Shown: piece by piece, positions 1 through 64,000 of the stretch
Layout of the letters: the number at the start of each line of letters is the position of its first letter
Position numbering within the stretch: the stretch's first letter is position 1
Assembly (NCBI GenBank): GCA_964618805.1
Contig: CAZUBM010000012.1
Location: 1 to 64,000, forward strand
Source: an uncultured Nitrososphaerota archaeon
GTDB taxonomy: Archaea; Korarchaeota; Korarchaeia; Korarchaeales; Korarchaeaceae
Length of the DNA: 64,000 nucleotides
Direction: 5' to 3'
Translations under genes and position numbers: made by a program
The notes under the pieces: model-generated
The model's database searches: none
Seen by the model: only the letters and a program-made list of their open reading frames with translations
What the model was told of the DNA's origin: nothing

Positions 1-658
1 GCTGAAGTAAGATTGCTTTAAGCTCATCTGCATTATATGGGGGGAAATATATCACAGATGGATTAAAGGAACTCCTGGCTCTCTCGTCAAGGCGATCCAA
101 AAAGTTAACTGTATTAGCTATACCAACAACCGTGAGAGAAGTTGTTTCTTCATCCAGTTCTGAGTTTATCCTCGATAAACTATAGAGCAATCTGTTTCCT
201 CTTCTGGATGGGATATCTATCTCATCTAAAATTACAACTAAGCGAATCTTGGATCTTGATAACGCCTCAAAGAACCTATCATAAAGGACATCAAAAGGAA
301 GACCACTAGGAGGTACTAGGATCCCAAAAATCCTGTTCAGCTTGTAAAAAACCCTATATGCAGTGTTTGCCCTAGAACAATTAATATACTCAAATCTAAT
401 AAAACTATTCTTAAATTCAGCCTCTTTCCTAGCTAAAATCTGCTTGACAACAGCTGTTTTTCCGGTTCCAGTCTTTCCAACAAAAAGGATATGCGTAATT
501 GGCTCATTATAATGCAATGGACTCAACAAAGCCTCAAACTCCTCTATCTGAGACTCTCTTCCAGGCAGGGTAGGAGGTAGATAACTATCTCTCAATACTC
601 TTTTATCCCTGAAAATCCTAGAGACAATACTAGGTTGGCCGAAAGGCAGTGTTTCCAT
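1..658 (-). CDS. cdc6: Orc1/Cdc6 replication initiator (runs off window start)
   Basis: Manual translation METLPFGQ..IFRDKRVLRDSYLPPTLPGRESQI..GKTGTGKT (Walker A)..YINC..ILDEID (Walker B)..FPPYNADEL; absent from ORF track because truncated. Confidence 0.93.
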   Translation of the reverse strand, partial: METLPFGQPSIVSRIFRDKRVLRDSYLPPTLPGRESQIEEFEALLSPLHYNEPITHILFVGKTGTGKTAVVKQILARKEAEFKNSFIRFEYINCSRANTAYRVFYKLNRIFGILVPPSGLPFDVLYDRFFEALSRSKIRLVVILDEIDIPSRRGNRLLYSLSRINSELDEETTSLTVVGIANTVNFLDRLDERARSSFNPSVIYFPPYNADELKAILLQ

Positions 659-1007
659 ATGAATCGCCACCTTTTGTAAAAGTATTTTACATTTGAACCT
701 CGAAGGTTCTAGTTAGCTTGGAGCCTTTTGCTTATTAAATTTCGAGATATCTGAATCACGTTAAATAGTCTAAAACTTGTAATGCATTATGTTGATAGAT
801 ATATCTGAGACGTGAAATGATGGTTGTTCCTCTGGAGCAAGTAATATATGAATGTGCCTAGAGAGCTCTATTTCAACTCCAAGATATTTTACGATAATTT
901 CACGCGGACAGGAAGTATAGGATATTAAAAGATAACGAACCAAGGCTTTAGAATTCCAATTACGGACTAGAATGTATGGGCTCACCCTTAGTTTAAAAAT
1001 TGCATGA

Positions 1008-1748
1008 TCATGTTAGCAGCCCACTTTTCTTTAAATAAATGAAGGAACATAATGACAATACGGTATAAAGAACGGCTAAAACATCTTTTTCAGATATTCT
1101 ATATTCCCAATAGCTAGTTCTCTTTCCAGAGCCAAAAGCTCTGCTTTCTAAAGCTTCAGCAAGCTGTTGTGCTCTTCTGATTGCAAGAATTACAAGCGGT
1201 ATAAGAATTGGGATCATGTTTCGGATCCTGGTAAGTAAGTTCCCCTTGCTAAGCTCAAGTCCTCTGGATTCTTGTGCTGCAATTATGTTTTGAGCATCTT
1301 CTGCTAAAACTGGGATGAATCTAAGCGCCATTACGAACGAGTAGGATATGTATGGAGGAAAACCCAAGTTGCCCAAAAGGTCGCCTATCTCGGTGGCATC
1401 AGTTGAAGCGAAGAAAACGGCTGACAGAATGAGCATTGAGATTAACCTCATTCCCATTGCGACTGAAAATCCTATTTCTCTACTGAATAAGTAATTTGTT
1501 AGGATTATTATTATCAAAAAGAACAAGGAACCTTTAATGAGCTTGCCAACTTCGACAATGGACTTTGAAAGAATCATGAGAGGGATGATAATGGCTAAGG
1601 ACAATAGTTCGCCCATCAAGCTCCTGAACATCAGCGGAGCAATTAAAAGACCTCCTATCATAAGAACTCTTATTCCTGGATGGAGTCTCGACAACAAAGA
1701 GGCTTCGATCCTTGGTCTAAATGCTTCAAGAAAAGCAAATGGATCCAT
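1008..1748 (-). CDS. ecfT: ECF transporter transmembrane (T) component
   Basis: Hydrophobic; ALRFIP, AQESRG and ALESRAF motifs; follows two ECF ATPases. Confidence 0.9.
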   Translation of the reverse strand: MDPFAFLEAFRPRIEASLLSRLHPGIRVLMIGGLLIAPLMFRSLMGELLSLAIIIPLMILSKSIVEVGKLIKGSLFFLIIIILTNYLFSREIGFSVAMGMRLISMLILSAVFFASTDATEIGDLLGNLGFPPYISYSFVMALRFIPVLAEDAQNIIAAQESRGLELSKGNLLTRIRNMIPILIPLVILAIRRAQQLAEALESRAFGSGKRTSYWEYRISEKDVLAVLYTVLSLCSFIYLKKSGLLT

Positions 1749-2572
1749 TAGCCTCGAACCCTCCTAAATAATTCTTCTGCTATTTCAGGTGGATCCATTA
1801 CTCTCCTTATGTTCAGTAATTTGGAAATCTTTAGGGTTAGAGGGGGTTCGATCCTAACAGACCTTAATAGATCGTTATTGGTGAGGACTTCATTGAATTC
1901 TCCTGAGGCGATTATCACCCCTTCTTTCATCAGATAGACGTAATCGGGTTTAAGATCCAATAACCAATCTATATCATGAGTAACTACGATGATTCCATGC
2001 CCTTGAGACTTGAGTTGGTTGAGCAATGAGACAAATGATGCCTTGAACGAAGCATCTTGGCCAATAGTAGGCTCGTCAAACGCTATATACTTCGGTTTCG
2101 TTGAAATAACCGAAGCTATCGATAGTTTCTTCATCTCCCCCCCGCTGAGGGTCCAAGGTGGGACGTCCTTGTATAATAAAAGGCCTGTAACCTCAAGGGC
2201 CCACCTTCCCATCTCCAATATCTGATTCTCTGAATATCCAAGGTTTTTAGGACCAAATATCACTTCTTGCCACACAGTTTCTGAGAATATTTGATGAGCT
2301 GGATTTTGAAAGACCAAACCAACGTGTCTCGCGAGTTCTGCTACACTAGCTTCCCTGGTATCGATGCCATCAACGATCACCCTTCCCTTAAACTCTCCCT
2401 TGTAGAAATGAGGGATCAAACCGTTTAGTAGCCTGAGCAGGGTTGACTTCCCAGCACCATTTGGTCCTACTATAGCATATATTTTGTTTGGCTCAAATAG
2501 AGAGCTTATATCTTGTAAAGCAGCCTTACTCGAGCCTCTATATGTATAACTGACTTTATGAACCTCTATCAA
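1748..2572 (-). CDS. ecfA2: ECF transporter ATPase (second)
   Basis: GPNGAGKST, VFQNP, LSGGE, FDEPT; start placed at TTG 2572 behind AGGTG SD (ORF track start 2611). Confidence 0.88.
   Translation of the reverse strand: MIEVHKVSYTYRGSSKAALQDISSLFEPNKIYAIVGPNGAGKSTLLRLLNGLIPHFYKGEFKGRVIVDGIDTREASVAELARHVGLVFQNPAHQIFSETVWQEVIFGPKNLGYSENQILEMGRWALEVTGLLLYKDVPPWTLSGGEMKKLSIASVISTKPKYIAFDEPTIGQDASFKASFVSLLNQLKSQGHGIIVVTHDIDWLLDLKPDYVYLMKEGVIIASGEFNEVLTNNDLLRSVRIEPPLTLKISKLLNIRRVMDPPEIAEELFRRVRG
2299..2458. repeat. 160-bp exact direct repeat, copy 1 (in ecfA2)
   Basis: Identical base by base to 3131-3290. Confidence 0.95.
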
Positions 2573-3410
2573 TGAAGCCACCTGAAATTCTTTCCAAAAA
2601 CAGATTTTCATCCAAAGTAGGCTTTATCCAGTCTATATCTCTCTTCTTTAGCTCGTTCCAGATTTCAGCAGTTCTAGGAGGTTTTATCCTACAGTCTTTG
2701 AGAAGCTTTATGTCGTACAGCAGCTCGTTTGGGGATCCATCCTTAGCAATCATTCCTTCTTTCATTATTACAACTCTTGTGGCAAACTTTGCCAACAGTT
2801 CTGCCCTGTGCTCCGCTATTATTATGGTCTTGCCCCTGTCATGGAGATCTTTGATGAGGTTTATCAGAACTTGAGAGTTGTATGGATCCAATTCCGATGT
2901 GGGTTCATCCAAAACGAGGAACTTTGGCTCCATTACGAGTACCGAGGCCAAGGCCACTAAATGCTTTTCTCCCCCTGAGATGTTGTATAACGGTCTATCC
3001 TTTAGATGAGCTATCTTTAGCGTATTTAGATAGCTCATCACCCTTTTTCTCATCTCCTCCCTTGAAACACCAAGATTTTCAAGCCCAAATGCGATCTCCC
3101 TTTCAACTGTGAGGGCAACAAGTTGGTTATCTGGATTTTGAAAGACCAAACCAACGTGTCTCGCGAGTTCTGCTACACTAGCTTCCCTGGTATCGATGCC
3201 ATCAACGATCACCCTTCCCTTAAACTCTCCCTTGTAGAAATGAGGGATCAAACCGTTTAGTAGCCTGAGCAGGGTTGACTTCCCAGCACCGGTTGCTCCC
3301 AAGATAAGGACAAATTCGCCATCCCTAAACTCGAGATTGAGGTCTCTAACTGCGTTTTCTTGGCGACCTTCGTATCTAAAACTCACGTTCTGTATCTCGA
3401 TGACTTGCAT
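2556..3410 (-). CDS. ecfA1: ECF transporter ATPase (first)
   Basis: GATGAGKST, FQNPDNQ, ISGGE, LDEPT. Confidence 0.9.
   Translation of the reverse strand: MQVIEIQNVSFRYEGRQENAVRDLNLEFRDGEFVLILGATGAGKSTLLRLLNGLIPHFYKGEFKGRVIVDGIDTREASVAELARHVGLVFQNPDNQLVALTVEREIAFGLENLGVSREEMRKRVMSYLNTLKIAHLKDRPLYNISGGEKHLVALASVLVMEPKFLVLDEPTSELDPYNSQVLINLIKDLHDRGKTIIIAEHRAELLAKFATRVVIMKEGMIAKDGSPNELLYDIKLLKDCRIKPPRTAEIWNELKKRDIDWIKPTLDENLFLERISGGFIDRGS
3131..3290. repeat. 160-bp exact direct repeat, copy 2 (in ecfA1)
   Basis: Identical base by base to 2299-2458. Confidence 0.95.
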
Positions 3411-3479
3411 TCAGTTATCGACAAGATAACTGATATCAAAAATTTTAATATCATGAAATCTTTCATCGTCAAGATTCAG

Positions 3480-4157
3480 ATGCCAGCAAAAAGAAGAAAA
3501 GGAACGAAAAAATGGTACGAGGTCTACGCTGCAGACGTAATACCTGGAGAATGGATAGGCGATGCTCTCGCTTCAGATCCAGAAGCTCTCATAGGTAGGC
3601 AGGTCGAAGTTACCCTCAGGGATATCACAAATGACTTCGATCATGAGAAGTACAAACTCTGGTTCAGGATCTACAGAGTAGATGGTACAAGGACTTACGC
3701 TAAGTTTGCAAAGGAGATGCTGAACTATGATTATGTGAGATCCCTTGTTCAAAGAAGAAGCAGTAGAATCGATGTTATGACACAAGGAATGACTAAGGAC
3801 GGTCATTTTGTTAGAATATTCAATCTCATAATTACTTCCGTAAGAGTTAGGCACAGCCAAGAGAGGGCTATCAGAAAAAGAGTCTACGAGTATATGCAGA
3901 AAATAATTGGTGAACTGACCTTGGAGGAACTGGTGAGAGCGGCTCTTTTAGGAGACCCTTTTGATCTAAACGGTGAAGTTAAGAAGATAGCAACGAAGAT
4001 AGCTCCCATTAAGAATGCAGATGTAAGGAAGATAGTTCTTCTGAAAGCAGGTGAGGCTCAACCAGAAATGGAGAGGGTGATTGCAAAGATTGAAGGTGTC
4101 CCTGTTAGCGGCGGGGAAGGGGAAGAGACTAAGACCCCTGACATACCTGTATCCTAA
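3480..4157 (+). CDS. rps3ae: 30S ribosomal protein S3Ae (eS1)
   Basis: KKWYEVYA, GRQVEVTLRDIT, DYVRSLVQRRSSRID; ATG 3480. Confidence 0.93.
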   Translation: MPAKRRKGTKKWYEVYAADVIPGEWIGDALASDPEALIGRQVEVTLRDITNDFDHEKYKLWFRIYRVDGTRTYAKFAKEMLNYDYVRSLVQRRSSRIDVMTQGMTKDGHFVRIFNLIITSVRVRHSQERAIRKRVYEYMQKIIGELTLEELVRAALLGDPFDLNGEVKKIATKIAPIKNADVRKIVLLKAGEAQPEMERVIAKIEGVPVSGGEGEETKTPDIPVS

Positions 4158-5211
4158 GCCAACCATTCCCCTGGCTGGAATCTCTCTACTCGAGTACTAT
4201 CTCTTACTACTTTCTCGATTGGGTGTGGATGAGATTAAGATTGTTGTAGGCCATTTAAGCAATAAGATAGTGCGGCACGTGAAATCAAGTAAAGTTCCAT
4301 CACTTAGGTTGGATTTCATAAATCAATCAGAACAGTTGGGAACAGGACATGCAGTTTCCCTCCTAAGGGAAAGTGTTGGAGAGGAGAGCTTTCTTCTCAT
4401 ATATTCTGATGTTTTCATAAGGGCAGAAGATCTTAAGAGGCTCCTACAAACTGGTTTAAGTTCAGAATTTGATCACGTAGTTGCTGTAGCTAGGGTAGAT
4501 GAACCATGGAAATTTGGCGTAGTTTTGGAGGAATCCGGTCTATTAAAAGGGATAATTGAGAAGCCACCTAAGGGAACGGAGCCAAGCAATAAGGTGATAG
4601 CCGGAGCATTTTATTTCAACAGTTCAATTTTCTCGTACATAGAGGAGCTTTCAAAATCTCCAAGAGGAGAATATGAGCTAACCGACGCTATTCAAGAAGC
4701 TGCAAGAAGAGGGGAAAGAGTAGGAGTCCTTGACCTTAGAGGGGGATGGACGGATGCTGGCACTTTTTCTAATCTATTGGAGGCGTCACAACTTCTTTTT
4801 CAGGAGTTGGCAAGCGAAAAGCTTTACCTAGATCTTAAATTGCCGTATCGCGAAGGAATGTTTGGACCGGGCATTAGAGAGTTGTATCCTGAAGTAAGCA
4901 TGGAAGGCCCAGTTTTCATAGGCGAGAACGTTAAGATCGGAAGAGGATCCATAATAGGCCCTTATACAGTGTTGTATAGGGACATTGTGATAGAAGAAGG
5001 ATCGAGGATCTCAAATTCGATAATATTGAGGGAAGTTAGTGTGAAAAGAGGATCCATTATAGAGGGAAGCATAATTGGAGACAGATGTTACATAGGTAAA
5101 GAGGTTAGGCTAAAAAGAAAGCCGAAAAAGGGGGAGTTTGGCATGGTCTTAGGAAAAGCAGTTCACATAGATGATTTCACCGAAGTAAGCCCAGGGACCG
5201 TATGGGCTTAG
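4081..5211 (+). CDS. Sugar-phosphate nucleotidyltransferase with C-terminal hexapeptide repeats
   Basis: LAAGKGKRLRPLT..PKP, QLGTGHA, EKP, SPRGEYELTDA, LbH-like tail. Confidence 0.88.
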   Translation: MQRLKVSLLAAGKGKRLRPLTYLYPKPTIPLAGISLLEYYLLLLSRLGVDEIKIVVGHLSNKIVRHVKSSKVPSLRLDFINQSEQLGTGHAVSLLRESVGEESFLLIYSDVFIRAEDLKRLLQTGLSSEFDHVVAVARVDEPWKFGVVLEESGLLKGIIEKPPKGTEPSNKVIAGAFYFNSSIFSYIEELSKSPRGEYELTDAIQEAARRGERVGVLDLRGGWTDAGTFSNLLEASQLLFQELASEKLYLDLKLPYREGMFGPGIRELYPEVSMEGPVFIGENVKIGRGSIIGPYTVLYRDIVIEEGSRISNSIILREVSVKRGSIIEGSIIGDRCYIGKEVRLKRKPKKGEFGMVLGKAVHIDDFTEVSPGTVWA

Positions 5212-5229
5212 TAACATACCTCTTGAAAA

Positions 5230-6429
5230 TTAGCGTCTAGTAAGGATCCTTATGATATCCCTGTGTTTAGGGCAATAAGAAAGACTTATTCTTACCCTGT
5301 TCCTGACATCTAACCCAGCAATTGCCTTCTCAGCTATCTCAGTGTGGACTGCTGCTGCAATATCCCTTACCTCAGCATCTTCAGGCAATAAAAAGACATC
5401 AGGCAATATCCTTCCATCTTTATCCGAGAGCTTTGTCTCGTTTTCAACGGGAAAAATGGCTTTGTAGCGAGCCATATCGAAAAAGCTCTTGTCAAGTGCC
5501 TCTTGAACACCTGTGGATCCATAAATATCAAGAACTCTCTCCTGAATCAATTTCAACGCTTTAATCTGTGATTCAGCTAATTTGCTTTCATCTATTATTT
5601 CAAATCCACTATCTCCAGGCTCATACCTTATTAGACCAGCTGAGGCAGCTCTTCTGAGTATAAGCTCTGCTTCCGCAGATGTTGGGATTACAGGTTCGTT
5701 GAGGTTGGCCTTCAGGTGATCTAGATTCTCTTCGCTCCCGGGAACATCTATTTTATTTGCTGCAATAAGCATGGGCTTAGTTTTCTCCCTAAGGAGCGAG
5801 GAAAAGGAGAAAAGTTGATCCTCCGACCAGCTAGCTATGCGACCAAGATCTAGATCGAGTTCCTTAGCAGCTATGGAAACATGCTCCTTAGTTATACCAA
5901 GTCCGGATAGAACGCTTGCAAGGACTTCTCCTGGCTTCTCCTTTGTAATTTCTATCTTTCTTCGGATACCGGCCATATTACGTTGTATTATTCCCTTTAG
6001 CCAATGGGCAAACTCTTCCTTCACGAGAACGGCATCACGCAACGGATCATAGGATCCAGGTTTTGTAGGCCTTCCTTCCTCATCCGTTGCTCCAGATGCA
6101 TCTACTATCAAAATATGGACATTAGCCTTTCTCAAATCATCTAAAAACTTATTTCCAAGACCTCTCCCTAAATGGGCACCAGGAACGAGGCCAGCAACAT
6201 CTAAGAGCTTGACAGGGACGTACCTATACCTTCCATTGCACCATCCAAACCTTGGCTCGCATCGTATGCCAAACTCGCTGCAAACGGATTTTACTCTTAC
6301 ATAACCCACTCCTTCATTTGGTTTTATTGTAACAAAGGGCCTATCCCCTATCTCAGCTTCAACCAGAGTTGCAGCTGAAAAGAACGTCGTTTTACCGACA
6401 TTGGTCTTTCCAACTATGCCTATCAGCAT
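5230..6429 (-). CDS. ychF: Obg-family ATPase/GTPase YchF
   Basis: GKTNVGKTT, PFVTIKPN, DVAGLVPGAHLGRGLGNKFLDD, ANKID, TGS domain. Confidence 0.92.
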   Translation of the reverse strand: MLIGIVGKTNVGKTTFFSAATLVEAEIGDRPFVTIKPNEGVGYVRVKSVCSEFGIRCEPRFGWCNGRYRYVPVKLLDVAGLVPGAHLGRGLGNKFLDDLRKANVHILIVDASGATDEEGRPTKPGSYDPLRDAVLVKEEFAHWLKGIIQRNMAGIRRKIEITKEKPGEVLASVLSGLGITKEHVSIAAKELDLDLGRIASWSEDQLFSFSSLLREKTKPMLIAANKIDVPGSEENLDHLKANLNEPVIPTSAEAELILRRAASAGLIRYEPGDSGFEIIDESKLAESQIKALKLIQERVLDIYGSTGVQEALDKSFFDMARYKAIFPVENETKLSDKDGRILPDVFLLPEDAEVRDIAAAVHTEIAEKAIAGLDVRNRVRISLSYCPKHRDIIRILTRR

Positions 6430-6532
6430 CTTTCAATGAACTTATCACCACATTAATTTTAATCGCATTGCCAAGACCACCTGTTTAAAACTTATCTTAA
6501 AGGAGAGATCTTCTAGACAAGAATTAAAAGAG

Positions 6533-6637
6533 GAGATAAGAGATATAGCTCTTTTGCTTGCAAAGGAGCTTAGTAATGCTCTAAGGTCTGAGCTTAAGAA
6601 GGCAAGGGATAATTAAACTTCCCTTTCCCTCTTTTTT
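6533..6637 (+). repeat. Dispersed repeat / start-less ORF remnant homologous to 27831-28163
   Basis: Encodes EIRDIALLLAKELSNALR vs EIRDIAVILARELSNALR; both copies followed by identical CCTTTCCCTCTTTTTT. Confidence 0.7.
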
Positions 6638-6764
6638 GAATCTATAATAATCTTACTCGGAATTATACAGTGGAGGAATTAAAGACCGATGACCAGGACA
6701 TATCCATTAATTTTAAATCGGGGGCTTCGTAACGAACAAGGAAACATGTGGGTGGGATGAGACA

Positions 6765-7358
6765 TTGCAAGCCATTGGAAGATACTACGAGAAATTGATC
6801 TGGCGAAAGAGAAAAGAGCTTCCTGAGCTTGTCAAGCTTTGGCAGGAGAGATTAGTGAAATGGCGTCGCCAACCGGCAGTTGTAAGGGTGGAAAGACCAA
6901 CTCGGCCTGACAGAGCTAGGGAGCTAGGCTACAAGGCTAAACAAGGGTTTGTGATAGCCAGGGTAAGGGTTAGGAGGGGAGGAAGGAGGAAACCAAGGCC
7001 AAGATCCGGGAGGAAGCCTGGTAGCATGGGAGTGAAGAAGATAACTCCAGCTAAGAGCTTGAGAAGGATAGCTGAGGAGAGATGCGCCAGGAAGTTCCCA
7101 AACCTCGAGGTCCTAAACTCTTACTACGTTGCTGAAGACGGTAAGTACAAGTGGTATGAGGTAATTTTGGTAGATCCTAACCATCCAGCTGTGAAATCTG
7201 ATCCTACAATCAACTGGATCACAAAGCCTGTACACAAAGGAAGGGTGTTTAGAGGACTTACAAGCGCAGGAAAGAAATCAAGAGGCCTTAGAAAGAGGAG
7301 AGGACTGCCTGAATGGGTAAAAAGGTTTAAACGTAAGTTTAAGAGGCTAAGTAGTTGA
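6765..7358 (+). CDS. rpl15e: 50S ribosomal protein L15e
   Basis: [36 protein letters not shown]. Confidence 0.97.
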
Positions 7359-7822
7359 GGAAGAAGGGATTATGTGTAATTTCCGCTTTACTTGAGATGT
7401 TTATTTATCCTACGGAGGATAAAGAGAAGGCTTTGGCTGCGTTGATCAAATTAGTGCCTCAAGAAGTTAGGGATAGGCTCTTAATTGAAAGGACTTCTTT
7501 TAAGAGTCATTATGGCTATTCTTTGGAAAAGGCGACCATCAAACTATCTGATAAGGAAGCAGCAGCTTTCGCAAAGTATTTGGAAGAGTTGCTTGATGAT
7601 TCATCAGTTATGAAGATCAATCAAACGCTTGAAACTCGAACTGACGATAGGAACTTATATCTAAGGGTTAGCAAGCAGGAGGCCTATGAAGGCAGGATTA
7701 GGTTGTATGATAAGGATCCTGGAGGGCAGATAAGGATTAGGATAACGTATTCATCAAGCTACCTGCCGAAAGGGGGACTGGTAAGAGCTATTAGGGAGAA
7801 GGGGATTGGAATCTCCGAATGA
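7355..7822 (+). CDS. RNA-binding protein of exosome superoperon (COG1325-like)
   Basis: [20 protein letters not shown]; position after rpl15e. Confidence 0.8.
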
Positions 7823-8481
7823 GAAAATATGTGGATCTAAAAGTATGGAGCTCCACATTAAACGACGATGAGCTGAGATCTGTTGTTCAAATAGGAGCTG
7901 AGATGGGTTTTTGGGCATTAGGCTTTGCATGCCATCCTGAAGAGTTGGATAGGACCCAAAAAATAGTGAGAAAGCTGGTATCTGAGGGACATAGGGTATT
8001 TACTTCCCTTGAAATCGAGCTAAAAGACCCTAAAATATTGAGAATCTTACCAAAACTATCTAAGAAAGCCATTTTCCTTTCAATAATTCCTCTATCTTTA
8101 GAAATGGCTCGTAAAGCGGTCAAACTAAGGGCAAACTCTATAATCCTTCCAGTTAATAGAAACAGGCTGATATTTGATTCAGTATGCGCAAAAGAGCTGT
8201 CAAGACGAGAAGGAACGATAGAAATCCATTTAGTTGATTTGCTAAGATCTGGAAGGAGGCTCTTGAGAGCTCTTAAAATGATAAGACTCGAAATCGAGAT
8301 AGCCAGGAAATATGGCATTCCTATAATAGCTTCAAGTGGAGCTACTAGAAGTGCTGAGCTTTTAGATCCAATTCTAATGGCCTCAATCTCAGAAACCTTG
8401 CTTAAAATCTCAAGAGAAGCGGCTTTGAACTCGATTAGCGACTATCCTTGCTCGTTGCTCGAGAAGGGAGGGCTGATTTGA
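7819..8481 (+). CDS. rnp3: RNase P protein Rpp30
   Basis: PIIASSGA..ELLDP, EAALNSISDYP; operon context. Confidence 0.82.
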   Translation: MRKYVDLKVWSSTLNDDELRSVVQIGAEMGFWALGFACHPEELDRTQKIVRKLVSEGHRVFTSLEIELKDPKILRILPKLSKKAIFLSIIPLSLEMARKAVKLRANSIILPVNRNRLIFDSVCAKELSRREGTIEIHLVDLLRSGRRLLRALKMIRLEIEIARKYGIPIIASSGATRSAELLDPILMASISETLLKISREAALNSISDYPCSLLEKGGLI

Positions 8482-8482
8482 G

Positions 8483-8818
8483 ATGAGGGCTAAAATCCCA
8501 ATAGGTCTGATTCCCCCAAAGAGGTACGTAGTGCTGGAAATTAGAGGAGAGCTTGATGCACATCAGCTAATAAGCATAGCAATGAGAGCTATGCAAGAAT
8601 TATACGGAGTTTTGGGCGCCTCCGAACTTAAAATAGCACTGAAATATTACAAGGAGGGAGAGGCCATTATAGAGACAACCAACAGAGATCTGCCAAAAAT
8701 CTTGACAGCTCTAGTGTTTGGTCTCTTCAAATCAGGATTAGACGTTCAATTAAGGATTAAGGGAGTGCATGGCACGATAAAAAAGTGTTTTCAAACGTTA
8801 AAAAGACAAGACCATTAG
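8483..8818 (+). CDS. rnp2: RNase P protein Pop5
   Basis: KRYVV..LYGVLGAS..GVHGTIKK. Confidence 0.8.
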   Translation: MRAKIPIGLIPPKRYVVLEIRGELDAHQLISIAMRAMQELYGVLGASELKIALKYYKEGEAIIETTNRDLPKILTALVFGLFKSGLDVQLRIKGVHGTIKKCFQTLKRQDH

Positions 8819-8921
8819 TTAAGAGAAGCTAGTGTCTAATGGACCTTTTATTTTTGAACCACCTTAATGAAGTGAGCCCTTTTATTCAGCATGGATGAGG
8901 GATTCTGGTCGGGTGTAATAT

Positions 8922-9650
8922 ATGTTTCCTAATACAATAAGAGCTTATGATCGAGCTATTACCGTGTTCAGCCCTGACGGGCGCCTATTACAAGTAGAAT
9001 ATGCTTTAACTGCGACTAGGAGGACACCACTCGCTTTGGGCGCTAAATGTGTTGAAGGAGTGGTGCTTATGGCGAAAAGGCCTGGCTCTCCGCTCTTGTC
9101 ACTTCCAGGCAAGATCTACAAAATAGATGACCACATAGGTGCAATCGCAGCTGGCCTAGTTGGCGATGGATTGGTCCTAGTTGACAAGGGAAGGATAGAG
9201 GCTCAATCTCACCGCCTAATCTACAATGAGCCAATTACAGTCGAAAATCTTGCAAGAAGAATCGCTCTCTTCAAGCAATCTTACACCCAATATGCTGGTG
9301 TTAGGCCTTTTGGTGTTGTCATGATCTTCGGAGGGATAGATGATAAGCCGAGCCTTTACGTTACTCATCCTGGAGGTGCTTACTTCAGCTACTTGGCAGT
9401 AGCTATGGGGAGAGGAAGCGATGAGGTTAATGAGTTCCTAAGGAAGAATTACAAGGAAGACATAAGCTTAAATGAGGCAACAAAGCTCCTTATGAAGCAG
9501 ATGATAAGAACAAGTGAGGAAAAACTCACTCCTAGGGACATCGAGGTAGCAATAGTCCCGATTGAAACTAAGGAGTTTAGGTTCTTAACTGAAGAGGAAA
9601 TCAGGAAGTTCTTGGAGGAGGCTCAATCGGAGCTAAAGAAGGAAGGGTAG
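8922..9650 (+). CDS. psmA: Proteasome alpha subunit
   Basis: AYDRAITVFSPDGRLLQVEYA, TQYAGVRPFGV. Confidence 0.97.
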   Translation: MFPNTIRAYDRAITVFSPDGRLLQVEYALTATRRTPLALGAKCVEGVVLMAKRPGSPLLSLPGKIYKIDDHIGAIAAGLVGDGLVLVDKGRIEAQSHRLIYNEPITVENLARRIALFKQSYTQYAGVRPFGVVMIFGGIDDKPSLYVTHPGGAYFSYLAVAMGRGSDEVNEFLRKNYKEDISLNEATKLLMKQMIRTSEEKLTPRDIEVAIVPIETKEFRFLTEEEIRKFLEEAQSELKKEG

Positions 9651-9680
9651 GGCAGCTCAGATATAAAGGGAGGAAAAATC

Positions 9681-10364
9681 ATGGGAGAACCCGTCATTGC
9701 GAGGATCGATGTGGAAGGGAAGTACCACTTCGAGGTCTATGTGTACCCGGAAAAAGCGTATTCATACCTTGAAGGAAGCAAGATAAGTGTTGAGGATATA
9801 TTAGCTATTGAGAAGGTATTTAAGGATGCAAGGAAGGGAATAGAAGCTTCTTCTAAGGATTTGATCCGGATCTTCGGAACAGAAGATCCCTATGAGATTT
9901 GCAAAAGGATTCTAGACGAAGGAAAGGTACAATTAACCACTGAATATATCAGAAAATTGCAGGATAGGAAGAAAAGATGGATAATAAACTTCATACATCA
10001 GAATTTCGTCGATCCAAAGACGAACCTCCCTCATCCGATTTCTAGAATCGAAAGAGCTATGAAAGAGGCAAAGGTAAGGGTTGATCCTTATAAAAGGGCT
10101 GAAGAGCAAGTTAATCAAGTAATTGAAGCTCTAAGGAAAATCTTGCCCTTAAAGGGCGGGTCTTCAAGGCTTAGAGTGAAGATACCGATCGAGACTTGGG
10201 GAAAAATTAGGGCAGGACTTTCAGGAATGGGAAAGGTTTTACATGAGGAGGTATCAAAGGATGGTCAGAGGGCTATAATTGATGTTGAAATCCCGATTAG
10301 AGCCCAGGGTTCCGTATACGAACTTATAGGTAAGGTAGGTGGAAGTGTTGAAGAAATCAGCTAG
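9681..10364 (+). CDS. Ribosome maturation factor SBDS/Sdo1
   Basis: HFEV, VFKDARKG, DPKTNLPHP..RIERAM. Confidence 0.93.
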   Translation: MGEPVIARIDVEGKYHFEVYVYPEKAYSYLEGSKISVEDILAIEKVFKDARKGIEASSKDLIRIFGTEDPYEICKRILDEGKVQLTTEYIRKLQDRKKRWIINFIHQNFVDPKTNLPHPISRIERAMKEAKVRVDPYKRAEEQVNQVIEALRKILPLKGGSSRLRVKIPIETWGKIRAGLSGMGKVLHEEVSKDGQRAIIDVEIPIRAQGSVYELIGKVGGSVEEIS

Positions 10365-11079
10365 TTCTAGGGCTGAAATATTTGTGAAGGATAGGGAGCT
10401 CGTCCTTCCTGGGCAAGCTCTTGCGAAGGGCCCCTTGAAACCTGAGAAAGGGGTATATATCGATAAAAATGGAGTAATGAGGTCCTATATGGTAGGACTT
10501 GCTGAGATAAGCGATGAGAAGGTAGGAGTTATCCCTCTAAAGGGAAGCTATGTCCCAAAAGCAGGAGACTTAGTGATAGCCAGAATTGAGAGGATATCTC
10601 AGAGAATCATATTTGCTGACATCAATTCTTATTGTAAGGCAATAATGATAGTTCCAAGATCTGAGCCAAGGCGAGGAGGGAGAAGATACTCCCTTCTAGC
10701 TAAATATGAGGCCTTGGCTCCTGGAGATGTGGTGTTAGCTAAGATAATGTCCTATGATGGTGTTTCGAATCCCCTTCTCTCGATAAAGGGGGAAGGTCTT
10801 GGAAAGATAGCTGGGGGATCCTTGATAATGATAGAACCGAGCAAAGTCCCCAGAGCTCTTGGAAAAAGGCAATCCATGCTACAAGTGCTGAAGCAAAAGG
10901 CCAGGTGCGACATAATAATAGCCCAAAATGGGATAGTGTGGATAAACTCGGATGATCCAAGGGTTATTGGTGCTATAGAGAAAGCTCTTCGTAAAATTGA
11001 GAGGGAGTCACATCTTTCAGGCCTTACTGAAAGGATTGGTCAGATGTTGGACGATCTTTTAGGGAGGAAATCTAGATGA
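10339..11079 (+). CDS. rrp4: Exosome RNA-binding subunit Rrp4 (start uncertain)
   Basis: [15 protein letters not shown] (S1), KVPRALGK (KH), [15 protein letters not shown]. Confidence 0.92.
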
Positions 11080-11834
11080 ATTCGATATTTACTGAGCAGA
11101 AACCTGAGGTTCTCATTCAGAAAGATGGAACAAGAATTGATGGAAGGAAGCCTGATGAGATGAGGCCTATAAGCATAGAAGTTGGAGTTTTGAGGAAGGC
11201 TAACGGTTCTGCTTACATAGAATGGGGAGGGAACAGGGTCCTTGCTGCCGTATACGGCCCTAGAGAAGTCCATCCTAGGCATCTAGCCCTTCCTGACAGG
11301 GCTTTGATCAGATGCCGCTACAATATGGCCCCATTCTCGACAGAAGAAAGAAAAAGGCCAGGACCTGATAGAAGGAGCGTTGAATTATCTAAAGTAATAA
11401 GAGAGGCTCTTATTCCAGCCGTTTTTGTTGAAAGATTTCCAAACACAACCATCGACATATTTGTAGAGATCCTAAGGTCAGATGCTGGGACTAGGATAGC
11501 TGGGATAACTGCAGCTTCATTAGCCCTTGCTGATGCTGGAATTCCACTGAAGGGGCTAGTTGCTGGTTGCACCGTTGGGAAGGTTGAAGACTGGTTGGTC
11601 CTGGATGTTGGTCATGAGGAAGACATGTGGGGAGACGCCGACATACCCCTAGCTATGATCATGGAAACTCGAGAGATAACCTTGCTCCAATCTGATGGGA
11701 CTTTGACTCCAGATGAGTTCAAAGAGGCCCTTGATCTAGCAATAAAGGGATGTACATACGTGTATGAACTTCAAAAAGAGGCTCTAAGAAGGCCTTATGT
11801 AACAGTTGAAAAGGAGGTAAAGGGAGAGGAGTAG
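11076..11834 (+). CDS. rrp41: Exosome subunit Rrp41
   Basis: [38 protein letters not shown]. Confidence 0.97.
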
Positions 11835-11837
11835 TTT

Positions 11838-12656
11838 ATGGGATTAGAGGAGAAGATCTCATCAACTCTCTTAAAAGAGCATCTTTTGAAGCTTGCTCAA
11901 TCAGGTAAACGCAAGGATGGAAGGAAATTCGATGAAATGAGGCCAATAGAGGTTAAAGAAGGGACTTTCACTAAAGGATTGGGGGAAGCTTGGGTTTCCC
12001 TTGGAAAAACGCAAGTTTTGACTAGTTTGAAGTTTGATGTAGGAGAACCTTATCCCGATACTCCAGACAAGGGAGTCCTGATATCTAATGTTGAGCTTCT
12101 CCCTCTTGCCTCTCCAAGCTTTGAACCTGGACCTCCTGACGAGAACGCTATTGAAATCGCAAGAGTAGTCGACAGGGCTTTCAGGGGATCAGAAGCTATT
12201 GACTTATCCAAGCTTGTCATAGAAGAGGGTAAACTAGTTTACATACTCTTCCTTGATTTGTACGTACTTGACTACGACGGAAATCTTTTCGATGCCCTCA
12301 CGCTCTCCTCCCTGATAACTTTCGCTAGAGCAGAAATACCAGTAGTCGAAGTAGGAGATGATGGCAGCCCTAAACTGGTTAAGGAAAAGAGCTTTCCGCT
12401 TCCGCTCGTAGATTACCCTCTTAGCTTTTCTTTCGTCAAAATTGGAGAGTATCTCATGCTAGATCCAAATTTAGAGGAAGAATCTGTAGCAGATGCAGCT
12501 CTAACTTTGGCAATAGACAAGGACCTTAACATTTGCTCAGTACAGAAGAGGAATGGAACTTTCAAACTCAGTGAGATTATTAAGGCAGTTGATATAGCAC
12601 GTGCTAGGTATCCACAGATAATGGAACAGGTCAAGAAGGTGGTAAATATTGCCTAA
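11838..12656 (+). CDS. rrp42: Exosome subunit Rrp42
   Basis: FEPGPPDENAIEIARVVDR, DYDGNLFDA. Confidence 0.97.
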   Translation: MGLEEKISSTLLKEHLLKLAQSGKRKDGRKFDEMRPIEVKEGTFTKGLGEAWVSLGKTQVLTSLKFDVGEPYPDTPDKGVLISNVELLPLASPSFEPGPPDENAIEIARVVDRAFRGSEAIDLSKLVIEEGKLVYILFLDLYVLDYDGNLFDALTLSSLITFARAEIPVVEVGDDGSPKLVKEKSFPLPLVDYPLSFSFVKIGEYLMLDPNLEEESVADAALTLAIDKDLNICSVQKRNGTFKLSEIIKAVDIARARYPQIMEQVKKVVNIA

Positions 12657-12918
12657 GGTTGGAGTGCCAAGGACTAAGCTAAGAGTTCCAAGATATGGAA
12701 GGAGGATTAGAAAGCAGTATGAAGCGATTTTAGCTAAAGCAAAGGCCAGATATAAGTGTCCAAGGTGTAACGTTCGAGCAGTAGTGAGGGTAAGGCTAGG
12801 GGTCTGGCGATGTGAGAAATGTGGTTTTGAATTCACTGGAGGAGCATGGGTGCCACAAACTCCGTCAGCAAGGGCAAACTATGTTGCTATGATTAGAGCG
12901 AAGTCTCAGACCTCTTAA
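12649..12918 (+). CDS. rpl37ae: 50S ribosomal protein L37Ae
   Basis: RYGRRIRK, CPRC..GVWRCEKC..FTGGAW. Confidence 0.94.
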   Translation: MPKVGVPRTKLRVPRYGRRIRKQYEAILAKAKARYKCPRCNVRAVVRVRLGVWRCEKCGFEFTGGAWVPQTPSARANYVAMIRAKSQTS

Positions 12919-12929
12919 CAGGTCTTCTT

Positions 12930-13514
12930 ATGTTGCTGATAACCACCTCAAGAAGGCCCTCAAGGAGAACCCGCAGCTTTGTTAGGGATCTCTACCACGT
13001 AATACCAGGGGCAAAAAGGGTAAATAGAGGAAAGAAAAGCGTTGAAGACCTTAAAAAGCTCGCTATTGGAGAAGGTTTTAAAAGGGTTCTCATCGTGGGG
13101 ACTATGAAGGGAAATCCCTCAACCCTGACATTTCTGGCTACTTTGCCAGCGGAAGTCCAATACCTACCGCTAATGATATGGCTTAAAGGGGTTACTTTGA
13201 GGAGGGAGATGACGAAAAGAAGGGCTCCATTCGTCAGAACACTTGGAGTTGCAAGAACGTCAGGAGTTCCCGAGGAATTTGTGCATGGATTCTCATCCGG
13301 CCTTGGGGTGGAGGGGTTCAAAGAGGTGGAGGAGCCAGAGGACGTATCAAAGCTAGTAGATTTTTACGACGTGGTACTACTATTGCAGAAGAAGGGAATG
13401 GAGATGGTAGCCACGTTCTATTCAACTCATCCAGCATTTGAGCTTGGACCTAGGATGTACTTGGGAGGCGTAAAGAGAATTGAAGCTAGCTCTATCGGTA
13501 AAGATCAGGGTTGA
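12930..13514 (+). CDS. Brix/Imp4-domain ribosome biogenesis protein
   Basis: MLLITTSRRPSRRTRSF, RVNRGKKS, KGNP. Confidence 0.9.
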   Translation: MLLITTSRRPSRRTRSFVRDLYHVIPGAKRVNRGKKSVEDLKKLAIGEGFKRVLIVGTMKGNPSTLTFLATLPAEVQYLPLMIWLKGVTLRREMTKRRAPFVRTLGVARTSGVPEEFVHGFSSGLGVEGFKEVEEPEDVSKLVDFYDVVLLLQKKGMEMVATFYSTHPAFELGPRMYLGGVKRIEASSIGKDQG

Positions 13515-13737
13515 GGGTGAGAGATGTTTGATAGAAAGGGCACGAAATGTGCTTATTCCAGACTTTGTTTCAACAATTTCGAATGAAAACGTCGAAGTTA
13601 GGGGTGAAAAAGCCGTTTGGAACATAGATCTATCGGCTGAAACTGTATCGAGACTTAGAGCAATAACTAACAGCATATTAAGAGCTATTTCTCTCTTTTT
13701 AGAGATTGAAGGCATTTTTGAAGAAACTGGGAGATGA
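13480..13737 (+). CDS. pcc1: KEOPS subunit Pcc1
   Basis: LIPD..AETVSRLRAITNSILR; conserved position. Confidence 0.82.
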   Translation: MKLALSVKIRVEGERCLIERARNVLIPDFVSTISNENVEVRGEKAVWNIDLSAETVSRLRAITNSILRAISLFLEIEGIFEETGR

Positions 13738-13776
13738 ACAATAATTAAATAAATAAGGGATGAGCTGAGGATACTT

Positions 13777-13849
13777 GGGCCGGTGGTCTAGTGGCTATGA
13801 CGCCGCCCTCACGCGGCGGAGGTCGAGGGTTCGAATCCCTCCCGGCCCA
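13777..13849 (+). tRNA. tRNA-Val(CAC)
   Basis: Cloverleaf GGGCCGG/CCGGCCC; anticodon arm CCGCC-CTCACGC-GGCGG; TTCGAAT T-loop. Confidence 0.96.
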
Positions 13850-13912
13850 CTTATTCATCAATAAAGCATGTCATCTTTTTAAGAGTCAGGAGTGATCTTA
13901 GCTAGGATCCCT

Positions 13913-14191
13913 ATGCCGACTTACACGTTTTTGGTATTTTATAAGATCAGACCGCTCTCGCCAGAGGAGGAAGAAAGGGCAAGAAAGGAATGGTCAGAAA
14001 TTTTGGAAAAATGGCCTTCAAAGATAAGACTAACTGGAATATTCGACCATGCTTGGGGGACTTCGTACAACGGCTTTATGGTGATTGAGTGCGAGGATTT
14101 TGGTGAATACGTAAAGTTTTGGAAGTGGTTTAAGGACCAGATTAGGTGGTACGTCATCGAAACCCAAACGGTAATTGGTGTAAGGAGATAA
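13913..14191 (+). CDS. Small alpha/beta-barrel-like hypothetical protein
   Basis: Clean ORF, HAWGTSYNGFMVIE; family not certain. Confidence 0.65.
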   Translation: MPTYTFLVFYKIRPLSPEEEERARKEWSEILEKWPSKIRLTGIFDHAWGTSYNGFMVIECEDFGEYVKFWKWFKDQIRWYVIETQTVIGVRR

Positions 14192-14282
14192 GGATAGCTA
14201 ACCCAATTACCATCCACTTTTTTATCTCTAATCCCTTTTTTGGAGTGGTCATAGAATCACTATGGTAAGGGTGTTGCTTTGA

Positions 14283-15686
14283 ATGAAATGCAATGAACTA
14301 GATTCAATCATAGATAGAGTTTCAGAGCTATTAACCCCTTCGCCCGAGGAGAAGAGAAATGCTTTGGAAATCCTGAATGAAGCTGTTGATCTTCTAGATG
14401 ATGCAGCGGGTGAGCTTGGATATGAGGTATCGATAGTCCCAGTAGGCTCAATTACGCGAGATACATGGTTACCTGGAAAGACGGATCTTGACATATTTAT
14501 ACTCTTCAAAAAACCCTTTCCTGAGGATAAGCTAGGAGAAGCCATTATAAGCATAGTAAAAAAGGCATTTGGAAAGTATACGCTCAGATATTCTGCCCAT
14601 CCTTATGCTAGGGTCAAGTTAAGAGGTTTTGAAATAGATATTGTCCCTGCTTACGATGTGAAGAATGCTCTAGAGCTTAAAACCCCAGTGGACAGGTCTC
14701 CCCTTCACGCTAAGTTCTTAGAAGAGAGGTTGACGCCAAACCTTGCCAAAGAGGTTAGGTTGTTGAAAGCTTTCGTTAAGGGCATTGGAGCCTATGGAGC
14801 TGAGGTTAAAGTTGAGGGATTCAGCGGCTATCTGTGCGAGTTATTGGTGTTGCATTATGGCTCCTTCCTAAATGTCTTGAGGGCTGCAAAGGATTGGAAG
14901 GAGCCAGTTGTAATAGACATGGCTAGAACGGTGAGTTCATCTGAAGAAGCAACTAGGCTATTCCCAAACCCACTTATAGTCATAGATCCAGTAGATCCGA
15001 GGAGAAATGTCGCATCAGCACTTTCTAGAACCCAGTTTTATAGGTTTAAGGCGGCAGCTAAGGCTTTCTTGAAACGCCCTTCCGAAAAATTCTTCCTAGA
15101 AAGGGAGATAAAGCTGCCAGGAGGAGAAGCCATACTTAGTTTGATGGAAGTTAGGGGGACTTACCTAGCAGTTGTTCTTTTTGACGGATTAAGGGAAGCC
15201 CCAGACACTCTGTGGACCCAGGCAAAGAGCGGCGCTAGGAAGCTTCGTAACCTTTTGAAGAACCATGGTTTTCCTGTAATTCATGTAGATGGCTTCACAA
15301 ATGAGAGCTCATCGGTACTCATCCTTGTAGAGACGCCAAGCAGGCTAATTTCTCCGATAGAAGTTAGAGAGGGACCTGAGGTAGGGAGGCTTGGTGAGTC
15401 CAATTTCATAAAAAAGCACCTGGGAGCACAGGACACAATATCTGGGCCATTTATATGCGAAAACAGGTGGATAGTCATCAAAAGAAGGAAGGAAAATGAT
15501 GTTAAGGCTTTCATAGACAGCATCCTAAGGGCAGGTCGCGGTTTACCAAAGAAACTGTTTAGTGCGGAAGCAAGGGAAGTGTTCGATTGTAAAGAAATAT
15601 CAAAAATCCCTGATTGGGCCTTTAAATTCATCTATAAGTGGCTTAGGAAGGAAGAACCATTCTCAAAGGAATTATCTGATCCTTAG
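14283..15686 (+). CDS. cca: Class I CCA-adding enzyme
   Basis: VGSITRDTWL..DLDIF, YSAHPY, VDRSPLH, GFSGYLCELL, DPVDPRRNVA. Confidence 0.96.
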   Translation: MKCNELDSIIDRVSELLTPSPEEKRNALEILNEAVDLLDDAAGELGYEVSIVPVGSITRDTWLPGKTDLDIFILFKKPFPEDKLGEAIISIVKKAFGKYTLRYSAHPYARVKLRGFEIDIVPAYDVKNALELKTPVDRSPLHAKFLEERLTPNLAKEVRLLKAFVKGIGAYGAEVKVEGFSGYLCELLVLHYGSFLNVLRAAKDWKEPVVIDMARTVSSSEEATRLFPNPLIVIDPVDPRRNVASALSRTQFYRFKAAAKAFLKRPSEKFFLEREIKLPGGEAILSLMEVRGTYLAVVLFDGLREAPDTLWTQAKSGARKLRNLLKNHGFPVIHVDGFTNESSSVLILVETPSRLISPIEVREGPEVGRLGESNFIKKHLGAQDTISGPFICENRWIVIKRRKENDVKAFIDSILRAGRGLPKKLFSAEAREVFDCKEISKIPDWAFKFIYKWLRKEEPFSKELSDP

Positions 15687-16967
15687 AGCCTTTTTACCCC
15701 CAAAACTTGCGTTTTTACCTAGCTCTTCCTCGATTTCCAATAATCTGTTGTACTTCACAACCCTCTCCCCTCTAGCTATCGCTCCTGCCTTGATCTGGCC
15801 GCAGCCTATTCCAACAGCTATGTCTGATATTGCTGTGTCCGTAGTCTCTCCAGATCTATGGCTTACTATCACGGAATAACCTGCTTTCGATGCTATCTTA
15901 GCAGCTTCTAAGGCCTCAGTTAGGGTTCCTATTTGATTCACCTTTAACAAGAGGGAGTTGCCAGCACCAACCTCGATCCCCTTCTTCAGCCGATTTGGAT
16001 TTGTTACGAAGAAGTCATCTCCTACTAGTTGGATCCTATCCCCTACCTTCTTTGTGAGCTCAGCAAATGAATCAAAATCCTCCTCTTCAAACGGATCCTC
16101 TATACTTATGAGTGGGTAATCCTCTATCAGTTCGATGTAAAACTCCATCAAATCGTTTGAGTCAAGTTCTTTCCCATCGATCCTGTATTTCCCCGAATCT
16201 GCATCATAAAAACTGCTTGCGGCGCAATCAATTCCTAAGAAAACTTTCCCACTATATCCGCTTTCTTCCACAGCCTTTAATAGGGCGTCTAGGGCCTCAG
16301 TCGTTTTTGACATTGGTGGGGCAAATCCTCCCTCATCTCCAACGTTTCTCGCAGATACACCATATTTTGACGCCAAAAGATCTCTTAGATTATGATAAAT
16401 TTCCGCAGCCGCAAAAATGGCTTCCTTAAACGTTTTAAAATCGGCAGGAATTATCATAAACTCCTGTATCGAGAGCTCATTACCTGCGTGTAATCCTCCA
16501 TTTATCACGTTCAACAATGGTACTGGCAATAGGTTGGCGGACACCCCACCAAGGTACCTGTAGAGGGGTTGATCCGTTGCTTTTGCAGCAGCCTTGGCGC
16601 AAGCAATGGATACGGCTAAGATGGAATTGCTTCCAAAGTTCGATTTATTGGGGCTTCCATCTGCTTCTATCATTATCCTATCTATCTCTTCCTGTCTTCT
16701 AACGTCAACACCAACTATTAGAGGGGCTATTAGCTCCTTAATCGTGGCAACTGCCCTTCTAACTCTTCTCCCTCTAAGCTGTTTTCCTCCATCTCTAAGC
16801 TCTAAAGCCTCTTCCCTTCCCTTTGAAGCTCCAGCTGGAACCGAAAAGCTTCCTGTGTACCCTCCCTCTGTTCTTACAATTGCTTTAACGGTGGGATAGC
16901 CTCTGGAATCGAATATCTCCAGTGCTTTAACTTCAGAGATCTTGAACTTAGAGATCAAGCCTAACAC
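15672..16967 (-). CDS. eno: Enolase
   Basis: DSRGYPTV, GDEGGFAP, LLKVNQIGTLTE, SHRSGET. Confidence 0.97.
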   Translation of the reverse strand: MLGLISKFKISEVKALEIFDSRGYPTVKAIVRTEGGYTGSFSVPAGASKGREEALELRDGGKQLRGRRVRRAVATIKELIAPLIVGVDVRRQEEIDRIMIEADGSPNKSNFGSNSILAVSIACAKAAAKATDQPLYRYLGGVSANLLPVPLLNVINGGLHAGNELSIQEFMIIPADFKTFKEAIFAAAEIYHNLRDLLASKYGVSARNVGDEGGFAPPMSKTTEALDALLKAVEESGYSGKVFLGIDCAASSFYDADSGKYRIDGKELDSNDLMEFYIELIEDYPLISIEDPFEEEDFDSFAELTKKVGDRIQLVGDDFFVTNPNRLKKGIEVGAGNSLLLKVNQIGTLTEALEAAKIASKAGYSVIVSHRSGETTDTAISDIAVGIGCGQIKAGAIARGERVVKYNRLLEIEEELGKNASFGGKKALRIR

Positions 16968-17061
16968 CTTGCCTTTTCTAGATTTTCTCTCGGAATTTAA
17001 TTTAATTTAATATCTCTTGATTAAACCTGTTGCTATAATTCAAGCTTTCAACCAGTAATCG

Positions 17062-17439
17062 CTAGCAGGTTATGTGAAAGATGGCAGCTACCCTTTTTCC
17101 CTCCCTACAAAGCTGTTCGTAAACTTCAACTGCCTCTGGGGTTTTGGCTACGATGCACTCAATTCCAGATGAAAGGATGTAGTCCTCCACGTCGAGAAGA
17201 GGGAGGGCACCATACATTCCAGTTCCGATAACGATCACATCAGGCCTCTCTTCAATCAGCTCCTTGACCTCCATCGTGGTAAGGGGAGTGTGCCCATATC
17301 TTGACCTAAGGGCCCTTGACAACTCCTTCTTCCTCCTAGAAACCGAGCCATCCGAATGTATGATGACATCATGTTCGTAGCTATTCTCTCCTATTCTTAT
17401 CGACCCAAACTTCACCAGAATTCCTTCCCTTACCTTCAC
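17062..17439 (-). CDS. Mth938-like (DUF498) protein
   Basis: FGSIRI..YEHDV, VIGTG, TPEAV, FHITC. Confidence 0.88.
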   Translation of the reverse strand: MKVREGILVKFGSIRIGENSYEHDVIIHSDGSVSRRKKELSRALRSRYGHTPLTTMEVKELIEERPDVIVIGTGMYGALPLLDVEDYILSSGIECIVAKTPEAVEVYEQLCREGKRVAAIFHITC

Positions 17440-19109
17440 TTATACTCACCTATTAATGGATCAAGATTGAGTTCAAACACTCCAACAGGACATCTCAGGC
17501 CAAGTATCTCCAGAACCTCCGGTTTAACTTCACCTATATATCCTGCCTCCGTGCGCCTTGATCCAAGCAAATAGAAGATGCTGGCAGACCTTCCCTTTAT
17601 GAGGGTTGGGTGTTCAAGCTCTTCCAACTCATACTTTACACCTAGATTGCGCAGTAAAGCATCTAAATGGGCTTGAATCCTTTCAAAACTAACAATGTCA
17701 TCAGCTAGAGCTGCAGCAACCCTTCTCTCATTTCTAGCCTTTGTTTCTCGAGTCTCATCAACTATTACGACGTCCCCGACTTCAAACACCATCTGAGGGT
17801 AGGAGGCATGAACGTTGTTTGAAAGGAAAGAGAGCAAACCCGGCATTAAGGAGTCTCTAAGCACTGTGAAGGCCGAACTAACAGGGTTGGCTACCTTAAC
17901 GATAGGCTTCCTTGGCCTTAGAACCCTGTCAAAGAGTTCCTCCTCATTTGTCATTACATAGCTGAGGATCTCTTGGTATCCCAGCCCTACCATAAGGAGC
18001 CTGACCTTTTTGGAGAACTTCTCCGTCGGATGAATCCGTCCGATCGTCATCACATTTGGAATCTCCCATTCCAGCTTGTTGTAGCCGTAAACGATCAAGG
18101 CTTCCTCTACCAAATCTATTTGATGGAGGAAGTCAGCCCTATATGGCGGTATGAGTGCCTCAACAGTCTCGCCTTTGGCTACGGCGTCCAACCTTGACCT
18201 CCTTAGCAAACTTGCTATCTCCTGAGAAGAAAGATCTAATCCAGTTTTTGCTCTGAAGTACTCGACTTCTAGCTTCATAGGCTTGGGGGAGAGGTCTGGT
18301 GTTATGAACTCACCTTTTGCCCCTCTTATCCTAACCTTTCCTATCTTTCCACCCTTCTCAGCAAGGGCAGTTGCAACCACGATAAGAGCCTGCTCCACTT
18401 CCTTTTGAGAAGTTCCAGTGACATCTATGAGAAGGTTTTTAGTTTCAGAAGTGACTCTTGTCATCTCAGAATTTATTATTGGGGGAAGCGATAGGACTTC
18501 TCCCCTGCTGTCCCTGAGCACGGGGAAGAGGGGCTTATCTGCAATTATGTGCCCATATGCAACCCCTTTTTCATGCCTATTTATTACCTCCCGGGCATCC
18601 ATAGTTTCAGACATGCCTAAGGGGATGAACCTTATGTCCTCAGGCCTTTCGCCAGCATAAGTGATTGGGGGCACCAGCTTATCGAGATCGTGGATCCCTA
18701 TGGAAACCTTCCTCCTCTCCCTCCCCCAGGTTTGATGGATCTTCTCTTGTAGGTGCATTAGAGAAAGCAAGCCATCTTCCCCTAGGTGAACTCCTAAAAC
18801 AACTCCTAAAGCAAAACCTGGACGTACATTTAGGACACTCTCCTTTACTATTCCCTCAACTTCGGATTGAAACGTGCTGTATTGAGGAAGGCCTTCCTCA
18901 ATACCTAGCAAGCCCTTGAAATGCCTGGCTATGCCCTCCTCAGATAATAGGTCAATTCTATCCGTTGTCACTTCTACCTCAAGTTCATCTCCTTCTATCC
19001 TCTCTAAACTCATTTTGGACTTTTCTAGCAGTTCAGAGAGTTCAGAATCGCTCAGCTCTCTTCCTATAAGGGAGAACAGATACCTTAGGTTCAAGGTTAA
19101 GGTAGGCAT
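17436..19109 (-). CDS. pheT: Phenylalanine-tRNA ligase beta subunit
   Basis: DRIDLLSEEG, SLPPIINS, PPYRADFLH, FEVGDV; ATG 19109 preferred. Confidence 0.95.
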   Translation of the reverse strand: MPTLTLNLRYLFSLIGRELSDSELSELLEKSKMSLERIEGDELEVEVTTDRIDLLSEEGIARHFKGLLGIEEGLPQYSTFQSEVEGIVKESVLNVRPGFALGVVLGVHLGEDGLLSLMHLQEKIHQTWGRERRKVSIGIHDLDKLVPPITYAGERPEDIRFIPLGMSETMDAREVINRHEKGVAYGHIIADKPLFPVLRDSRGEVLSLPPIINSEMTRVTSETKNLLIDVTGTSQKEVEQALIVVATALAEKGGKIGKVRIRGAKGEFITPDLSPKPMKLEVEYFRAKTGLDLSSQEIASLLRRSRLDAVAKGETVEALIPPYRADFLHQIDLVEEALIVYGYNKLEWEIPNVMTIGRIHPTEKFSKKVRLLMVGLGYQEILSYVMTNEEELFDRVLRPRKPIVKVANPVSSAFTVLRDSLMPGLLSFLSNNVHASYPQMVFEVGDVVIVDETRETKARNERRVAAALADDIVSFERIQAHLDALLRNLGVKYELEELEHPTLIKGRSASIFYLLGSRRTEAGYIGEVKPEVLEILGLRCPVGVFELNLDPLIGEYK

Positions 19110-19113
19110 CCCT

Positions 19114-20622
19114 TCATCCCACTCCAAATTCTCTTAAGAAGATAAGATCCCTCGAGTGCAGGTCCCTGATGTCCTCAATCCCTAGGCGAGCCATAGCAAG
19201 TCTCCCTATCCCTATTCCCCAAGCCAACGCTCCAACTTCCTTAGAATCTATTCCGAAAGGTGCCAAGACCTCTGGTCTGAACATTCCTGCCCCTAAAACC
19301 TCAATCCATCCCAATCTTTCATGTTTTACTAACGTTTCAACGCTTGGTTCGGTGAATGGGAAGTAATCCGGCTTAAAACGGATCTCATCCCTTTTGAAGC
19401 CTAGTTCCATGGCCAATGTAGCTAGGAGGCCAAGCAAATGCTTCACATTAAGCCCCTTATCCATTACAACCCCTTCGCATTGGTGGAAGTCCATAGAATG
19501 AGTCCTGTCCAACACATCGGGCCTGAAAACATGATCTATTGAGAATATCTTAAGCGGTAACTCTTTCCTTAAAGCCATAGTCCTTGCAGATACTGCAGTT
19601 GTTTGTGTTCTAAGCACAAGCCTCCTTGCTATGTCGAAGGACCACTTATACCCCCAACCAGTGGAACCAGTCGTCCAACCATCTTCATGGATCCTTTTTA
19701 CCCTTTCCACAAGCTCTGGGTCCCTAATGTTTGCCTCTTTTGGGAACTCAAGTATGTAAGAGCTATGTATCTCCCTTGCTGGATGGTCCTGGGGCTGGAA
19801 TAAGACGTCAAAGTTCCAGAACTCTGCCTCAACGTATGGGCCCCTTACTTCCTCAAAACCCAATCCTATGAGGATTTCCCTTACCTCATCAAGGAACTCC
19901 GCATATATCTGAAGCTTTCCAGGATGTACCTTAGGAGGTCTTGCTTTAACGTCGTACTCTTTTAACCTAGCTTCCCTCCAAAGGCCGCTTTCTATGAGTT
20001 CTTTTGTTAGAGCAGATATCTCCCTTATCACCTTTACCTCTCCTGTTAAAATCCTCCTGCCGAGGTCAGTCAACCTTATCCCTAGCTCTACCCTCCTCTC
20101 CTCCCTAACAAGCCCTCTTCTCTTTAGCAGGGAGAGGATCTCGGGATCAATTTCCTCAACCTTGGTCGTTGATTGGTAAACCCTTTCCAGAACCTCCTTC
20201 AATTGAACCCTTTCCGGAAAAGTCTTAAGTTCAACCAACGTCTTTCCATCAGATTTCCTCATTTCAATCAAACCAAGGCGTCTAGCCTCTCCTATAGCTG
20301 CGCTAACTTCTGCATCGCTCTCAAATTCGCCAGTTTCGATGAGATCCTTGAGAACGACCATTCCTCCTCTCTCTTTGAGAAGTTTGACGAGCCTTTCCTC
20401 AGGTAAACCACGTTTTAAGCAGCGAATTCCCCTTTCTGTCGGCCTAACAACAATTTCTTGGCGTTCTATAACTTCAAGAATCCCTTTCTGTGCCAATAGG
20501 TGTGCTAGCGCTACAGCAGAGCTCTTCTCCATTGAGATCTCGTCTATCTTAACCAGCCCTTCCTTTGGAGCCAATAACTCCAGAAGGCGTATCTCACCTT
20601 CACTAAGAGAGATGCTCTTCAA
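19114..20622 (-). CDS. pheS: Phenylalanine-tRNA ligase alpha subunit
   Basis: FWNFDVLFQPQDHPARE, LRTQTT, YFPFTEPS, GAGMFRPE. Confidence 0.96.
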   Translation of the reverse strand: MKSISLSEGEIRLLELLAPKEGLVKIDEISMEKSSAVALAHLLAQKGILEVIERQEIVVRPTERGIRCLKRGLPEERLVKLLKERGGMVVLKDLIETGEFESDAEVSAAIGEARRLGLIEMRKSDGKTLVELKTFPERVQLKEVLERVYQSTTKVEEIDPEILSLLKRRGLVREERRVELGIRLTDLGRRILTGEVKVIREISALTKELIESGLWREARLKEYDVKARPPKVHPGKLQIYAEFLDEVREILIGLGFEEVRGPYVEAEFWNFDVLFQPQDHPAREIHSSYILEFPKEANIRDPELVERVKRIHEDGWTTGSTGWGYKWSFDIARRLVLRTQTTAVSARTMALRKELPLKIFSIDHVFRPDVLDRTHSMDFHQCEGVVMDKGLNVKHLLGLLATLAMELGFKRDEIRFKPDYFPFTEPSVETLVKHERLGWIEVLGAGMFRPEVLAPFGIDSKEVGALAWGIGIGRLAMARLGIEDIRDLHSRDLIFLREFGVG

Positions 20623-20898
20623 CCATTTATCCCTCCTAAACGTCTTAAAAACGAAGGTGCAGGAAAACTCATTTTATGAATTTTCTGATAAATTAGGTGG
20701 GAAAATAGGAAACTACTAACTGAAATCTCAGCTTTTATGGTAGTTCGAGTTATGTAAATTGGCAGTGGGTCACTTCCTACACCAGCGACGGATGTATATT
20801 CATCACTTTTAATCTTTTCAACCCGGCCGATGAGATGTTGCTCAACGCGAGCTCTTTTTATTGGGGTAAGTGAGAATATTCTAACGAAAGGAATGAAT

Positions 20899-22017
20899 AT
20901 GAGAAGAACTGGAATAGCAAGCCTGCCCCTACATCCAGGAAAGGCTCCTCCTTGGCTATTCAAGAGGATGAAAAGGCTATCAGCCCTAATTGTTAAGGCA
21001 ATAGTCATGGAGTATGGAAGAAAGGAGTTCTTAAGGAGAGTAAGCGATCCTATATGGTTTCAGGCAATGGGCTGTGCGTTAGGATACGATTGGCACTCAT
21101 CAGGCCTAACAACTGTGCTTACGGGGGCTCTAAGGGAGGCATTGCAAGAAGAGGACGTTGGGATAGTGGTCCTTGGAGGAAAGGGAAGGGCTTCTAGGAA
21201 GGTTCCTGAGGAGATAGCACGATTAACCTCAAGATATGAGCTGTCTCAACATAAGTTAGAGGGCTTAATAAGGGCAAGTAGACTTAGCGCAAAGGTAGAT
21301 AATGCGGTTTTGCAAGATGGCTACAGTCTTTATCATCACGCCTTTTTCGTCACAGAAGAAGGGCATTGGGCTGTTGTTCAGCAAGGAATGAACCCCGAAG
21401 TTCGTTTAGCGAGGAGATATCATTGGCTTGGTGAAAGCGTGTCCTCATTCATAAACGAGCCTCATTCCGGGCTAATTTCTGATAGAATAGAGGAGCTTGT
21501 CCTAGACTTAACGGCTCGCTCAAGCGATCCTGCAAGGAAGGCATCCTTGGATTTGGTGTCGGAGGGACCAAGCAGGCTTAGAAGAATGTTTAGGGAGGCA
21601 GTTAGAGGACCCCTATCAAAGTATTTGGGAGAAAAACCCCTTCCTAAGTACGTAGAATTTCCTAGGAAACTGAATTGGGAGGCTGTTAGGGAAGCTTACG
21701 AAAGGAACATTTCAAATTATCAAGAACTCGTTGAAATAAGGGGATTTGGCCCTGCAACTATAAGAGCACTGGCCTTGCTTGCCGAGCTTATTGAAGGAGT
21801 CGAGGTTTCTAGGAAGGATCCTGTGAGATATTCTTTCGCGTTTGGCGGAAAGGATGGGGTTCCCTATCCTATAAATCTAAGGAGGATGGACGAGGCAATA
21901 ACTTTCATGAGCGATGTCGTCTCATGGCTGGAAATAAAATCTGATGAGAAAAAGCGAATATTAAAGAGGCTCTCAAGCATCCTACCCAATGAAACAGATC
22001 AAGGGGAAACGAATTAA
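20899..22017 (+). CDS. DUF763 family protein
   Basis: [45 protein letters not shown]. Confidence 0.9.
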
Positions 22018-22081
22018 ATCGGAAGTTGTTCTAATAAGTAAAAAAGTAAACTATATAAGTTCAGGATTCTCTTGAAGAAGC

Positions 22082-22178
22082 GGGCCCGTGGCTCAGTCTG
22101 GCAGTGCAAAATCGTTATTGCGCCAAAAGCGCCCGGCTGATAACCGGGAGGTCGCGGGTTCAAGTCCCGCCGGGCCCA
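22082..22178 (+). tRNA. tRNA-Ile(GAT) with 23-nt D-arm intron (22/23; 22105-22127)
   Basis: Removing 22105-22127 restores GCTCAGTCTGGCAGAGC; BHB-like TGGC/GCCA helix with AGT and AAA bulges; anticodon loop CTGATAA. Confidence 0.93.
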
Positions 22179-22201
22179 CTAGTTCTAAAGATGAATTAGA
22201 G

Positions 22202-22603
22202 ATGTCTAGAGTGCTTGTAGTCGATTCTTCTGTGCTATTCGCAATCTTTGAGAAGGATGTCCCAATAGACCTATCCAGCATAATTGACATGGTGCATCCA
22301 AAAAGGATGGTCATTCTGTCCCCTTGTCTGAAGGAGATAAAGCGTAAGATGGTGTCTGGTTCGCCAAAAGAAAAGTCGGTTGCTAGGGGGATAATTGACG
22401 CCCTAAGAAAGTTGGGAATAGATGAGGAAGAACACGAATTCAGGGTCTGTGATGAGGCAATAATAGCCTATTGTAAGGGAAAGAGAAATGTAGTTGTGGC
22501 TACATTAGACAATGAATTAAAGAATAGGTTGCTTAAGGAAGGTATATCAGTGATATATTTGAGGGCAGGCAAGAAGCCTGTTTTGGAGTCGCCTAAAGTT
22601 TAG
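22202..22603 (+). CDS. PIN-domain protein (Fcf1/Utp24-like)
   Basis: VLVVDSS, CDEAII, VVATLDNELK, IYLR; precedes rpoE1. Confidence 0.85.
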   Translation: MSRVLVVDSSVLFAIFEKDVPIDLSSIIDMVHPKRMVILSPCLKEIKRKMVSGSPKEKSVARGIIDALRKLGIDEEEHEFRVCDEAIIAYCKGKRNVVVATLDNELKNRLLKEGISVIYLRAGKKPVLESPKV

Positions 22604-22614
22604 GAGGGTTTGTC

Positions 22615-23190
22615 ATGTATTATCTGGTCACTTTAACTGATATCGCTTTTGTTCCTCCTGATCAGATAGGGGAGGATCCAAAGAAGATAGCTGAGCAATA
22701 CCTAAGGAGCAAGTATCTGGGCAAATACGTTTCAGGTGCAGGATTGATCGTAGACATAGTTGGAATAGAGGACGTCAGCCTGGGAAAGGTTTTCATTTCA
22801 AGTCCAGACGTTTACTTCAAGGCAAAGTTCAAGGCGCTATCCTTCTTGCCAAAGGTTCAGGAGATCATTGAAGGGGAGATTGATAAGATAGTTACGCACG
22901 GGGCCATCGTCAAGGTAGGACCTGTTGATGGCTTTATTCATATCTCTCAACTGGGAGATGACGTATTCATTCAGAGAGGAGGGGTCCTTCAAGGGAGAAA
23001 GACCAAGATAACTTACAGACCTGGAGACAGGATAAGAGCAAGGGTAACTGCGGTGAGCAAGCCGGATCCAACAGCACCTAAGAGAGGAGAACCGATAATA
23101 AGGATAGCTCTTTCATGCAGACAACCTGGGCTTGGCAAGATAGTAGAAGAAGAGGAGAAGAAGGAGGAGGAGAAGGGTGCCAAAGCTTAA
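22615..23190 (+). CDS. rpoE1: RNA polymerase subunit E' (Rpo7)
   Basis: MYYLV..PP, GPVDGFIHISQ, RARV, RQPGLGK. Confidence 0.93.
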   Translation: MYYLVTLTDIAFVPPDQIGEDPKKIAEQYLRSKYLGKYVSGAGLIVDIVGIEDVSLGKVFISSPDVYFKAKFKALSFLPKVQEIIEGEIDKIVTHGAIVKVGPVDGFIHISQLGDDVFIQRGGVLQGRKTKITYRPGDRIRARVTAVSKPDPTAPKRGEPIIRIALSCRQPGLGKIVEEEEKKEEEKGAKA

Positions 23191-23365
23191 GGCATGCCGT
23201 TCTTGCAAGGCTTTAACGGAGGACGACGAGTGTCCGATTTGCGGCTCAAAGGACCTGACAGTTAACTGGGAAGGAGTCGTGGTAATAATCGATCCAACGC
23301 GCTCAGCTCTTGCGAAGAAGCTAGGGATTACCAGATCAGGAATATATGCACTAAGAGTTCTTTAG
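23177..23365 (+). CDS. spt4: Transcription elongation factor Spt4 (RpoE'')
   Basis: KACRSC..CPICGS..WEGVVVIIDP..GIYAL. Confidence 0.95.
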   Translation: MPKLKACRSCKALTEDDECPICGSKDLTVNWEGVVVIIDPTRSALAKKLGITRSGIYALRVL

Positions 23366-23448
23366 AAAAGCTTTTGTTTACTACGTTTGCGGAACCTCGA
23401 TGCTGAGATTTATAAACACCTTTGTACACGAAGAATGGAGTGATCCCG

Positions 23449-23736
23449 ATGCCTGACTTGGAGATCATAGGACGAAGGAAAAATCCCCTGCTATTCAGAG
23501 AAGAAATAACATTCAAATTTAGGTTTCAAGGACCAACTCCTAGTAGAAAGGAGGTAAAAGATGCTGTTGTTAACTTCTTGGGAGTTGAAGAAGATAGGGT
23601 AGTGATTAGAAAGATATCCCAGGACTATGGTATGACAGAAGCAAAGGTCCTAGTGATGGTATATGATAGCCCAGAGAAGGTCAAGGAGATAGAACCGAAA
23701 CATATAATTGCTAGACATGAGAAGAAAGAGGGGTGA
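23449..23736 (+). CDS. rps24e: 30S ribosomal protein S24e
   Basis: [23 protein letters not shown]. Confidence 0.93.
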
Positions 23737-23740
23737 TATC

Positions 23741-23902
23741 GTGCCAAAACACAAGAATGTCCTTATATCAAAGCTTTACGAAATAAAAGACGGTAAACTC
23801 ATAAGAAAAGCAAGAAAGTGCCCAAGATGCGGGTCATTTATGGCTAAACATGCAAACAGATACTCTTGTGGCAAGTGCGGGTACACGGAGTTCATCTCCT
23901 GA
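23741..23902 (+). CDS. rps27ae: 30S ribosomal protein S27ae
   Basis: [19 protein letters not shown]. Confidence 0.93.
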
Positions 23903-23946
23903 ACGGCTTTTAGTAATGGTTAAATGGGATAAGTAACTAGTTTTTT

Positions 23947-24021
23947 GGGCCCGTAGCTCAGGAGGATTAGAGCGGCGGCCTCCGGAGCCGTAGGTCGCGG
24001 GTTCAAGTCCCGCCGGGCCCG
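23947..24021 (+). tRNA. tRNA-Arg(CCG)
   Basis: GGGCCCG/CGGGCCC acceptor; anticodon loop CTCCGGA. Confidence 0.95.
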
Positions 24022-24041
24022 TTTTTGAGGAGGTTATCCGA

Positions 24042-24233
24042 ATGGAGGAAGCTAAGTGCATGATAGTTGGCTGCAATGAGAAAGCTGAGAAAATCCTTGA
24101 CAAGAGTTACAAGAGGGTGCTTCAAGGCCTGAACCTGAGGATCAATCCCCCTAATGCTAAAGAATTACATCTCTGCAAAAGACACTATAAAATGGTTAAG
24201 AACGCTATGAGAGCCTTGAGAGGAAATATCTGA
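24042..24233 (+). CDS. Small Zn-binding hypothetical protein
   Basis: CMIVGC..LCKRHY; SD GAGG upstream. Confidence 0.7.
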   Translation: MEEAKCMIVGCNEKAEKILDKSYKRVLQGLNLRINPPNAKELHLCKRHYKMVKNAMRALRGNI

Positions 24234-25074
24234 CCTCTCTAGCTAGTCTTGCAAACTCAAAGGGAGAAATCTTGTAAACCCTGACATCTCTAACGACGAG
24301 CTTTCTTGCAAACTGCTTCGCTTTAACCCTTCTAATTCTACAACGTTCCACGAGAAAATCTTCCAAAGCATTACTTAGCTTCCTTTTCCTCCTTTCAAAG
24401 AGGAAAGGAAGCATTTGACTCAACATCTTCCAATCCCTCTGCTCCAAAGTCGGCTCCTTCACCTTAAGTTTTACCAAAGCAGCATCAACATCGGGTTTTG
24501 GGACAAATGAACTCCTATTTACCCTTTTTAAAAGGGTTACATCAAACTTAATGGAGGTAAGGACTGAAAGGCTTCCATAGGAGCTAGATCCTGCCTTTGC
24601 TACGAGCCTTTCAGCGAATTCGTACTGAAAAGTCATGGAAGCAGAGACAAACTCGCTTTCAAGAAGTCCTAAGAGGATTCTAGAGGATATGGAGAAGGGA
24701 GGATTCGCAACAACTTTTGTGTATTTTCCTTTGAAGGGAAGCAGCTCCAAAACATCCCTGCAAATTACCTTGACCCTTGACTCGTTTCTAAACTTCCGTT
24801 TCAAGAAATTTGCAAGCTCAGGGTCTTTTTCAACAGCATAAACAGCTTTTGGTTTCCTAGAAACAATTTCTTCCGTGAGAAAGCCAAGTCCTGCTCCTAT
24901 CTCAAGTACAACATCGTCCTTTGAGATGTCAGCAGAGTCTACTATGTACCTAATCTCTCCTTTGTTTATCATAAAGTGTTGATCGCGTTCTTTTAATGTC
25001 TGAAGATCGTGCTTCCTTATAAATTCAAGCGCCATTGTTTTAAGATCGTTAGACGTAAAGTACTCCCCAGCCAA
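24205..25074 (-). CDS. rsmA: 16S rRNA adenine dimethyltransferase KsgA/Dim1 (start may be ATG 25035)
   Basis: QHFM, VLEIGAGLGFLT, ANPPF, YGSLSV, FVPKPDVD. Confidence 0.92.
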   Translation of the reverse strand: MAGEYFTSNDLKTMALEFIRKHDLQTLKERDQHFMINKGEIRYIVDSADISKDDVVLEIGAGLGFLTEEIVSRKPKAVYAVEKDPELANFLKRKFRNESRVKVICRDVLELLPFKGKYTKVVANPPFSISSRILLGLLESEFVSASMTFQYEFAERLVAKAGSSSYGSLSVLTSIKFDVTLLKRVNRSSFVPKPDVDAALVKLKVKEPTLEQRDWKMLSQMLPFLFERRKRKLSNALEDFLVERCRIRRVKAKQFARKLVVRDVRVYKISPFEFARLAREVRYFLSRLS

Positions 25075-25117
25075 CCTTTAATTACCTTCCATTTAACTCA
25101 ATATGGGTGATGAATAA

Positions 25118-26569
25118 ATGGTGATGGACCTTCTAAAGAAAGTGGATGAAGTTCACTGGCTCCTTCCGAAGGACTATAAGAGGGGAATGCGCGTCCCTGG
25201 ACTAATCATTGGGACACAAAAATTGGTTAGCGCGATAGAAAGGGGTGCAATCGATCAAGTTGCAAACGTAGCCATGCTCCCAGGAATATACAAGTACTCA
25301 ATAGCGATGCCGGACATTCACTGGGGTTATGGATTTCCAATAGGGGGTGTTGCGGCTTTTGACGCAAATAATGGAATAATAAGCCCAGGAGGGGTTGGAT
25401 TTGACATAAACTGCGGTGTAAGGCTTTTAAGAACTAACTTAGATGCGAAGGACGTTAGACCAAGGCTTAAGGAGCTCGTAAACACGATGTTCCAGAAGGT
25501 TCCCTCAGGTCTTGGAAGCAGGGCTAGGGAGCTAAGACTAAGCGCGGCTCAGTTGGATGACGTCATATCAATGGGAGCAAAGTGGGCCATAGAGAACGGG
25601 TATGGATGGATGGAGGATCTAGAACACACAGAAGAGAAAGGAGGTATGGAGGGAGCAGATCCATCAATGATAAGTTCTAGGGCAAAGGAAAGAGGAAGGC
25701 CCCAACTTGGGACTCTTGGAAGTGGAAATCACTTCTTAGAGATCCAATTAGTCGATAAGATATACAATGAGAGGCTTGCTAAAGCAGCTGGCATCACTCA
25801 TGAAGGACAGGTTACAGTGATGATCCATACCGGGAGCAGGGGCTTCGGTCATCAGGTAGCAAGCGATTACCTAAAGCTGATGATGGGAAACCTAAATAAG
25901 TTGGACTTTAGCCTACCTGACAGACAGCTAATATGCGCCTATGCAACTTCAAGGCTAGCAATGCAGTATTTTTCAGCCATGAAGGGCGCCGCAAACTATG
26001 CCTGGACTAACAGACAGATGATAACTCACTGGGTTAGGGAAGCCTTCGCCCAGGTATTTGGAACATCTCCTGAAGAGCTTGGAATGAAACTTGTATACGA
26101 CGTTGCCCACAACATTGCGAAGAGGGAAAGACATGTTGTAGATGGGAAAGAGGTCGAGGTATTCGTGCATAGAAAAGGAGCAACTAGAGCATTCCCGCCA
26201 GGAAGTCCGTATATACCGAAGGATTACTTGGAGACAGGTCAACCTGTCCTCATACCTGGATCTCAAGGGACTGCTTCCTATTTGATGTTTGGCACAAAGA
26301 GGGCAATGGAAGATACCTTTGGATCAGCTGCACACGGCGCTGGAAGGGTATTAAGCAGGCATGCAGCTGTTAGAAGGTGGAGGGGGAGCGAAATAGTTTC
26401 TAAACTTGCCCAAAGGGGGATAATCGTGAAACCAGCTTCCCTAAAGGTAGCAGCTGAGGAGGCACCTGGAGCATACAAGGACGTAGATGAGGTAGCCTTA
26501 TCCACACACAAAGCTGGTATAGCTAGGCTAGCGGTTAGAATGGTTCCAATAGGCGTCGTCAAGGGGTAA
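25118..26569 (+). CDS. rtcB: tRNA-splicing ligase RtcB
   Basis: MPDIHWGYGFPIGGV, DINCG, GSGNHF, HTGSRG, HRKGATRA, EEAPGAYK. Confidence 0.97.
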   Translation: MVMDLLKKVDEVHWLLPKDYKRGMRVPGLIIGTQKLVSAIERGAIDQVANVAMLPGIYKYSIAMPDIHWGYGFPIGGVAAFDANNGIISPGGVGFDINCGVRLLRTNLDAKDVRPRLKELVNTMFQKVPSGLGSRARELRLSAAQLDDVISMGAKWAIENGYGWMEDLEHTEEKGGMEGADPSMISSRAKERGRPQLGTLGSGNHFLEIQLVDKIYNERLAKAAGITHEGQVTVMIHTGSRGFGHQVASDYLKLMMGNLNKLDFSLPDRQLICAYATSRLAMQYFSAMKGAANYAWTNRQMITHWVREAFAQVFGTSPEELGMKLVYDVAHNIAKRERHVVDGKEVEVFVHRKGATRAFPPGSPYIPKDYLETGQPVLIPGSQGTASYLMFGTKRAMEDTFGSAAHGAGRVLSRHAAVRRWRGSEIVSKLAQRGIIVKPASLKVAAEEAPGAYKDVDEVALSTHKAGIARLAVRMVPIGVVKG

Positions 26570-26573
26570 TTCA

Positions 26574-27299
26574 ATGTCATCAAAGGAAAAGATTTCAGAG
26601 GGCTCATTTGTTTTGGTTGATTATAGCGTAGAGGACGCTGAGACGGAGGACCTCATAGACACTACCATGGAGGAAATAGCCAAGGAGAAGAATTTCCCTG
26701 GAAGAGATCAATTCTTTCCCATGCTAGTTGTTATAGGAGAAAAGAGGCTCTTACCCTCTATTGAAGAAGCCATAGCTGATATGAATGAGGGAGAGAAGAA
26801 GACAATCATCTTGAAGCCTGAAGAGGCCTATGGACCCTATGAGGAATCCAAGATAGTAACCTTCTCCTTAGAGAGAATAAGGAAAGCTCTAGGATCAAAC
26901 GAAATTAGGCCAGGTATGGTGGTAAACATAGACAACAAGAGGGGAGTCGTGAGATCCATCTCTGGAGGCAGAGTTAAGGTTGATTTCAACCATCCTTTGG
27001 CTGGAAAAACGCTAAAAGTTGAGATAAAACTTTCAAAAATTCTAAAAACAAAAGAAGAGAAGATAAGGGCTCTTTCATCCGATGTATTTGACGTAGACCC
27101 TTCGAAATTCGAAGTATCAGTTAAGGGATCCACCGTAACCGTAGAACTGCCAAAGCTAGCTTATTCAAAAAGGGACTCATTCATAAGGAAAATAAGGCTC
27201 CTTTCCTCCTTAATGAAATATTTCCCTGATATTAAGGAAGTTAAGTTCGTTGAAACCTTCGAAATACCTAAGGAAAAATCAGATAACGATGTTTACTAA
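26574..27299 (+). CDS. slyD: FKBP-type peptidyl-prolyl isomerase (long SlyD type)
   Basis: PEEAYG, GRVKVDFNHPLAGKTL. Confidence 0.9.
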   Translation: MSSKEKISEGSFVLVDYSVEDAETEDLIDTTMEEIAKEKNFPGRDQFFPMLVVIGEKRLLPSIEEAIADMNEGEKKTIILKPEEAYGPYEESKIVTFSLERIRKALGSNEIRPGMVVNIDNKRGVVRSISGGRVKVDFNHPLAGKTLKVEIKLSKILKTKEEKIRALSSDVFDVDPSKFEVSVKGSTVTVELPKLAYSKRDSFIRKIRLLSSLMKYFPDIKEVKFVETFEIPKEKSDNDVY

Positions 27300-27722
27300 G
27301 CATTTAACCAAATCCAAGCCTAACTTACAAGGTTCCTCGAGTTTACTAACCTGCACGATTTCTATTTCATCTCCTTCCTTGATACCAATTGGGTTGCAAA
27401 AATCGAAGTTTGGACAGGTTATTTCCTGACATTTTGGGCGGTTGTACCTTATCGTAACCCCTTCTATGGCATCTGCCCTAGGTATTGAGAGGAAAATTTC
27501 GTTAACCTGTTTTATCCTGCAAACGCGCATCTCTCCATAAACAGGACAACGAAAAGACTTTTTTCTAACCTCCTCTACTTCATAACACCTTTCTTCCTCC
27601 AAACTCTCAATACAAACTTTTCTGAGTTCGCAATCGTTGCAACTCTCTGTTTCTGAGATAAGGATAAATCTAAAACCTTTCATTGCCATATCCTTTGGCA
27701 GAAGTGCAAAAACTTTCCTCAT
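27279..27722 (-). CDS. UPF0179 family protein
   Basis: CNDC..C..LEEERCYEV, CPVY, CQEITCPNFDFCNP. Confidence 0.78.
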   Translation of the reverse strand: MRKVFALLPKDMAMKGFRFILISETESCNDCELRKVCIESLEEERCYEVEEVRKKSFRCPVYGEMRVCRIKQVNEIFLSIPRADAIEGVTIRYNRPKCQEITCPNFDFCNPIGIKEGDEIEIVQVSKLEEPCKLGLDLVKCLVNIVI

Positions 27723-27752
27723 ATGGATTTCCCCCTTACCTTAGAGTCATAA

Positions 27753-28142
27753 ACTAAATTTCGTTTTTGGACCTCATGCTTTGAACTTACGCGCTGGAAT
27801 GAACCTCAAGTAAGGAGTTATATAGCACAGGAGATAAGGGATATAGCGGTCATTCTTGCAAGAGAGCTTAGCAATGCGCTGAGAAATGAATTTGCTTCGA
27901 CCAATCATGGTAAGGCAACGAAGGATCTCGCTTATTCATCTAATTGTAGGTTAAGACAATTGCATGAAAGGAAACCTAAATCAATAGAGAGAACTGAGGA
28001 GAATCCAAGCATTACAGAAATTCTAGGCTCTCGAAGAACCACAAGAATGAGATCTGGTCAAGATCTTGAGGAATGGTACGAGGAGATTTCTAAGAACCCT
28101 TGGAGGAGTATAATATCTGAAAAGGGAGAAAAGAAACCTTAA
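27753..28142 (+). pseudogene. Open frame lacking a 5' ATG (..EIRDIAVILARELSNALR..NPWRSIISEKGEKKP)
   Basis: Continuous frame that includes the 27960-28142 ORF; homologous to 6533-6616 and to the 55132 remnant C-terminus. Confidence 0.5.
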
Positions 28143-28217
28143 CCCCTCCTTTCCCTCTTTTTTACAATTAATAACCCTTATCTAATTGTAAAAACTCCTT
28201 CATCTTACCTCAAGGCC

Positions 28218-28352
28218 ATGAGAGTAAGACAGGATTTTAGAGGAGATACGGAATTGAGGAGAGATCATTGATCTGCTTAGCAAAGGATCCTTTTATGTAA
28301 AGCTTGATAGGAAGGAAGTCTGTTGAAATTTTCTCTAAAGTTCCTGATTTCA
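28218..28352 (+). pseudogene. Degenerate copy of the 55132-55325 small ORF
   Basis: Shared blocks gacaggat..tagag, ggaattgagga, caaagg, gttgaaat, gttcc.gattt. Confidence 0.65.
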
Positions 28353-28647
28353 TAAAGTTGCATAGCTCAGGTTCTCTTCGTGATGGCCAGCCTGATCTTC
28401 ACCTGGCTTTTCAAGGCCTTCGGAGGCTGATCTGCTGAGATCTAGGAGGAGATGAGGGATGTTCTCCAGAGAGCATGCATCGGATCAAGGAGTGTCAAGG
28501 TTTTGTGTCGTAGCTGAGATGGGATCAAGAAGGGTCGTTTCCTCCAAAACAGTTGTCCACGAATTTACCAAGGAGTCTGGAAGGGGATAAAGCAAGAGGA
28601 GCTCAACACAAAAAAGCAAGGAAATTTAAAATCCCCAGAGAAAAAAT

Positions 28648-28965
28648 ATGTTAGGGAAGCTTATGAGAAAAAGGACTGTAGACGAGATAATCGAGATCCT
28701 CAAGGAGCATGAAGAAGAACTTAGGAGATGTGGGATAAAGAGGATAGGCTTGTTCGGCTCCTACGTGAGGGGAGAGAAAAGGGAGGACAGCGATCTTGAC
28801 CTGCTAGTTGAGTTTGAGGGAAGTGCTGACGTAGGACTATTGAAGTTCGTCGAGATAGAGAACTTCCTAAGCGACATCCTTGGAGTAAAGGTCGATCTTG
28901 TTGAGAAATCCGCTTTGAAACCGAGGATAGGGAGACGTACATTGAAGGAGGTCATTTACGTATGA
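28648..28965 (+). CDS. Minimal nucleotidyltransferase (MNT) antitoxin
   Basis: LFGSYVRGE..SDLDLLVEF..KVDLV. Confidence 0.92.
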   Translation: MLGKLMRKRTVDEIIEILKEHEEELRRCGIKRIGLFGSYVRGEKREDSDLDLLVEFEGSADVGLLKFVEIENFLSDILGVKVDLVEKSALKPRIGRRTLKEVIYV

Positions 28966-29255
28966 ATAGGGAGGTAAGAGATTACGTACAAGACGTGATA
29001 GATGCTATGGAAAAAGGAATGAAGTTCATAGAGGGCATGGAGTACGAGGAGTTTGTTAAGGACGATAAGACCGTCTTTGCGGTCATAAGGGCTCTAGAGG
29101 TGATTGGTGAAGCTGTAAAGAACATACCTGAAGAGGTAAGGAGGAAATATCCAGAGATACCTTGGAGGGACATGGCTGGGATGAGGGACAAGTTAATCCA
29201 CTCATACTTTGGTGTTAACCTGAAAATGATAGCGCGCCAGGGGACCCTTAAGTGA
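28962..29255 (+). pseudogene. HEPN/DUF86 toxin, C-terminally truncated
   Basis: LEVIGEA, IPW..MAGMRDKLIHSY (RX4H); homology is lost after GVNLKM. Confidence 0.82.
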
Positions 29256-29442
29256 AGGGCTGCGGAACGGCCGAACAAGAAGCCCCTGCGCTTCGCCCAA
29301 ACCTCGTTCAGCGGCTGGAAATCCAGCAGAGACCAGGTAGAGGCCCTTTCTAGGAAGAAGGAGGGTGGACGGACGGCTACAAAAAACAAACAGAATTATT
29401 AGGGGATAATACTTAAATTATCCTGCCTGGAATCCTTATGGA

Positions 29443-30063
29443 ATGGGGCTTGAGGAATCCGTTAGTGTAAGCCTTAAGAGGGAGGGTGTTCTGATAACGC
29501 TAAATACTAGCATAGATGAGGAGATCTCCAAGGCCAATAGTGTTCTGGAAAAGTTTCCAGGAAGCTGGGATCTGGATCCGGATCTAGGTATAGTAACATT
29601 GACCATCACAAGGGAAGATCTTGCTAGAGGCCTCGATTATGAGCCTTTTATAAAAAGGCTCTGTAATATAGCCTACTCACTGGAAGAGCTAGATAGGGCA
29701 ATACACGAGAGGATAAAGGTTGGATTAATTACTAAACTGTTCTCTATAACAGAGAAGCTTAAACCTCCCTCGCTACACGGAGTGCCTCAGAAGACATACG
29801 CGAAGAAAGGACCTCCAGGTTTTTCAATTGAGAGGGTTCAAGAGGGCTTTATGGTCGAAATCAATCTCCTGAGGGCGAAGATATTTAAGTCCCTCAGATA
29901 TGCTAGGATTCTTATCTTCTCAGAGTTCGTTCCCAAAGCCATAAGCCCAGAGGTCTATGAGGACCTTAAGGAGGCGCTGGAAAAATTCGAGGCCGGCATC
30001 TACAAACTATCGGATAAAGAGCTATCTCAGCTTAGGGGCATAAAGCTTATGCTCAAATTCTAG
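29443..30063 (+). CDS. Hypothetical protein
   Basis: 206-aa ORF; upstream GGATAAT-N6-ATTATCC palindrome. Confidence 0.65.
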   Translation: MGLEESVSVSLKREGVLITLNTSIDEEISKANSVLEKFPGSWDLDPDLGIVTLTITREDLARGLDYEPFIKRLCNIAYSLEELDRAIHERIKVGLITKLFSITEKLKPPSLHGVPQKTYAKKGPPGFSIERVQEGFMVEINLLRAKIFKSLRYARILIFSEFVPKAISPEVYEDLKEALEKFEAGIYKLSDKELSQLRGIKLMLKF

Positions 30064-30308
30064 CTGCCTGTCTCAACCTAATGGGATGTCTTTCATCGGG
30101 AAAAACGGTGAAATATGTTAGGGATTTACTCCCATAATTGCCTAATCAAGCGCGCACGGAGTGTTTCGAAGAATAAAGGAGATTGTTGAGGGTCTTCTGA
30201 AGAAAGCAGAATATAACGTAAAAGCAGCACGCGCCAGCATGCACATATCGTACCTTAAGGTATCTCCTCCTAGCACACAAAAGTTTGTAAGGAAAGGAGA
30301 TTAAATTA

Positions 30309-30512
30309 ATGGAAATGTTACCTCAATTTCGGATCCTAAGGCCAGAGATAGGACAATTGTTAGAATCTCTGGGAGAGAAAAGGTTGGAGGAAGTTCTTGG
30401 AGGTACAGAAGAGGAGAAGGAATTTCTCAAGCTCATAGATGAGGAGATCCTTGAGAAAATGATAGAGAGGAAAGTGAGGCAACTCCTGATGGAAATGAAA
30501 GCTAAGGTTTGA
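30309..30512 (+). CDS. Small acidic hypothetical protein
   Basis: ORF with GGAG SD. Confidence 0.5.
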   Translation: MEMLPQFRILRPEIGQLLESLGEKRLEEVLGGTEEEKEFLKLIDEEILEKMIERKVRQLLMEMKAKV

Positions 30513-30523
30513 TTTTATGCGTT

Positions 30524-30640
30524 TTACGCAGTTCTCCCCTTACTCATTTCGCATTTCTTCATAATCTCTCTTATCCTTCTTCTGGCCTCCTTCTCAACGT
30601 AATCTATCAGTTCTGCGATCGAATTTATTCCCTCAACCAT
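30524..30640 (-). CDS. 38-aa hypothetical protein
   Basis: MVEGINSIAELIDYVEKEARRRIREIMKK..; overlaps stop of upstream gene; not in ORF track. Confidence 0.45.
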   Translation of the reverse strand: MVEGINSIAELIDYVEKEARRRIREIMKKCEMSKGRTA

Positions 30641-30863
30641 ATTCAGACACCTTTACCAATCCAACTACCCTGAAAGCAATGCCTTTGGAGTTCAATACTC
30701 CTATTAGCCTGCGAACTCCTGAAAGAGAGTGGAATTCTAAGGAAGCGTAAACTTTCCCTTCATGCAACCAGACTCTGTAAGGCAGATAAGAGCTGAAGTC
30801 CTCGATAAAGCCAGCTATTTCCTCACATTCGATTCCTTCAAACTCAAACCTGACTCTGATCAT
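30633..30863 (-). CDS. Hypothetical protein downstream of Cdc6-like gene
   Basis: Starts immediately after the Cdc6-like stop; GGTGA SD. Confidence 0.6.
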   Translation of the reverse strand: MIRVRFEFEGIECEEIAGFIEDFSSYLPYRVWLHEGKVYASLEFHSLSGVRRLIGVLNSKGIAFRVVGLVKVSEYG

Positions 30864-31805
30864 TTAATCACCTTTAAACTCGTAAATTCTCCATCTCTTG
30901 GCTCCTATGCACCTAACAAGTCCCTTTGCTTTCAAGCTCTGCATGTACTTCCTCACGGACCTAGGAGTCTTAGGGTTCTTGGATTTCCTGTAATAAAGCT
31001 TGTAAAGCTCGGAGCCCTTTACTCTCTTGCGCTCCCTCAAGATCTCCAGAAGGATAAGTTCATCATCGCTTAGCTCTTGATTTTCATCTACGAAGTTGGG
31101 AATGTCCTCGGTGCTTACCTTTTCCCTGTTTTCCATCTCAGCTCTAACTATTGAAGCTCTCAAAAGGCTCAGCGCCATTGTGACATTTCCCTTGCTCCTC
31201 TTAGCAATTTCCATCAGAAGTTCTTGGTCGTAACTCCCATCTCTCAAAGCAAGCCTTGCTCTTTCAGCGAGTATGGAAAATACCTGCTCTGTGGAATAAG
31301 GCTTTATTTCAAATAGGTTCGTTATGTTCATTCTTGCAAATTTTGAAAGCCTGAAATACTCTTTCCTATCTTCAGCCACCAAAACAACGTTTGCGTTCAT
31401 GCTGATGAGCTTATCAACTACGTCTAACTCCTTAACATGCTGGAAATGATCCAAGCAAACAGTTAGTCTGTTAGCCCTTAGATGTCTTCTTAACTTATCA
31501 ATCAAAACAGAATTGGTTTTTGGGATTGTGTTAAGCGGGTTTATCTGACTTAGAATCTCCTTCAGTATAGAGTTAGTGGTTTGAGCCAAAGTTGAATCTA
31601 CGTAGATTAACCTTGATTCCAGCTCCTTTGCGATTGATCTCATCAATATGCTCTTTCCAGAGCCTATTGGACCATAGATAAAGGTGCTAATGCCGTTTTT
31701 TATGAATGAAATGATTCTCTTTCTGTCCTTCTCCCTAAAAACAATGCTTTCTGGCTCGTATGTATGAGAGATTGTTTCTATGTGGGTTATAAGTTTCTTA
31801 ATCAT
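30864..31805 (-). CDS. Divergent Orc1/Cdc6-like AAA+ ATPase with C-terminal wHTH (element-borne)
   Basis: YEPESIVFRE, GPIGSGKS, CLDHFQ (atypical Walker B), PYSTEQVFSILAERA, GNVTMALSLL. Confidence 0.82.
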   Translation of the reverse strand: MIKKLITHIETISHTYEPESIVFREKDRKRIISFIKNGISTFIYGPIGSGKSILMRSIAKELESRLIYVDSTLAQTTNSILKEILSQINPLNTIPKTNSVLIDKLRRHLRANRLTVCLDHFQHVKELDVVDKLISMNANVVLVAEDRKEYFRLSKFARMNITNLFEIKPYSTEQVFSILAERARLALRDGSYDQELLMEIAKRSKGNVTMALSLLRASIVRAEMENREKVSTEDIPNFVDENQELSDDELILLEILRERKRVKGSELYKLYYRKSKNPKTPRSVRKYMQSLKAKGLVRCIGAKRWRIYEFKGD

Positions 31806-31924
31806 GTAGAAGGATAAGTATGAGATAAAATGAGTAGGTTACGCAAACAACGATTTCCATTAGTTCCATTTAAGTCGTGACTCATGATGTGTAGATCTCT
31901 GGTCTCGATCGAGGCTTTTTTGTT

Positions 31925-32671
31925 TTAGTCTCGCATGAGTCCTTCTAATCGTTCTATAACTCTCTTCTTGCCCTCGTCAGTGTAACTTGTGGTGGCAAAT
32001 ATGCCCCTCCAACTATCCAAGAACGTCGTTCTCTTGATTTCTGGTATCACGCTTCTCTTCAGCTTATCCTCAAACACTTTAGGGTTGGGAAGAACTTCTT
32101 TCACCCTTTCCATTACTCCCTCAGGGATACCGTTCTCCAGAACTAAGGAAGCTATGTCCCTTATGTCAGATGCCCTTGAGGAGACAACCTTCATTATGAA
32201 GTAGTCTGCGTAACTTGGAACGAAGAACATCACCTCTTCACCAGCAATCGAGATGAATGCAGACCTGCTCCCTTCAACCATCGCTTCGTCTATCAATATT
32301 ACCTCTTCAGGCTTCCTTCCCCTTATCTCGCCTTCCATGAAGTCCAAAGATACCTTTATCCTGGCTTTATCATAACTGACGTACTTGACCCACCTCATGA
32401 ACCTATAACTCTCGTGCCTTTCCTCAGCCTCTATGCTGTAATCCTCAGGCATGATTAGCCTTATCCTGTCTAAATTCCAACCGTCTTTTTTCCTAACGAT
32501 GAAATCACAGTCTCTGGTGAACCTTGTAAACCGAACAAAGGCCCTTAAAGCGTATCCTCCTATGAGTACAAGCTTAGGGTCCGTGAAGCCTTCTGTACTC
32601 GTTGAAAGCCTCTTGACAGCCGTCAGAAGTTCCTTTTCCCTCTTCTTCATCAGTTCTATAGCTCTAGGCAA
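31925..32671 (-). CDS. AbiEii-like nucleotidyltransferase (type IV TA toxin-like)
   Basis: LIGGYAL..RFTRDCDF, MKVVSSRASDIRDI. Confidence 0.75.
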   Translation of the reverse strand: MPRAIELMKKREKELLTAVKRLSTSTEGFTDPKLVLIGGYALRAFVRFTRFTRDCDFIVRKKDGWNLDRIRLIMPEDYSIEAEERHESYRFMRWVKYVSYDKARIKVSLDFMEGEIRGRKPEEVILIDEAMVEGSRSAFISIAGEEVMFFVPSYADYFIMKVVSSRASDIRDIASLVLENGIPEGVMERVKEVLPNPKVFEDKLKRSVIPEIKRTTFLDSWRGIFATTSYTDEGKKRVIERLEGLMRD

Positions 32672-33372
32672 ATTCTAACACCTTCTCTACGGCTTCTTCT
32701 ACGAGCTCCTTTACATCATCGTTTCTGAAATCCCTATCCCTTACATCGAACAACTTCCTTCCTGACCTCTCGTTGAAGAGTTGACATGCATACCTTATTG
32801 CGCTCCACACCCTAGCATCAGTCCTGGCTATCCTCTTCCACCTTGAAAGCCTCCTAACCTTTTTCAAGGGAGATCTCATCTCTCCTGAAGTAGAGCAATG
32901 CTAAGGCGTCTAAGAAGGACCATTCTGCAACGCAGTTAACCAAGCAGGATTCTGGAGATTCTACGAGCAAACCATCCAACTCTTTGTACTCGTACGGAAC
33001 CCTCTCATGGTACTCCACCTCAAATATCCACTCCCTGCTCCTAGCAAAGCTCTCCAAGGCCTTTTTGTAGGACGATGAGGTTACGGCTAATCGGTAAACG
33101 TTCCTATGAACAAAGTCGTAGTTCCACAAGCTCGCTGCCGTCTGCTTTATTACGACCTTAAACCCCCTATCTTTACTCAAGAAGCTCCAGACGTCTTCCT
33201 CCTTTGCCGGAACGTAGTACCAACCCCAACTCACCCTTTTGACTAATCCAAGCTTGCTGAGCCTGTGCAAGTACTCCTTTGCCCTTGGCTCTATCATAAC
33301 AGCTTCCCTAGTCGCAACCAAGCTTCCTTCCCATTTTTCTCTTAACGCTTCGTTGAACCTAGCGAGATACAT
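32664..33372 (-). pseudogene. AbiEi-like antitoxin/regulator, frameshifted in an A5 run near 32860
   Basis: wHTH LHRLSKLGLVKRVSWGWY; removing one A joins ORFs 32854-33372 and 32664-32879 (LEKVRRLSR). Confidence 0.7.
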
Positions 33373-33375
33373 TGA

Positions 33376-33441
33376 GTCACCTTTAATATGGTATTGGCAC
33401 TTAAGTATTTAAATATGTCACCTTTTTGTTAAAAATGGCAC
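33376..33441. promoter_or_regulatory. Paired operators GTCACCTTT-N10-TGGCAC flanking a TATA-like box
   Basis: Copies at 33376-33400 and 33417-33441, directly upstream of the AbiEi-like start. Confidence 0.6.
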
Positions 33442-33604
33442 ATTTCTTTCCAGAAACTCTGGCCAGTCTTTCTAGTGATTTATCGGATGCTACTCCTTTT
33501 GCCATGAAAGAAATCATCCTAGCATCTTTCTCTAAAAACAATGTGGAGTTTGTTATTTCCATACAGGAGCACATGGTGTAAAGTTAGCTCCAATATGAGA
33601 ATCG

Positions 33605-34510
33605 TTAAAATTCCGTTGCAATGTCCTTGAGGAAAGCGATGAACTTGTCTAAGAAACGCTCGAAGGATTTTGGTGGTCTAACGACGAATAGATCTCTCTC
33701 AAATGGGTCCTCAACAACCTCCCTGGTTAGCCCTAGGGACCTCTTGTTTCTCTCCAAGTTCTCCCTGTACTTCTTGTAGTAAAGAGAAGCTCTTATCTTC
33801 TTGATTATCTCTTCCCTAAATTCCTCAAAATTGAAACCGTTCCTATCTAAGACGAAAACGTCGTAGAAGTCCCTAAGCCTCTGCTTCCTCCTAGTTAATA
33901 TTGCTCTGACTTTCTCACAAAGGATCTCCCTCTCATCATAAGCTTGGACCTCGAATGGAGAGTAGAATTCCAAGAAACCCTTGAAGTATGCTTTCTCATC
34001 CCTTGACAATTTGGCATCGCTCAGCAACGTCATAACTCCAACCTTTTTCACGGGAAAAAGCAGGTCCTCCAAGAAGTTAACTTGTACCTTTATGAGCTCC
34101 GTTCCCTTCCAGAGCTTCATGGTCACCATCCTGCCCCCTCCCCCGAACTCGAAGTACCTCCTTTCGCTGTGATCGTTCTTAAACTCAAGACAAATTTCTT
34201 CGGATATTTTCTCTAACAGAGAGCCGAGGAGGCCTATTTCATCAAGAAGGCTTCTCCTCAATCTCTTCTTTCCCAAGTCCCTCCAAACTTCTGGGTTCTT
34301 CCAGGTGAAATCAAGGTCGACGCTGAACCTGTAGTAACCGAAGTAACACTTGATGAGGCAAGTCCCTCCCTTCAACACGTACTTCCCAGCGGTTTTTGAT
34401 GAAAGCTCTTTTAGCATGCGGTGTATGGTTACTTCCTTCTCTATTAATGCTGACTTCTTTATTCCTGACTTTTCAGATACGAAGCCGATGAACTCAGATA
34501 ACTCGGGCAT
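33605..34510 (-). CDS. AbiEii/DUF1814 nucleotidyltransferase toxin
   Basis: IEKE, VLKGGTCL, RFSVDLDF, EKVRAIL, RDFYD. Confidence 0.9.
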   Translation of the reverse strand: MPELSEFIGFVSEKSGIKKSALIEKEVTIHRMLKELSSKTAGKYVLKGGTCLIKCYFGYYRFSVDLDFTWKNPEVWRDLGKKRLRRSLLDEIGLLGSLLEKISEEICLEFKNDHSERRYFEFGGGGRMVTMKLWKGTELIKVQVNFLEDLLFPVKKVGVMTLLSDAKLSRDEKAYFKGFLEFYSPFEVQAYDEREILCEKVRAILTRRKQRLRDFYDVFVLDRNGFNFEEFREEIIKKIRASLYYKKYRENLERNKRSLGLTREVVEDPFERDLFVVRPPKSFERFLDKFIAFLKDIATEF

Positions 34511-35123
34511 TTTTAATTACCTCCTCAACTGTCTTAGGGTAAAACCTTAGGTAGGCCTTTATCCTGCTTGGGTCAAGCCTTCCCGAGTACTCCTCTACCA
34601 TAGACTCTATCCTCTCTTTTGGAAGGGATCTATACCTTGAGATGTAGACGAAATCCAACAAGGTTTTTTCAGGATCAGAGAACTTAATTACCCCCTTTTC
34701 AACAACCCCAAACCCGAACAAACCCATCTTTAGCTTTAAGAACTTCACTCTTTCTCCAGCTACCTTTATCTCCTTAGGTCTGAATATCGAATCGTTAACG
34801 ACGAATATGACGTCGAAGTGCTCATGGGTTAGGCCGTTAAGCGTTAAAGCTGTGTAAAGACCGAAGTACCACTTAACTTTGAGCTTTTCCATTCCCAAGG
34901 AAAGGATTCTGTAAATGTCCAACGCCTTCTTAAGCTTGAACTCTTCTACGGTCTTGACGTAGTAGAGACCTCTCAGTATTCTTACCAAGTAGCCGTAGGA
35001 TATCATGAAGTTTACGGTTGCCCTGACATCCCTTCCGAACTTTTCGCATGATTTTTCCATCTCAGCTCTTGTTATCACCTTGCCTCCAAAGGTCGATAGC
35101 ACGTATTTCGTTAGAGTTCTCAT
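34494..35123 (-). CDS. AbiEi-family antitoxin
   Basis: GYLVRILRGLYY, YFGLYTAL..GLT, SDPEKTLLD. Confidence 0.86.
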   Translation of the reverse strand: MRTLTKYVLSTFGGKVITRAEMEKSCEKFGRDVRATVNFMISYGYLVRILRGLYYVKTVEEFKLKKALDIYRILSLGMEKLKVKWYFGLYTALTLNGLTHEHFDVIFVVNDSIFRPKEIKVAGERVKFLKLKMGLFGFGVVEKGVIKFSDPEKTLLDFVYISRYRSLPKERIESMVEEYSGRLDPSRIKAYLRFYPKTVEEVIKNARVI

Positions 35124-35124
35124 A

Positions 35125-35181
35125 ATAGTTATTTATATAACTATACTTAAAAATTTTAAAGGTTGTTATATATCTAACTAT
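35125..35181. promoter_or_regulatory. Two palindromic operators (ATAGTTAT-N4-ATAACTAT and a degenerate copy) flanking TATA
   Basis: 35125-35144 and 35162-35181, upstream of abiEi. Confidence 0.68.
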
Positions 35182-35268
35182 CCAAAACTGTGTAGTAAAA
35201 AACCATGGTTTTTACATGAGACTTAAGCAAGTGAATTGGGGCATGATAGTTGTTATCGATGTTCTTAG

Positions 35269-35616
35269 CTATTCTCCACTTGGTCTCATGTTTAAGGCAT
35301 GCTCAGCTCTTAGGTAAGCGTAGTAATTCTTAACATCCTTCTCGACTCCATGCTTGGCAGATTCATCGAGTATCAACCTCATGAAGTCATAATAACCCTT
35401 AACCAACGTCCTGTAGACGCTAACATCAAGCTCTCCCCTAAGTCTAAGCCTCATCGCTTCCCTTTCTATCGCACCTATCTCGTTTTCAAGGGTGAAAAGG
35501 AGGTAGGCGACCTTCTCAACCTCCCTTTTAGAAAGAAAGTCGTTCAACCTTAGCCTTAGGTTGTTCCTCAGCTCGTTTAACTCTTCAAGCGCGTCGTTAA
35601 CGGTGTATTGGGCCAT
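35269..35616 (-). CDS. Helical hypothetical protein
   Basis: ORF from ATG 35616 (MAQYTVNDAL..). Confidence 0.6.
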   Translation of the reverse strand: MAQYTVNDALEELNELRNNLRLRLNDFLSKREVEKVAYLLFTLENEIGAIEREAMRLRLRGELDVSVYRTLVKGYYDFMRLILDESAKHGVEKDVKNYYAYLRAEHALNMRPSGE

Positions 35617-35798
35617 GAAATAGAATTGGATTAAGAGCACAACAGCCTTACGAAAGCGTAAATTTCCGATTCTTCCGATAAGTTTCGAACGCTCAAATTG
35701 TTTTTAATCTAAATCGGAATTACGAGAGACATTAATTATCCACAAAAACGTTTCGCAATAAAATTAAATTTCCGTTTCACCTTCCAATAATTGGATAC

Positions 35799-35981
35799 AT
35801 GTTGAAGAGCCCATCCGTTACTATCGTATCGGTTGTTGGATCGATCGTAGCGATATCTTTGAGCTGGATCTTGAGAGTTTTTCTCAAGATCTCTAGCGAG
35901 CTAGCCGTTGGAATCGCCTGGGTTTGTCTGATCGTTTTAATCTTCAAGCTTCCTGCTAAGGAGAAGGAAAGCAAGAAATAG
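35799..35981 (+). CDS. Small two-TM membrane protein
   Basis: Two hydrophobic segments, basic tail. Confidence 0.55.
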   Translation: MLKSPSVTIVSVVGSIVAISLSWILRVFLKISSELAVGIAWVCLIVLIFKLPAKEKESKK

Positions 35982-36001
35982 AGTGGCTAGGTGAAAGCCT
36001 G

Positions 36002-36355
36002 ATGTCGGAAGAACATCCGACAGCGCAGGAAGAGATTCTCTCGGATTACATCACAATTTCTGTAACCCTCGTTGGCCTAACGCCGGTTATCTACGGTCTT
36101 GGATTGACCGTACTGAGCTTAAAACAGGTTTATCCCGAATTCCTGGCCGATTCCATACACCTAGCTGAGTTGGCCGAGATCTTCTTCATCACGATCCTTG
36201 TTCTTTCCGTTTCTTTGAAGGAAAACGTCTTGGGGAGGTACGCCGGGCGTGCTAGGGAGTCGCTTTTTGTGCTTTTCATAGTTGGAATGATCTGTCTTTT
36301 TCTATCCCTCTTCCTGCTGACCGGGATAGTAAAAATCGTTCTTTCTTCTTTTTAG
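36002..36355 (+). CDS. Membrane protein (~3 TM)
   Basis: Hydrophobic segments; AGGTGA SD. Confidence 0.6.
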   Translation: MSEEHPTAQEEILSDYITISVTLVGLTPVIYGLGLTVLSLKQVYPEFLADSIHLAELAEIFFITILVLSVSLKENVLGRYAGRARESLFVLFIVGMICLFLSLFLLTGIVKIVLSSF

Positions 36356-36672
36356 TCGTTTAACGTTAGCAAATCTCCTATGAAGAAGAGGAGGACCGGA
36401 GAAGCCTCTACAAGCTTAACGAGAACGTGTTTTGTTATCGGTTGACACCAAGGGTAAAGAAATGCCTCCCTAATGTCGGGAGGACCATACCTGGAAAACG
36501 CTAGGTACAACAGCTCCGATGCTGTTATGGAGCCAACGAGCAAGTAACGCCTCAAAGAACTCCATCTGGCTTTGAGCTTCTCGTAGGCACTTTTCTCTAG
36601 TTCTGCCTTGTCAGTTTTAATGCTGTAGTCATCCTTTTGCAAGGAATAACTTCTGTTCTCAAAAAAGCCCAT
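36352..36672 (-). CDS. Hypothetical (membrane-associated) protein
   Basis: 106-aa ORF. Confidence 0.5.
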   Translation of the reverse strand: MGFFENRSYSLQKDDYSIKTDKAELEKSAYEKLKARWSSLRRYLLVGSITASELLYLAFSRYGPPDIREAFLYPWCQPITKHVLVKLVEASPVLLFFIGDLLTLND

Positions 36673-36810
36673 ATTTAGAATTTGTGTCCTAGCTTAAATC
36701 TTTGTTGCGATTCGCACCGTATTAAAGAGAAGCGAGGGGTTTGGGTATAAAGGAATCCCGTTCTTGGATAAAACAAAATTCTCCAATCTACCATCTTTTT
36801 CCCGGTTGAA

Positions 36811-36963
36811 ATGAGGGGTTACTGCCCGAGATGCAAGGAGTACAGGAGCGACGACGGAAGGGACGCTTGGGGAATCGTCTGGATTAACAAAACAGCATTC
36901 TGCGAGAGATGCGGCCATGTCCTAGATTTGTTTGAGGATGTTAAGCATGAAGGAAAAGGTTGA
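36811..36963 (+). CDS. 50-aa zinc-ribbon protein (not in ORF track)
   Basis: MRGYCPRCKEYRSDDGRDAWGIVWINKTAFCERCGHVLDLFEDVKHEGKG; two CxxC. Confidence 0.75.
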   Translation: MRGYCPRCKEYRSDDGRDAWGIVWINKTAFCERCGHVLDLFEDVKHEGKG

Positions 36964-37129
36964 GATTGAAGTTGTAACGCTCAGCTGCGGTCACTCGGTA
37001 AACCCAAACGTAGGCGTGGGTGTATGCTCAAAGTGCGGAAGGCTGTTCTGCGGGAAGTGCCTTCAGATTCTGAAAGACAAATTGCTTTGTCCCTCATGCT
37101 TCAAGGAAGAGGTAGAGCGTGATGGTTGA
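36947..37129 (+). CDS. B-box-like zinc-finger protein
   Basis: SCGH..CSKC..CGKC..CPSC; overlaps neighbours. Confidence 0.75.
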   Translation: MKEKVEIEVVTLSCGHSVNPNVGVGVCSKCGRLFCGKCLQILKDKLLCPSCFKEEVERDG

Positions 37130-37349
37130 GCTTTGGAAGTGCGAGGTTTGCGGCTCAATCGTAAGGAGGGATCAGATAAACGGTAGATGCTACGCTTGCG
37201 GTAGGAGGACATGCGTTAACTGTAGAAGGGTATGCCAGAGATGCCAGCGCGTTTTCTGCATGGATCATATCCAAGTAAGAGAAGTTTGGAGGCAGGGAAA
37301 ACTTGAGAGGATTTTGCTTTGTGAAAACTGCGGCAGGGTATGGGCATGA
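37122..37349 (+). CDS. Cys-rich multi-zinc-finger protein
   Basis: CEVC, CYAC, CVNC, CQRC, CMDH, CENC. Confidence 0.78.
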   Translation: MVELWKCEVCGSIVRRDQINGRCYACGRRTCVNCRRVCQRCQRVFCMDHIQVREVWRQGKLERILLCENCGRVWA

Positions 37350-39112
37350 AGAGATACGTGATATGTCCGGGCTGCGGAAGGTTGGTTAATGCTGAATCGC
37401 ATTTCTGCACGACTCGATCCTGCCACGTTCCCCTTTTCGACTTCTCAAGGGCTCCAAAAGTTAAGACTGAGGGCCTTTTTCTCGGTTACTTCGTTGACAG
37501 ATCAGAATTCCGTTTACCTCTCAACCAGTTGGGTTATCACGTGGCCATCTACGGTGTGACGGGTGTTGGAAAAACAAGGCTTGCGATAAAGCTTGCGATA
37601 GAGGCAGAGAACAATGGGTTGAAACTTCTAATTCTGGATGTAGAAGGAGAGTGGAAGAAAATAATCCCCTTCCTGAAAGCGGAGACGGAGTACTACGAGG
37701 TCGATAGGAACCTTAAGGTTAATCCTTTCGATCTGAATGATAGGGGATTAGCTAAGACCCTTCTTAAAGAAACGATCTTCAAGGGAATAGAGGTTGAGTA
37801 CGCAGAACTATCTCCTCAAATGAACTACGTACTTGAGAAGTGCATAGAAATGAGTTCAAGCATACCGGAGCTAATAGACAACATTCTTTACTTCGAGCCA
37901 GACACCCCATTCAACCTCTCAAACTTGAACAAGACAAAGACTGCTCTTATAGTGAGACTGGATCCCTACAAAGCCAACCCAGCTTTGAACGAGATCTTTT
38001 ATTGCTACTCATCCAACCCCGACTTGAACAAGCTGGACGACAGGAACATAATATTCGATTTGCACAGCTTGGAGGCAAGAGTAGCTTACAGGACCGAGTT
38101 AAGACTTCTTTACAACACTATAGCTATAGCTTACCTAAGGCAAGCTCTGTCGAGGGAAATAACTAATGAGACAAAGCATCTGTTCATAACGGACGAGGCC
38201 CAGCTTTTAGCCCCCAAGATACTGAGGAAACTCGTTGTAACGGATACGTGGACTTCCACAGAGTTTGCAACTAGGTTAAGGAAGAGGGGGGAGTGCATTG
38301 TGTTCATAACCCAGTCACCGAGCAACATAGAGGATGATGTTAGGAGGAACGCACAGAACAACTTTGTATTCAGACTTCAAGATCCTGATGACATAAAACT
38401 GATAGCAGGAATCCTAGGCTGGAACGTTGACACCTCTCTTGAGTATTTGACAACTCATTTGACTAATTTGAAGAGGAAACAAGCTTTGGTTAAGGTCCCT
38501 TTCATTAAGGATCCTTTCCTAATTGAAGTTTCAGACCTTGAGCTCCCGGAATTAAACGAAAGGGAATTGAGGAAGTACGTTAAGTCCATTAAGCACGAGT
38601 TAAACGAATACGAGAGTCTCTTCCTCCAAAGCATCGATTCAAAGCCCTTCTTGCCTGTGGTTGAGAGGAGAAGGTGGTTGGGCATGGACAAGCTGAAATA
38701 CAAGGAAGTTGTTGAAAGACTGGTCAGTGAAGGCATAATAGAGAAGGTAAGCGTTCCTATTGGTAGAGGAAGGCCCATAGTGCTCTATCAGAGGAAAGGA
38801 CAGAAACCGAGCGTTAAGCACGAGTACTACGTTTACTGGTTGATTGACGAGCTAACGGATAAGGGATTAGTGTGTAGGATAGCAAGAATTGGGGAAGCTA
38901 AGCCAGATATACAGATACCAAGCATCAAAACAGCGATAAATGTTGAGTTGGGAAAGTCTGACATCAAGAAGAACATAAAGGAAGCTCTTAAGGAATTTGA
39001 AAGGGTTATAGTTTGTTCTGATGACGAAAAGCTGTTAGAGAAGCTTAAAGAAGAAAACAAGGATGAAAGGATTTTATTTCGCTTGGTTTGGGAAGTTCCA
39101 GGCTTGCTTTAA
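37340..39112 (+). CDS. HerA/FtsK/VirB4-like ATPase with N-terminal Zn ribbon and C-terminal wHTH + PD-(D/E)xK-like domain
   Basis: CPGC..C..C; GVTGVGKT; ITDEAQ; LRKRG (Arg finger); ITQSP; KHEYY..KPDIQI..AINVELG. Confidence 0.82.
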   Translation: MGMKRYVICPGCGRLVNAESHFCTTRSCHVPLFDFSRAPKVKTEGLFLGYFVDRSEFRLPLNQLGYHVAIYGVTGVGKTRLAIKLAIEAENNGLKLLILDVEGEWKKIIPFLKAETEYYEVDRNLKVNPFDLNDRGLAKTLLKETIFKGIEVEYAELSPQMNYVLEKCIEMSSSIPELIDNILYFEPDTPFNLSNLNKTKTALIVRLDPYKANPALNEIFYCYSSNPDLNKLDDRNIIFDLHSLEARVAYRTELRLLYNTIAIAYLRQALSREITNETKHLFITDEAQLLAPKILRKLVVTDTWTSTEFATRLRKRGECIVFITQSPSNIEDDVRRNAQNNFVFRLQDPDDIKLIAGILGWNVDTSLEYLTTHLTNLKRKQALVKVPFIKDPFLIEVSDLELPELNERELRKYVKSIKHELNEYESLFLQSIDSKPFLPVVERRRWLGMDKLKYKEVVERLVSEGIIEKVSVPIGRGRPIVLYQRKGQKPSVKHEYYVYWLIDELTDKGLVCRIARIGEAKPDIQIPSIKTAINVELGKSDIKKNIKEALKEFERVIVCSDDEKLLEKLKEENKDERILFRLVWEVPGLL

Positions 39113-39148
39113 TTGATGAAAATTAATGCCGCTTTTTTGATTTTCTGA

Positions 39149-39202
39149 AAAGGGAAGGAAAGACAGAGATGAACACAAACTAATGCTACTTTCCTTCCCT
39201 TT
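39149..39202. repeat. 14-bp perfect inverted repeat between convergent genes (terminator or cis site)
   Basis: AAAGGGAAGGAAAG-N26-CTTTCCTTCCCTTT. Confidence 0.6.
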
Positions 39203-39360
39203 GGTAGCTAGTTGGAGAATCCTTTGAGTTGTTAGTTAAACACCTAAAGCTTATCCATGGGTAGCACTATTTTATCTCTATGAAAAGCTCGTACTGCGCT
39301 TCTGGCTGAGTTTTTGTCGATGAAACTAGTTAATTGATGTAGCATTGCCTTATGGAAAGA

Positions 39361-39903
39361 TCAATGACACCCTACCGATTTCACAGTCTCCTCTAGTTGC
39401 CTAAGCCTTTGCTCAAAACCTACGTCGGACATCATGGTAGAAAACGAAAAAAGTCTGTTAGTTTTATCGCAGATCCACGTTACATCAACAAGAAGCATAC
39501 TACCTTCTGCTGGACCTATCCTCACTACAGTCACTTTGGCATCGTGTCCGTTAATTTTCATAGAGTATGCCTTAACAAGCTCATAACTGCCTCCAGATGT
39601 TTCGTTTATTAGTTGTAAACGGAGGTTTACTATTTTTTCTAAATCTCTCGTACCGTAGGTTAATTCGGCAGATTCTAAAGGCATATAAGTTAGCATAGAG
39701 CTCAGATTAGCTCCCTTGAAGGAAACAGTCCATCCTTCTTCAGGATTACCCAAACTTTCAGTCATATTCCATCCTTCAGGAATTTCTACACTTACGCTGC
39801 CGGGCAATTCCTCTTTCATCACTTTACGTGTAGAGTAGTAATACATTGCAACGGAAAATAGAGTGATCAAAACAATAAAACATAAAAACAATTTCTTAAT
39901 CAA
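39361..39903 (-). CDS. Membrane-anchored protein, PsbP/DcrB-like fold possible
   Basis: N-terminal TM; VEIPEGW, KINGHDA. Confidence 0.6.
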   Translation of the reverse strand: MIKKLFLCFIVLITLFSVAMYYYSTRKVMKEELPGSVSVEIPEGWNMTESLGNPEEGWTVSFKGANLSSMLTYMPLESAELTYGTRDLEKIVNLRLQLINETSGGSYELVKAYSMKINGHDAKVTVVRIGPAEGSMLLVDVTWICDKTNRLFSFSTMMSDVGFEQRLRQLEETVKSVGCH

Positions 39904-39946
39904 TCGTACACCTCCTTAATTATTTTTGAATGTAAATAGATAAAAA

Positions 39947-42900
39947 TTATGGATCTGGGGCAAAGCTATGATAGTAGTCAGTCCTATCGGTGAAATCTGA
40001 GGCAAGAGCAGAGATCATAGTTTTAGCTTCCTTATACTCACCCATGCCGGGGTCTTCGAATTCATAAGGGGCATCAAACTTACCGTTCGTTGGATCTGCA
40101 TGTATCCAATTTCCTTTTATGTATACCTCAGCAAAATCATGTCCACGTTCTTCTTCTATTCCATAGCTGAAGAAAACAGATGAGACGAAGCGAGCTTTTA
40201 TACCAACAGCTCTGCACATCCCAACGAAAAGAATAGCGTAGTCGGTGCAATCACCTAGAACATTTCCGTAGCCTTCCTCTTTAATCTGTTTCCATAACAT
40301 ATAGAAATAAGTAGGCTGTCTGCTGGAAGAAGAGTTGTCATATTTAATCGCTCCCTGTACCCAGTTGCAAATTTCCCTGGCAAGTTCGTACTTATCTCTT
40401 ATATCCCTCCATCTTGTCTCTACAAAGGTCTTGACCTCGTTTCTTAGCTTGTTATTAATTTTCAAACACAACACACATGACTCGAGTTGTATATTATATA
40501 GAAATTGTATAGCACCCCAATCTATCTGAAGACGACGAAGACTTTCGTGGTTGTACACGCTAATCGTCCTGGTTTCCTCAGCCGTATCTCCAGCAGAGGT
40601 ATTAACCTTTACGCGATATTGAACTTTTATCTCGCTGGGCAATTTTCTTTGGATGATATCACCTATCTCAACAGTAAATACGAATTCTGGAGCGGTAACT
40701 CCTTCTATGCTCTTGGTAGAAGGTGATCCCTTTACAGTAATATTGCTAGTATCAAAAAGAAGTTCGACAGTCATTCTATTGCTAGGATGATTTTTAGCCA
40801 AGGAAACAATCACTTTCACACGAAACGAAGTCCACTCTTCGTAGAACTTAGTCCTATCGAAAAAGACGCCGATTCTTTTGATTTCAGCTTCTGGTTTAGG
40901 TTTCTTCTCCTCCACAATTAACGTGACAGTAATAGTCCTTTCTTTCCCCCCGCTCTCCCCCCTTATGGTAAGCATGTAAGTTCCCTTAGGAGTTTCCTTA
41001 CTCGTCGTTATCGTCAGCTTCGAGCTGAAGCTTGGTTCACCAGATTCTGGGTTAAAGAAATAGGTTGTGCCAGGAGGCAATCCAGTAACGCTTAGATGAA
41101 CGGTTTTAGGAGTACCGCTTTCCAGCCTCGCTTGAACATCGTAACTCGCGCTTCCCCCTTGCTCCACCTTTTGGCTTGGTGGGCTCGCTGAAAGGCTGAA
41201 ATCGAATATCAGCTTTAGAACCAATGTTATCTCCTTTGTCTCCCCAGCTTCTATGTCAAACTCCTCTTCTCCCTCGTAAGGATATCTTACTGCCTTAACC
41301 TTATGATGTCCAGGAGCTACGTGAAGAGTCATCCAACCATCCTCAGTATCTCCCTTCTCAACCCCATCCAGGTATATCCTAGCAGTCTTTATCGTCGTTC
41401 CCTTCTCATCAACGACGTGGACGTGCACTATCCCTACGTTAGCCTTCACCTCTATCTTAACCGAAGAGCTCCAATCGGATTCCGCTCCATCATCATCCTT
41501 CACCTTCACCTTCGCGTAATAATTTCCAGGCTCTGAGTAAGAGTGCGAGACCGAGCTTTGGGAGGTCCATCCAGACGTATGCCCGTCACCAAAATCGAAG
41601 TAATAGCTTACAACTTGACCGTCTGGATCGTAGCTCGATGAGGCATCGAAGTTAACTTGCTCATTAACGTTAACAGAAGTAGGCCAGGCCTCTAGGATTG
41701 CTACTGGAGGCTCGTTAGCTTGCAAAACTTCCACATAACAGGAGTCGAGCACCTGTCCTTCAGGACCAATCAAGTGGAATATCCTGTAGCCTGCAGGCTC
41801 TCTCATATATTGTTCGGTCCTATATGTTGTGCCTGGTTTAGGAGCCTGGAACATATCGAGCAGCTTCCAAGTTCCGTTCGGGAACTCACTGTAAATCTTT
41901 ATGTATGCCGCCGAGGAGCTTACTTCGAAGTATATTTTTACGAGTTCTCCCACCTCAAAGGAACCGCCATCTTGATTAGGACCTTGTCCTCCCTTGTTAG
42001 TCCAGATGTCTCCGGTAAGCTCTTCCTCTTCGATCAGCTTAACGTATCCATCGTATTTATGATCCCTTGAGTAAATCCAAGCGCAAACAGCGTACTCCCC
42101 ACAATCGTACTCGTAATGCTTTGCGTAAACCTCGACCTTATCCCCTTTATGCAAAGGCCAATGGACATCGCACTCTGAGACGTAATCAGCTATATCAATA
42201 TGGGCAAGGTCACCAGCATCCAGCTTACCTTTGGGATCTGAAAGAACCTCGTCTATCCTCACAATCACATCGTACTGATTTGGAGGCTCTTCTTGAATAG
42301 TTCCCCTGAATTTCACGAAGTTCAGGGCAGAAACCGTAACGGTTATGGACTTAGTAGTTGAGAGCCCATCGCTTTGGTAAGAGGTAACGGTTATCGTGTA
42401 GGTCCCAGCTTCTGCGTAAGTGTGGCTTGCTGGGAACCAGTGGTCCTCCTCATGGCCATCCCCCCAATCCCAGTGTAACCTGATTATAGAGGCTCCTGGG
42501 GTTCCTGGGGTAGTTACCCCGTTGACGGTAACTGTAAGACCATCTATCTCCGGCTCATACAACGTAAGGCTTGGAGGTTGGCCTGCTGCCGTAACCTCTA
42601 CGTAACAGGAATCAAGGATCTCATCTCCTGGACCAACCAGATGGAATATCCTGTAGCCAGACGGTTCTCCCATTACCCCAGGGATCTGGTAAGTTGTGCC
42701 TGGCTCAGCCTGGCCCTCGCCCAGAAGCTTCCAAGTTCCGTTTGGGAACTCATCGTAAACCTTGACGTATGCTGCTGAACTTACTTCAAAGTATATCTTT
42801 ATGGCCTCTCCTACCTGAAAAGAGCCTCCATCCTGATTATACCCTTGGCCTCCCTTGTTAGTCCATATATCTCCAGATAGCTCCTTGACTAAGATGTTGA

Positions 42901-43774
42901 GATCATACTCCTTGGTGGCTGTACAGGATTCTTCAGGTGATTCGCACAGACAGCATGTTCCGCCAGGCGGGGTATGGCCTATACATCCAGACACAGTTAT
43001 CCTGAGGGTTACTAGTCCGGGCTTTAAAGCCTCCAGTGAGCCACAATATTCCGCGCCCATTTCTTCTCCAGGTGGAAGTTCTTGCGGCGGGGTTCCGCAA
43101 AATAATGGATGCGCTTTTAAGCTATCTCCCGGAGACCACTCAATGTAGAAATCGAGGTGCGGGCTTATGCATACTGAGCTCGAGCCAACATTCCTCACCC
43201 CAACTCCTATTCTAAATTCGTCTCCGACCCGCACTGGATAAGGCTCAATATACACATCCGTTATCTCTAATTTACATTCGTGTCTCTGTTCAACCACGTT
43301 TATCTTTATCGATTTTATGTCGTCCTGAACCCACTCTCCATCTTTCCAGTAGAAAGCGTGTATGTTTAGCTGCCAAGTTTTCGGCTCTGGTGGAGCAGTC
43401 AATGTGAATGAATATGTTTTTTGATCCTTTCCAGAGAGGACATCCGTACTATAAGCTAGCAAGGGGCCTGCGTGCTCATAAACCTGAATCATGACATCGG
43501 TCGATGCCGTGAAGGAGTAGTCAACGATTACATCTATGCTAAAAGACTGGTCTACATAGACCTCTGTTGGATAATCAACGTTAACTATCTTTATTCGCAT
43601 CTCCTCGCCAGCACCGCTAAACCAAAGGATCCAGGGGGATGGAAAAGAGCCTACAGGGTAGTCTTCTAAGCTCTCTTGGAATGTAGTTCTCTCAGGATTT
43701 GTAAAAACAAAAGCAGGAGCAATTGTGTAGGAAAACGAGATCAAAAACAAAAGGAAGGAAAGGAGCTTTCGCAA
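39947..43774 (-). CDS. Secreted multidomain surface protein: Ig/PKD and PEGA domains, C-terminal transglutaminase-like domain
   Basis: Signal peptide; WDWGDG and FDFGDG PKD motifs; duplicated GDIWTNKGGQG domain; GDCTDYA..GHDFAEV..ADPT triad. Confidence 0.85.
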   Translation of the reverse strand: MRKLLSFLLFLISFSYTIAPAFVFTNPERTTFQESLEDYPVGSFPSPWILWFSGAGEEMRIKIVNVDYPTEVYVDQSFSIDVIVDYSFTASTDVMIQVYEHAGPLLAYSTDVLSGKDQKTYSFTLTAPPEPKTWQLNIHAFYWKDGEWVQDDIKSIKINVVEQRHECKLEITDVYIEPYPVRVGDEFRIGVGVRNVGSSSVCISPHLDFYIEWSPGDSLKAHPLFCGTPPQELPPGEEMGAEYCGSLEALKPGLVTLRITVSGCIGHTPPGGTCCLCESPEESCTATKEYDLNILVKELSGDIWTNKGGQGYNQDGGSFQVGEAIKIYFEVSSAAYVKVYDEFPNGTWKLLGEGQAEPGTTYQIPGVMGEPSGYRIFHLVGPGDEILDSCYVEVTAAGQPPSLTLYEPEIDGLTVTVNGVTTPGTPGASIIRLHWDWGDGHEEDHWFPASHTYAEAGTYTITVTSYQSDGLSTTKSITVTVSALNFVKFRGTIQEEPPNQYDVIVRIDEVLSDPKGKLDAGDLAHIDIADYVSECDVHWPLHKGDKVEVYAKHYEYDCGEYAVCAWIYSRDHKYDGYVKLIEEEELTGDIWTNKGGQGPNQDGGSFEVGELVKIYFEVSSSAAYIKIYSEFPNGTWKLLDMFQAPKPGTTYRTEQYMREPAGYRIFHLIGPEGQVLDSCYVEVLQANEPPVAILEAWPTSVNVNEQVNFDASSSYDPDGQVVSYYFDFGDGHTSGWTSQSSVSHSYSEPGNYYAKVKVKDDDGAESDWSSSVKIEVKANVGIVHVHVVDEKGTTIKTARIYLDGVEKGDTEDGWMTLHVAPGHHKVKAVRYPYEGEEEFDIEAGETKEITLVLKLIFDFSLSASPPSQKVEQGGSASYDVQARLESGTPKTVHLSVTGLPPGTTYFFNPESGEPSFSSKLTITTSKETPKGTYMLTIRGESGGKERTITVTLIVEEKKPKPEAEIKRIGVFFDRTKFYEEWTSFRVKVIVSLAKNHPSNRMTVELLFDTSNITVKGSPSTKSIEGVTAPEFVFTVEIGDIIQRKLPSEIKVQYRVKVNTSAGDTAEETRTISVYNHESLRRLQIDWGAIQFLYNIQLESCVLCLKINNKLRNEVKTFVETRWRDIRDKYELAREICNWVQGAIKYDNSSSSRQPTYFYMLWKQIKEEGYGNVLGDCTDYAILFVGMCRAVGIKARFVSSVFFSYGIEEERGHDFAEVYIKGNWIHADPTNGKFDAPYEFEDPGMGEYKEAKTMISALASDFTDRTDYYHSFAPDP

Positions 43775-43888
43775 CCTTACCTTTAGTGTATCAAATTGAA
43801 TTTATTATAAAACTTCCGTTCTAGCTGCGCGCGGTTGAATGATAGAAAAAGAAGCATAAACTCTACTAATGTAAAGAGTTGAAATTTC

Positions 43889-46243
43889 TCACCTGAAAAT
43901 CGACGTTATAGGAGCTATAATTGCCTTAAACAACTTAGACAAAAACTGAGTTATGCCTTCAGCTTCCTTCACAACGAAGAAAGTGGCCATTCCTTCCCTC
44001 AGTTTTATTTCACTACTATGTATCGTTGGCATTGCCCAAAGCGTCATTTTTCCAGTTATTATTCCTTCAGGCATCTCGCAATAAGCTACTATTTTAACGT
44101 AACCGTTGTAAGCCTCCACCTCTGTGTTCTTTACCATTTTCTCTTCCCATCGATTACACTTGTTACCGTTCATCACCTTTCCCATCGTCAGCTCTTCCTT
44201 GCAAACGCATTCCAGGGTTTGGGCATCGCAGCTACAAGCTCTCCTTCCAGCGTATGGCAATTCAAAAACAATGCCATCGAAGCACGAATCCCAATCCTCT
44301 ATTAGCACGTTGCCAAAAGAATCCATCAGCTTTAAATCGTAGCTAACTTTCTTGCCAATAACGAAGCGTGAATCGTTGAAAGAAATAACGACGGTTACTA
44401 TGTCCCCTGGCATCAAGTTCTCATCAGGAATCATGTCAACCAGAGTAGGACAATCCTGCAAGCAGTTCTCTTGAGTCTCGCCATATTCGAACTCACACTT
44501 ACCGTTGGGGTTAGGACATGCTGGAATTGTTGTAGTTGTCGACGTCGTTGAGCTCGTGGTAGTCGAGGTTGTAGAAGTAGTGGTACTAGTCGTAGTACTA
44601 CCAGTTACTTTACAATTTGAGTCACAATCACTGTATCTATAATCCTTACAAGCGCATTCGATGTCGTAATCGACTAAACCAAGTTCACACAGGTTAACGA
44701 ACCCAGCAGAGTTAGCGTTTGGGTTATCAGGATCACAAAGATAGCAATCCAGAGCATCGTTTGGACAGTGGTAACAACAGTCACCGTCACCACATCCAGA
44801 ATCTGTTATGTGCTTTTCGCAAGCCACATCATGGAAACCAACTTCTCCTTTGTTCAAACAAACGTCCCAAAAGCTAGAGTAGCAAGCTGAGCAGGAACTC
44901 CAAGTACAGTCTGATTGGCAAGTTTGGATACCGCACCCATTAGCGCATGACTGGGTTGAACCAGGCGGGTCACACTCTTCTCCAGGGTCTACAACACCGT
45001 TTCCGCAAGACAGACAACCAGGATCGTCATCATCCGTAAGTCCGTCGCAGTCGTTGTCCTTGCCATCGTCGCAGTTGTTGTTCGCCACCGATTCGTCTAC
45101 GTTGTAACCCCCGCAGGAGCAAGAGCAATCTGAACAATCGTCGCTTGACCATATATAACAGTTACCGTTGTAACAGTAGTATTCTCTGTAATAGTCGCCG
45201 TAGCATCCATCAGCGTCGCTACAATCGTAAATATCACTCCAAAGAGACCATTCTAGACAATCATCGGCGTCATAATCTCCACAGGTACGTTTTTGGATTA
45301 CAGTACCGTAGCACCTGCGCTCTACTCGTCCTTGAGGAGAGCATTCGTCAGTACAGGAGATGCTCGTTGTCGAACCGGGTATAGTTGTTGTAGAAGTAGT
45401 GCTTATGGTTGTCGAACTCGTAGTTGATGTAGTGGTTGAAGTTGTCGTGCTCGTAGTGCTTGTTGTAGTAGTCGTTTTCTTCTTAGTAGTCGTAGTCTGA
45501 GGTTTTGTAGTCGTTGTAGAAGATGTACTTGGAGAACAGTAACAAGCACCAGCCGTCGTCGAACAGTAGCACTTATTGTTAATACACTTCAAATAACGAT
45601 AATTGCTACCGTACTGAAGACAATCGCAGGAGTTGTACTTACTGCAACAATCAGAATCTTTTATGCATTCTTTCCCAGGTGGGAGGGAAGTAGTTGATGT
45701 TTCTTCTTCACAGCTCGGGTCAGGATCGCATTTAAACTGTCCATCGTTGGGATTACAGCCAGGAGGATTACAAACGTACACTTTTTTCATCTCATCGTTT
45801 GCGCAAGGCGAAACTCCGCATCCCTTCTCTTCCCAGTTACAAACACATTCACCAGGTGGTTTACATGTATTATCCTTACACTTATAACCTTCAGGACAAT
45901 CTTTGTTAGTACAGCACTCTACTACTTTGTAATTGCATCTCCATCCACTGGATGTACAAGAAGCAGTTCCGTCGAACTTCCTCGGTTCTCCTCCCATAGT
46001 TATACATCTATCGGTACAAGTTGGTTTAGTATCTAGTTCATCGTATCCACAGAACCACCCGGCACATAGTCCATGGTAGAAATAAGCACAACCTTGAGGA
46101 GAGTAAAAACATAAATTACCACTCTCATAAGTAGGAGGACAGTTACCACATTCTATACCACTACAAAACACTCCGGCCGATACAAAGGGTGTGGAGAGAA
46201 GTACGTACAATAACAACACCATAAACGTAAACTTTCTAAACAT
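43889..46243 (-). CDS. Secreted Cys-rich, Thr-rich surface glycoprotein
   Basis: Signal peptide, dozens of Cys, poly-Thr/Ser linkers, CDDGKDNDCDGLTD and CGNGVVDPGEECD motifs. Confidence 0.82.
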   Translation of the reverse strand: MFRKFTFMVLLLYVLLSTPFVSAGVFCSGIECGNCPPTYESGNLCFYSPQGCAYFYHGLCAGWFCGYDELDTKPTCTDRCITMGGEPRKFDGTASCTSSGWRCNYKVVECCTNKDCPEGYKCKDNTCKPPGECVCNWEEKGCGVSPCANDEMKKVYVCNPPGCNPNDGQFKCDPDPSCEEETSTTSLPPGKECIKDSDCCSKYNSCDCLQYGSNYRYLKCINNKCYCSTTAGACYCSPSTSSTTTTKPQTTTTKKKTTTTTSTTSTTTSTTTSTTSSTTISTTSTTTIPGSTTSISCTDECSPQGRVERRCYGTVIQKRTCGDYDADDCLEWSLWSDIYDCSDADGCYGDYYREYYCYNGNCYIWSSDDCSDCSCSCGGYNVDESVANNNCDDGKDNDCDGLTDDDDPGCLSCGNGVVDPGEECDPPGSTQSCANGCGIQTCQSDCTWSSCSACYSSFWDVCLNKGEVGFHDVACEKHITDSGCGDGDCCYHCPNDALDCYLCDPDNPNANSAGFVNLCELGLVDYDIECACKDYRYSDCDSNCKVTGSTTTSTTTSTTSTTTSSTTSTTTTIPACPNPNGKCEFEYGETQENCLQDCPTLVDMIPDENLMPGDIVTVVISFNDSRFVIGKKVSYDLKLMDSFGNVLIEDWDSCFDGIVFELPYAGRRACSCDAQTLECVCKEELTMGKVMNGNKCNRWEEKMVKNTEVEAYNGYVKIVAYCEMPEGIITGKMTLWAMPTIHSSEIKLREGMATFFVVKEAEGITQFLSKLFKAIIAPITSIFR

Positions 46244-46874
46244 ATTTTACCATCCTTGTCATGTTCAAGTCGACAAATCCACCAACTTCTAACGTTCGAT
46301 TAACTATTCTTATGGTTATTCCGGTATCCTCACACCCGCATGTTTTCATTTCCACATTACAAGCGCTTTGTCTGTCGAACAACTTTGAACAAATAATCCC
46401 TGCTATCAGACTTAACTTGCTTTCGTCGTTTACGACTAATTTAGCCTTATCATCCTGAATAGAAAGTTCTAACGACGGATAGCAGGATATCCGCTCATCT
46501 TCTCCTTGACAATCGAACAGATCTATCAACCCATTAGTATAGGAGGAGCCTACTTTAAGGTCGATTCTCTTCACGTTTCTCATGTAAACGGAGTTGTTGT
46601 AAGTCATAGCTATTCTTCTTCCCTCTGGTAGGAGTTTATAATTAAAACATGCGTCACCGACGTTGCAAACGAAGCAAACTACCGAATCTTCAAAGTAGAA
46701 CTTTTTCGGCTTACAATCTATCAAAGATAAACGTTGTTCTACTGTTTCCTTCATGTAGTTTGTGAACCTTGAGTAAAGTTCTTCCAGCCTTCTGTGCTCC
46801 AAGAAACTTTTGATGTAAAAGGCAATTACAAAGGAAATAATAATGACAACCAAAAAAAGAAGCTTAACGTTCAT
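46236..46874 (-). CDS. Membrane-anchored Cys-containing protein
   Basis: N-terminal TM; overlaps downstream gene start. Confidence 0.7.
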   Translation of the reverse strand: MNVKLLFLVVIIISFVIAFYIKSFLEHRRLEELYSRFTNYMKETVEQRLSLIDCKPKKFYFEDSVVCFVCNVGDACFNYKLLPEGRRIAMTYNNSVYMRNVKRIDLKVGSSYTNGLIDLFDCQGEDERISCYPSLELSIQDDKAKLVVNDESKLSLIAGIICSKLFDRQSACNVEMKTCGCEDTGITIRIVNRTLEVGGFVDLNMTRMVKYV

Positions 46875-46905
46875 AAATTAATTTTAGCTTCCTTTAAGTA
46901 AAAAT

Positions 46906-48645
46906 TTAACCTTTTGAGTATCTCCTAAAAATGAATGAATCTGGGACATACGTTTCCCAATAATTATCTCCGAAAAAGCTAGCTGGTACCAACGAATAGG
47001 GCTGGGGGGACGGACTTGGATTTATGTTGTAAAAACTCAAGTTTCCGCTTTCATTCAAGAAACCAACTCCTGCATATATATGAAGTACTGTTTCATTATT
47101 TATAATCCATTCTTTATCCAACATAACAGGAATTCCCATAATTATCATTACTTGAGGTTCTATCTCTAAATCATCTATCCTTACCAATTTGACCCAATAC
47201 CTTTCTGGGATTTTTTTGAAACCCATTTTAATTATCTCATCAAACGTAGCGTTTATTCCCCAATAGTTAAGTATCGATGTAGCAACAGCCTCGTAGCATC
47301 CCTTCTTAGGATCCTTTTGGAACACAAGAGGAACGTCTTTTATAACAACTTCTCTAAACTCCAAAGGTATCATGCTCTCGTTGCAAGCAACGTTTCCGTC
47401 GGCGTCCCTAGCGTAAACCTTGAAAGGAATTGCTACGGTATCCCTTAACAAGGTTAATCCTCTCAACACGTCTCCTGTCAAATTGCTGAGCTCAAACTCG
47501 TAAGCGTAAGTTCCGTTTCCAAGGCTTTCCATCGTTCTGTTGCTTCCAAAGAGCTCTAGAGTAACGCTGCTTATGCCCATGTTTATCCCTTTCGGATCCT
47601 GAGCGTTTACGTAAAGGAACACAGAGATGGGTTTCCTAAACCTCAAATCCTGGTACTTGTAAACGTCCCCGGATATCGGAGCTGATTGAGCGTAGCCTAT
47701 TGAGGTTATTACTGGAGGAGTAGTCTTGAGGGAGTGTCGGTAAGCAGCATAGACCAACGGGACAGTAACAACCAAGCCACCAAGGATTACAGCCAAACCT
47801 TTCTTCAATCCCCCTCCCTTCTCCTCCTCAACCTCTTTTTCGTTCCTAACTTTTTTAGGCTTTGGTGGAACTACGGTTTCTCCATGAACCATCCTGGAGC
47901 TTAGTAATCCTATTACGTGATTAACTCTGTCCCAACAGTTCAAGAACGTTCTGTACACCGTTGGGTTGTTTTCCTCGATGAAGCTCAAGTATGCTTCCCT
48001 CTTATCAGGATCCTCCACATAAGGACCCAACAGACCTTTGCTCCTTTCGTCCGCCAGTCTCCAGGCAACCCTAGTCAGCAGCTCTAAGGAAGCATCCCAC
48101 CCATCTTCGTAAGTTCTTTTGATTTTACCCTTTTCTTCGAGGAGAAGCTCTGCTATTCTCCTTACGTCGTCCTTATTCAAAACCACAGGCTCTGTTTCAA
48201 GGAGTATATCCGTTTTCTTCGACAGCACTACTATACGTTCGACACCATCCAGGTAAAACCCCCTTCCAAAATCGAAGATCCCCCACAGTTCAGCCAGAAG
48301 CTTTTCCCTTAGTTGCCCTTCGATTGATGAGTAATGTCTTAACGCTGCTTCGTATTCCTCAAGACTGGAAAACTGCCTGTACCCTTTCCCAACTTTACCC
48401 ATTATCTCGAAAGGGATTCCACTCCTTTCGACTTTTCTTACGACATTTCGCACAGTTTTCAGACCTTCCACCGAGTCTAAGTAGAAGGTAAGTCCAGAAG
48501 GCCCCTCACAAACCCTGACGCTTCGCGTCCTAAGAATCTGTCTGTTCGTTTCTGGCTCTTCACTCAACCTATTCACAATATCGCCAAAGGAAATTTCGAA
48601 TACCTCTTCTTCATTTGGAACCATGCTCCCACGGTTCTTCTTCAC
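46906..48645 (-). CDS. Single-pass membrane protein with C-terminal C39-like peptidase domain
   Basis: Central TM; VPLVFQ..GCYEAVATSILNYWG..HIYAGVGF..NPS. Confidence 0.65.
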   Translation of the reverse strand: MKKNRGSMVPNEEEVFEISFGDIVNRLSEEPETNRQILRTRSVRVCEGPSGLTFYLDSVEGLKTVRNVVRKVERSGIPFEIMGKVGKGYRQFSSLEEYEAALRHYSSIEGQLREKLLAELWGIFDFGRGFYLDGVERIVVLSKKTDILLETEPVVLNKDDVRRIAELLLEEKGKIKRTYEDGWDASLELLTRVAWRLADERSKGLLGPYVEDPDKREAYLSFIEENNPTVYRTFLNCWDRVNHVIGLLSSRMVHGETVVPPKPKKVRNEKEVEEEKGGGLKKGLAVILGGLVVTVPLVYAAYRHSLKTTPPVITSIGYAQSAPISGDVYKYQDLRFRKPISVFLYVNAQDPKGINMGISSVTLELFGSNRTMESLGNGTYAYEFELSNLTGDVLRGLTLLRDTVAIPFKVYARDADGNVACNESMIPLEFREVVIKDVPLVFQKDPKKGCYEAVATSILNYWGINATFDEIIKMGFKKIPERYWVKLVRIDDLEIEPQVMIIMGIPVMLDKEWIINNETVLHIYAGVGFLNESGNLSFYNINPSPSPQPYSLVPASFFGDNYWETYVPDSFIFRRYSKG

Positions 48646-49030
48646 GATTATTTATTGGTTTTCCTACTACTTAAATATTTTGTCACGATTTAGTGGCAAT
48701 AATTAAAATTTATGATGCATATCTGATAAAAAGGAAGAATGAAAACATGGCTTTGAGATGATGAGAGAGTTACCGTCCGAGACTTTTCTGAAATTTTCCG
48801 CCATAGAGGGGATTAAGATTATTTTTTTAGGAAGAAAGTTTCGAATTAACAAGATTATTCGGTGATAACATGCAGAGGACAAAGGAGCTGGAGATTCAGA
48901 AGTAATCGTAATTTGTTGCGCACGCTTCCCCTGGTTATGAGGTGGTTGTGGAGAGACCTTGCTGCACCCTTTCCAATAACTCTGGTGATTGCGAAAAAGG
49001 AACTTATTATAGGGATAACTATTGAGATGA

Positions 49031-49894
49031 GTGCCTTTGGACCCATCTTTGCAGACCATATTCGTTGACCCTGTCAGAAAGGATGGCCTGAAATACGTGG
49101 GGGAATACGTCCGCGGTAGGTGGTGGAACGGATTCCTAGTGGGGAATGGCGTGCGTTACCAAGTTGTAAGAGGAATTCCAGATTTCGTCGGACTTCCTTG
49201 CCCTGAAGGACCTATTTTCAACAAAATAGAGCTTTTCATGCGTCTCTGGGATAACCTATGGGATATCTCAGAGGTAAGGAAGGCGTGTAAGGAGATAGCC
49301 TGCGTTGATGGGCCCCTCCTCGAAGTAGCTGCAGGACCAGGAGGTGGGTTTGTACCGGGGTTGCTTAGGCTGAAGCAGGACCTTATCATACTGATGAGCG
49401 ACAAGGACATGAGGGTTCTAGAGGACTGGAGATGCTTTTCTTCAAGGAAAAATGCAGTGGATAAGGCTGGTCAGATAAGTCTTTCTTTCTCCGCTTTTGA
49501 TGCCGAGAAGATGCCCATTCGTGACGGCAGCTTTTCCGCGGTCACCAGCTTAGGAGGTTTTAACAACATCGACAGCAACCAGATAAACGCTGTGAGGGAG
49601 GCTTTCAGAGTTCTGAGGAGAGGTGGCCTCTTATACCTCCTCGAGGGATGGTTCGAGAGGGAGGAAATATCAAGAACAATGCCTGAACTTGTTCGTTATA
49701 TAGAGAGGTTTTACCCGGGGCTATTAGGAGGCGAGAGCCTAGGATCCATATTAGAGGATGCGGGATTTAGGATGCTAGAAAGGCTTGAGATCTCTTCACC
49801 CTGGCTGAGGTACTATTCCAATCAGGTCCTCCTAATCCTCTCTTTTAACCGCTTGAAGCCGAAATTCTCCCTCATTAAGGCCGTCAAACCTTGA
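49031..49894 (+). CDS. Class I SAM methyltransferase with N-terminal Trm112-like segment
   Basis: YQVVRGIPDF; LEVAAGPGG; FDAEKMP; EAFRVLRRGG. Confidence 0.8.
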   Translation: MPLDPSLQTIFVDPVRKDGLKYVGEYVRGRWWNGFLVGNGVRYQVVRGIPDFVGLPCPEGPIFNKIELFMRLWDNLWDISEVRKACKEIACVDGPLLEVAAGPGGGFVPGLLRLKQDLIILMSDKDMRVLEDWRCFSSRKNAVDKAGQISLSFSAFDAEKMPIRDGSFSAVTSLGGFNNIDSNQINAVREAFRVLRRGGLLYLLEGWFEREEISRTMPELVRYIERFYPGLLGGESLGSILEDAGFRMLERLEISSPWLRYYSNQVLLILSFNRLKPKFSLIKAVKP

Positions 49895-49960
49895 GTTAGC
49901 AGAAATTCGGAGGATTGCTATAATTAAAAGCTTTTAAAAACCGAAATTAAAATAGAGAGC

Positions 49961-50236
49961 ATGACCATGAACTCTTACATTCATAAACTTGGACAATCTT
50001 TAATCAAAAATAAGAAAAAATTTGCACTGTATACTTTAGGTTATTTTGGCATCGGTTATATTGTTGCTACAGGAATGTGGCTTTACTCACATCCTGAATA
50101 TCTTTATTATGGTAAGATATACAAATTAATCAGAGATACTACTATGAACGATCAATTTTGGCTTGCAGTATTACTTTGGCCACTCGCTCTTTACTCTTAT
50201 ATTAAAGTTAAAGGTGGGTTTAAACTATGGGACTGA
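49961..50236 (+). CDS. Small membrane protein (cassette cargo)
   Basis: Two hydrophobic segments; AT-rich. Confidence 0.65.
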   Translation: MTMNSYIHKLGQSLIKNKKKFALYTLGYFGIGYIVATGMWLYSHPEYLYYGKIYKLIRDTTMNDQFWLAVLLWPLALYSYIKVKGGFKLWD

Positions 50237-50482
50237 GAGATATGTCCAAATAAAAAGGAAAATCGCATTATATGCCTTAGGTTATCTTGCAATAGGATAT
50301 GTAGTTACGCTAGGTTTGTATTTTTATCCAATCCTGGTTATTTTAAGCCATGTCCACCAACTGTAGCGCCATACAAGTGTACTGGTGTTATGGATTTAGT
50401 TAGAGATTTAGCAGTTAGACCTGATTTTTGGCTTCAAGTTTTAGTTTGGCCTTTGACACTTATTACTTATTTTGGTACTTAA
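50228..50482 (+). pseudogene. Disrupted paralog of the preceding small membrane protein
   Basis: KIALYALGYLAIGY.. and RDLAVRPDFWLQVLVWPL.. in different frames match KFALYTLGYFGIGY..RDTTMNDQFWLAVLLWPL. Confidence 0.65.
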
Positions 50483-50558
50483 TTCTAACAATTGTAATTG
50501 GCTCACCTCTGAACTCTTCGGAAGCCTTCAGCTTCCTCGCCCTCACTACGTTCGGGTC

Positions 50559-50646
50559 TGCTAAAGGAGGATATATGGCTTCGCTACGCTTCGTCCAAAT
50601 TTGCTCACTTCGTTCGCAAGCTTCACATATCCCCAAAACGTTATCG
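50559..50646 (+). other. attC-like recombination site
   Basis: R'' TGCTAAA, GGATAT/ATATCC arms, R' GTTATCG; 88-bp imperfect palindrome. Confidence 0.55.
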
Positions 50647-50673
50647 GAAATTGCGAGCCCGCTGAAAGGTTAT

Positions 50674-51034
50674 AAAAATAATTGAAATTAAATTATGATA
50701 AAAGTGAGAAGATGAAAAAATTAATCATCGTTGCCATTTTGGTAGTCTTTCTCCAGGTATTCTATTTTCGATTTATTGGAGGAGGGGAACCGAGAAGATA
50801 CCTCCTGAGGAAATAGAGGATGAGAGCCCGCTTTTCAGAACCTACGAGAGGGTAGTAAGACCCCTAAGCCAAAGAGGAGCCTCCGCAGCCATATGGAACG
50901 TGTTTAAAAAAGCGGGTCTTGACAGGAAGAGCGGAAAGATGCACGAGATAAGGATCCACAGCCTAAGAAAGATGAAAACAAGCCTTAACTCCGCGGCTTT
51001 TTCGCTGCAAAGTTATTTAATTTCAATTATTTTT
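50674..51034. repeat. 20-bp perfect inverted repeats enclosing an integrase fragment
   Basis: AAAAATAATTGAAATTAAAT at 50674-50693; reverse complement at 51015-51034. Confidence 0.7.
50774..50971 (+). pseudogene. Tyrosine recombinase fragment (central part)
   Basis: RRGTEKIPPEEIEDESPLFRT..KKAGL..EIRIHSLRK (HxxR box). Confidence 0.82.
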
Positions 51035-51046
51035 CCTGATCCTCCT

Positions 51047-51961
51047 TCAATACATGATTTCATAAATTCTACTCAGATCTATGTACTCTTTCACCTTTTT
51101 TGAAATGTCTTCTATTACTTTTTCCCAAACGTCAAAAGGAACTTTTTGTGAGGGCGTAATAGGATCTAAGGGTGGAAGTTTTGCTAACCCTTGAAAATAG
51201 GGAACAACGCCTACAATAGGTCTTCTAATTTTTTCCTGATAAATTGATTTAACTCTTTTTATTGCAAGTTTTATATATCTTTTCTCTATTCCCATCCATA
51301 AAAGCTCATTCATTGGAAATTTATTTAGCATTACGCCTTTAACCCTTCCCCTTTCTTCTTTCCCTAGGTTAGAAAACATTCCTAGGATTGAATCCAAATT
51401 GTCAGTAACAAGAAGAACCGGAGCGTCAGCAATCTTAGCCGTTTCCATATTGGCTATTTCAAGCAATTCACTGAAAGGCCCAAAACCAAAGAGTTTTGCT
51501 GGTCCTGAGCCTTCGATGCAAATAATCTCAAATTCTTCAGATAAGCTTTCTAAACATTTTCTTGCCGTATCTTTTATTTTTTTATAAATTTTTCCATAAT
51601 TCTCTAATCCAATTATATGTTTTAAAGTCTTTATGATAAAATCCTTTTTTACATCATAGTTTCTTTTAATGCATTCACCTTCTAGAAATATATCGAACTT
51701 GCCATTACCTAAAGGCTTTGGGGTAAAGGGATTCATCCTATAATCTGGCTCTTGACCAGCAGCTATAGCTTGCAGTGCTTGGGCATATCCAAATTCTTTT
51801 CCATTTTTAACATAAGTTACTGGAGTCAAGTTTAATGTTTTGTATGGTGCTACCTTATATCCATCCTCTTTAAAAAGCCTACAAAGCAAGGCAACCACAA
51901 AACTTTTTCCAACACCAGTTCCAAAACCAGTTGCCTGAATCATAATCTTTTTCGCTGCCAC
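51047..51961 (-). CDS. CobQ-like protein (synthetase/ATPase domain only)
   Basis: IMIQATGFGTGVGKS, VAPYK, AQALQA, MNP..KP, IEGSG, ANM; no glutaminase domain. Confidence 0.78.
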   Translation of the reverse strand: MAAKKIMIQATGFGTGVGKSFVVALLCRLFKEDGYKVAPYKTLNLTPVTYVKNGKEFGYAQALQAIAAGQEPDYRMNPFTPKPLGNGKFDIFLEGECIKRNYDVKKDFIIKTLKHIIGLENYGKIYKKIKDTARKCLESLSEEFEIICIEGSGPAKLFGFGPFSELLEIANMETAKIADAPVLLVTDNLDSILGMFSNLGKEERGRVKGVMLNKFPMNELLWMGIEKRYIKLAIKRVKSIYQEKIRRPIVGVVPYFQGLAKLPPLDPITPSQKVPFDVWEKVIEDISKKVKEYIDLSRIYEIMY

Positions 51962-51975
51962 AATTAATCCCTCTT

Positions 51976-52623
51976 TTAACCTCGTTTTCTTCCCATCTTT
52001 ATCGCCCTTATTGCAATGAATGATCCCTCACCATACCCCTCCTTTAGCGGCTCAATCTCCGTAATTTCTGGTAGTTCATGATATAATGTCTGGATAAAAC
52101 TAAAATTCCCAAAACCCGCTTTTTTTAAGTAAAAAGTGACATCGCGTACTGAGTAAAAGTTGGCTATTTTATAGAAAGCGCTGTCATCTTTGTGCTGCTG
52201 ATATTGTCTTCCAAGTTCACTGTTTTTATCGATGAAACCTATGATTAACGAACCCCCAGGTCGTAACACTCTGTATATCTCCTCAAATGCTGCTTCAATA
52301 TCGTCTAAAAAGCAGATGGTAGTGATCATTAACACGAAGTCAAAGGTATTATCACTGAAAGGGAGATTTTCCGCTACAGCATCAATAACCCTTATACCTC
52401 TTCTCTTCGCGATCTCTAGCATTCTCTTTGAAGGATCTACACCCAGTTTAATGCCTAAGGGCGCTGCAAATCTGCCTGTCCCTACACCTATTTCCACTCC
52501 TTGCCCATTCTTGGGCAGTAGTTTCTCTATAGCCCTAAGTTCTGATTCATAGGCGTATTTATTCCTCTCAAACCAATTATCATACCTCATTGGGTATTTT
52601 TCAAACGGGTCGGTTTTTGCCAC
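51976..52623 (-). CDS. Class I SAM-dependent methyltransferase
   Basis: EIGVGTGRFA, AENLPF, RVLRPGG. Confidence 0.9.
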   Translation of the reverse strand: MAKTDPFEKYPMRYDNWFERNKYAYESELRAIEKLLPKNGQGVEIGVGTGRFAAPLGIKLGVDPSKRMLEIAKRRGIRVIDAVAENLPFSDNTFDFVLMITTICFLDDIEAAFEEIYRVLRPGGSLIIGFIDKNSELGRQYQQHKDDSAFYKIANFYSVRDVTFYLKKAGFGNFSFIQTLYHELPEITEIEPLKEGYGEGSFIAIRAIKMGRKRG

Positions 52624-52849
52624 TTTTATTTCACCGAAAACCTCCTGTTATCTTTTGAGTTGAAAGCTTATCCTTCCTTTAAGTCATCCCATTCTTTTGG
52701 TCTCATATCAATATATGAGGTCTACAATTTTTAAATATCCGAAGGCGCAAGGTGGGGCTTCCTAATACATTTTCCCTTAGCAAGGGAAAATTGAGTATAA
52801 CGTTTTACAGTATGCCCATTATCATGAAGTTAAAAAACAAAGCGCCTAA

Positions 52850-53331
52850 AACTACAACATATTTAAGGGAAGACAGGATACTCTTTACCTGCGATCTTTT
52901 TGGCTCCCATCTTGCAACCAGCGATATTTTTGTGACTGATGAATCAACAGTCTATGAGGTAGCCAAGAGATACTATGCAAAGATAATGATGCCTTTCAGA
53001 AGAGTAATTAAGAGTAATTTGGAAAAGATAAAAGATTTGAAGATTGAGATAATAGCACCAAGTCATGGCCCGGTCTATAATAACTCTGATTTCATTCCCA
53101 ATGCCTATAGAGAATGGATTTCGGATGAGGTAAAGAATGAAGTGGTTATACCCTATATATCAATGCATAGAAGTACGAAGAAAAATGGCGGATTACTTCG
53201 CAGGTGCTTTGATTGAGAGGGGCATAACTGTAAAACAGCTCAATTTATCCAAAACCGATATTGGGAAATTGGCGATGGCTTTGGTAGACGCAGCCACGAT
53301 CGTAATCGGCTCACCCACGGTTCTGGTGTAA
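52850..53331 (+). pseudogene. Flavodiiron protein (FprA) fragment, frameshifted
   Basis: [41 protein letters not shown]. Confidence 0.82.
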
Positions 53332-53438
53332 CTGGAATAGAGGCTCTAAGACTAAAAAGGAAAGCCATTATTATAGATTTGAATCCTGTAGCTACATTCA
53401 TCTCAAGAAACATTCTAAACTCCGTATCCATTGTTTAA
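53319..53438 (+). pseudogene. DNA methyltransferase fragment
   Basis: [30 protein letters not shown] (SAM-binding motif I region). Confidence 0.65.
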
Positions 53439-53544
53439 ATAGAAAAACACTTTTAGAAAGCTGAAAGAAAGCATCGCGCAAATGTAAATATATCAAAATC
53501 TGTGTTCTAAGAAATAATACTATACATCAATAGGGGTTACAGAT

Positions 53545-55019
53545 ATGGCTAGGGTGCTATTAACTGCGATAGAACTCTGATGAGCGATTATCACCGTCAT
53601 GAATTTATAGGTTTTGGTACATGTGCGCCTCCAAACGTTATTCCAGACTGGTTTTATAGTTGGCTTTTCTTTCCACCAATTAAAACAAAAGATGGAATTC
53701 CAGTAGCGGCACCCTATGGTCTAAGAAAGATAGAGGCTCAGCTCATAAAAGAGGGATTTGATATTCTAACAGTTGACCCAGATCACTTAGACAAATACAT
53801 TGATGACGCCAAGGTTTTAGGAATTCACGTTATGGATCCGTTCGGACTAGGCCCCGCCTCAAGCACTTTTACTGCCGTGCTTAAAAATGAACCTTTTCTA
53901 GCTAAACATTTCCGTCTGTTAATGGAAAATCCAGCTATTAGGAGAGCTAAAAGGCGGGGTTTTAAAATAATTGTTGGTGGACCGGGCGTCTGGCAGTTCC
54001 AATATAGACTAGATTTCGTGGAAAAATATGGAATAGATTGCATAGTTGACGGGGAGGCAGAAAAGGTTATTGGAAAACTTGTTCAAGCAGCTCTGGAAGG
54101 TGAGGAACTGCCTAAATATTATGAGGTAGGCCCGAAGGAAACTCCAGGCTTAGACGAGATACCCGACATTACGGCTCCGTCCATAAATGGTCTGATTGAG
54201 ATTGGCCGAGGATGCCCGCGGGGATGCAAATATTGCAGCGTAACTTTGAGGCCGTTACGCTGGTATCCGTACGAGAAAATAATGCGGGAGATAAGCGTAA
54301 ACATGGAAAGCGGTTATACTACTGGTGCATGTCTCCATGCGGAGGATGTTATGCTTTATGGCTCACCAAATACCATACCAAAAGATGAGAAACTGCTTAA
54401 GCTGCATGAATTGGTCGTTAAAAAATGTGAACGAATAGGATGGAGCCACTGTTCCCTAGCACCTGTAGCTGCAAAACCAAAGCTTTTCGCAGCCGTTGCA
54501 GAGATAATTAAGCAGAAGCAGCCATGGTGGGGTGCTGAAATCGGTATAGAGACAGGTTCGCCTGAACTCGCCAAAAAGATTATGCCTGCGAAGGCTCATC
54601 CATTCAAGCCTGAAGAATGGCCAGAAGTTGTGCGTATAGGGATGGGATTAATGCATGATCACGGCTTGGTTCCAGCATGCACGTTAATTGTAGGGGTTCC
54701 CGGGGAAACGGAGGATGATCTCATAAAAACAATGGAACTTGTTGATGATCTAAAGGAGATAAAAAGCCTCATAGTTCCACTTTACTTCGTGCCTATGGGG
54801 AGAATGAAAAATGAGGATTGGTTTAAATGCGAAGAGATAGCTGGGCTTTATCGAGAACTATTAACGAAATGTCTAAAGCATGATATACATTGGGTTTACT
54901 CGCTTATAGACGACTCTTTTGTAGGCAGATGGTACAAACCTTTCATAACTTCGCTCTACAAACTATTCGTCAAAATAATTGAATACAAATGTAAAAGAGC
55001 TGGTATTCCCACTAGGTGA
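53545..55019 (+). CDS. B12-binding-like/radical SAM protein (1-nt frameshift near 53567; in-frame ATG 53580)
   Basis: MARVLLTA-DRTLMSDY split by frameshift; APYGLRKIEA; GCPRGCKYC; GIETGS. Confidence 0.85.
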
Positions 55020-55131
55020 ATGCTATGCAAATTGACGAGATCGAAAATACCTTATTCTCAATAATCGTAAATCCCATTTTAAGAAGAGCTATAGGATTTC
55101 TAGAATTAATGCTAGATCCTTGGAGTTCTAC

Positions 55132-55325
55132 ATGAGCAGGGAGGACAGGATCTTAGAGAAGTTAAGGGAATTGAGGAGGGAAATAATCCGCTTGCTGGCC
55201 AAAGGGCCCGTACTTGCGAAGTCAGATAAGGAGGAAGCTTCCGTTGAAATCCCTTCTCAGGTTCCAGATTTTGTTAGAGAGAACCTTGGGCTGAGATAAT
55301 TTTGAAGAAAGGTGAGAAAAGATGA
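55132..55325 (+). pseudogene. Small element-associated ORF, frameshifted near the C-terminus
   Basis: MSREDRILEKLRELRRE..VPDFVREN|PWAEIILKKGEKR. Confidence 0.55.
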
Positions 55326-55582
55326 GAGGGGACGGTAGATTGGTTCTAGTTCGCTACTATGATCATCTTCTCTTCAGGAACGTAAGAAAGGGCGAACTAT
55401 CTCCAGTAGTCAGGGAAACTGTTGGTTGGCTGGAGGAAGAGAACGACCTTTACATAAAGCTTATCTGGGATAGGAGCGTAATCGAGCTTCCAAATGAGAG
55501 GAAGCAGGACAGGATCTCAGGAATGATAATCCTGAAGCCCCTCATCCTTGAGGTGATAGAGGTCAAACTGGTATCATCTTAG
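55322..55582 (+). CDS. Hypothetical protein adjacent to integrase remnant
   Basis: RYYDHLLFRN..VRETVGWL; ATGA overlap with upstream remnant. Confidence 0.65.
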   Translation: MRGDGRLVLVRYYDHLLFRNVRKGELSPVVRETVGWLEEENDLYIKLIWDRSVIELPNERKQDRISGMIILKPLILEVIEVKLVSS

Positions 55583-55584
55583 CC

Positions 55585-55900
55585 TTCTTCAGGACTCAGA
55601 TGGCTGCTTTAGGAGTTCCTTCAGATTGTATCGAATATATTATGAGTTACAAGCTTAGCACATGCCATGATGTTCGGATGAAAGGAATCGAGTTCCTTCC
55701 CTCCATCTATGCAGCGGCAAACCTAAAGATATTCCAGAAGCAAAAGATAACTCTTGCAGACATCCTTAAGGAGATAATAAGGTCAAGAGGGAAGATCCTT
55801 CAAAATACCTTAAAGAGCAGATTATGGCTGGAAGGATCGTCCTTTCCAAGAAGGAGAGACGGAGATCTATGCTAGGGGAATATAGGAAATGCTACGAAGG
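55585..55900 (+). pseudogene. Tyrosine integrase C-terminal remnant
   Basis: FFRTQMAALGV..IEYIMSYKLSTCHD..GIEFL..IYAAA; expected GH and catalytic Y are degenerate. Confidence 0.75.
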
Positions 55901-56031
55901 GAATACACGACTAATTTGAGGAAAATTCTTGAAGTAACAACATCCTTTTAAGTAACATCAGTAAGCATTCTTACTGGAAGGTCTGGGCGATAAGCCCAAG
56001 GAGCTTTTTCTAATAGCATCAGGGTGATTGA

Positions 56032-56718
56032 ATGTCACACATTCTAGGAAGCTTGCTTCCATTAAAAGAAGACTTTAGTCAGAAGAGACCAGAGCTGCTA
56101 AAGGGAACCACTACGATAGGGATAAAATGCTCCGATGGAATAGTGATAGCTTCAGATAGAAGGGCTTCTATGGCAACTTATATAGCAAGCAAAAGGGTTC
56201 ACAAGACGATTAAGATATCAGATAAGATCGTAGCAACAATATCTGGATCTGTAGCTGACGGACAATTCCTTACTAATAATCTAAAAGCAGTAGCTAAGTT
56301 ATATGAGCTTGAATTTGGAAGGGGGATGTCTGTAAGGGCAATAGCAAGGAGATTAGCCCTTATCTTGTGGTCTTACAGGCCAATGGTACTGATAGCTCAC
56401 ATAATGGTTGGAGGAATCGATGAAAGCGGGGCTCACCTCTTTAATGTGGATCCTCTAGGTAGTCTCTCTGAGGAGGACTTCATAGCTACCGGATCTGGCT
56501 GTCCTGTGGCGATATCGGTAATAGAGGAACAATACGATCCAAAGATGACAGTTGAAGAGGGAAAGAAGTTAGTGGTTAGTGCAATGCTCTCAGCCTTGGA
56601 GAGGGATATGGCAACAGGTAACGGGATAGATGTGACTGTTGTCGACAAAAAAGGCGTTCATTTCCTAAAGGAGGACGAAGTTCAGTCTCTGATCGAAAAG
56701 GTGAAAATTGTAAGATGA
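56032..56718 (+). CDS. psmB: Proteasome beta subunit
   Basis: Propeptide then KG|TTTIG, DRRAS, SGSVADGQ, ATGSG, RDMATG. Confidence 0.96.
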   Translation: MSHILGSLLPLKEDFSQKRPELLKGTTTIGIKCSDGIVIASDRRASMATYIASKRVHKTIKISDKIVATISGSVADGQFLTNNLKAVAKLYELEFGRGMSVRAIARRLALILWSYRPMVLIAHIMVGGIDESGAHLFNVDPLGSLSEEDFIATGSGCPVAISVIEEQYDPKMTVEEGKKLVVSAMLSALERDMATGNGIDVTVVDKKGVHFLKEDEVQSLIEKVKIVR

Positions 56719-58631
56719 TCAAGGAAGTAATAAAGAAGAACTCTCAAGATATAGAGAAAAAGGTCAAGTCCCTCCTCTCCGAGATAGGAGAAGTATCTAA
56801 GGTCGTGCTTGAGGGCCCATATGTCGTGGTTTACACGAAAGACCCGGGAGTTTTCATCAGAAGGAACGATGTAGTGGTCGAACTCGCTAAAACCATAAGG
56901 AAAAAGATAATAATACACGCTAAGAAGCCGCTACTTGATGAAGAGGAAGCTAGAAAGAAGATATTGGAGATAATTCCTTCAAATGCCGAGATCTCAGAAA
57001 TGATATTCAAAAAGGAGACCGGAGAGGTATATATAATAGCTAAGAGAACAGGATATGTTGTTGGAAAGAAAGGAGCTAACATAAACAGAATATTGGAGTT
57101 AACAGGTTGGAGGCCAGTTATCATAAGGGCTCCTTCCATAAGATCTACTTTCTTTGAAACCCTCCAGAGCATCCTGATAGATCAAGCATATACGAGGAGC
57201 AAGAAGTTTCGCCGTGCTGCTGCAAGGATCTACCGTCCATCTCTTCAAATCGGTGAGGAGATCACCGCAACTTTCCTAGGAGGAGCAAAGGAAGTAGGTC
57301 GAAGCAGCATATTGATAAGGACTGGTAAAAGTTCCGTTCTACTTGATGCAGGCATAGCTGTCGGTGGAGGAGAATTTTTCCCAAGGTTTGATTCCCCAGA
57401 CTTTAAGTTGGCAGAAATAGACGCTATCATAATAACTCACGCTCATCTAGACCACTCTGGCTCGGTTCCATTGCTGTTAAAACATGGATATGACGGCCTG
57501 ATCTACGCTACACCTCCTACAAGAGATTTAACTGCCCTGTTATTGCATGACTACATTAATGTTGCGATGAGAAATGGCGTGATTCCATTCTTCAGCAAGG
57601 CTGATGTCACAAACTTCATCACTCAAGTATTTACGTTGGAGTATGGGGAAACAGTTGATATCTCACCTGACGTAAAGCTGACCTTGTACAACGCCGGCCA
57701 CATCCTTGGATCTGCTATGGTTTATCTAAACATAGATGAAAACAAGCATACCATACTTTACACCGGGGACTTCAGGTACAGGGAAAGCAGGTTGCTAGAT
57801 GCTGCAGAGGACTCGATTCCAAGGGTTGATACCATAATAATGGAGTCAACATACGGCGGGGAGCAGGACGTATTTCCTCCCCTAGAAGAGGCTGAGGAAA
57901 GGCTGATTTCGATAATCGCTAAGACTCTGAGGGAAGGAGGCAAGGTATTGATCCCAGCCCTCTCGGTTGGAAGATCTACTGAGGTAATGCTTGCTTTAAT
58001 AGATGCATTAGAGAAGAAAAAGCTCCCAGACGTCCCAATTTTCATAGATGGGATGATATCTGACTCAAATGCAATACACACAGCTTATCCAGTTTACCTT
58101 TCGAAGGAAATTAGGGATAAGATATTTGAAGAAGACGTAAATCCGTTTCTGGAGCCTCACATAACCCCAGTCAAGGGGCCGTCTGACAGGGATGAGATAG
58201 TCTCAGGAGGACCCTCAATAATAATAGCTCCTTCAGGGATGCTAGTTGGTGGACCTAGCCTCGAATACTTCTCAGCACTTGCCCCAGATGAGAAGAACTC
58301 AATACTCCTGGTTAGTTATCAGGCTAGGGGGACGCTAGGCAGGAAGCTAATAGAGGGAGCCAAGGAAGTTCCGGTGCCCTCGTCCTCAGGTCAAAAGGTG
58401 GTGGAAGTTAGGGCATCTGTTCATCTGATAGAGGGATTTTCAGCCCATGCTGATAAGGTACAACTGCTTAGCTACTTAGCTAGGCTTGATCCTAAGCCAA
58501 AAAGGGTGATATTGGTTCACAGCGAAGAGAAGAAGTTGTATACCTTCTCATCCCTGGTTCGTAATACCTTAAGGTCTGCTCACACTCGAGTAATCGTCCC
58601 CGATATTTTGGAAAGGTTTAGACTGGCCTAA
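56715..58631 (+). CDS. fttA: Beta-CASP ribonuclease aCPSF1/FttA
   Basis: KH domains, GGAKEVGRS, THAHLDH, AGHILGS, MESTYG, GFSAHAD; follows psmB. Confidence 0.93.
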   Translation: MIKEVIKKNSQDIEKKVKSLLSEIGEVSKVVLEGPYVVVYTKDPGVFIRRNDVVVELAKTIRKKIIIHAKKPLLDEEEARKKILEIIPSNAEISEMIFKKETGEVYIIAKRTGYVVGKKGANINRILELTGWRPVIIRAPSIRSTFFETLQSILIDQAYTRSKKFRRAAARIYRPSLQIGEEITATFLGGAKEVGRSSILIRTGKSSVLLDAGIAVGGGEFFPRFDSPDFKLAEIDAIIITHAHLDHSGSVPLLLKHGYDGLIYATPPTRDLTALLLHDYINVAMRNGVIPFFSKADVTNFITQVFTLEYGETVDISPDVKLTLYNAGHILGSAMVYLNIDENKHTILYTGDFRYRESRLLDAAEDSIPRVDTIIMESTYGGEQDVFPPLEEAEERLISIIAKTLREGGKVLIPALSVGRSTEVMLALIDALEKKKLPDVPIFIDGMISDSNAIHTAYPVYLSKEIRDKIFEEDVNPFLEPHITPVKGPSDRDEIVSGGPSIIIAPSGMLVGGPSLEYFSALAPDEKNSILLVSYQARGTLGRKLIEGAKEVPVPSSSGQKVVEVRASVHLIEGFSAHADKVQLLSYLARLDPKPKRVILVHSEEKKLYTFSSLVRNTLRSAHTRVIVPDILERFRLA

Positions 58632-58638
58632 TTGAGAG

Positions 58639-59007
58639 TTAGACTCCCCTCTTACTTCTCGGGGATCTCCAGACCTCAACAAATCTAGGCACAACTAGAA
58701 GAGGAGGATACTCGCTCGTCTCAATTAGGACAGTTTCTCCGCCCTCCTCCATCACGCTTTCCTTCAACCTTTGAATTATCTCCGTAAGCTTGTTCGCGTC
58801 CCTTGAAGCATAGTTGTTGTATCTAACGATCACAATGTTACCCTCTCTAACCTCCTTTAGTATTGTTTCCAGATCCCCCTCATCCGAAAGCATCATAGGC
58901 TTTATCGCGATTGGTTTCTCTGGCATCTCCTCTCCAATCTCAGATGGAGGGAGAAACTCCTCTTCCTGCTCTTTACGCTTTCTGAAAATGCCGCTTAGAA
59001 ATCCCAA
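58639..59007 (-). CDS. sepF: SepF-like (DUF552) protein
   Basis: EVREGNIVIV..LKE..GG..LLVVP. Confidence 0.72.
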   Translation of the reverse strand: MGFLSGIFRKRKEQEEEFLPPSEIGEEMPEKPIAIKPMMLSDEGDLETILKEVREGNIVIVRYNNYASRDANKLTEIIQRLKESVMEEGGETVLIETSEYPPLLVVPRFVEVWRSPRSKRGV

Positions 59008-59137
59008 CTGAGGTCCCTCCTAAAAACGTATCACATAACATGTCCTCAGCAAGATATTTAAAACATCGCTGTCAAAAGCTTAACCTTAAAAAACCTAATC
59101 TCTCTATGGTAATACATAAAGTGCGAGGCGGTGACCT

Positions 59138-59389
59138 TTGAGCAACGCAACACTTGAGTACTTGAGTAAAAGTATGAACAGCAATGTCCTGGTTTCTGTA
59201 AAAGCAAACTACTGGCTAAGGGGAATTTTGAGATCATTTGACCAACATCTTAACCTCATTATGGATAACGTCGAAGCAATATTCACTTCGGAGGAGGGAT
59301 CGGAAAACCAGATATTAAAAATAGGCAAAAGGGTCCTGATAAGAGGGGACAACATAGTTGCAATATCCTCCCCAAGCTTGCTAAGGTGA
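59138..59389 (+). CDS. Sm-like protein SmAP1 (Lsm)
   Basis: GILRSFDQHLNL, LIRGDNIV; upstream of rpl37e. Confidence 0.92.
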   Translation: MSNATLEYLSKSMNSNVLVSVKANYWLRGILRSFDQHLNLIMDNVEAIFTSEEGSENQILKIGKRVLIRGDNIVAISSPSLLR

Positions 59390-59395
59390 AGTTAG

Positions 59396-59590
59396 ATGAC
59401 GAAAGGAACTCCATCGATGGGTAAGAGGAGCAGGGGCAAGACTCACATAAGGTGCAGGCGATGTGGGAGGCACTCGTATAACATTAAGAAGAAGTATTGT
59501 GCAGCGTGCGGTTTTGGCAGGAGCAAGAGGTTGAGAAAGTACGCTTGGGAGAAGAAGAGGGTTATAGCAGGCGTTAAAAGAGCGGTATAA
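59396..59590 (+). CDS. rpl37e: 50S ribosomal protein L37e
   Basis: [25 protein letters not shown]. Confidence 0.96.
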
Positions 59591-59633
59591 GGAAGGTCAT
59601 TTTTATAAGTTGCTTATGGTATAGTAGAAAACT

Positions 59634-59746
59634 GGGCCGGTGGCGAAGCCTGGTATCGCGCCCGCTTGGCACGGTTTCGGACTCTCTCCATAGCCCGTTT
59701 TGCCCCAAACTGCGGGAGGTCGCGGGTTCGAATCCCGCCCGGTCCA
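59634..59746 (+). tRNA. tRNA-Ala(GGC) with 39-nt canonical intron (59672-59710)
   Basis: G3:U70 acceptor pair; BHB TTGG/CCAA with CAC and ACT bulges. Confidence 0.92.
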
Positions 59747-59940
59747 CTATTTATTTTCTAGCTAAAACAAGCCTTCTATCGGTTTTTCACTTATTCGTTT
59801 TCCTATTCTAATAACCATCTTCTTATCATAGTTCATTAGTTGCCCCTCGTAAGCGTATCTTGGAGATTTAATGCTCTTTTCACTCGTCTGAGCTGAAACT
59901 CTCTGGAGTGACCTGTATTCTATCGAAGGACATATCAAAA

Positions 59941-60428
59941 TCATAAGAACTTGCTGTAGATTATTATGTCCATTCCATAGACGTGCTTTCTCAAGAAGCC
60001 CTCTGGCACAAATCCGACCTTTATGTAGAGTCTTATTGCAGGTTTTAGATCTTTTGGGTCCACAAATAGACTTTGTGAGCCCCTTTCTGCCTAGACCTCA
60101 CGATATGCTCTTCAAGGAGGGCAGATCCAATCCCTCTCTTCCTATGCTCTTTTCTAACGCCAATTATTCCGAGATGGCTAACTCCTGCCCCGACATTTAC
60201 CTCCGCAAAGCCTATCACTCGGCCCTTCTCCTCAGCAACTAACGCGATGCTGTCAGGGCTCTCCAAGTACCTTCTCTTCCTCTCCTTTACCTTAGCAGAT
60301 TTATAGACCCTAAGCTCTTCCTCTAGGAAGTCATCCGGTAAAATCCCTCTTAAGCTCTCCCATACAGATCTCTCACAATCCAGCAACTGCTCTAAGTCAT
60401 CTACGCTGGCGCTTCTTACTTTAACCAC
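59941..60428 (-). pseudogene. GNAT acetyltransferase, 1-nt frameshift near 60052
   Basis: RKRGIGSALL; continues in another frame PAIRLYIKVGFVPEG..YSKFL. Confidence 0.8.
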
Positions 60429-60801
60429 AATTTATTGTTCAATATGAACTTATTTGTCTTATGTTTTCCGGATAGAAAAGAAATTAGGCGTCCTAATTTT
60501 CAAAGAAATGCAGATTTTTATCATTTTAATTTTAGGTTTTTAACCCTAAAATATGCTTATGAAAGAGCAACTGAGAAAATGAAGGAGAAAGGAATGGTAG
60601 TTAGCGATGAGATATGGGGTTTCATTTTAACTTAAGGTGAATCTTTCTTCCAGTGCGCTATTAAGACTTAATCTGTTGTAGTCAACGGTTCGAAAGACGC
60701 TAGCTTTTCAATCGTTTATTCGTTCTTTCTGTTTTAATATCATTTTTCCTTCTGTACATCAACGTAAAGATTATATTTCTCTCTTCAGAAATTGTAGATG
60801 T

Positions 60802-60922
60802 GCCCGGGTAGCTCAGACCGGGAGAAAAATTCATGGAGAATGTTCCGTTTCCCGAAAGCGCTCGGCTGAAGAGTCCATACGAAGAAACCGAGCGGTCCCG
60901 GGTTCAAATCCCGGCCCGGGCA
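60802..60922 (+). tRNA. tRNA-Phe(GAA) with two introns (22/23: 60825-60856; 37/38: 60872-60886)
   Basis: GCCCGGG/CCCGGGC acceptor; removing both inserts gives a normal cloverleaf with CTGAAGA loop; CGGG/CCCG BHB-like helix. Confidence 0.9.
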
Positions 60923-61741
60923 TACTTTCTTCATTTTCTTGGGAAAAATCTCCTGTTTTATGAGAGATCGATTGTAGGACGAGCGTTGCCCCTTATCTTA
61001 GTTCATGACCTTTCTCCTGAGTCAGATATCCCTTTTAGTAAGAAGAAAATCCTCTGAATGGCTTAGGAGTCTCTAAAACACATAGTAACTTAAGGCGGGT
61101 CTCAGTTATCTGAGAATTCCTTGGGTGCTGCTATTGTAAGAACTCGTCACTTCTCTTCTAGCAAATCCATGTCTGAACCTAAACTTCTGAGACCTTACAC
61201 GCCTCGGAATACTCGAACTCCATGGTCTAGACATTTCAACAACTTCTATTGAGCTTTTTCCGAATCAAGCTTTGACATGGGGCCTGAAAAAGTAGTACAA
61301 GAAAAGTGCTAAGATGAAGGCATTTATTACGTTGAACCACAATCCAATTGCTATCGAAATTATTGCAATTACAATTCCAATCAGGTAGACGGCAACTACA
61401 ATGTTCCACGCCCACCCCTTTCCTTTCCAGAGACCCCAAGCGATCAGGATGCCAAATAACCTTGCTCCCAGGGAAATGATTCAAATTTCAGGGAATTCAA
61501 AGGATATGAAAGAGAACATAACATAATACATGATGCCTGCGACTACGTGCAGGGCACCACCTGAAGCTATTAAGAGCGCAAGTATAGCAATACCTAAGAG
61601 CATCTTTTTCCTTTTACTACACTTTTCCAAAAATCCTCATTTTAAATTGAGTTTAAACATTCATAAAATGAATGTCCGAAAACCCCATGCTCGGACTGTG
61701 CAACATAAAATCAGGAAGTTCTTAGGCCTAGGCAGATCGGA

Positions 61742-64000
61742 TCAAGAAATTAAAGAATATTTAGCGAGCCCGCCAATTGTGATTAACATATTCGAGGTAT
61801 GAGAAGTTTGTGCAAGCAATTTTGGGCGAGTAAAACAAACTGCATAACCCTTGTTATTTTTAGTGGTTTTAAGCTCTCTAAATGCTTGATAGTATTCACT
61901 CAATACTAACTCGGCAGGCTTTCCTCGGATGGTTTCGTCCTTGCTTTCGGGAAGAGTTATGTAAGAATAGCCAAAAGGCAGGAAGCCAACAATCCACTCC
62001 CTTTCGGCGATCGAGCGGAAAACGGCTTCATAAATTCTGGCCTGTTCTTCCAAATCCAGCACTACGCTTGCATCTTCCTCAAAGAAGGCTGAAATATAGG
62101 GGGTTGATTGGCACCATTATTGATGCTTGGATAGGCAAACTGGGTGATTACAATGGGCTTTTTGAATTCCTCATACATCCACTTTACCTCTTTGTCAAAG
62201 TAGGAATCGAAAGCCATTTTCAACTCTTCTACGCTTGCGTCCTCAGATACACCAAGATCCTTCCAGACAGAAACGCCTATGAAATCCACTAACTCATAGT
62301 GAGTGTAACCCGTGGTGGGGCCATCAACGATCAGGTACCCACTGAATAGATTACGCATCTCCTGAATGATGCTACGCATGTAATCATCGACTTTCTTCCT
62401 CAGATCCGGATCATCGTATTGAAAGAGCTGAACTCCGTGAAGTTGCAGCGCATCCACTCCTAAGTCCTCTGCAAGTTTAGCGTGGTAAAGATAAAACTTC
62501 TTGGCCTCTTGGTACCATTGGTCGTACCATTCCTCAGAATGAGGAGCCCAGAAAGACATGCCGGCGATTGGACTTTCATCCATGAGTAGGGATAAATATA
62601 CCTTCTTTCCTTTAGATTGTAGTTCTTGAACCACCGCTTTCAATTCCTTTGCTGGCATGGAGCTGACAAAAACCCGGACACTTCGAGTGGAGAGTTTCGG
62701 TACAGGTTCTGCTTTTTCCCATCCCACCCGTGTGCCAATGCAACCCAGTCGGCATTGATATCATCGAGACGATCAAGACTAGCACTAATAAGCGGGGTAA
62801 TACTTGGCCACCAGAAGTCGCTGAAGAAAATTCCGTTAATGAACAGATCTCTCGGTTTAATCTCAACGACTTGAAACTCATAAGGTGGTGGATAGTCCCC
62901 CTCTGGGTACCATCTCCATGCCTGAACTTCATCCTCGACGACTAGGTCGCTCTCAGAGATTACCACGGTTCTAAATTCTTGCAAATCATCTAGGTGCTCG
63001 TGTCCCATACCTCCTAATCCACGAACATACTTGTAGTTCCAGGTGCCAGGACCAGCGAAGTAGGTAAAGGTCCATCGATTATCAGATATTTTATCCATGG
63101 GCAAGATCGGCCCTCCAACATCGATGAAAATAGGTTCATTGGGTGGAGTATTAGCTGGAACCCTAACATTCAGAGTCAGCATTACCTCACAGCTAACGCT
63201 CCAAGTCTCAATCTTATCATCCCTTATTTCATCAGAACTCCCCACCACAAAACTTCTTATCACAGCCTCTCCAGTTAAAGAGCGTTCTTGGTTTAACCCG
63301 AGAGTGTAAATGTATTCTACATAGGTCCCTTCGTACAGCTCAACGGTGGCTGAAATTTGTTTTCAGAAATGCGCTCCATATTAACCCACCTGGCCGGATC
63401 TGGAGCAAGGTTATTCAACAACCAGCATATTGAACCTAGCTGATAGACATTTCCTGAAATCTTGACAATTGCGTTTTTTTGGCGTTCGTTTTGGAACAAT
63501 AACGTTAAAGGTAACGTTCACCCGGCGCGCTGGCTCTAATCTAAAGTTGATGACTGCAGTCTCCCTAGGTTTTACTTCCACTACCTTTGAGAATGGCTTG
63601 TAATCGCCCAGCGTAGTGACTACCGTTACTCGTTGTTTTCCTACTGGAACTCCTTCAAAAACGAATTTTCCTTCATGATCGGTTCCCAAGTGTACTCCAG
63701 CTATTGAGACCGTGGCATCAATAAGAGGGGCTCCTGTCTTGTTATCTCGAACAGTTCCAATGACGGTTCCTTTTAAGGGTGAAGATGAAATACCTCCAAC
63801 AGACCACCCAGTCCTCTACGAATCTAGTAGAAGGGGAAACTAATAGATATCTGAAATTGATTTCGGTATTTTCGTCAAAGCTTTCGCGGGAGACTTCCCA
63901 TTCTTTCCGGCCCTTGCAACCTAGCTCATGAGTATATCTAAGCAGACTTCCCTCCAATAAATCATTGACCTGAGCTGACCAAGTATTATCATCTTTAGCT
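61742..64000 (-). pseudogene. Multiply frameshifted secreted protein: carboxypeptidase-regulatory/CBM20-like domains plus GH113-like TIM barrel
   Basis: Successive frames TDHEGKFVFEGVPVG, NVRVPANTPPNEPI, KPIVITQFAYPS, LDLEEQARIYEAVF, TIRGKPAE. Confidence 0.68.
61781..61859 (-). other. attC-like site
   Basis: Minus strand AAATAAC..GGTTATG.AGTTTGT..ACAAACT..CATACC..GTTAATC; at the 3' end of a gene; shares TCGYCCAAA core with the 50.6-kb site. Confidence 0.55.

Follow-up and report, generated by a model that had tools for sequence, protein, structure and literature searches.

The described systems closest to the locus reported here are motors of the FtsK-HerA type and the enzymes that work with them. 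CedD/VirD4-type proteins, among them CedD of the Sulfolobales Ced DNA import system and T4CPs such as TrwB, handle DNA for transfer, and in a published account the transmembrane (TM) domain is missing from some CedD orthologues. PMC12857230 describes TraB of Streptomyces plasmids and AICEs as an FtsK-like coupling protein with a C-terminal winged helix-turn-helix (wHTH), which binds clt repeats, needs no T4SS and serves as the single motor of small integrative elements whose backbone consists of an integrase, a replication initiator, the motor and small accessory proteins. The MOBC relaxases (TraX of pAD1, MobC of CloDF13) bind DNA and process it for conjugation with a catalytic domain related to PD-(D/E)XK enzymes (PMC12857230). 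The pT26-2 integrative plasmids of Thermococcales and Methanococcales carry a conserved core HerA/VirB4-like ATPase, proposed to act in DNA transfer, in a core that encodes many membrane proteins (PMC6972569). HerA itself and the HerA-NurA, Sir2-HerA, DUF4297-HerA and MAD7-MAD8 systems pair a DUF87 ATPase with a nuclease, and PMC13662399 presents MAD7/MAD8 as a module of ATPase and nuclease.

The locus compared with these systems lies in the window, the whole stretch of 64,000 nucleotides that was analysed, and comprises four overlapping genes on the + strand, three for small zinc-finger proteins (zf1, zf2 and zf3) and one for an ATPase (Table 1). The original prediction had proposed this arrangement, including the 50-aa zf1, and it was confirmed by the open reading frames and by homologous loci. 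The overlaps read from the sequence are 17 nt between zf1 and zf2, 8 nt between zf2 and zf3 and, given the ATPase start at 37346, which agrees with a 588-aa database entry, ATGA between zf3 and the ATPase gene. The four genes would form one translationally coupled operon. They are more than chance reading frames, since homologues occur in the same order and on the same strand, their cysteines are invariant, and dN/dS against a third copy on contig C7 was low (0.03 for zf1 and 0.06 for zf2).

Table 1. Features of the operon and its surroundings, in window positions
Feature	Position	Strand	Description
Island holding the operon	27792..55925		~28 kb, absent here in a same-genus genome
Possible integrase C-terminus remnant (weak)	30309..30512	+	tblastn with the C35 integrase
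Orc1/Cdc6-like AAA+ protein	30864..31805	-	Pfam AAA_22 and Cdc6_lid
c8	35269..35640	-	123-aa helical protein, conserved accessory gene; inverted in the window
Operon zf1-zf2-zf3-ATPase	36811..39112	+	four overlapping genes
zf1	36811..36963	+	50 aa, single Zn ribbon, CxxC...CxxC
zf2	36947..37129	+	60 aa; 65 aa from TTG at 36932; two-Zn finger
zf3	37122..37349 (or from 37119)	+	75 aa, three-Zn finger
ATPase	37346..39112	+	588 aa; 590 aa from ATG at 37340
N-terminal Zn ribbon of ATPase	37364..37423	+	C9, C12, C23, C28
P-loop domain of ATPase	37472..38539 (aa ~45-400)	+	conserved motifs, structure matches
wHTH of ATPase	38606..38794 (aa ~423-485)	+	
C-terminal domain of ATPase	38813..39109	+	alpha-beta-beta-beta-alpha-beta; H494, D523, E536, S540 invariant

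The zinc-finger proteins were aligned with their homologues. All four cysteines of zf1 were invariant (13 homologues), as were the eight ligands of zf2 (16 sequences; C-H-C6, in the pattern C-x-H...C-x2-C-x4-C-x2-C...C-x2-C) and 11 cysteines of zf3, which has in addition one H/C/D position (15 sequences). Pfam matches of zf1 all fell below cut-off, and its identity with a TFIIB Zn ribbon was unsupported (hhalign probability of 12.9% against a chromosomal TFIIB-like protein). For zf2 and zf3 the RING, B-box and IBR matches likewise remained below the curated cut-offs, with best scores of 21.6 bits for zf-RING_5 (cut-off 27.9) and 18.3 for ANCHR-like_BBOX (cut-off 27). These two proteins had been predicted to be Cys-rich and B-box-like; the cysteines are conserved, but the B-box label goes back to such sub-cut-off matches. 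To judge by ligand number in the sequences, zf2 and zf3 would fit a two-Zn cross-brace. Homology between the two was weak (hhalign probability 73.5%), and the 19 stand-alone homologues of zf3 (74–93 aa) belonged to no Pfam family and bore uninformative names.

The ATPase is a P-loop member of the FtsK-HerA superfamily: its motifs are intact and Pfam DUF87 matched at 3.2e-13 (50.7 bits, cut-off 23.2). Homologues numbered 213 at E<=0.001. Among 30 of them, Walker A (G72/T74/G75/K78), E286 of the conserved Walker B pair D285/E286, the R314-K315-R316 stretch and Q325 were invariant or nearly so; in the N-terminal Zn ribbon, C23 and C28 were invariant, and 90% or more of the 30 sequences had C9 and C12. 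No Pfam match to FtsK_SpoIIIE was found in the window ATPase. CedD ranked first among the NCBIfam models, with a match that spans the whole ATPase domain (66.7 bits, cut-off 600), and VirB4 (TIGR00929) second (37.8 bits, cut-off 643); the ATPase encoded on contig C35 gave the same order, CedD then VirB4. HerA equivalog models scored 24–29 bits, with cut-offs of 800–850. The predicted structure (pLDDT 87) was searched with Foldseek, and the target-normalised TM-scores were 0.72 for VirB4, where the match is confined to the VirB4 C-terminal domain, 0.68 for DndH-C, 0.57–0.58 for TrwB and 0.50 for HerA. The best rows by E-value were HerA proteins, some from defence complexes. The HAS barrel is absent, the ~60 residues before Walker A consisting of the Zn ribbon and two short strands. 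No TM segment was predicted in 22 of 23 frames of the ATPase cluster, and the single prediction fell at the N-terminus of one ORF call. The earlier designation as a HerA/FtsK ATPase is thus correct at the level of the superfamily but not for HerA in the narrow sense, as there is neither HAS barrel nor NurA and CedD, VirB4 and TrwB are nearest. The protein would be soluble and would belong to the CedD/VirD4/VirB4 branch.

Behind the motor, the C-terminal part contains a winged helix, an assignment made with confidence from a three-helix bundle and beta hairpin that match solved wHTH proteins. The Zn ribbon, Walker A and B, Arg finger and wHTH had all been read correctly from the sequence at the outset. 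The last domain fits a REase-like fold, which is unproven, the fold scores lying in the noise zone. H494, D523 and E536 were invariant or nearly so among the 30 homologues, in line with the nuclease-like motifs originally noted; D523 starts one strand and E536 ends the next, and both are invariant. The canonical lysine, however, is not conserved: its x-K position is occupied by L537-G538, and K539 varies among K, N, S, T and R. In the clade of the C35 ATPase the canonical E-Y-K is present. The module of wHTH and REase-like domain recurs at the C-termini of ATPases with DUF87, TrwB_AAD_bind or P-loop_TraG signatures. Of the Atlas clusters with names, those nearest to the C-terminal domain included Replic_Relax and PDDEXK families, at weak scores of 0.80–0.82, and no Pfam match to relaxase families was found in 17 C-terminal segments. 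The likeness to MOBC relaxases is architectural only.

The genome has a further locus, G000:C35, with the gene order of the operon. Both zf2 and zf3 were present in all 15 public archaeal loci in which the ATPase frame is long and upstream DNA is available, and zf1 in 12 of these; over all 19 public loci the counts were 16 for zf3, 15 for zf2 and 12 for zf1. The expectation that the fingers accompany the ATPase across genomes withstood this neighbourhood check. Of 21 loci, 11 had an Orc1/Cdc6 gene and 10, the C35 locus among them, a tyrosine integrase; both genes keep fixed positions amid variable cargo that includes AbiE and DNA methylases. The family is thus linked to an integrase, but the window copy is not, contig C12 having no match to PF00589; the possible remnant in Table 1 matched over 23 aa (30420–30488, 56% identity, E 0.004). 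The Orc1/Cdc6-like protein of the window, 23–30% identical to the copies in other loci, is probably the replication initiator of the element. The cluster of c8, to which no Pfam family was assigned, was found in 5 of 21 loci; its homologues precede the finger genes, with zf1 as the next gene in L017, L018 and L020. Throughout the 21 loci no membrane pore, pilus or other T4SS/Ced genes and no capsid-like or other virion genes were conserved. The operon would be read as a conserved backbone module of elements in Nitrososphaerota, Bathyarchaeia and neighbouring archaea, with the tyrosine integrase and the Orc1/Cdc6 initiator as the other recurrent backbone genes.

The island character of the region, as first proposed, was borne out by comparison with a genome of the same genus: tblastx against contig C4 of G002 gave synteny over window positions 20716–27791, resuming at 55926–59761 at adjacent G002 positions. 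Direct repeats longer than 12 nt were not found at the island edges, nor were att-type direct repeats of at least 22 nt found flanking 8 loci (within 8 kb) or inside the window island. No tRNA adjoined the elements in 15 of 16 loci, and the C35 contig had no terminal overlap indicative of circularity. A search for a clt-like repeat array was negative; the non-coding DNA around the operon has short pairs at chance level. The genome holds three copies of the operon, one of them decayed: on C7, zf1 and zf2 are kept under purifying selection while zf3 and the ATPase gene are missing. The ATPase copies of this genome showed 100% and 49% identity. In 40 other genomes the best ATPase match was 22–35% identical, often over a short stretch, and 7 of the 40 had no match, while close homologues occur in distant MAGs. 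Relatives were absent from the INPHARED phages (50,697 phage/archaeal-virus records), from IMG/VR and from the PLSDB plasmids.

No named system matched the operon. PADLOC returned single-gene matches to the ATPase only, NCBIfam gave no named system either, and the original prediction stood on this point. Literature searches, and look-ups in PMC6563490 and PMC4158269, yielded no description of the operon, although the gene annotation in the supplement of PMC6563490 may still list members. With CedD/VirD4-type proteins the ATPase shares the P-loop domain, CedD being its best curated match, and TrwB and VirB4 match it in structure. It differs from them in having no TM anchor and no ced, ted or T4SS neighbours, and in having a Zn ribbon, a wHTH with REase-like domain and three Zn-finger partner genes; a separate chromosomal CedD-like gene with two TM segments was found in the same genome (151.8 bits). 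The TraB elements have a similar backbone, but the window ATPase is of a different branch, archaeal, without membrane association or clt-like repeats, and has an extra nuclease-like domain. The pT26-2 plasmids, likened by description, also keep a core ATPase, whereas none of their many membrane proteins has a conserved counterpart here and their hosts are other archaea. From the HerA systems, with which it shares DUF87 and the top Foldseek E-values and would share the coupling of ATPase with nuclease, the protein differs by the missing HAS barrel and by a nuclease-like domain that is fused rather than a separate subunit.

Several observations count against the reading preferred below, that of a backbone module of mobile elements. 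The loci have no conserved T4SS or Ced genes, the ATPase has no TM helix, and the curated transfer-ATPase models score far below their cut-offs; there is no clt-like array, there are no att repeats, and the nuclease fold is unproven. To these are added the defence-rich context, the mad8 match and the HerA proteins in the top Foldseek rows.

The linkage to integrase and Orc1/Cdc6 favours a role in the backbone of a mobile element. We prefer, tentatively and with a confidence somewhat short of even, to regard the operon as the DNA translocase and DNA-processing module in the backbone of integrative plasmid-like elements that form an undescribed family. This reading is also supported by the constant gene order, the patchy distribution, the CedD- and VirB4-like motor domain, the recurring C-terminal module, the TraB and pT26-2 precedents, the absence of relatives from the virus and plasmid collections, and the correlated divergence given below.

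A function in defence or exclusion is the strongest alternative, possible but unlikely. The ATPase-nuclease, with the zinc fingers as sensors, would be cargo or an addiction/exclusion device that senses and cuts invading DNA, by analogy with HerA-Sir2, HerA-DUF4297 and MAD7-MAD8, a nearby methylase sometimes protecting self DNA. This agrees with the PADLOC match to mad8 (2.3e-16, ATPase domain only), with matches to a number of HerA defence models (1e-5 to 1e-10), with Foldseek matches to the Sir2-HerA and DUF4297-HerA complexes (E ~1e-11 to 1e-13) and with the MAD7/MAD8 precedent (PMC13662399). Around the operon lie AbiE, HEPN-MNT and restriction-modification genes, N6/N4 DNA methylases occur in or beside 7 of the 21 loci, and the window island, which has no integrase, retains an intact operon; this last point, together with the C7 remnant of zf1 and zf2, would likewise be compatible with a benefit to the host. 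The partner genes of the named systems are nevertheless lacking: no NurA, Sir2, DUF4297 or mad1-7 gene was seen among the neighbours scanned, and MADS, an operon of eight genes (mad1-mad8) with methylase, kinase and nucleases, was represented by no other mad gene among 9 proteins scanned. Unlike HerA proper, the ATPase has no HAS barrel, and most loci, the window included, have no methylase. The place beside integrase and Orc1/Cdc6 is fixed, whereas known defence genes vary and in 3 loci an AbiE pair is inserted between zf3 and the ATPase gene, interrupting the operon.

Somewhat less probable is a part in replication or maintenance, either as a helicase or translocase acting with Orc1/Cdc6 at the element origin or as an FtsK-like motor that directs the XerC/D-type integrase, its winged helix steering the integrase to resolve multimers, excise or segregate the element. 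FtsK gamma with XerCD is the precedent that the combination of superfamily motor and C-terminal wHTH would recall. Linkage is tight and divergence is correlated in Mantel tests (r 0.78 for ATPase and Orc1/Cdc6, r 0.49 for ATPase and integrase, n=10 each), both coefficients being confounded by host relatedness. A distant homologue on C43 adjoins a Rep-like HTH_36/Phage_rep_O protein, and in some loci an ORF for an MCM-winged-helix AAA+ protein lies immediately upstream of the finger genes. On the other hand, no archaeal replicon is known to replicate with a helicase of the HerA/VirB4 class. According to PMC6563490, an element that has Orc1 or MCM presumably relies on the replisome of its host, which it recruits. 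The nearest models are transfer ATPases rather than helicases, and neither the nuclease-like domain nor three Zn-finger partners would be expected. Virus packaging, in which an FtsK-HerA-type ATPase with a site-recognition and cutting module would serve as terminase analogue of proviruses with unrecognised capsids, is very improbable, for although terminase logic also joins ATPase to nuclease, PHROGs gave a 'terminase large subunit' match (phrog_2666, 3.7e-10 over 58 residues) and a Zot match, and arCOG00280 HerA-like helicases of archaeal dark-matter islands are annotated 'possible viral DNA pumping ATPase' (PMC4158269), relatives are absent from the virus collections, no virion gene is conserved, and nothing recurs beside the operon except integrase, Orc1/Cdc6 and a handful of small proteins.

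Under the preferred reading as an element backbone, we infer that the ATPase forms a ring that would pump double-stranded element DNA. Its C-terminal winged helix may pick out the element DNA at specific sites, and the adjoining REase-like domain may nick or cut it, so that a coupling protein and a DNA-processing enzyme would be united in one polypeptide. The proteins zf1, zf2 and zf3, with one, two and three Zn sites, would bind the ATPase as small accessory subunits or adaptors of the motor. Element DNA would be moved out of, into or between cells, probably by way of membrane machinery of the host or a helper. A narrower proposal, which we consider doubtful, makes the ATPase a fused coupling protein and relaxase equivalent, that is, a CedD/VirD4-like motor with its own winged helix and a PD-(D/E)xK-type nickase; nickase, winged helix and the three Zn-finger adaptors would together recognise and process the element DNA and hand it over to a DNA-exchange channel of the host.

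A survey of thaumarchaeal elements reported 'cryptic integrated elements' without signature genes and detected no relaxase (PMC6563490). For one family of such cryptic elements the operon may be both the signature and the machine that handles their DNA. Little is understood about the mobile elements of Nitrososphaerota (the ammonia oxidisers and their relatives) and of Bathyarchaeia, which are abundant archaea. The operon, a compact soluble system of one ATPase, with more than 200 homologues, and three proteins of 50–75 aa with one, two and three Zn sites, bears on the means by which archaeal elements transport or protect their DNA. If its function were defence, the operon would add a fused ATPase-nuclease with Zn-finger partners to the known systems. 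Were the ATPase a fused coupling protein and relaxase equivalent, it would give archaeal conjugation-like transfer, in which a relaxase has yet to be found, its first candidate for a DNA-processing enzyme, and would define a class of mobilisable elements that is widespread among ammonia oxidisers and related archaea.

Three overlaps join the four ORFs of the operon, which are three small zinc-finger genes (zf1, zf2 and zf3) followed by the gene of a large ATPase. As read from the sequence, zf1 and zf2 share 17 nt and zf2 and zf3 share 8 nt, while an ATGA is common to the zf3 stop and the second ATG of the large ORF. Because of these overlaps the arrangement is the layout of one translationally coupled operon. 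A start at the second ATG yields the 588-aa ATPase of the protein database entry. Direct reading also located a TATAAA string 60 nt 5' of zf1.

Coordinates of the operon, of features of its island and of related loci (window unless a locus is named)
Feature	Position	Strand	Remarks
Operon, four ORFs	36811-39112	+	
TATAAA string	36746-36751		
zf1	36811-36963	+	50 aa
zf2	36932 (TTG) or, preferred, 36947 (ATG) to 37129	+	
zf3	37119 (GTG) or 37122 (ATG) to 37349	+	
Large ORF (ATPase)	37340-39112	+	590 aa
Second ATG of large ORF	37346	+	
Island	27792-55925		~28 kb
MntA-like/HepT-like pair	28648-29255		left side of island
tRNA-Ile(tat) call	29600-29689	-	90 nt
ORF enclosing the tRNA call	29443-30063	+	206 aa
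Match to integrase C-terminus	30420-30488		23 aa
First AbiEi/AbiEii-like pair	31925-33372		
Second AbiEi/AbiEii-like pair	33605-35123		
Two secreted proteins	39947-46243	-	1275 and 784 aa
Decayed copy	G000:C7:58513-60838		
Winged-helix-like ORF	L013 (G000:C35) 5844-6212		between zf1 and zf2
Methylase	L016 2033-2827		between zf1 and zf2
TFIIB-repeat protein	L018 6895-7611		between zf1 and zf2
c4, example	L017 9851-10144		
TFIIB-like/CedD-like pair	L015 (G000:C5) 4641-7293		
Locus of distant homologue	L014 (G000:C43) 1-9814		

One genome per species was scanned, giving 19 public loci with relatives of the ATPase, from MAGs labelled Thaumarchaeota/Nitrososphaerota, Nitrosotenuis, Nitrosotalea, Nitrosopumilales, Bathyarchaeia, Aenigmatarchaeota and Thermoproteota. 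Six finger proteins were searched with phmmer against all six-frame ORFs of these loci. Matches to zf3, zf2 and zf1 were found in 16, 15 and 12 of the 19, every one 5' of the ATPase, with strand and gene order preserved. The predicted order of three fingers and an ATPase was borne out in the 15 loci having a long ATPase frame and upstream DNA (zf2 and zf3 in 15/15, zf1 in 12/15). Fingers were not found in L028 (no upstream DNA), L032 (a 2.4-kb contig with a partial match) and L033 (partial ATPase match only); L034 has zf3 1.7 kb 5' of a partial ATPase match. On alignment, C5, C8, C31 and C34 of zf1 and C14, H16, C27, C30, C35, C38, C48 and C51 of zf2 were all invariant, and zf3 had 11 invariant cysteines and one H/C/D position. 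The invariance of the ligands points to one, two and three putative zinc sites, respectively. The original prediction of four overlapping plus-strand genes, including a 50-aa zf1, thus held, with the order kept elsewhere and the ligands invariant, and the small ORFs are real genes.

The fingers gave only sub-threshold RING, B-box, IBR, rubredoxin and Zn-ribbon matches in Pfam, no match in NCBIfam or PHROGs, and a single weak match in PADLOC (zf1, E 0.072). The two described earlier as Cys-rich and 'B-box-like' are Cys-rich, with invariant ligands; their Pfam B-box matches fall below threshold. Kinship between zf2 and zf3 is weak (hhalign probability 73.5%). Nineteen zf3 homologues from the protein collection, 74-93 aa long, all stand alone and have uninformative names.

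The ATPase matched Pfam DUF87, the HerA central domain, at 50.7 bits (cut-off 23.2), with Zot above and TrwB_AAD_bind just under their cut-offs. The best NCBIfam model was CedD, the VirD4-like DNA-translocating ATPase of the Sulfolobales Ced system (66.7 bits, residues 63-397), although the score is far under the cut-off of 600; VirB4 (37.8 bits) and HerA models (24-29 bits) followed. At least 213 proteins among 8000 candidates scored matched at E<=0.001; the 120 matches listed were 46-100% identical, nearly all full length, and where named were called 'DUF87 domain-containing', 'ATP-binding protein', 'predicted/MarR transcriptional regulator', 'EcfA2' or 'hypothetical'. Across 30 aligned sequences the N-terminal cysteines (C9, C12, C23 and C28), both Walker motifs (A and B), R314-K315-R316 and Q325 were invariant or nearly so. 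An AlphaFold2 model (mean pLDDT 87) was matched by Foldseek to HerA (4d2i, E 5e-15), the Sir2-HerA and DUF4297-HerA defence complexes and HerA-NurA, and the best target-normalised TM-scores were those of VirB4 (4ag5; 0.72), DndH-C (0.68) and TrwB (0.57-0.58). There is no HAS barrel as in HerA proper, since only about 60 residues precede Walker A, and no transmembrane segment was detected by hydropathy scan. From these matches and absences, the motor is a soluble member of the HerA/VirB4/VirD4 branch outside every curated family. The predicted HerA/FtsK-type ATPase therefore stands as to DUF87 and the Walker motifs, but not as to the HAS barrel.

Folding of residues 405-590 together with 17 homologous segments gave a model of high confidence (pLDDT 91). 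The last ~100 residues were modelled as helix, three consecutive strands, helix, strand, helix and strand, an order that fits a restriction-endonuclease-like (REase-like) core and not a flavodoxin-like fold. Invariant H494 starts the first helix, D523 immediately precedes the second strand and E536 immediately follows the third. Foldseek returned no match at E<=1e-3, with weak matches to YaeQ and FokI (3e-3 to 1e-2); Pfam gave sub-threshold UPF0102, MTES_1575 and PDDEXK_6, each in one of 17 members, and the nearest named Atlas clusters (AHJR-like, PDDEXK_11, PDDEXK_3 and Replic_Relax) scored weakly, at 0.80-0.82. Conservation does not extend to the canonical (D/E)xK Lys, most sequences reading V-E-L-G-(K/N/S/T/R)-S and the C35 clade E-V-E-Y-K-S. 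Because of the weak fold matches and the variable Lys, we call the domain only REase-like, a candidate nuclease with a probably metal-binding D/E pair; of the nuclease-like H..PD..NxE motifs proposed originally, the H, the D and the E are invariant.

The module is not confined to the operon's ATPase family: by predicted structure it also ends other DUF87, VirB4, TraG-P-loop and 'archaeal TraC-like' ATPases and ResIII helicases. Its profile matched 896 cluster representatives at E<=1e-3, of which 194 reached E<=1e-10. When 25 of the 896 were sampled, all six proteins of 651-827 aa with any Pfam match carried DUF87, TrwB_AAD_bind, P-loop_TraG or Zot signatures; none of eight stand-alone proteins (217-252 aa) had a Pfam family above cut-off, one having a sub-threshold AHJR-like match. 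A distant homologue (654 aa, 25% identity) on contig C43 of the same genome, G000, has the same end-to-end architecture, with H, PD and VEL aligned. It adjoins a LexA-like S24 repressor, an HTH_17 protein and a Rep-like HTH protein, and its locus also encodes HTH_3. Either C43 represents a different type of mobile element, or it is a bacterial-type contaminant.

G000 carries further copies. Contig C35 encodes, on one strand, zf1 (47 aa), an extra ORF, zf2 (62 aa), zf3 (75 aa) and a 595-aa ATPase, 46-49% identical to that of the window and ranking the NCBIfam models in the same order. A third, decayed copy on C7 consists of a truncated fragment of c8 (a helical ~120-aa protein) and intact zf1 and zf2, with neither zf3 nor ATPase; its nucleotide identity to the window, 89.6%, stops exactly at the zf2 stop codon. 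The two C7 fingers (92-96% aa identity; dN/dS 0.03 for zf1 and 0.06 for zf2) may act in trans or on their own. Among 41 genomes of relatives, close ATPase homologues occur in G000 alone. Weak matches (22-35% identity) were found in 33 of the 40 others searched; the corresponding match in G000 is a chromosomal 2-TM CedD-like ATPase (620 aa, CedD 151.8 bits). A TFIIB-like Zn-ribbon protein (269 aa) lies directly 5' of it, and the pair may belong to a host DNA-exchange system. The operon family is thus patchy, multi-copy and decaying, like mobile elements.

ORFs of 21 loci (window, C35 and the 19 public loci) were clustered. Recurring neighbours were an Orc1/Cdc6-like protein (11/21), a tyrosine integrase with a C-terminal Zn ribbon (10/21), c4 of ~100 aa downstream of the ATPase (9/21, absent from the window; DUF2958 at 17-20 bits, cut-off 21, in four of five members tested), c6 of ~100-150 aa (6/21), and c8 upstream of zf1, an N6/N4 DNA methylase cluster and AbiEii (5/21 each). 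Methylases lie in or beside seven loci once L016 and C35 are counted. The usual order is Orc1/Cdc6, integrase, (c8), zf1, zf2, zf3, ATPase, c4, c6. L024, L026 and L027 each carry an AbiEi/AbiEii pair that separates zf3 from the ATPase gene, and three loci have insertions between zf1 and zf2 (see table); TFIIB homologues are reported on conjugative elements in a survey of thaumarchaeal integrated elements (PMC6563490). Pairwise identities of the ATPase correlated with those of Orc1/Cdc6 (Mantel r 0.78, n=10) and, less, of the integrase (r 0.49, n=10), both figures being inflated by shared host ancestry.

Synteny between the window and G002, a genome of the same genus, ran up to 27791 and resumed at 55926 from adjacent G002 positions; the intervening DNA is therefore an island, in agreement with the setting first proposed. 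It holds the HepT/MNT pair (a HepT-like RNase and an MntA-like nucleotidyltransferase; type VII toxin-antitoxin), a divergent Orc1/Cdc6, two AbiE-like toxin-antitoxin pairs, an inverted c8, the operon, large secreted proteins, methyltransferases, a CbiA/ParA-like protein and a radical-SAM gene. The first AbiE pair is divergent and has an 86%-identical DNA copy on contig C11; the second matched PADLOC AbiEi (2e-86) and AbiEii (9e-99). Just 3' of the operon lie two very large secreted proteins. The one of 1275 aa combines PKD domains and ~860-nt internal repeats with a transglutaminase core at its C-terminus; the one of 784 aa is Cys- and Thr-rich with no family, and neither is conserved in other loci. 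ARAGORN called a tRNA within a protein-like ORF; the call could be spurious or an att-type remnant. Since no integrase was found on the contig, apart from the 23-aa match to an integrase C-terminus, nor repeats flanking the island, the window copy looks immobilised, with the operon intact; the island may combine a decayed element with other variable genes.

As to function, we tentatively prefer a part in transfer or mobilisation. The ATPase would be a soluble ring translocase, the winged helix would recognise element DNA, the REase-like domain would cut or nick it, the three fingers would be small subunits or adaptors of the motor, and transfer would run through host or helper machinery. This is favoured because of three precedents and the kinship of both halves of the large protein, whose nearest relatives are DNA-transfer ATPases (CedD, VirB4, TrwB, TraG-P-loop). 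CedD is essential for Sulfolobus DNA import (PMC11823120). TraB, one FtsK-like motor with a winged helix, is described as moving double-stranded element DNA with no T4SS, and MOBC relaxases as having PD-(D/E)XK-type domains able to process transfer DNA (both PMC12857230); a core HerA/VirB4-like ATPase of archaeal pT26-2 plasmids has been proposed for transfer (PMC6972569). Against transfer, no pore, pilus or membrane gene is conserved in the loci, no repeat array was found and no curated transfer-ATPase cut-off was reached. A defence module is a less likely alternative, yet one with real support: the ATPase matches mad8 and HerA-defence models and complexes (PADLOC, Foldseek), methylases and AbiE lie nearby and the operon is intact in an island without an integrase, but known defence genes change as cargo whereas the association with integrase and Orc1/Cdc6 is fixed. 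Somewhat more doubtful is a role in replication or maintenance together with Orc1/Cdc6 or the integrase. Virus packaging is very improbable, as no relative occurs in phage, archaeal-virus or IMG/VR collections and no virion gene is conserved in the loci.

Databases already list the operon proteins, under generic names. HerA-like ATPases are reported as common in archaeal 'dark matter' islands (PMC4158269), and the survey ranks arCOG08677 (Zn-ribbon proteins) fifth by frequency among arCOGs of thaumarchaeal integrated elements; according to its main text, cryptic integrated elements lack signature genes, and relaxase candidates were not detected (PMC6563490). Full-text searches and term look-ups in these two papers turned up no description of the four-gene module; the survey's supplementary annotations, outside that search, may list members. 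The steady integrase and Orc1/Cdc6 association, with changing defence cargo, points to a backbone function of the element, and we regard the module as a conserved, still uncharacterised part of that backbone, one by which a family of archaeal integrative elements is defined.

Follow-up and report, generated by a model that had tools for sequence, protein, structure and literature searches.

A probable integron-type gene cassette of a variant site family, stray in an archaeal chromosome island

Introduction

Directly behind the stop codon of a methyltransferase gene in an archaeal chromosome, an A/T-rich segment begins which ends in a palindrome and carries similar short boxes at its two borders. 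Here we examined whether this is a gene cassette of the integron type, how it came to lie there and which recombinase may have made its junctions. A sequence-only reading of the window (the whole 64-kb stretch analysed) had taken the segment for such a cassette, either inserted at a secondary GTT site or left over from a CALIN, with no IntI in the window. Canonical attC sites have the order R''-L''...L'-R' and the consensus RYYYAAC/GTTRRRY; extrahelical bases in their inner (L) stem determine which strand is chosen. IntI is a tyrosine recombinase with an additional domain specific to IntI.

Archaeal integron cassettes were first reported in 2022, mostly on short MAG contigs (Ghaly et al., 2022; Sci Adv, PMC9668308). 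According to the accessible part of that paper, archaeal integrons and CALINs occur in MAGs of methane-cycling and sediment lineages, most arrays are without a nearby IntI, and singleton attCs were excluded from the survey.

Results

Inspection of the window confirmed every element on which the sequence-only reading was built. The methyltransferase ORF (49031-49894; stop TGA at 49892-49894) is followed by GTTAGCAGAAATT (49895-49907). TCTGCTAAA occupies 50557-50565, GTTATCGGAAATT 50640-50652, and the next ORF, MKKLIIVAIL.., starts at 50712. Within the window GTTANNNGAAATT has two copies on one strand, at 49895 and 50640, and none elsewhere on either strand; shuffled sequences contained 0.19 copies on average, and two copies were reached in 1 of 100 shuffles. 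GTT, the start of an attC right box with its G|TT crossover, thus stands at both borders. The left-border 9-mer is complementary to TCTGCTAAA at 8/9 positions and the right-border 9-mer at 6/9; at the variable positions the values are 5/5 and 3/5. The GC content is 0.36 in the segment compared with 0.49 in the methyltransferase gene and 0.425 in the genome. The cargo has 0.33, which we count towards a foreign origin. On sequence grounds the segment appears to have the anatomy and border logic of an integron-type cassette; this reading is supported and leaves strict membership of the IntI integrons aside. Our preferred explanation, to which we assign a probability of about 0.75, is that 49896-50640 is one complete integron-type gene cassette (cassette A) of a variant family, stray in an island of the archaeal chromosome. 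The features are collected in Table 1.

Table 1. Features of cassette A and its surroundings, in window coordinates.
Feature	Coordinates	Strand	Remarks
Left border, G|TTAGCAGAAATT; 5' end of cassette A	49895..49907	+	family R' consensus GTTAnnnGAAAT; adjoins methyltransferase TGA
Cassette A	49896..50640	+	unit; first bases TT of the left GTT, last base G of the right GTT
ORF1	49961..50236	+	91 aa; no Pfam family
ORF2	50238..50482	+	tandem paralogue of ORF1; one frameshift near 50325-50335 beside a T run
R'' of the site, TCTGCTAA	50557-50565	+	C of AAC missing
attC-type site	50559..50646	+	88 nt; 99.2 bits (model R1), 85 bits (model R2); stem covariation
L stem of the site	50569-50577 paired with 50624-50632	+	
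Loop, spacer and R' of the site			loop CGTCCAAATT + AGCTTC; 7-nt spacer CCAAAAC; R' starts at G 50640
Cassette B, 5' stub	50641..50777	+	starts TTATCGGAAAT; A/T-rich stretch; ORF start 50712; cut off at about 50778
Internal integrase fragment	50778..50971	+	approximately codons 259-323 of the tyrosine integrase that belongs to the island; not IntI
Metallo-beta-lactamase-fold gene, 3'-end remnant	51013..51055	-	ends ..IEGGSGKIIEIK and stop
C-terminal rest of the island integrase pseudogene	55585..55674	+	Cys at the catalytic Tyr position
Second, decayed family site	61773..61864	-	26.1 bits, E 3e-5 (R1); 36.5 bits (R2)

The ORFs inside the segment had been described as AT-rich and coding for membrane proteins. 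More precisely, they are two tandem paralogues, the second frameshifted, which both read towards the attC-type site. ORF2 is 37% and 46% identical to ORF1 in its two frames, and direct repeat D1 also connects them. That these small proteins are membrane proteins is a prediction from hydrophobicity judged by eye, which picked out two hydrophobic segments in ORF1. Relatives of ORF1 are rare: only 4 were found among 5.8 billion clusters, 47-80% identical and all of them metagenome proteins. A TTTTAAAA stretch 22-30 nt upstream of ORF1 may be an archaeal TATA box.

The description of the site as an imperfect palindrome stood in part. Its inner stem of 9-10 bp is solid; the integrated 88-nt copy as a whole, however, folds like shuffled sequence (z 0.06 for the bottom strand, 0.48 for the top strand), and therefore fold energy alone cannot carry the claim of a site. 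An outer 8-bp stem forms only at the junction of a circle (bottom strand, -12.6 vs -8.6 kcal/mol), where z is just -1.6. In the left box the last base does deviate, as had been noted, but the deletion of one nucleotide, the C of TAAC, reads better than an exchange of C to A. In a gapped alignment TCTGCTAA matches the family consensus TCnnnTAA, and the site continues from TAA to AGG where the relatives have TAACAGG. The AAC of the left box is thus broken, while its complementarity to the 5' end of the own cassette holds. The site is single-copy in its genome by BLAST and had no match in Rfam 15, neither at the gathering cut-off nor at E <= 10.

The site belongs to a family with the consensus TCnnnTAAC, a 9-bp stem, CCCAAATT, AACTTC, the return arm, a 7-nt spacer and then AC|GTTAnnnGAAAT. 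Because the window copy was among the family sequences used to build the models R1 and R2, its own scores in Table 1 are partly circular. Relatives of the site, 72-83% identical, were present in 6 of the 40 other genomes of a neighbourhood search. The strict family pattern matched at least 123 stretches of species genomes; 32 archaeal and 48 bacterial titles were among the 80 loci listed for it. Same-strand arrays are found in many anaerobic Bacteria and Archaea, from lineages of anoxic sediments and vents, and in the relatives the sites lie 3' of ORFs on the same strand. Within the 77 family loci scanned the models matched 133 times. On one strand lie 8/9 matches of the array G036:C15 and 28/28 of the array G042:C9. 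All 9 stem pairs have compensatory changes, 94.1% of the cells pair, and the observed covariation score was reached in 0/500 shuffles. The sites are conserved up to 8 nt to the left of the C of AAC and up to 11 nt to the right of the G of GTT; when they are anchored on GTT, its G, T and T carry 2.0 bits each. The L stem showed no bulged base, its extra column being occupied in 1 of 118 family sequences, and the asymmetry is confined to the spacers, 3-4 nt vs 7 nt. Copies of the site core (at least 85% likeness) were also present on many other contigs of four metagenome runs, and their loose ends diverge near 50565 and 50651-50655.

These data bear on the question whether a recombination site exists at all. 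The unexceptional fold energy, the single copy by BLAST and the absence of a matching Rfam family would go well with a palindrome and a direct repeat that arose by chance, with a MITE or REP flanked by target-site duplications, or with a terminator hairpin. Yet homologous sites recur in the genome stretches counted above and in arrays, and the 13-mers at the borders are box sequence conserved throughout the family rather than duplications. The 2.18-Mb genome has 5 family sites in all, of which the four others are decayed or lone; MITE and REP were rejected on this count and on that of the 13-mers. Nor can a MITE, REP or terminator explain why a site is complementary to a point 0.3-3 kb upstream. 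We consider explanations of this kind largely refuted and very improbable.

The complementarity was examined in 25 consecutive neighbouring sites of the family. At its variable positions the left box is complementary to the start of the own cassette, not to that of the next one. A 3/3 match to the own start was observed in 12 of 25 sites vs 1 for the next start, and a 5/5 match in 7 of 25 vs 0 (permutation mean 1.7, P 0.0003). Complementarity to the own start marks a circular cassette whose crossover lies at G|TT, and the rule places this crossover left of the variable triplet. With the right box cut at G|TT, every integrated cassette would begin with the part of its own right box that lies beyond the cut. 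Cassette A follows the rule with 5/5 variable positions and 8/9 overall. Going by this border logic, a family cassette would exit its array as a circle; a tyrosine recombinase would act on the folded cassette site and cut between G and TT of the right box. Family membership of the site and the family-wide G|TT rule thus back the interpretation as an integron-type cassette from which the analysis started.

The two junctions of cassette A differ. At the left, model R1, folds and a search for attI-like elements gave no att-type site in front of the cassette. We also considered a short attC at 49843-49901, where the methyltransferase gene ends, and rejected it, since it had neither a fold (z 0.36, 1.16) nor a model match. 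At the right, TTATCGGAAAT behind the G repeats the cassette-start consensus TTAnnnGAAAT, and therefore a second, truncated cassette (B) follows. The proposed insertion at a secondary GTT site agrees with the left junction, which is without an att site as the idea needs. A CALIN remnant, the other possibility named at the outset, fits better than a lone insertion, cassette B following at the right. By definition, a CALIN has no IntI and two or more attC spaced by less than 4 kb. The locus falls outside this definition: one site lies at 50.6 kb, only the stub of cassette B comes behind it, and the next family site is 11 kb off on the opposite strand, where a frameshifted GH113-like gene ends. 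As in a SALIN, a single attC-type site is combined with a CDS, and neither an integrase of the integron type nor a further att site is near, judged from the searches with the family models, TIGR02249 and the attI-like element; the formal SALIN definition is an IntegronFinder call. A lone cassette on another contig of the genome (C11) has a non-consensus right junction, unlike cassette A.

Cassette B is truncated by an integrase fragment which is 95% identical to an intact 348-aa PF00589 integrase in a genome of the same genus (L004). The two pieces of this pseudogene are kept apart by a 4.6-kb insertion. Genes of the metallo-beta-lactamase-fold type, of which a remnant lies close by, precede family sites on contigs C11 and C18. 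The last 20 nt of the remnant are repeated inverted at 50674-50693. This perfect 20-nt inverted repeat (50674-50693 / 51015-51034) might be taken for a pair of mobile-element termini; two copies of the 3' end of a cassette gene of the metallo-beta-lactamase-fold type account for it better. The stretch from 28 to 56 kb holds an Orc1/Cdc6-like gene, two AbiEii genes, a HerA-like ATPase and the split integrase pseudogene. Archaeal core genes (proteasome beta, FttA, LSm) lie 5-9 kb from cassette A on a long contig; hence mis-binning is not an issue.

From this arrangement a sequence of events can be proposed. A block of at least two cassettes would have been joined by a G|TT cut to a non-att place behind the methyltransferase stop codon; the left junction could be obtained by insertion or by a site-specific deletion. 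The block would sit within a decayed integrated element, and cassette B may later have been truncated by a rearrangement with the element's own integrase pseudogene. Possibly the junction was made elsewhere: methyltransferase gene and cassettes would have arrived as one block of a larger element, by its own integrase or by homologous recombination, and the site would never have acted in this chromosome. The 28-56 kb stretch does look like a decayed integrated element, the GC content of the methyltransferase gene departs from that of the genome, the gene was not found in 4/4 same-genus genomes, and the four other family sites are decayed or lone. Such a history, however, merely shifts the recombinase event to an earlier host, since an exact G|TT join still needs a site-specific event. 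We regard it as a minor possibility. It is compatible with the preferred explanation, a stray integron-type cassette, and not opposed to it.

An empty site in relatives and a circular form of the cassette had been proposed as checks. Neither search was successful. The methyltransferase protein has a counterpart in none of the four same-genus genomes (71-90% complete), so no empty site could be compared, and among contigs of the metagenome runs no joint matched a circle or an excision. In run X4, contigs cover the methyltransferase gene as far as 49897, and the integrase fragment is covered too, but not 49957-50478; as no contig bridges the gap, this is no evidence of an empty site.

The statement that the window lacks an IntI was borne out and extends to the genome (93.7% complete) as searched with TIGR02249 and by tblastn. 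The best TIGR02249 score was 91.6 bits against a cut-off of 265, the sole tblastn match with three IntIs was an intein-bearing Xer, and of five relatives none exceeded the TIGR02249 cut-off. In other genomes, at 18 of the 19 places where a recombinase gene adjoins a family array, the gene is upstream, same-strand and Xer-like, without the IntI-specific insertion. Their best model is XerA NF040815, they are without the insertions of the Argoarchaeum IntI, and some have an extra N-terminal domain. After the Xer-like gene a conserved attI-like element was aligned in 11 loci; only 6 of 21 attI-like places have an adjoining recombinase. Of this plan (recombinase gene or its 3' fragment, attI-like element, co-oriented cassettes) the window holds the cassette part only. 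Searches of the own genome gave neither an attI-like element (nhmmer, best E of 0.36 on C11) nor a relative of the array-head recombinases closer than about 30%. As the C of AAC is gone from the site and the host is without IntI, Xer-like recombinase of this type and attI-like site, cassette A is most likely immobile and its site probably a fossil. The idea that the Xer-like clade is always linked to arrays was rejected: at metagenome recombinase loci, many of them on short contigs, family sites were present at 4/79 (R1) or 6/79 (R2).

Which enzyme made the junctions of cassette A? A strictly canonical answer is that an ordinary IntI attC cassette was inserted as a SALIN at an attG/GWT site by an integrase acting in trans, the Xer-like genes being cargo or hitch-hikers. 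Consistent with this, TIGR02249 reported an IntI above cut-off in 3 of 5 family-holding genomes, one an archaeon, and at metagenome locus L186 a family site 63 nt upstream of an Xer-like gene and another downstream make that gene look like cargo. Ghaly et al. (2022) reported attC clusters from 75 archaeal MAGs and, for 8 of 9 archaeal attCs, recombination by IntI1; insertions made by IntI at GWT genome sites, with lone cassettes named SALIN, are described in the accessible text of Loot et al. (bioRxiv 10.1101/2022.09.11.507474). Against it, an IntI next to family arrays was not found: three IntI genes had no adjoining family site (R2, 0 at E <= 0.05; R1, only 16.7 and 15.4 bits), and the 4 ORFs which passed an IntI-like filter at 80 family loci are Xer-like and below the IntI cut-off. 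Moreover, no bulged bases were seen in the L stem, and the right border is a junction of cassette to cassette, not an attG junction. In the readable part of the supplement of Ghaly et al. (2022), primer list included, none of the family motifs was found. We consider the strictly canonical answer rather unlikely. As the maker of the junctions, the co-oriented Xer-like clade without the IntI-specific insertion is our somewhat favored candidate; a canonical IntI, in a donor or in trans, may have done it, with a lower probability. The small numbers of attI-like places with an adjoining recombinase (6 of 21) and of metagenome recombinase loci with family sites (6 of 79) speak against the Xer-like partner.

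Discussion

If cassette A is what we propose, its position on a long contig is firm evidence that cassettes enter archaeal chromosomes outside integrons. Many lineages of Bacteria and of Archaea share the site family, which therefore marks a route of gene flow between the two domains. Tentatively, cassette A could be a stray from a second, IntI-independent integron-like lineage across Bacteria and Archaea, which would consist of an Xer-like gene, an attI-like element of about 100 nt ending in G|TTA and unbulged sites. Current integron finders would then file such arrays as integrase-less CALINs, and the lineage might be related to the Xer-like ancestor of integron integrases or serve as its living model. 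As a lead, the recombinase often present at the head of the arrays lacks the domain thought to define integron integrases and has its own attachment site. Should the Xer-like enzyme move cassettes, some of the attC clusters now counted as integrase-less would turn out to be complete elements, of another kind, and the step from Xer-like enzyme to integron integrase would become testable at the bench. Literature searches gave no report of attC-type arrays with an Xer-like head recombinase, which is no proof of absence.

Compared with the archaeal integrons and CALINs in the accessible text of Ghaly et al. (2022; PMC9668308), the family shares short ORFs with a folded attC-type site behind them, arranged in arrays on one strand and mostly without an IntI nearby, a cargo mostly of unknown function and often membrane or secreted, and an overlap with bacterial attCs. 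In contrast to that survey, one full cassette and a stub are present here, on a long contig near archaeal core genes. The SALIN/attG route, as far as the accessible text of Loot et al. (bioRxiv 10.1101/2022.09.11.507474) describes it, concerns Bacteria and IntI1, with single cassettes and a genomic right junction. Similar are the attC cassette outside an integron, the integrase-less genome and a left junction of the G|TT type without att structure; different are the archaeal host and the right junction of cassette A between two cassettes. The lone cassette on C11 is closer to the SALIN pattern.

Like canonical attC, the family sites have two nested stems, a variable loop, AAC and GTT at the outside, 83-123 nt with flanks and a crossover which, in the right box, falls to the left of the variable part. 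Unlike canonical attC, their outer stem has 9 bp followed by three more conserved unpaired bases (GTTAnnnGAAAT), the loop contains conserved CCCAAATT and AACTTC, and no bulge was seen in the inner stem, the asymmetry lying in the spacers. Canonical attC sites rely on extrahelical bases, and no Xer is known with an I2-like domain, according to the accessible text of Escudero et al. (2016; PMC4792948). The recombinases beside the family arrays bring Xer enzymes into the comparison. Known Xer systems comprise XerC/D and the archaeal XerA, and the CTX phage exploits them by a hairpin-mimic attP. In contrast to these, the array-head recombinases are not the dimer-resolution enzyme of the host; they head cassette arrays and have a conserved attI-like element directly behind them.

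The borders of the cassette

In an archaeal integrated element of the window, an integron-type cassette and the stub of a second one lie stranded with no recombinase. The sequence-only reading had proposed such a cassette, and every element of the layout was re-read at its place. The pattern GTTANNNGAAATT had exactly two matches on both strands of the 64 kb, and both are the borders (expected 0.19; two were reached in 1 of 100 shuffles). GC content was about 0.51 in the methyltransferase gene but 0.32-0.33 at 49850-50299. Of the cargo, ORF1 (91 aa) matches no Pfam family, and a search of 5.8 billion protein clusters gave just four relatives, each an unnamed metagenome protein; ORF2 is its tandem paralogue, broken by one frameshift. 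The supposed 88-bp imperfect palindrome was confirmed in part: only an inner stem of 9-10 bp is solid, and shuffled sequence folded as well as the integrated 100-nt stretch did (z 0.06 and 0.48).

3' of the hairpin site the cassette-start consensus appears again (TTATCGGAAAT), followed by a new ORF start, and at about 50778 the sequence meets a fragment of another gene. On our reading, a second cassette begins here and survives as a stub (50641-50777). A perfect 20-nt inverted repeat (50674-50693 and 51015-51034) lies on either side of an integrase fragment. The right copy is where the coding sequence of a metallo-beta-lactamase-fold cassette gene ends (..GKIIEIK-stop), an end also present on contigs C11, C18 and C50 of the same genome. 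In metagenome run X3 one 151-nt contig links 50643 to 51013 with 25 other letters between.

Coordinates of the features (G000, own genome; C, contigs; L, loci from other or own genomes; A6, alignment of the attI-like element)
Feature	Position	Remarks
Methyltransferase ORF, 287 aa	49031-49894	ends in TGA; Methyltransf_11, E 2e-9
Left border GTTAGCAGAAATT	49895-49907	directly 3' of methyltransferase TGA
Left box R'' TCTGCTAAA	50557-50565	beyond AT-rich stretch
Right border GTTATCGGAAATT	50640-50652	
ORF start MKKLIIVAIL..	50712	
Further family sites	window 61773-61864 (-); G000:C18:40672-40761 (-); G000:C50:2267-2359 (-)	
Complete lone cassette	G000:C11:37669-38665 (locus L270)	starts with GTTAGGCGAAATT
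Host Xer-type gene	G000:C4:44696-46804	702-aa open frame
357-aa recombinase	L268:13081-14154 (-)	sites L267:1959 to L268:12622
Other recombinase-headed loci	L050, L077, L092, L101, L186, L195, L199, L263-L266, L269	
attI-like element, examples (A6)	L050:5116-5253 (-); L100:8906-9037 (-); L264:4475-4625 (+)	

A widespread family of hairpin sites

A DNA search of 40 neighbouring genomes with the window element returned matches limited to its 50561-50654 part, at 72-83% identity. They occurred in six genomes, spanning kinship from same genus to 'same domain', one with four copies. Seven aligned copies share a conserved 10-bp stem with compensatory changes, and from these covariance model R1 was built. 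In relatives R1 found same-strand runs, e.g. 8 of 9 matches on the minus strand of a 17-kb contig (G036:C15) and three sites on the plus strand of another (G029:C21). The species-genome collection contained at least 123 stretches that fit a strict alignment-derived pattern. Among the matches listed (80 loci), 32 were counted with archaeal titles, including Methanophagales, Methanosarcinales, Bathyarchaeota, Altarchaeum, Pacearchaeota, Hadarchaeota and Promethearchaeota. Bacterial titles made up the remaining 48, including Spirochaetes, Dehalococcoidia, Ignavibacteria, Thermodesulfobacteria and Thermotogae, with three records free of a MAG label. At E ≤ 0.01, R1 gave 133 matches in 77 loci scanned from the matches listed, often several per locus and on one strand.

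In 118 aligned sites compensatory changes affected 9/9 inner-stem pairs, and 94.1% of cells pair. The observed covariation score was reached by none of 500 shuffles, in an alignment fitted to the model, which favours such a result. In a logo of 106-111 sites with flanks, conservation begins 8 nt ahead of the C in AAC (TCnnnTAAC) and ends 11 nt beyond the G in GTT (GTTAnnnGAAAT). Left and right boxes can form a 9-bp outer stem in which the middle three bases are variable.

Contigs of four metagenome runs were aligned to the window at 85% likeness. Summed contig depth, which is not copy number, was far higher over the site bin than over its neighbours (407 versus 16 in the run that is a possible source, 1898 versus about 4-7 in a sediment run). 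Loose contig ends diverged near 50565 and 50651-50655, where family conservation stops. Many other contigs in those runs therefore carry the site.

Left boxes complement the start of their own cassette

Cassettes of this kind would move as circles, cut between G and TT. In that case, one expects the variable left-box bases to be complementary to the start of the cassette they belong to, which follows the previous site, and not to the bases 3' of the site. The test set comprised 25 consecutive same-strand pairs with 3.5 kb or less between the sites, after removal of sites in which no AAC or GTT anchor could be recognised. The variable triplet matched at 3/3 positions the own start in 12 pairs versus the next start in one; the own start was better in 16 pairs, worse in 2 and tied in 7. 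Over five positions, full matches (5/5) were obtained with the own start in 7 pairs and with the next start in none (permutation mean 1.7, P 0.0003). The site family behaves like integron cassettes. A MITE, a REP element and a terminator were considered as well; none of these models predicts own-start complementarity.

The window cassette follows the same rule. Between its R'' TCTGCTAA and the left border GTTAGCAGA, 8 of 9 positions are complementary, including 5/5 variable ones, versus 6/9 and 3/5 for the right border. In silico joining of the cassette end to the cassette start gave a fold with the outer 8-bp stem at the circle junction; the bottom-strand energy was -12.6 versus -8.6 kcal/mol (z -1.6). 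The C of AAC is absent from the window site; with a one-base gap, TCTGCTAA aligns to the family TCnnnTAA.

Probable fossil cassettes in what looks like a decayed element

The integron integrase (IntI) model TIGR02249 found nothing above cut-off in the 93.7%-complete own genome. Its best match was a Xer gene, which was also the only match of three IntI proteins from other genomes. The absence of IntI, formerly asserted for the window, extends to this genome for both kinds of query. An intein-like insert of about 400 aa interrupts the Xer gene immediately behind the HTLRH catalytic motif; the first residue of the insert is C, and HN followed by S stands at its end.

By BLAST the window element is single-copy in its genome. 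The broader model R2 detected five family sites there, four with degenerate outer boxes; R1 located a second, decayed one in the window. In this site and those on C18 and C50 inner stems and loop motifs are intact, outer boxes degenerate. One of the three lies 3' of a frameshifted GH113-like gene, another between a metallo-beta-lactamase-fold gene and a DtxR/FeoA-FeoB cluster. The complete cassette on C11 carries a secreted-looking 283-aa metallo-beta-lactamase-fold gene, and GCCTAAC in its site is complementary to the start of this cassette. In contrast to that of the window, its right junction (GTTCAGCG..) is non-consensus, as expected where a single cassette enters non-cassette DNA. The missing host recombinase, the mostly degenerate sites and the broken AAC argue that the window cassettes are fossils.

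The surrounding stretch (about 28-56 kb) looks like a decayed integrated element. It contains an Orc1/Cdc6-like gene, two AbiEii toxin genes, a nucleotidyltransferase, a HerA/FtsK-like ATPase, together with giant secreted proteins (1275 and 784 aa) bearing PKD, transglutaminase and Cys-rich Thr-rich repeats. The tyrosine integrase of the element is intact in a same-genus genome (L004), where it lies just 5' of proteasome beta. The window copy is a pseudogene of two fragments, 50778-50971 (95% identical) and 55585-55674 (81%), lacking the N-terminal 258 codons and with Cys at the catalytic Tyr position. It is split by a 4.6-kb insertion (50972-55584) with a CbiA-like gene, a second methyltransferase gene, an ODP fragment and a radical-SAM gene. 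This integrase is no IntI; its best NCBIfam score was 78 bits, with the XerA model. Archaeal core genes (proteasome beta, FttA/aCPSF1, LSm, SepF) lie 5-9 kb off on the same contig. ARAGORN called a tRNA-Ile gene at 29600-29689.

A candidate recombinase

IntI genes above cut-off were found in three of five family-holding genomes, including Ca. Argoarchaeum ethanivorans; no family site lay beside them in the three genomes searched. At 19 distinct places, gathered in three different ways, a contig carries a recombinase gene or gene fragment no more than 10 kb from a family site: six genome-collection loci among the matches listed, seven contigs of three genomes (G041, G042, G044) and six metagenome loci found with the recombinase as query. 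All 19 recombinases belong to one Xer-like clade (42-70% mutual identity). Its members score best with the XerA model NF040815 and fall below the IntI cut-off. They lack the IntI-specific insertion; insertions present in the Argoarchaeum IntI are missing from them in a joint alignment. In the clearest case, a Spirochaetia contig, 28/28 sites are on one strand over 31 kb; a 357-aa recombinase gene ends 465 nt ahead of the first site, with housekeeping-like genes beyond. In four Ca. Argoarchaeum arrays just the last 55-91 codons of the gene remain.

Alignment of 11 loci (Thermodesulfobacterium, Dehalococcoidia, Argoarchaeum, Alkalispirochaeta, metagenomes) showed a conserved attI-like element, about 100 nt long, directly 3' of the recombinase stop codon. 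In this element two ATATACGAAC..GTTCGnATAT palindromes flank CCAAATTGG, and it terminates in GA|GTTAYACGCAAT. Its profile was positive in 20 of 78 family loci from the matches listed, at 21 places. In 19 of these it forms the upstream end of an array, with a family site 3' on the same strand; in one the site is 5'. A recombinase or its 3' fragment ends 18-54 nt 5' of the element in 6/21 places.

The site family may own a Xer-like recombinase. Of the 19 recombinases, 18 are upstream of and co-oriented with the sites (one is divergent). Several points weigh against this: most arrays have no intact recombinase, only 6 of 79 metagenome recombinase loci have family sites, at L186 family sites lie on both sides of the gene, as expected for cargo, and the 19 cases were not collected in one uniform way. 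The recombinase of the family is a testable lead. A literature search, with the attI figure of Ghaly 2022 outside its coverage, found no paper on such recombinase-headed arrays.

Comparison with known integrons

Border logic, own-start rule and same-strand family arrays bear out the integron-type reading. The window segment works like an integron cassette; strict membership in the IntI integrons is withheld because the AAC is broken, IntI is absent and bulged bases are not seen. Canonical attC sites, according to the accessible part of Escudero et al. (2016; PMC4792948), rely on extrahelical bases, whereas the inner stem of the family has a bulged base in only 1 of 118 sites, with spacers of 3-4 versus 7 nt.

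Upstream of 49895 neither a covariance-model match nor an attI-like element was found, nor a fold at the methyltransferase 3' end, and the bases before the left G (..CCTTGA) are unlike the conserved ..AC ahead of GTT in the family. The block of cassettes therefore meets a non-att place, and the join falls exactly at G|TT. Such a junction would result from a multi-cassette circle that inserted here or from a site-specific deletion; the two are not told apart because the methyltransferase gene has a counterpart in none of four same-genus genomes. Joins made by IntI at genomic GWT sites, as described in the accessible part of Loot et al. (bioRxiv 10.1101/2022.09.11.507474), are the same kind of G|TT join to a non-att place.
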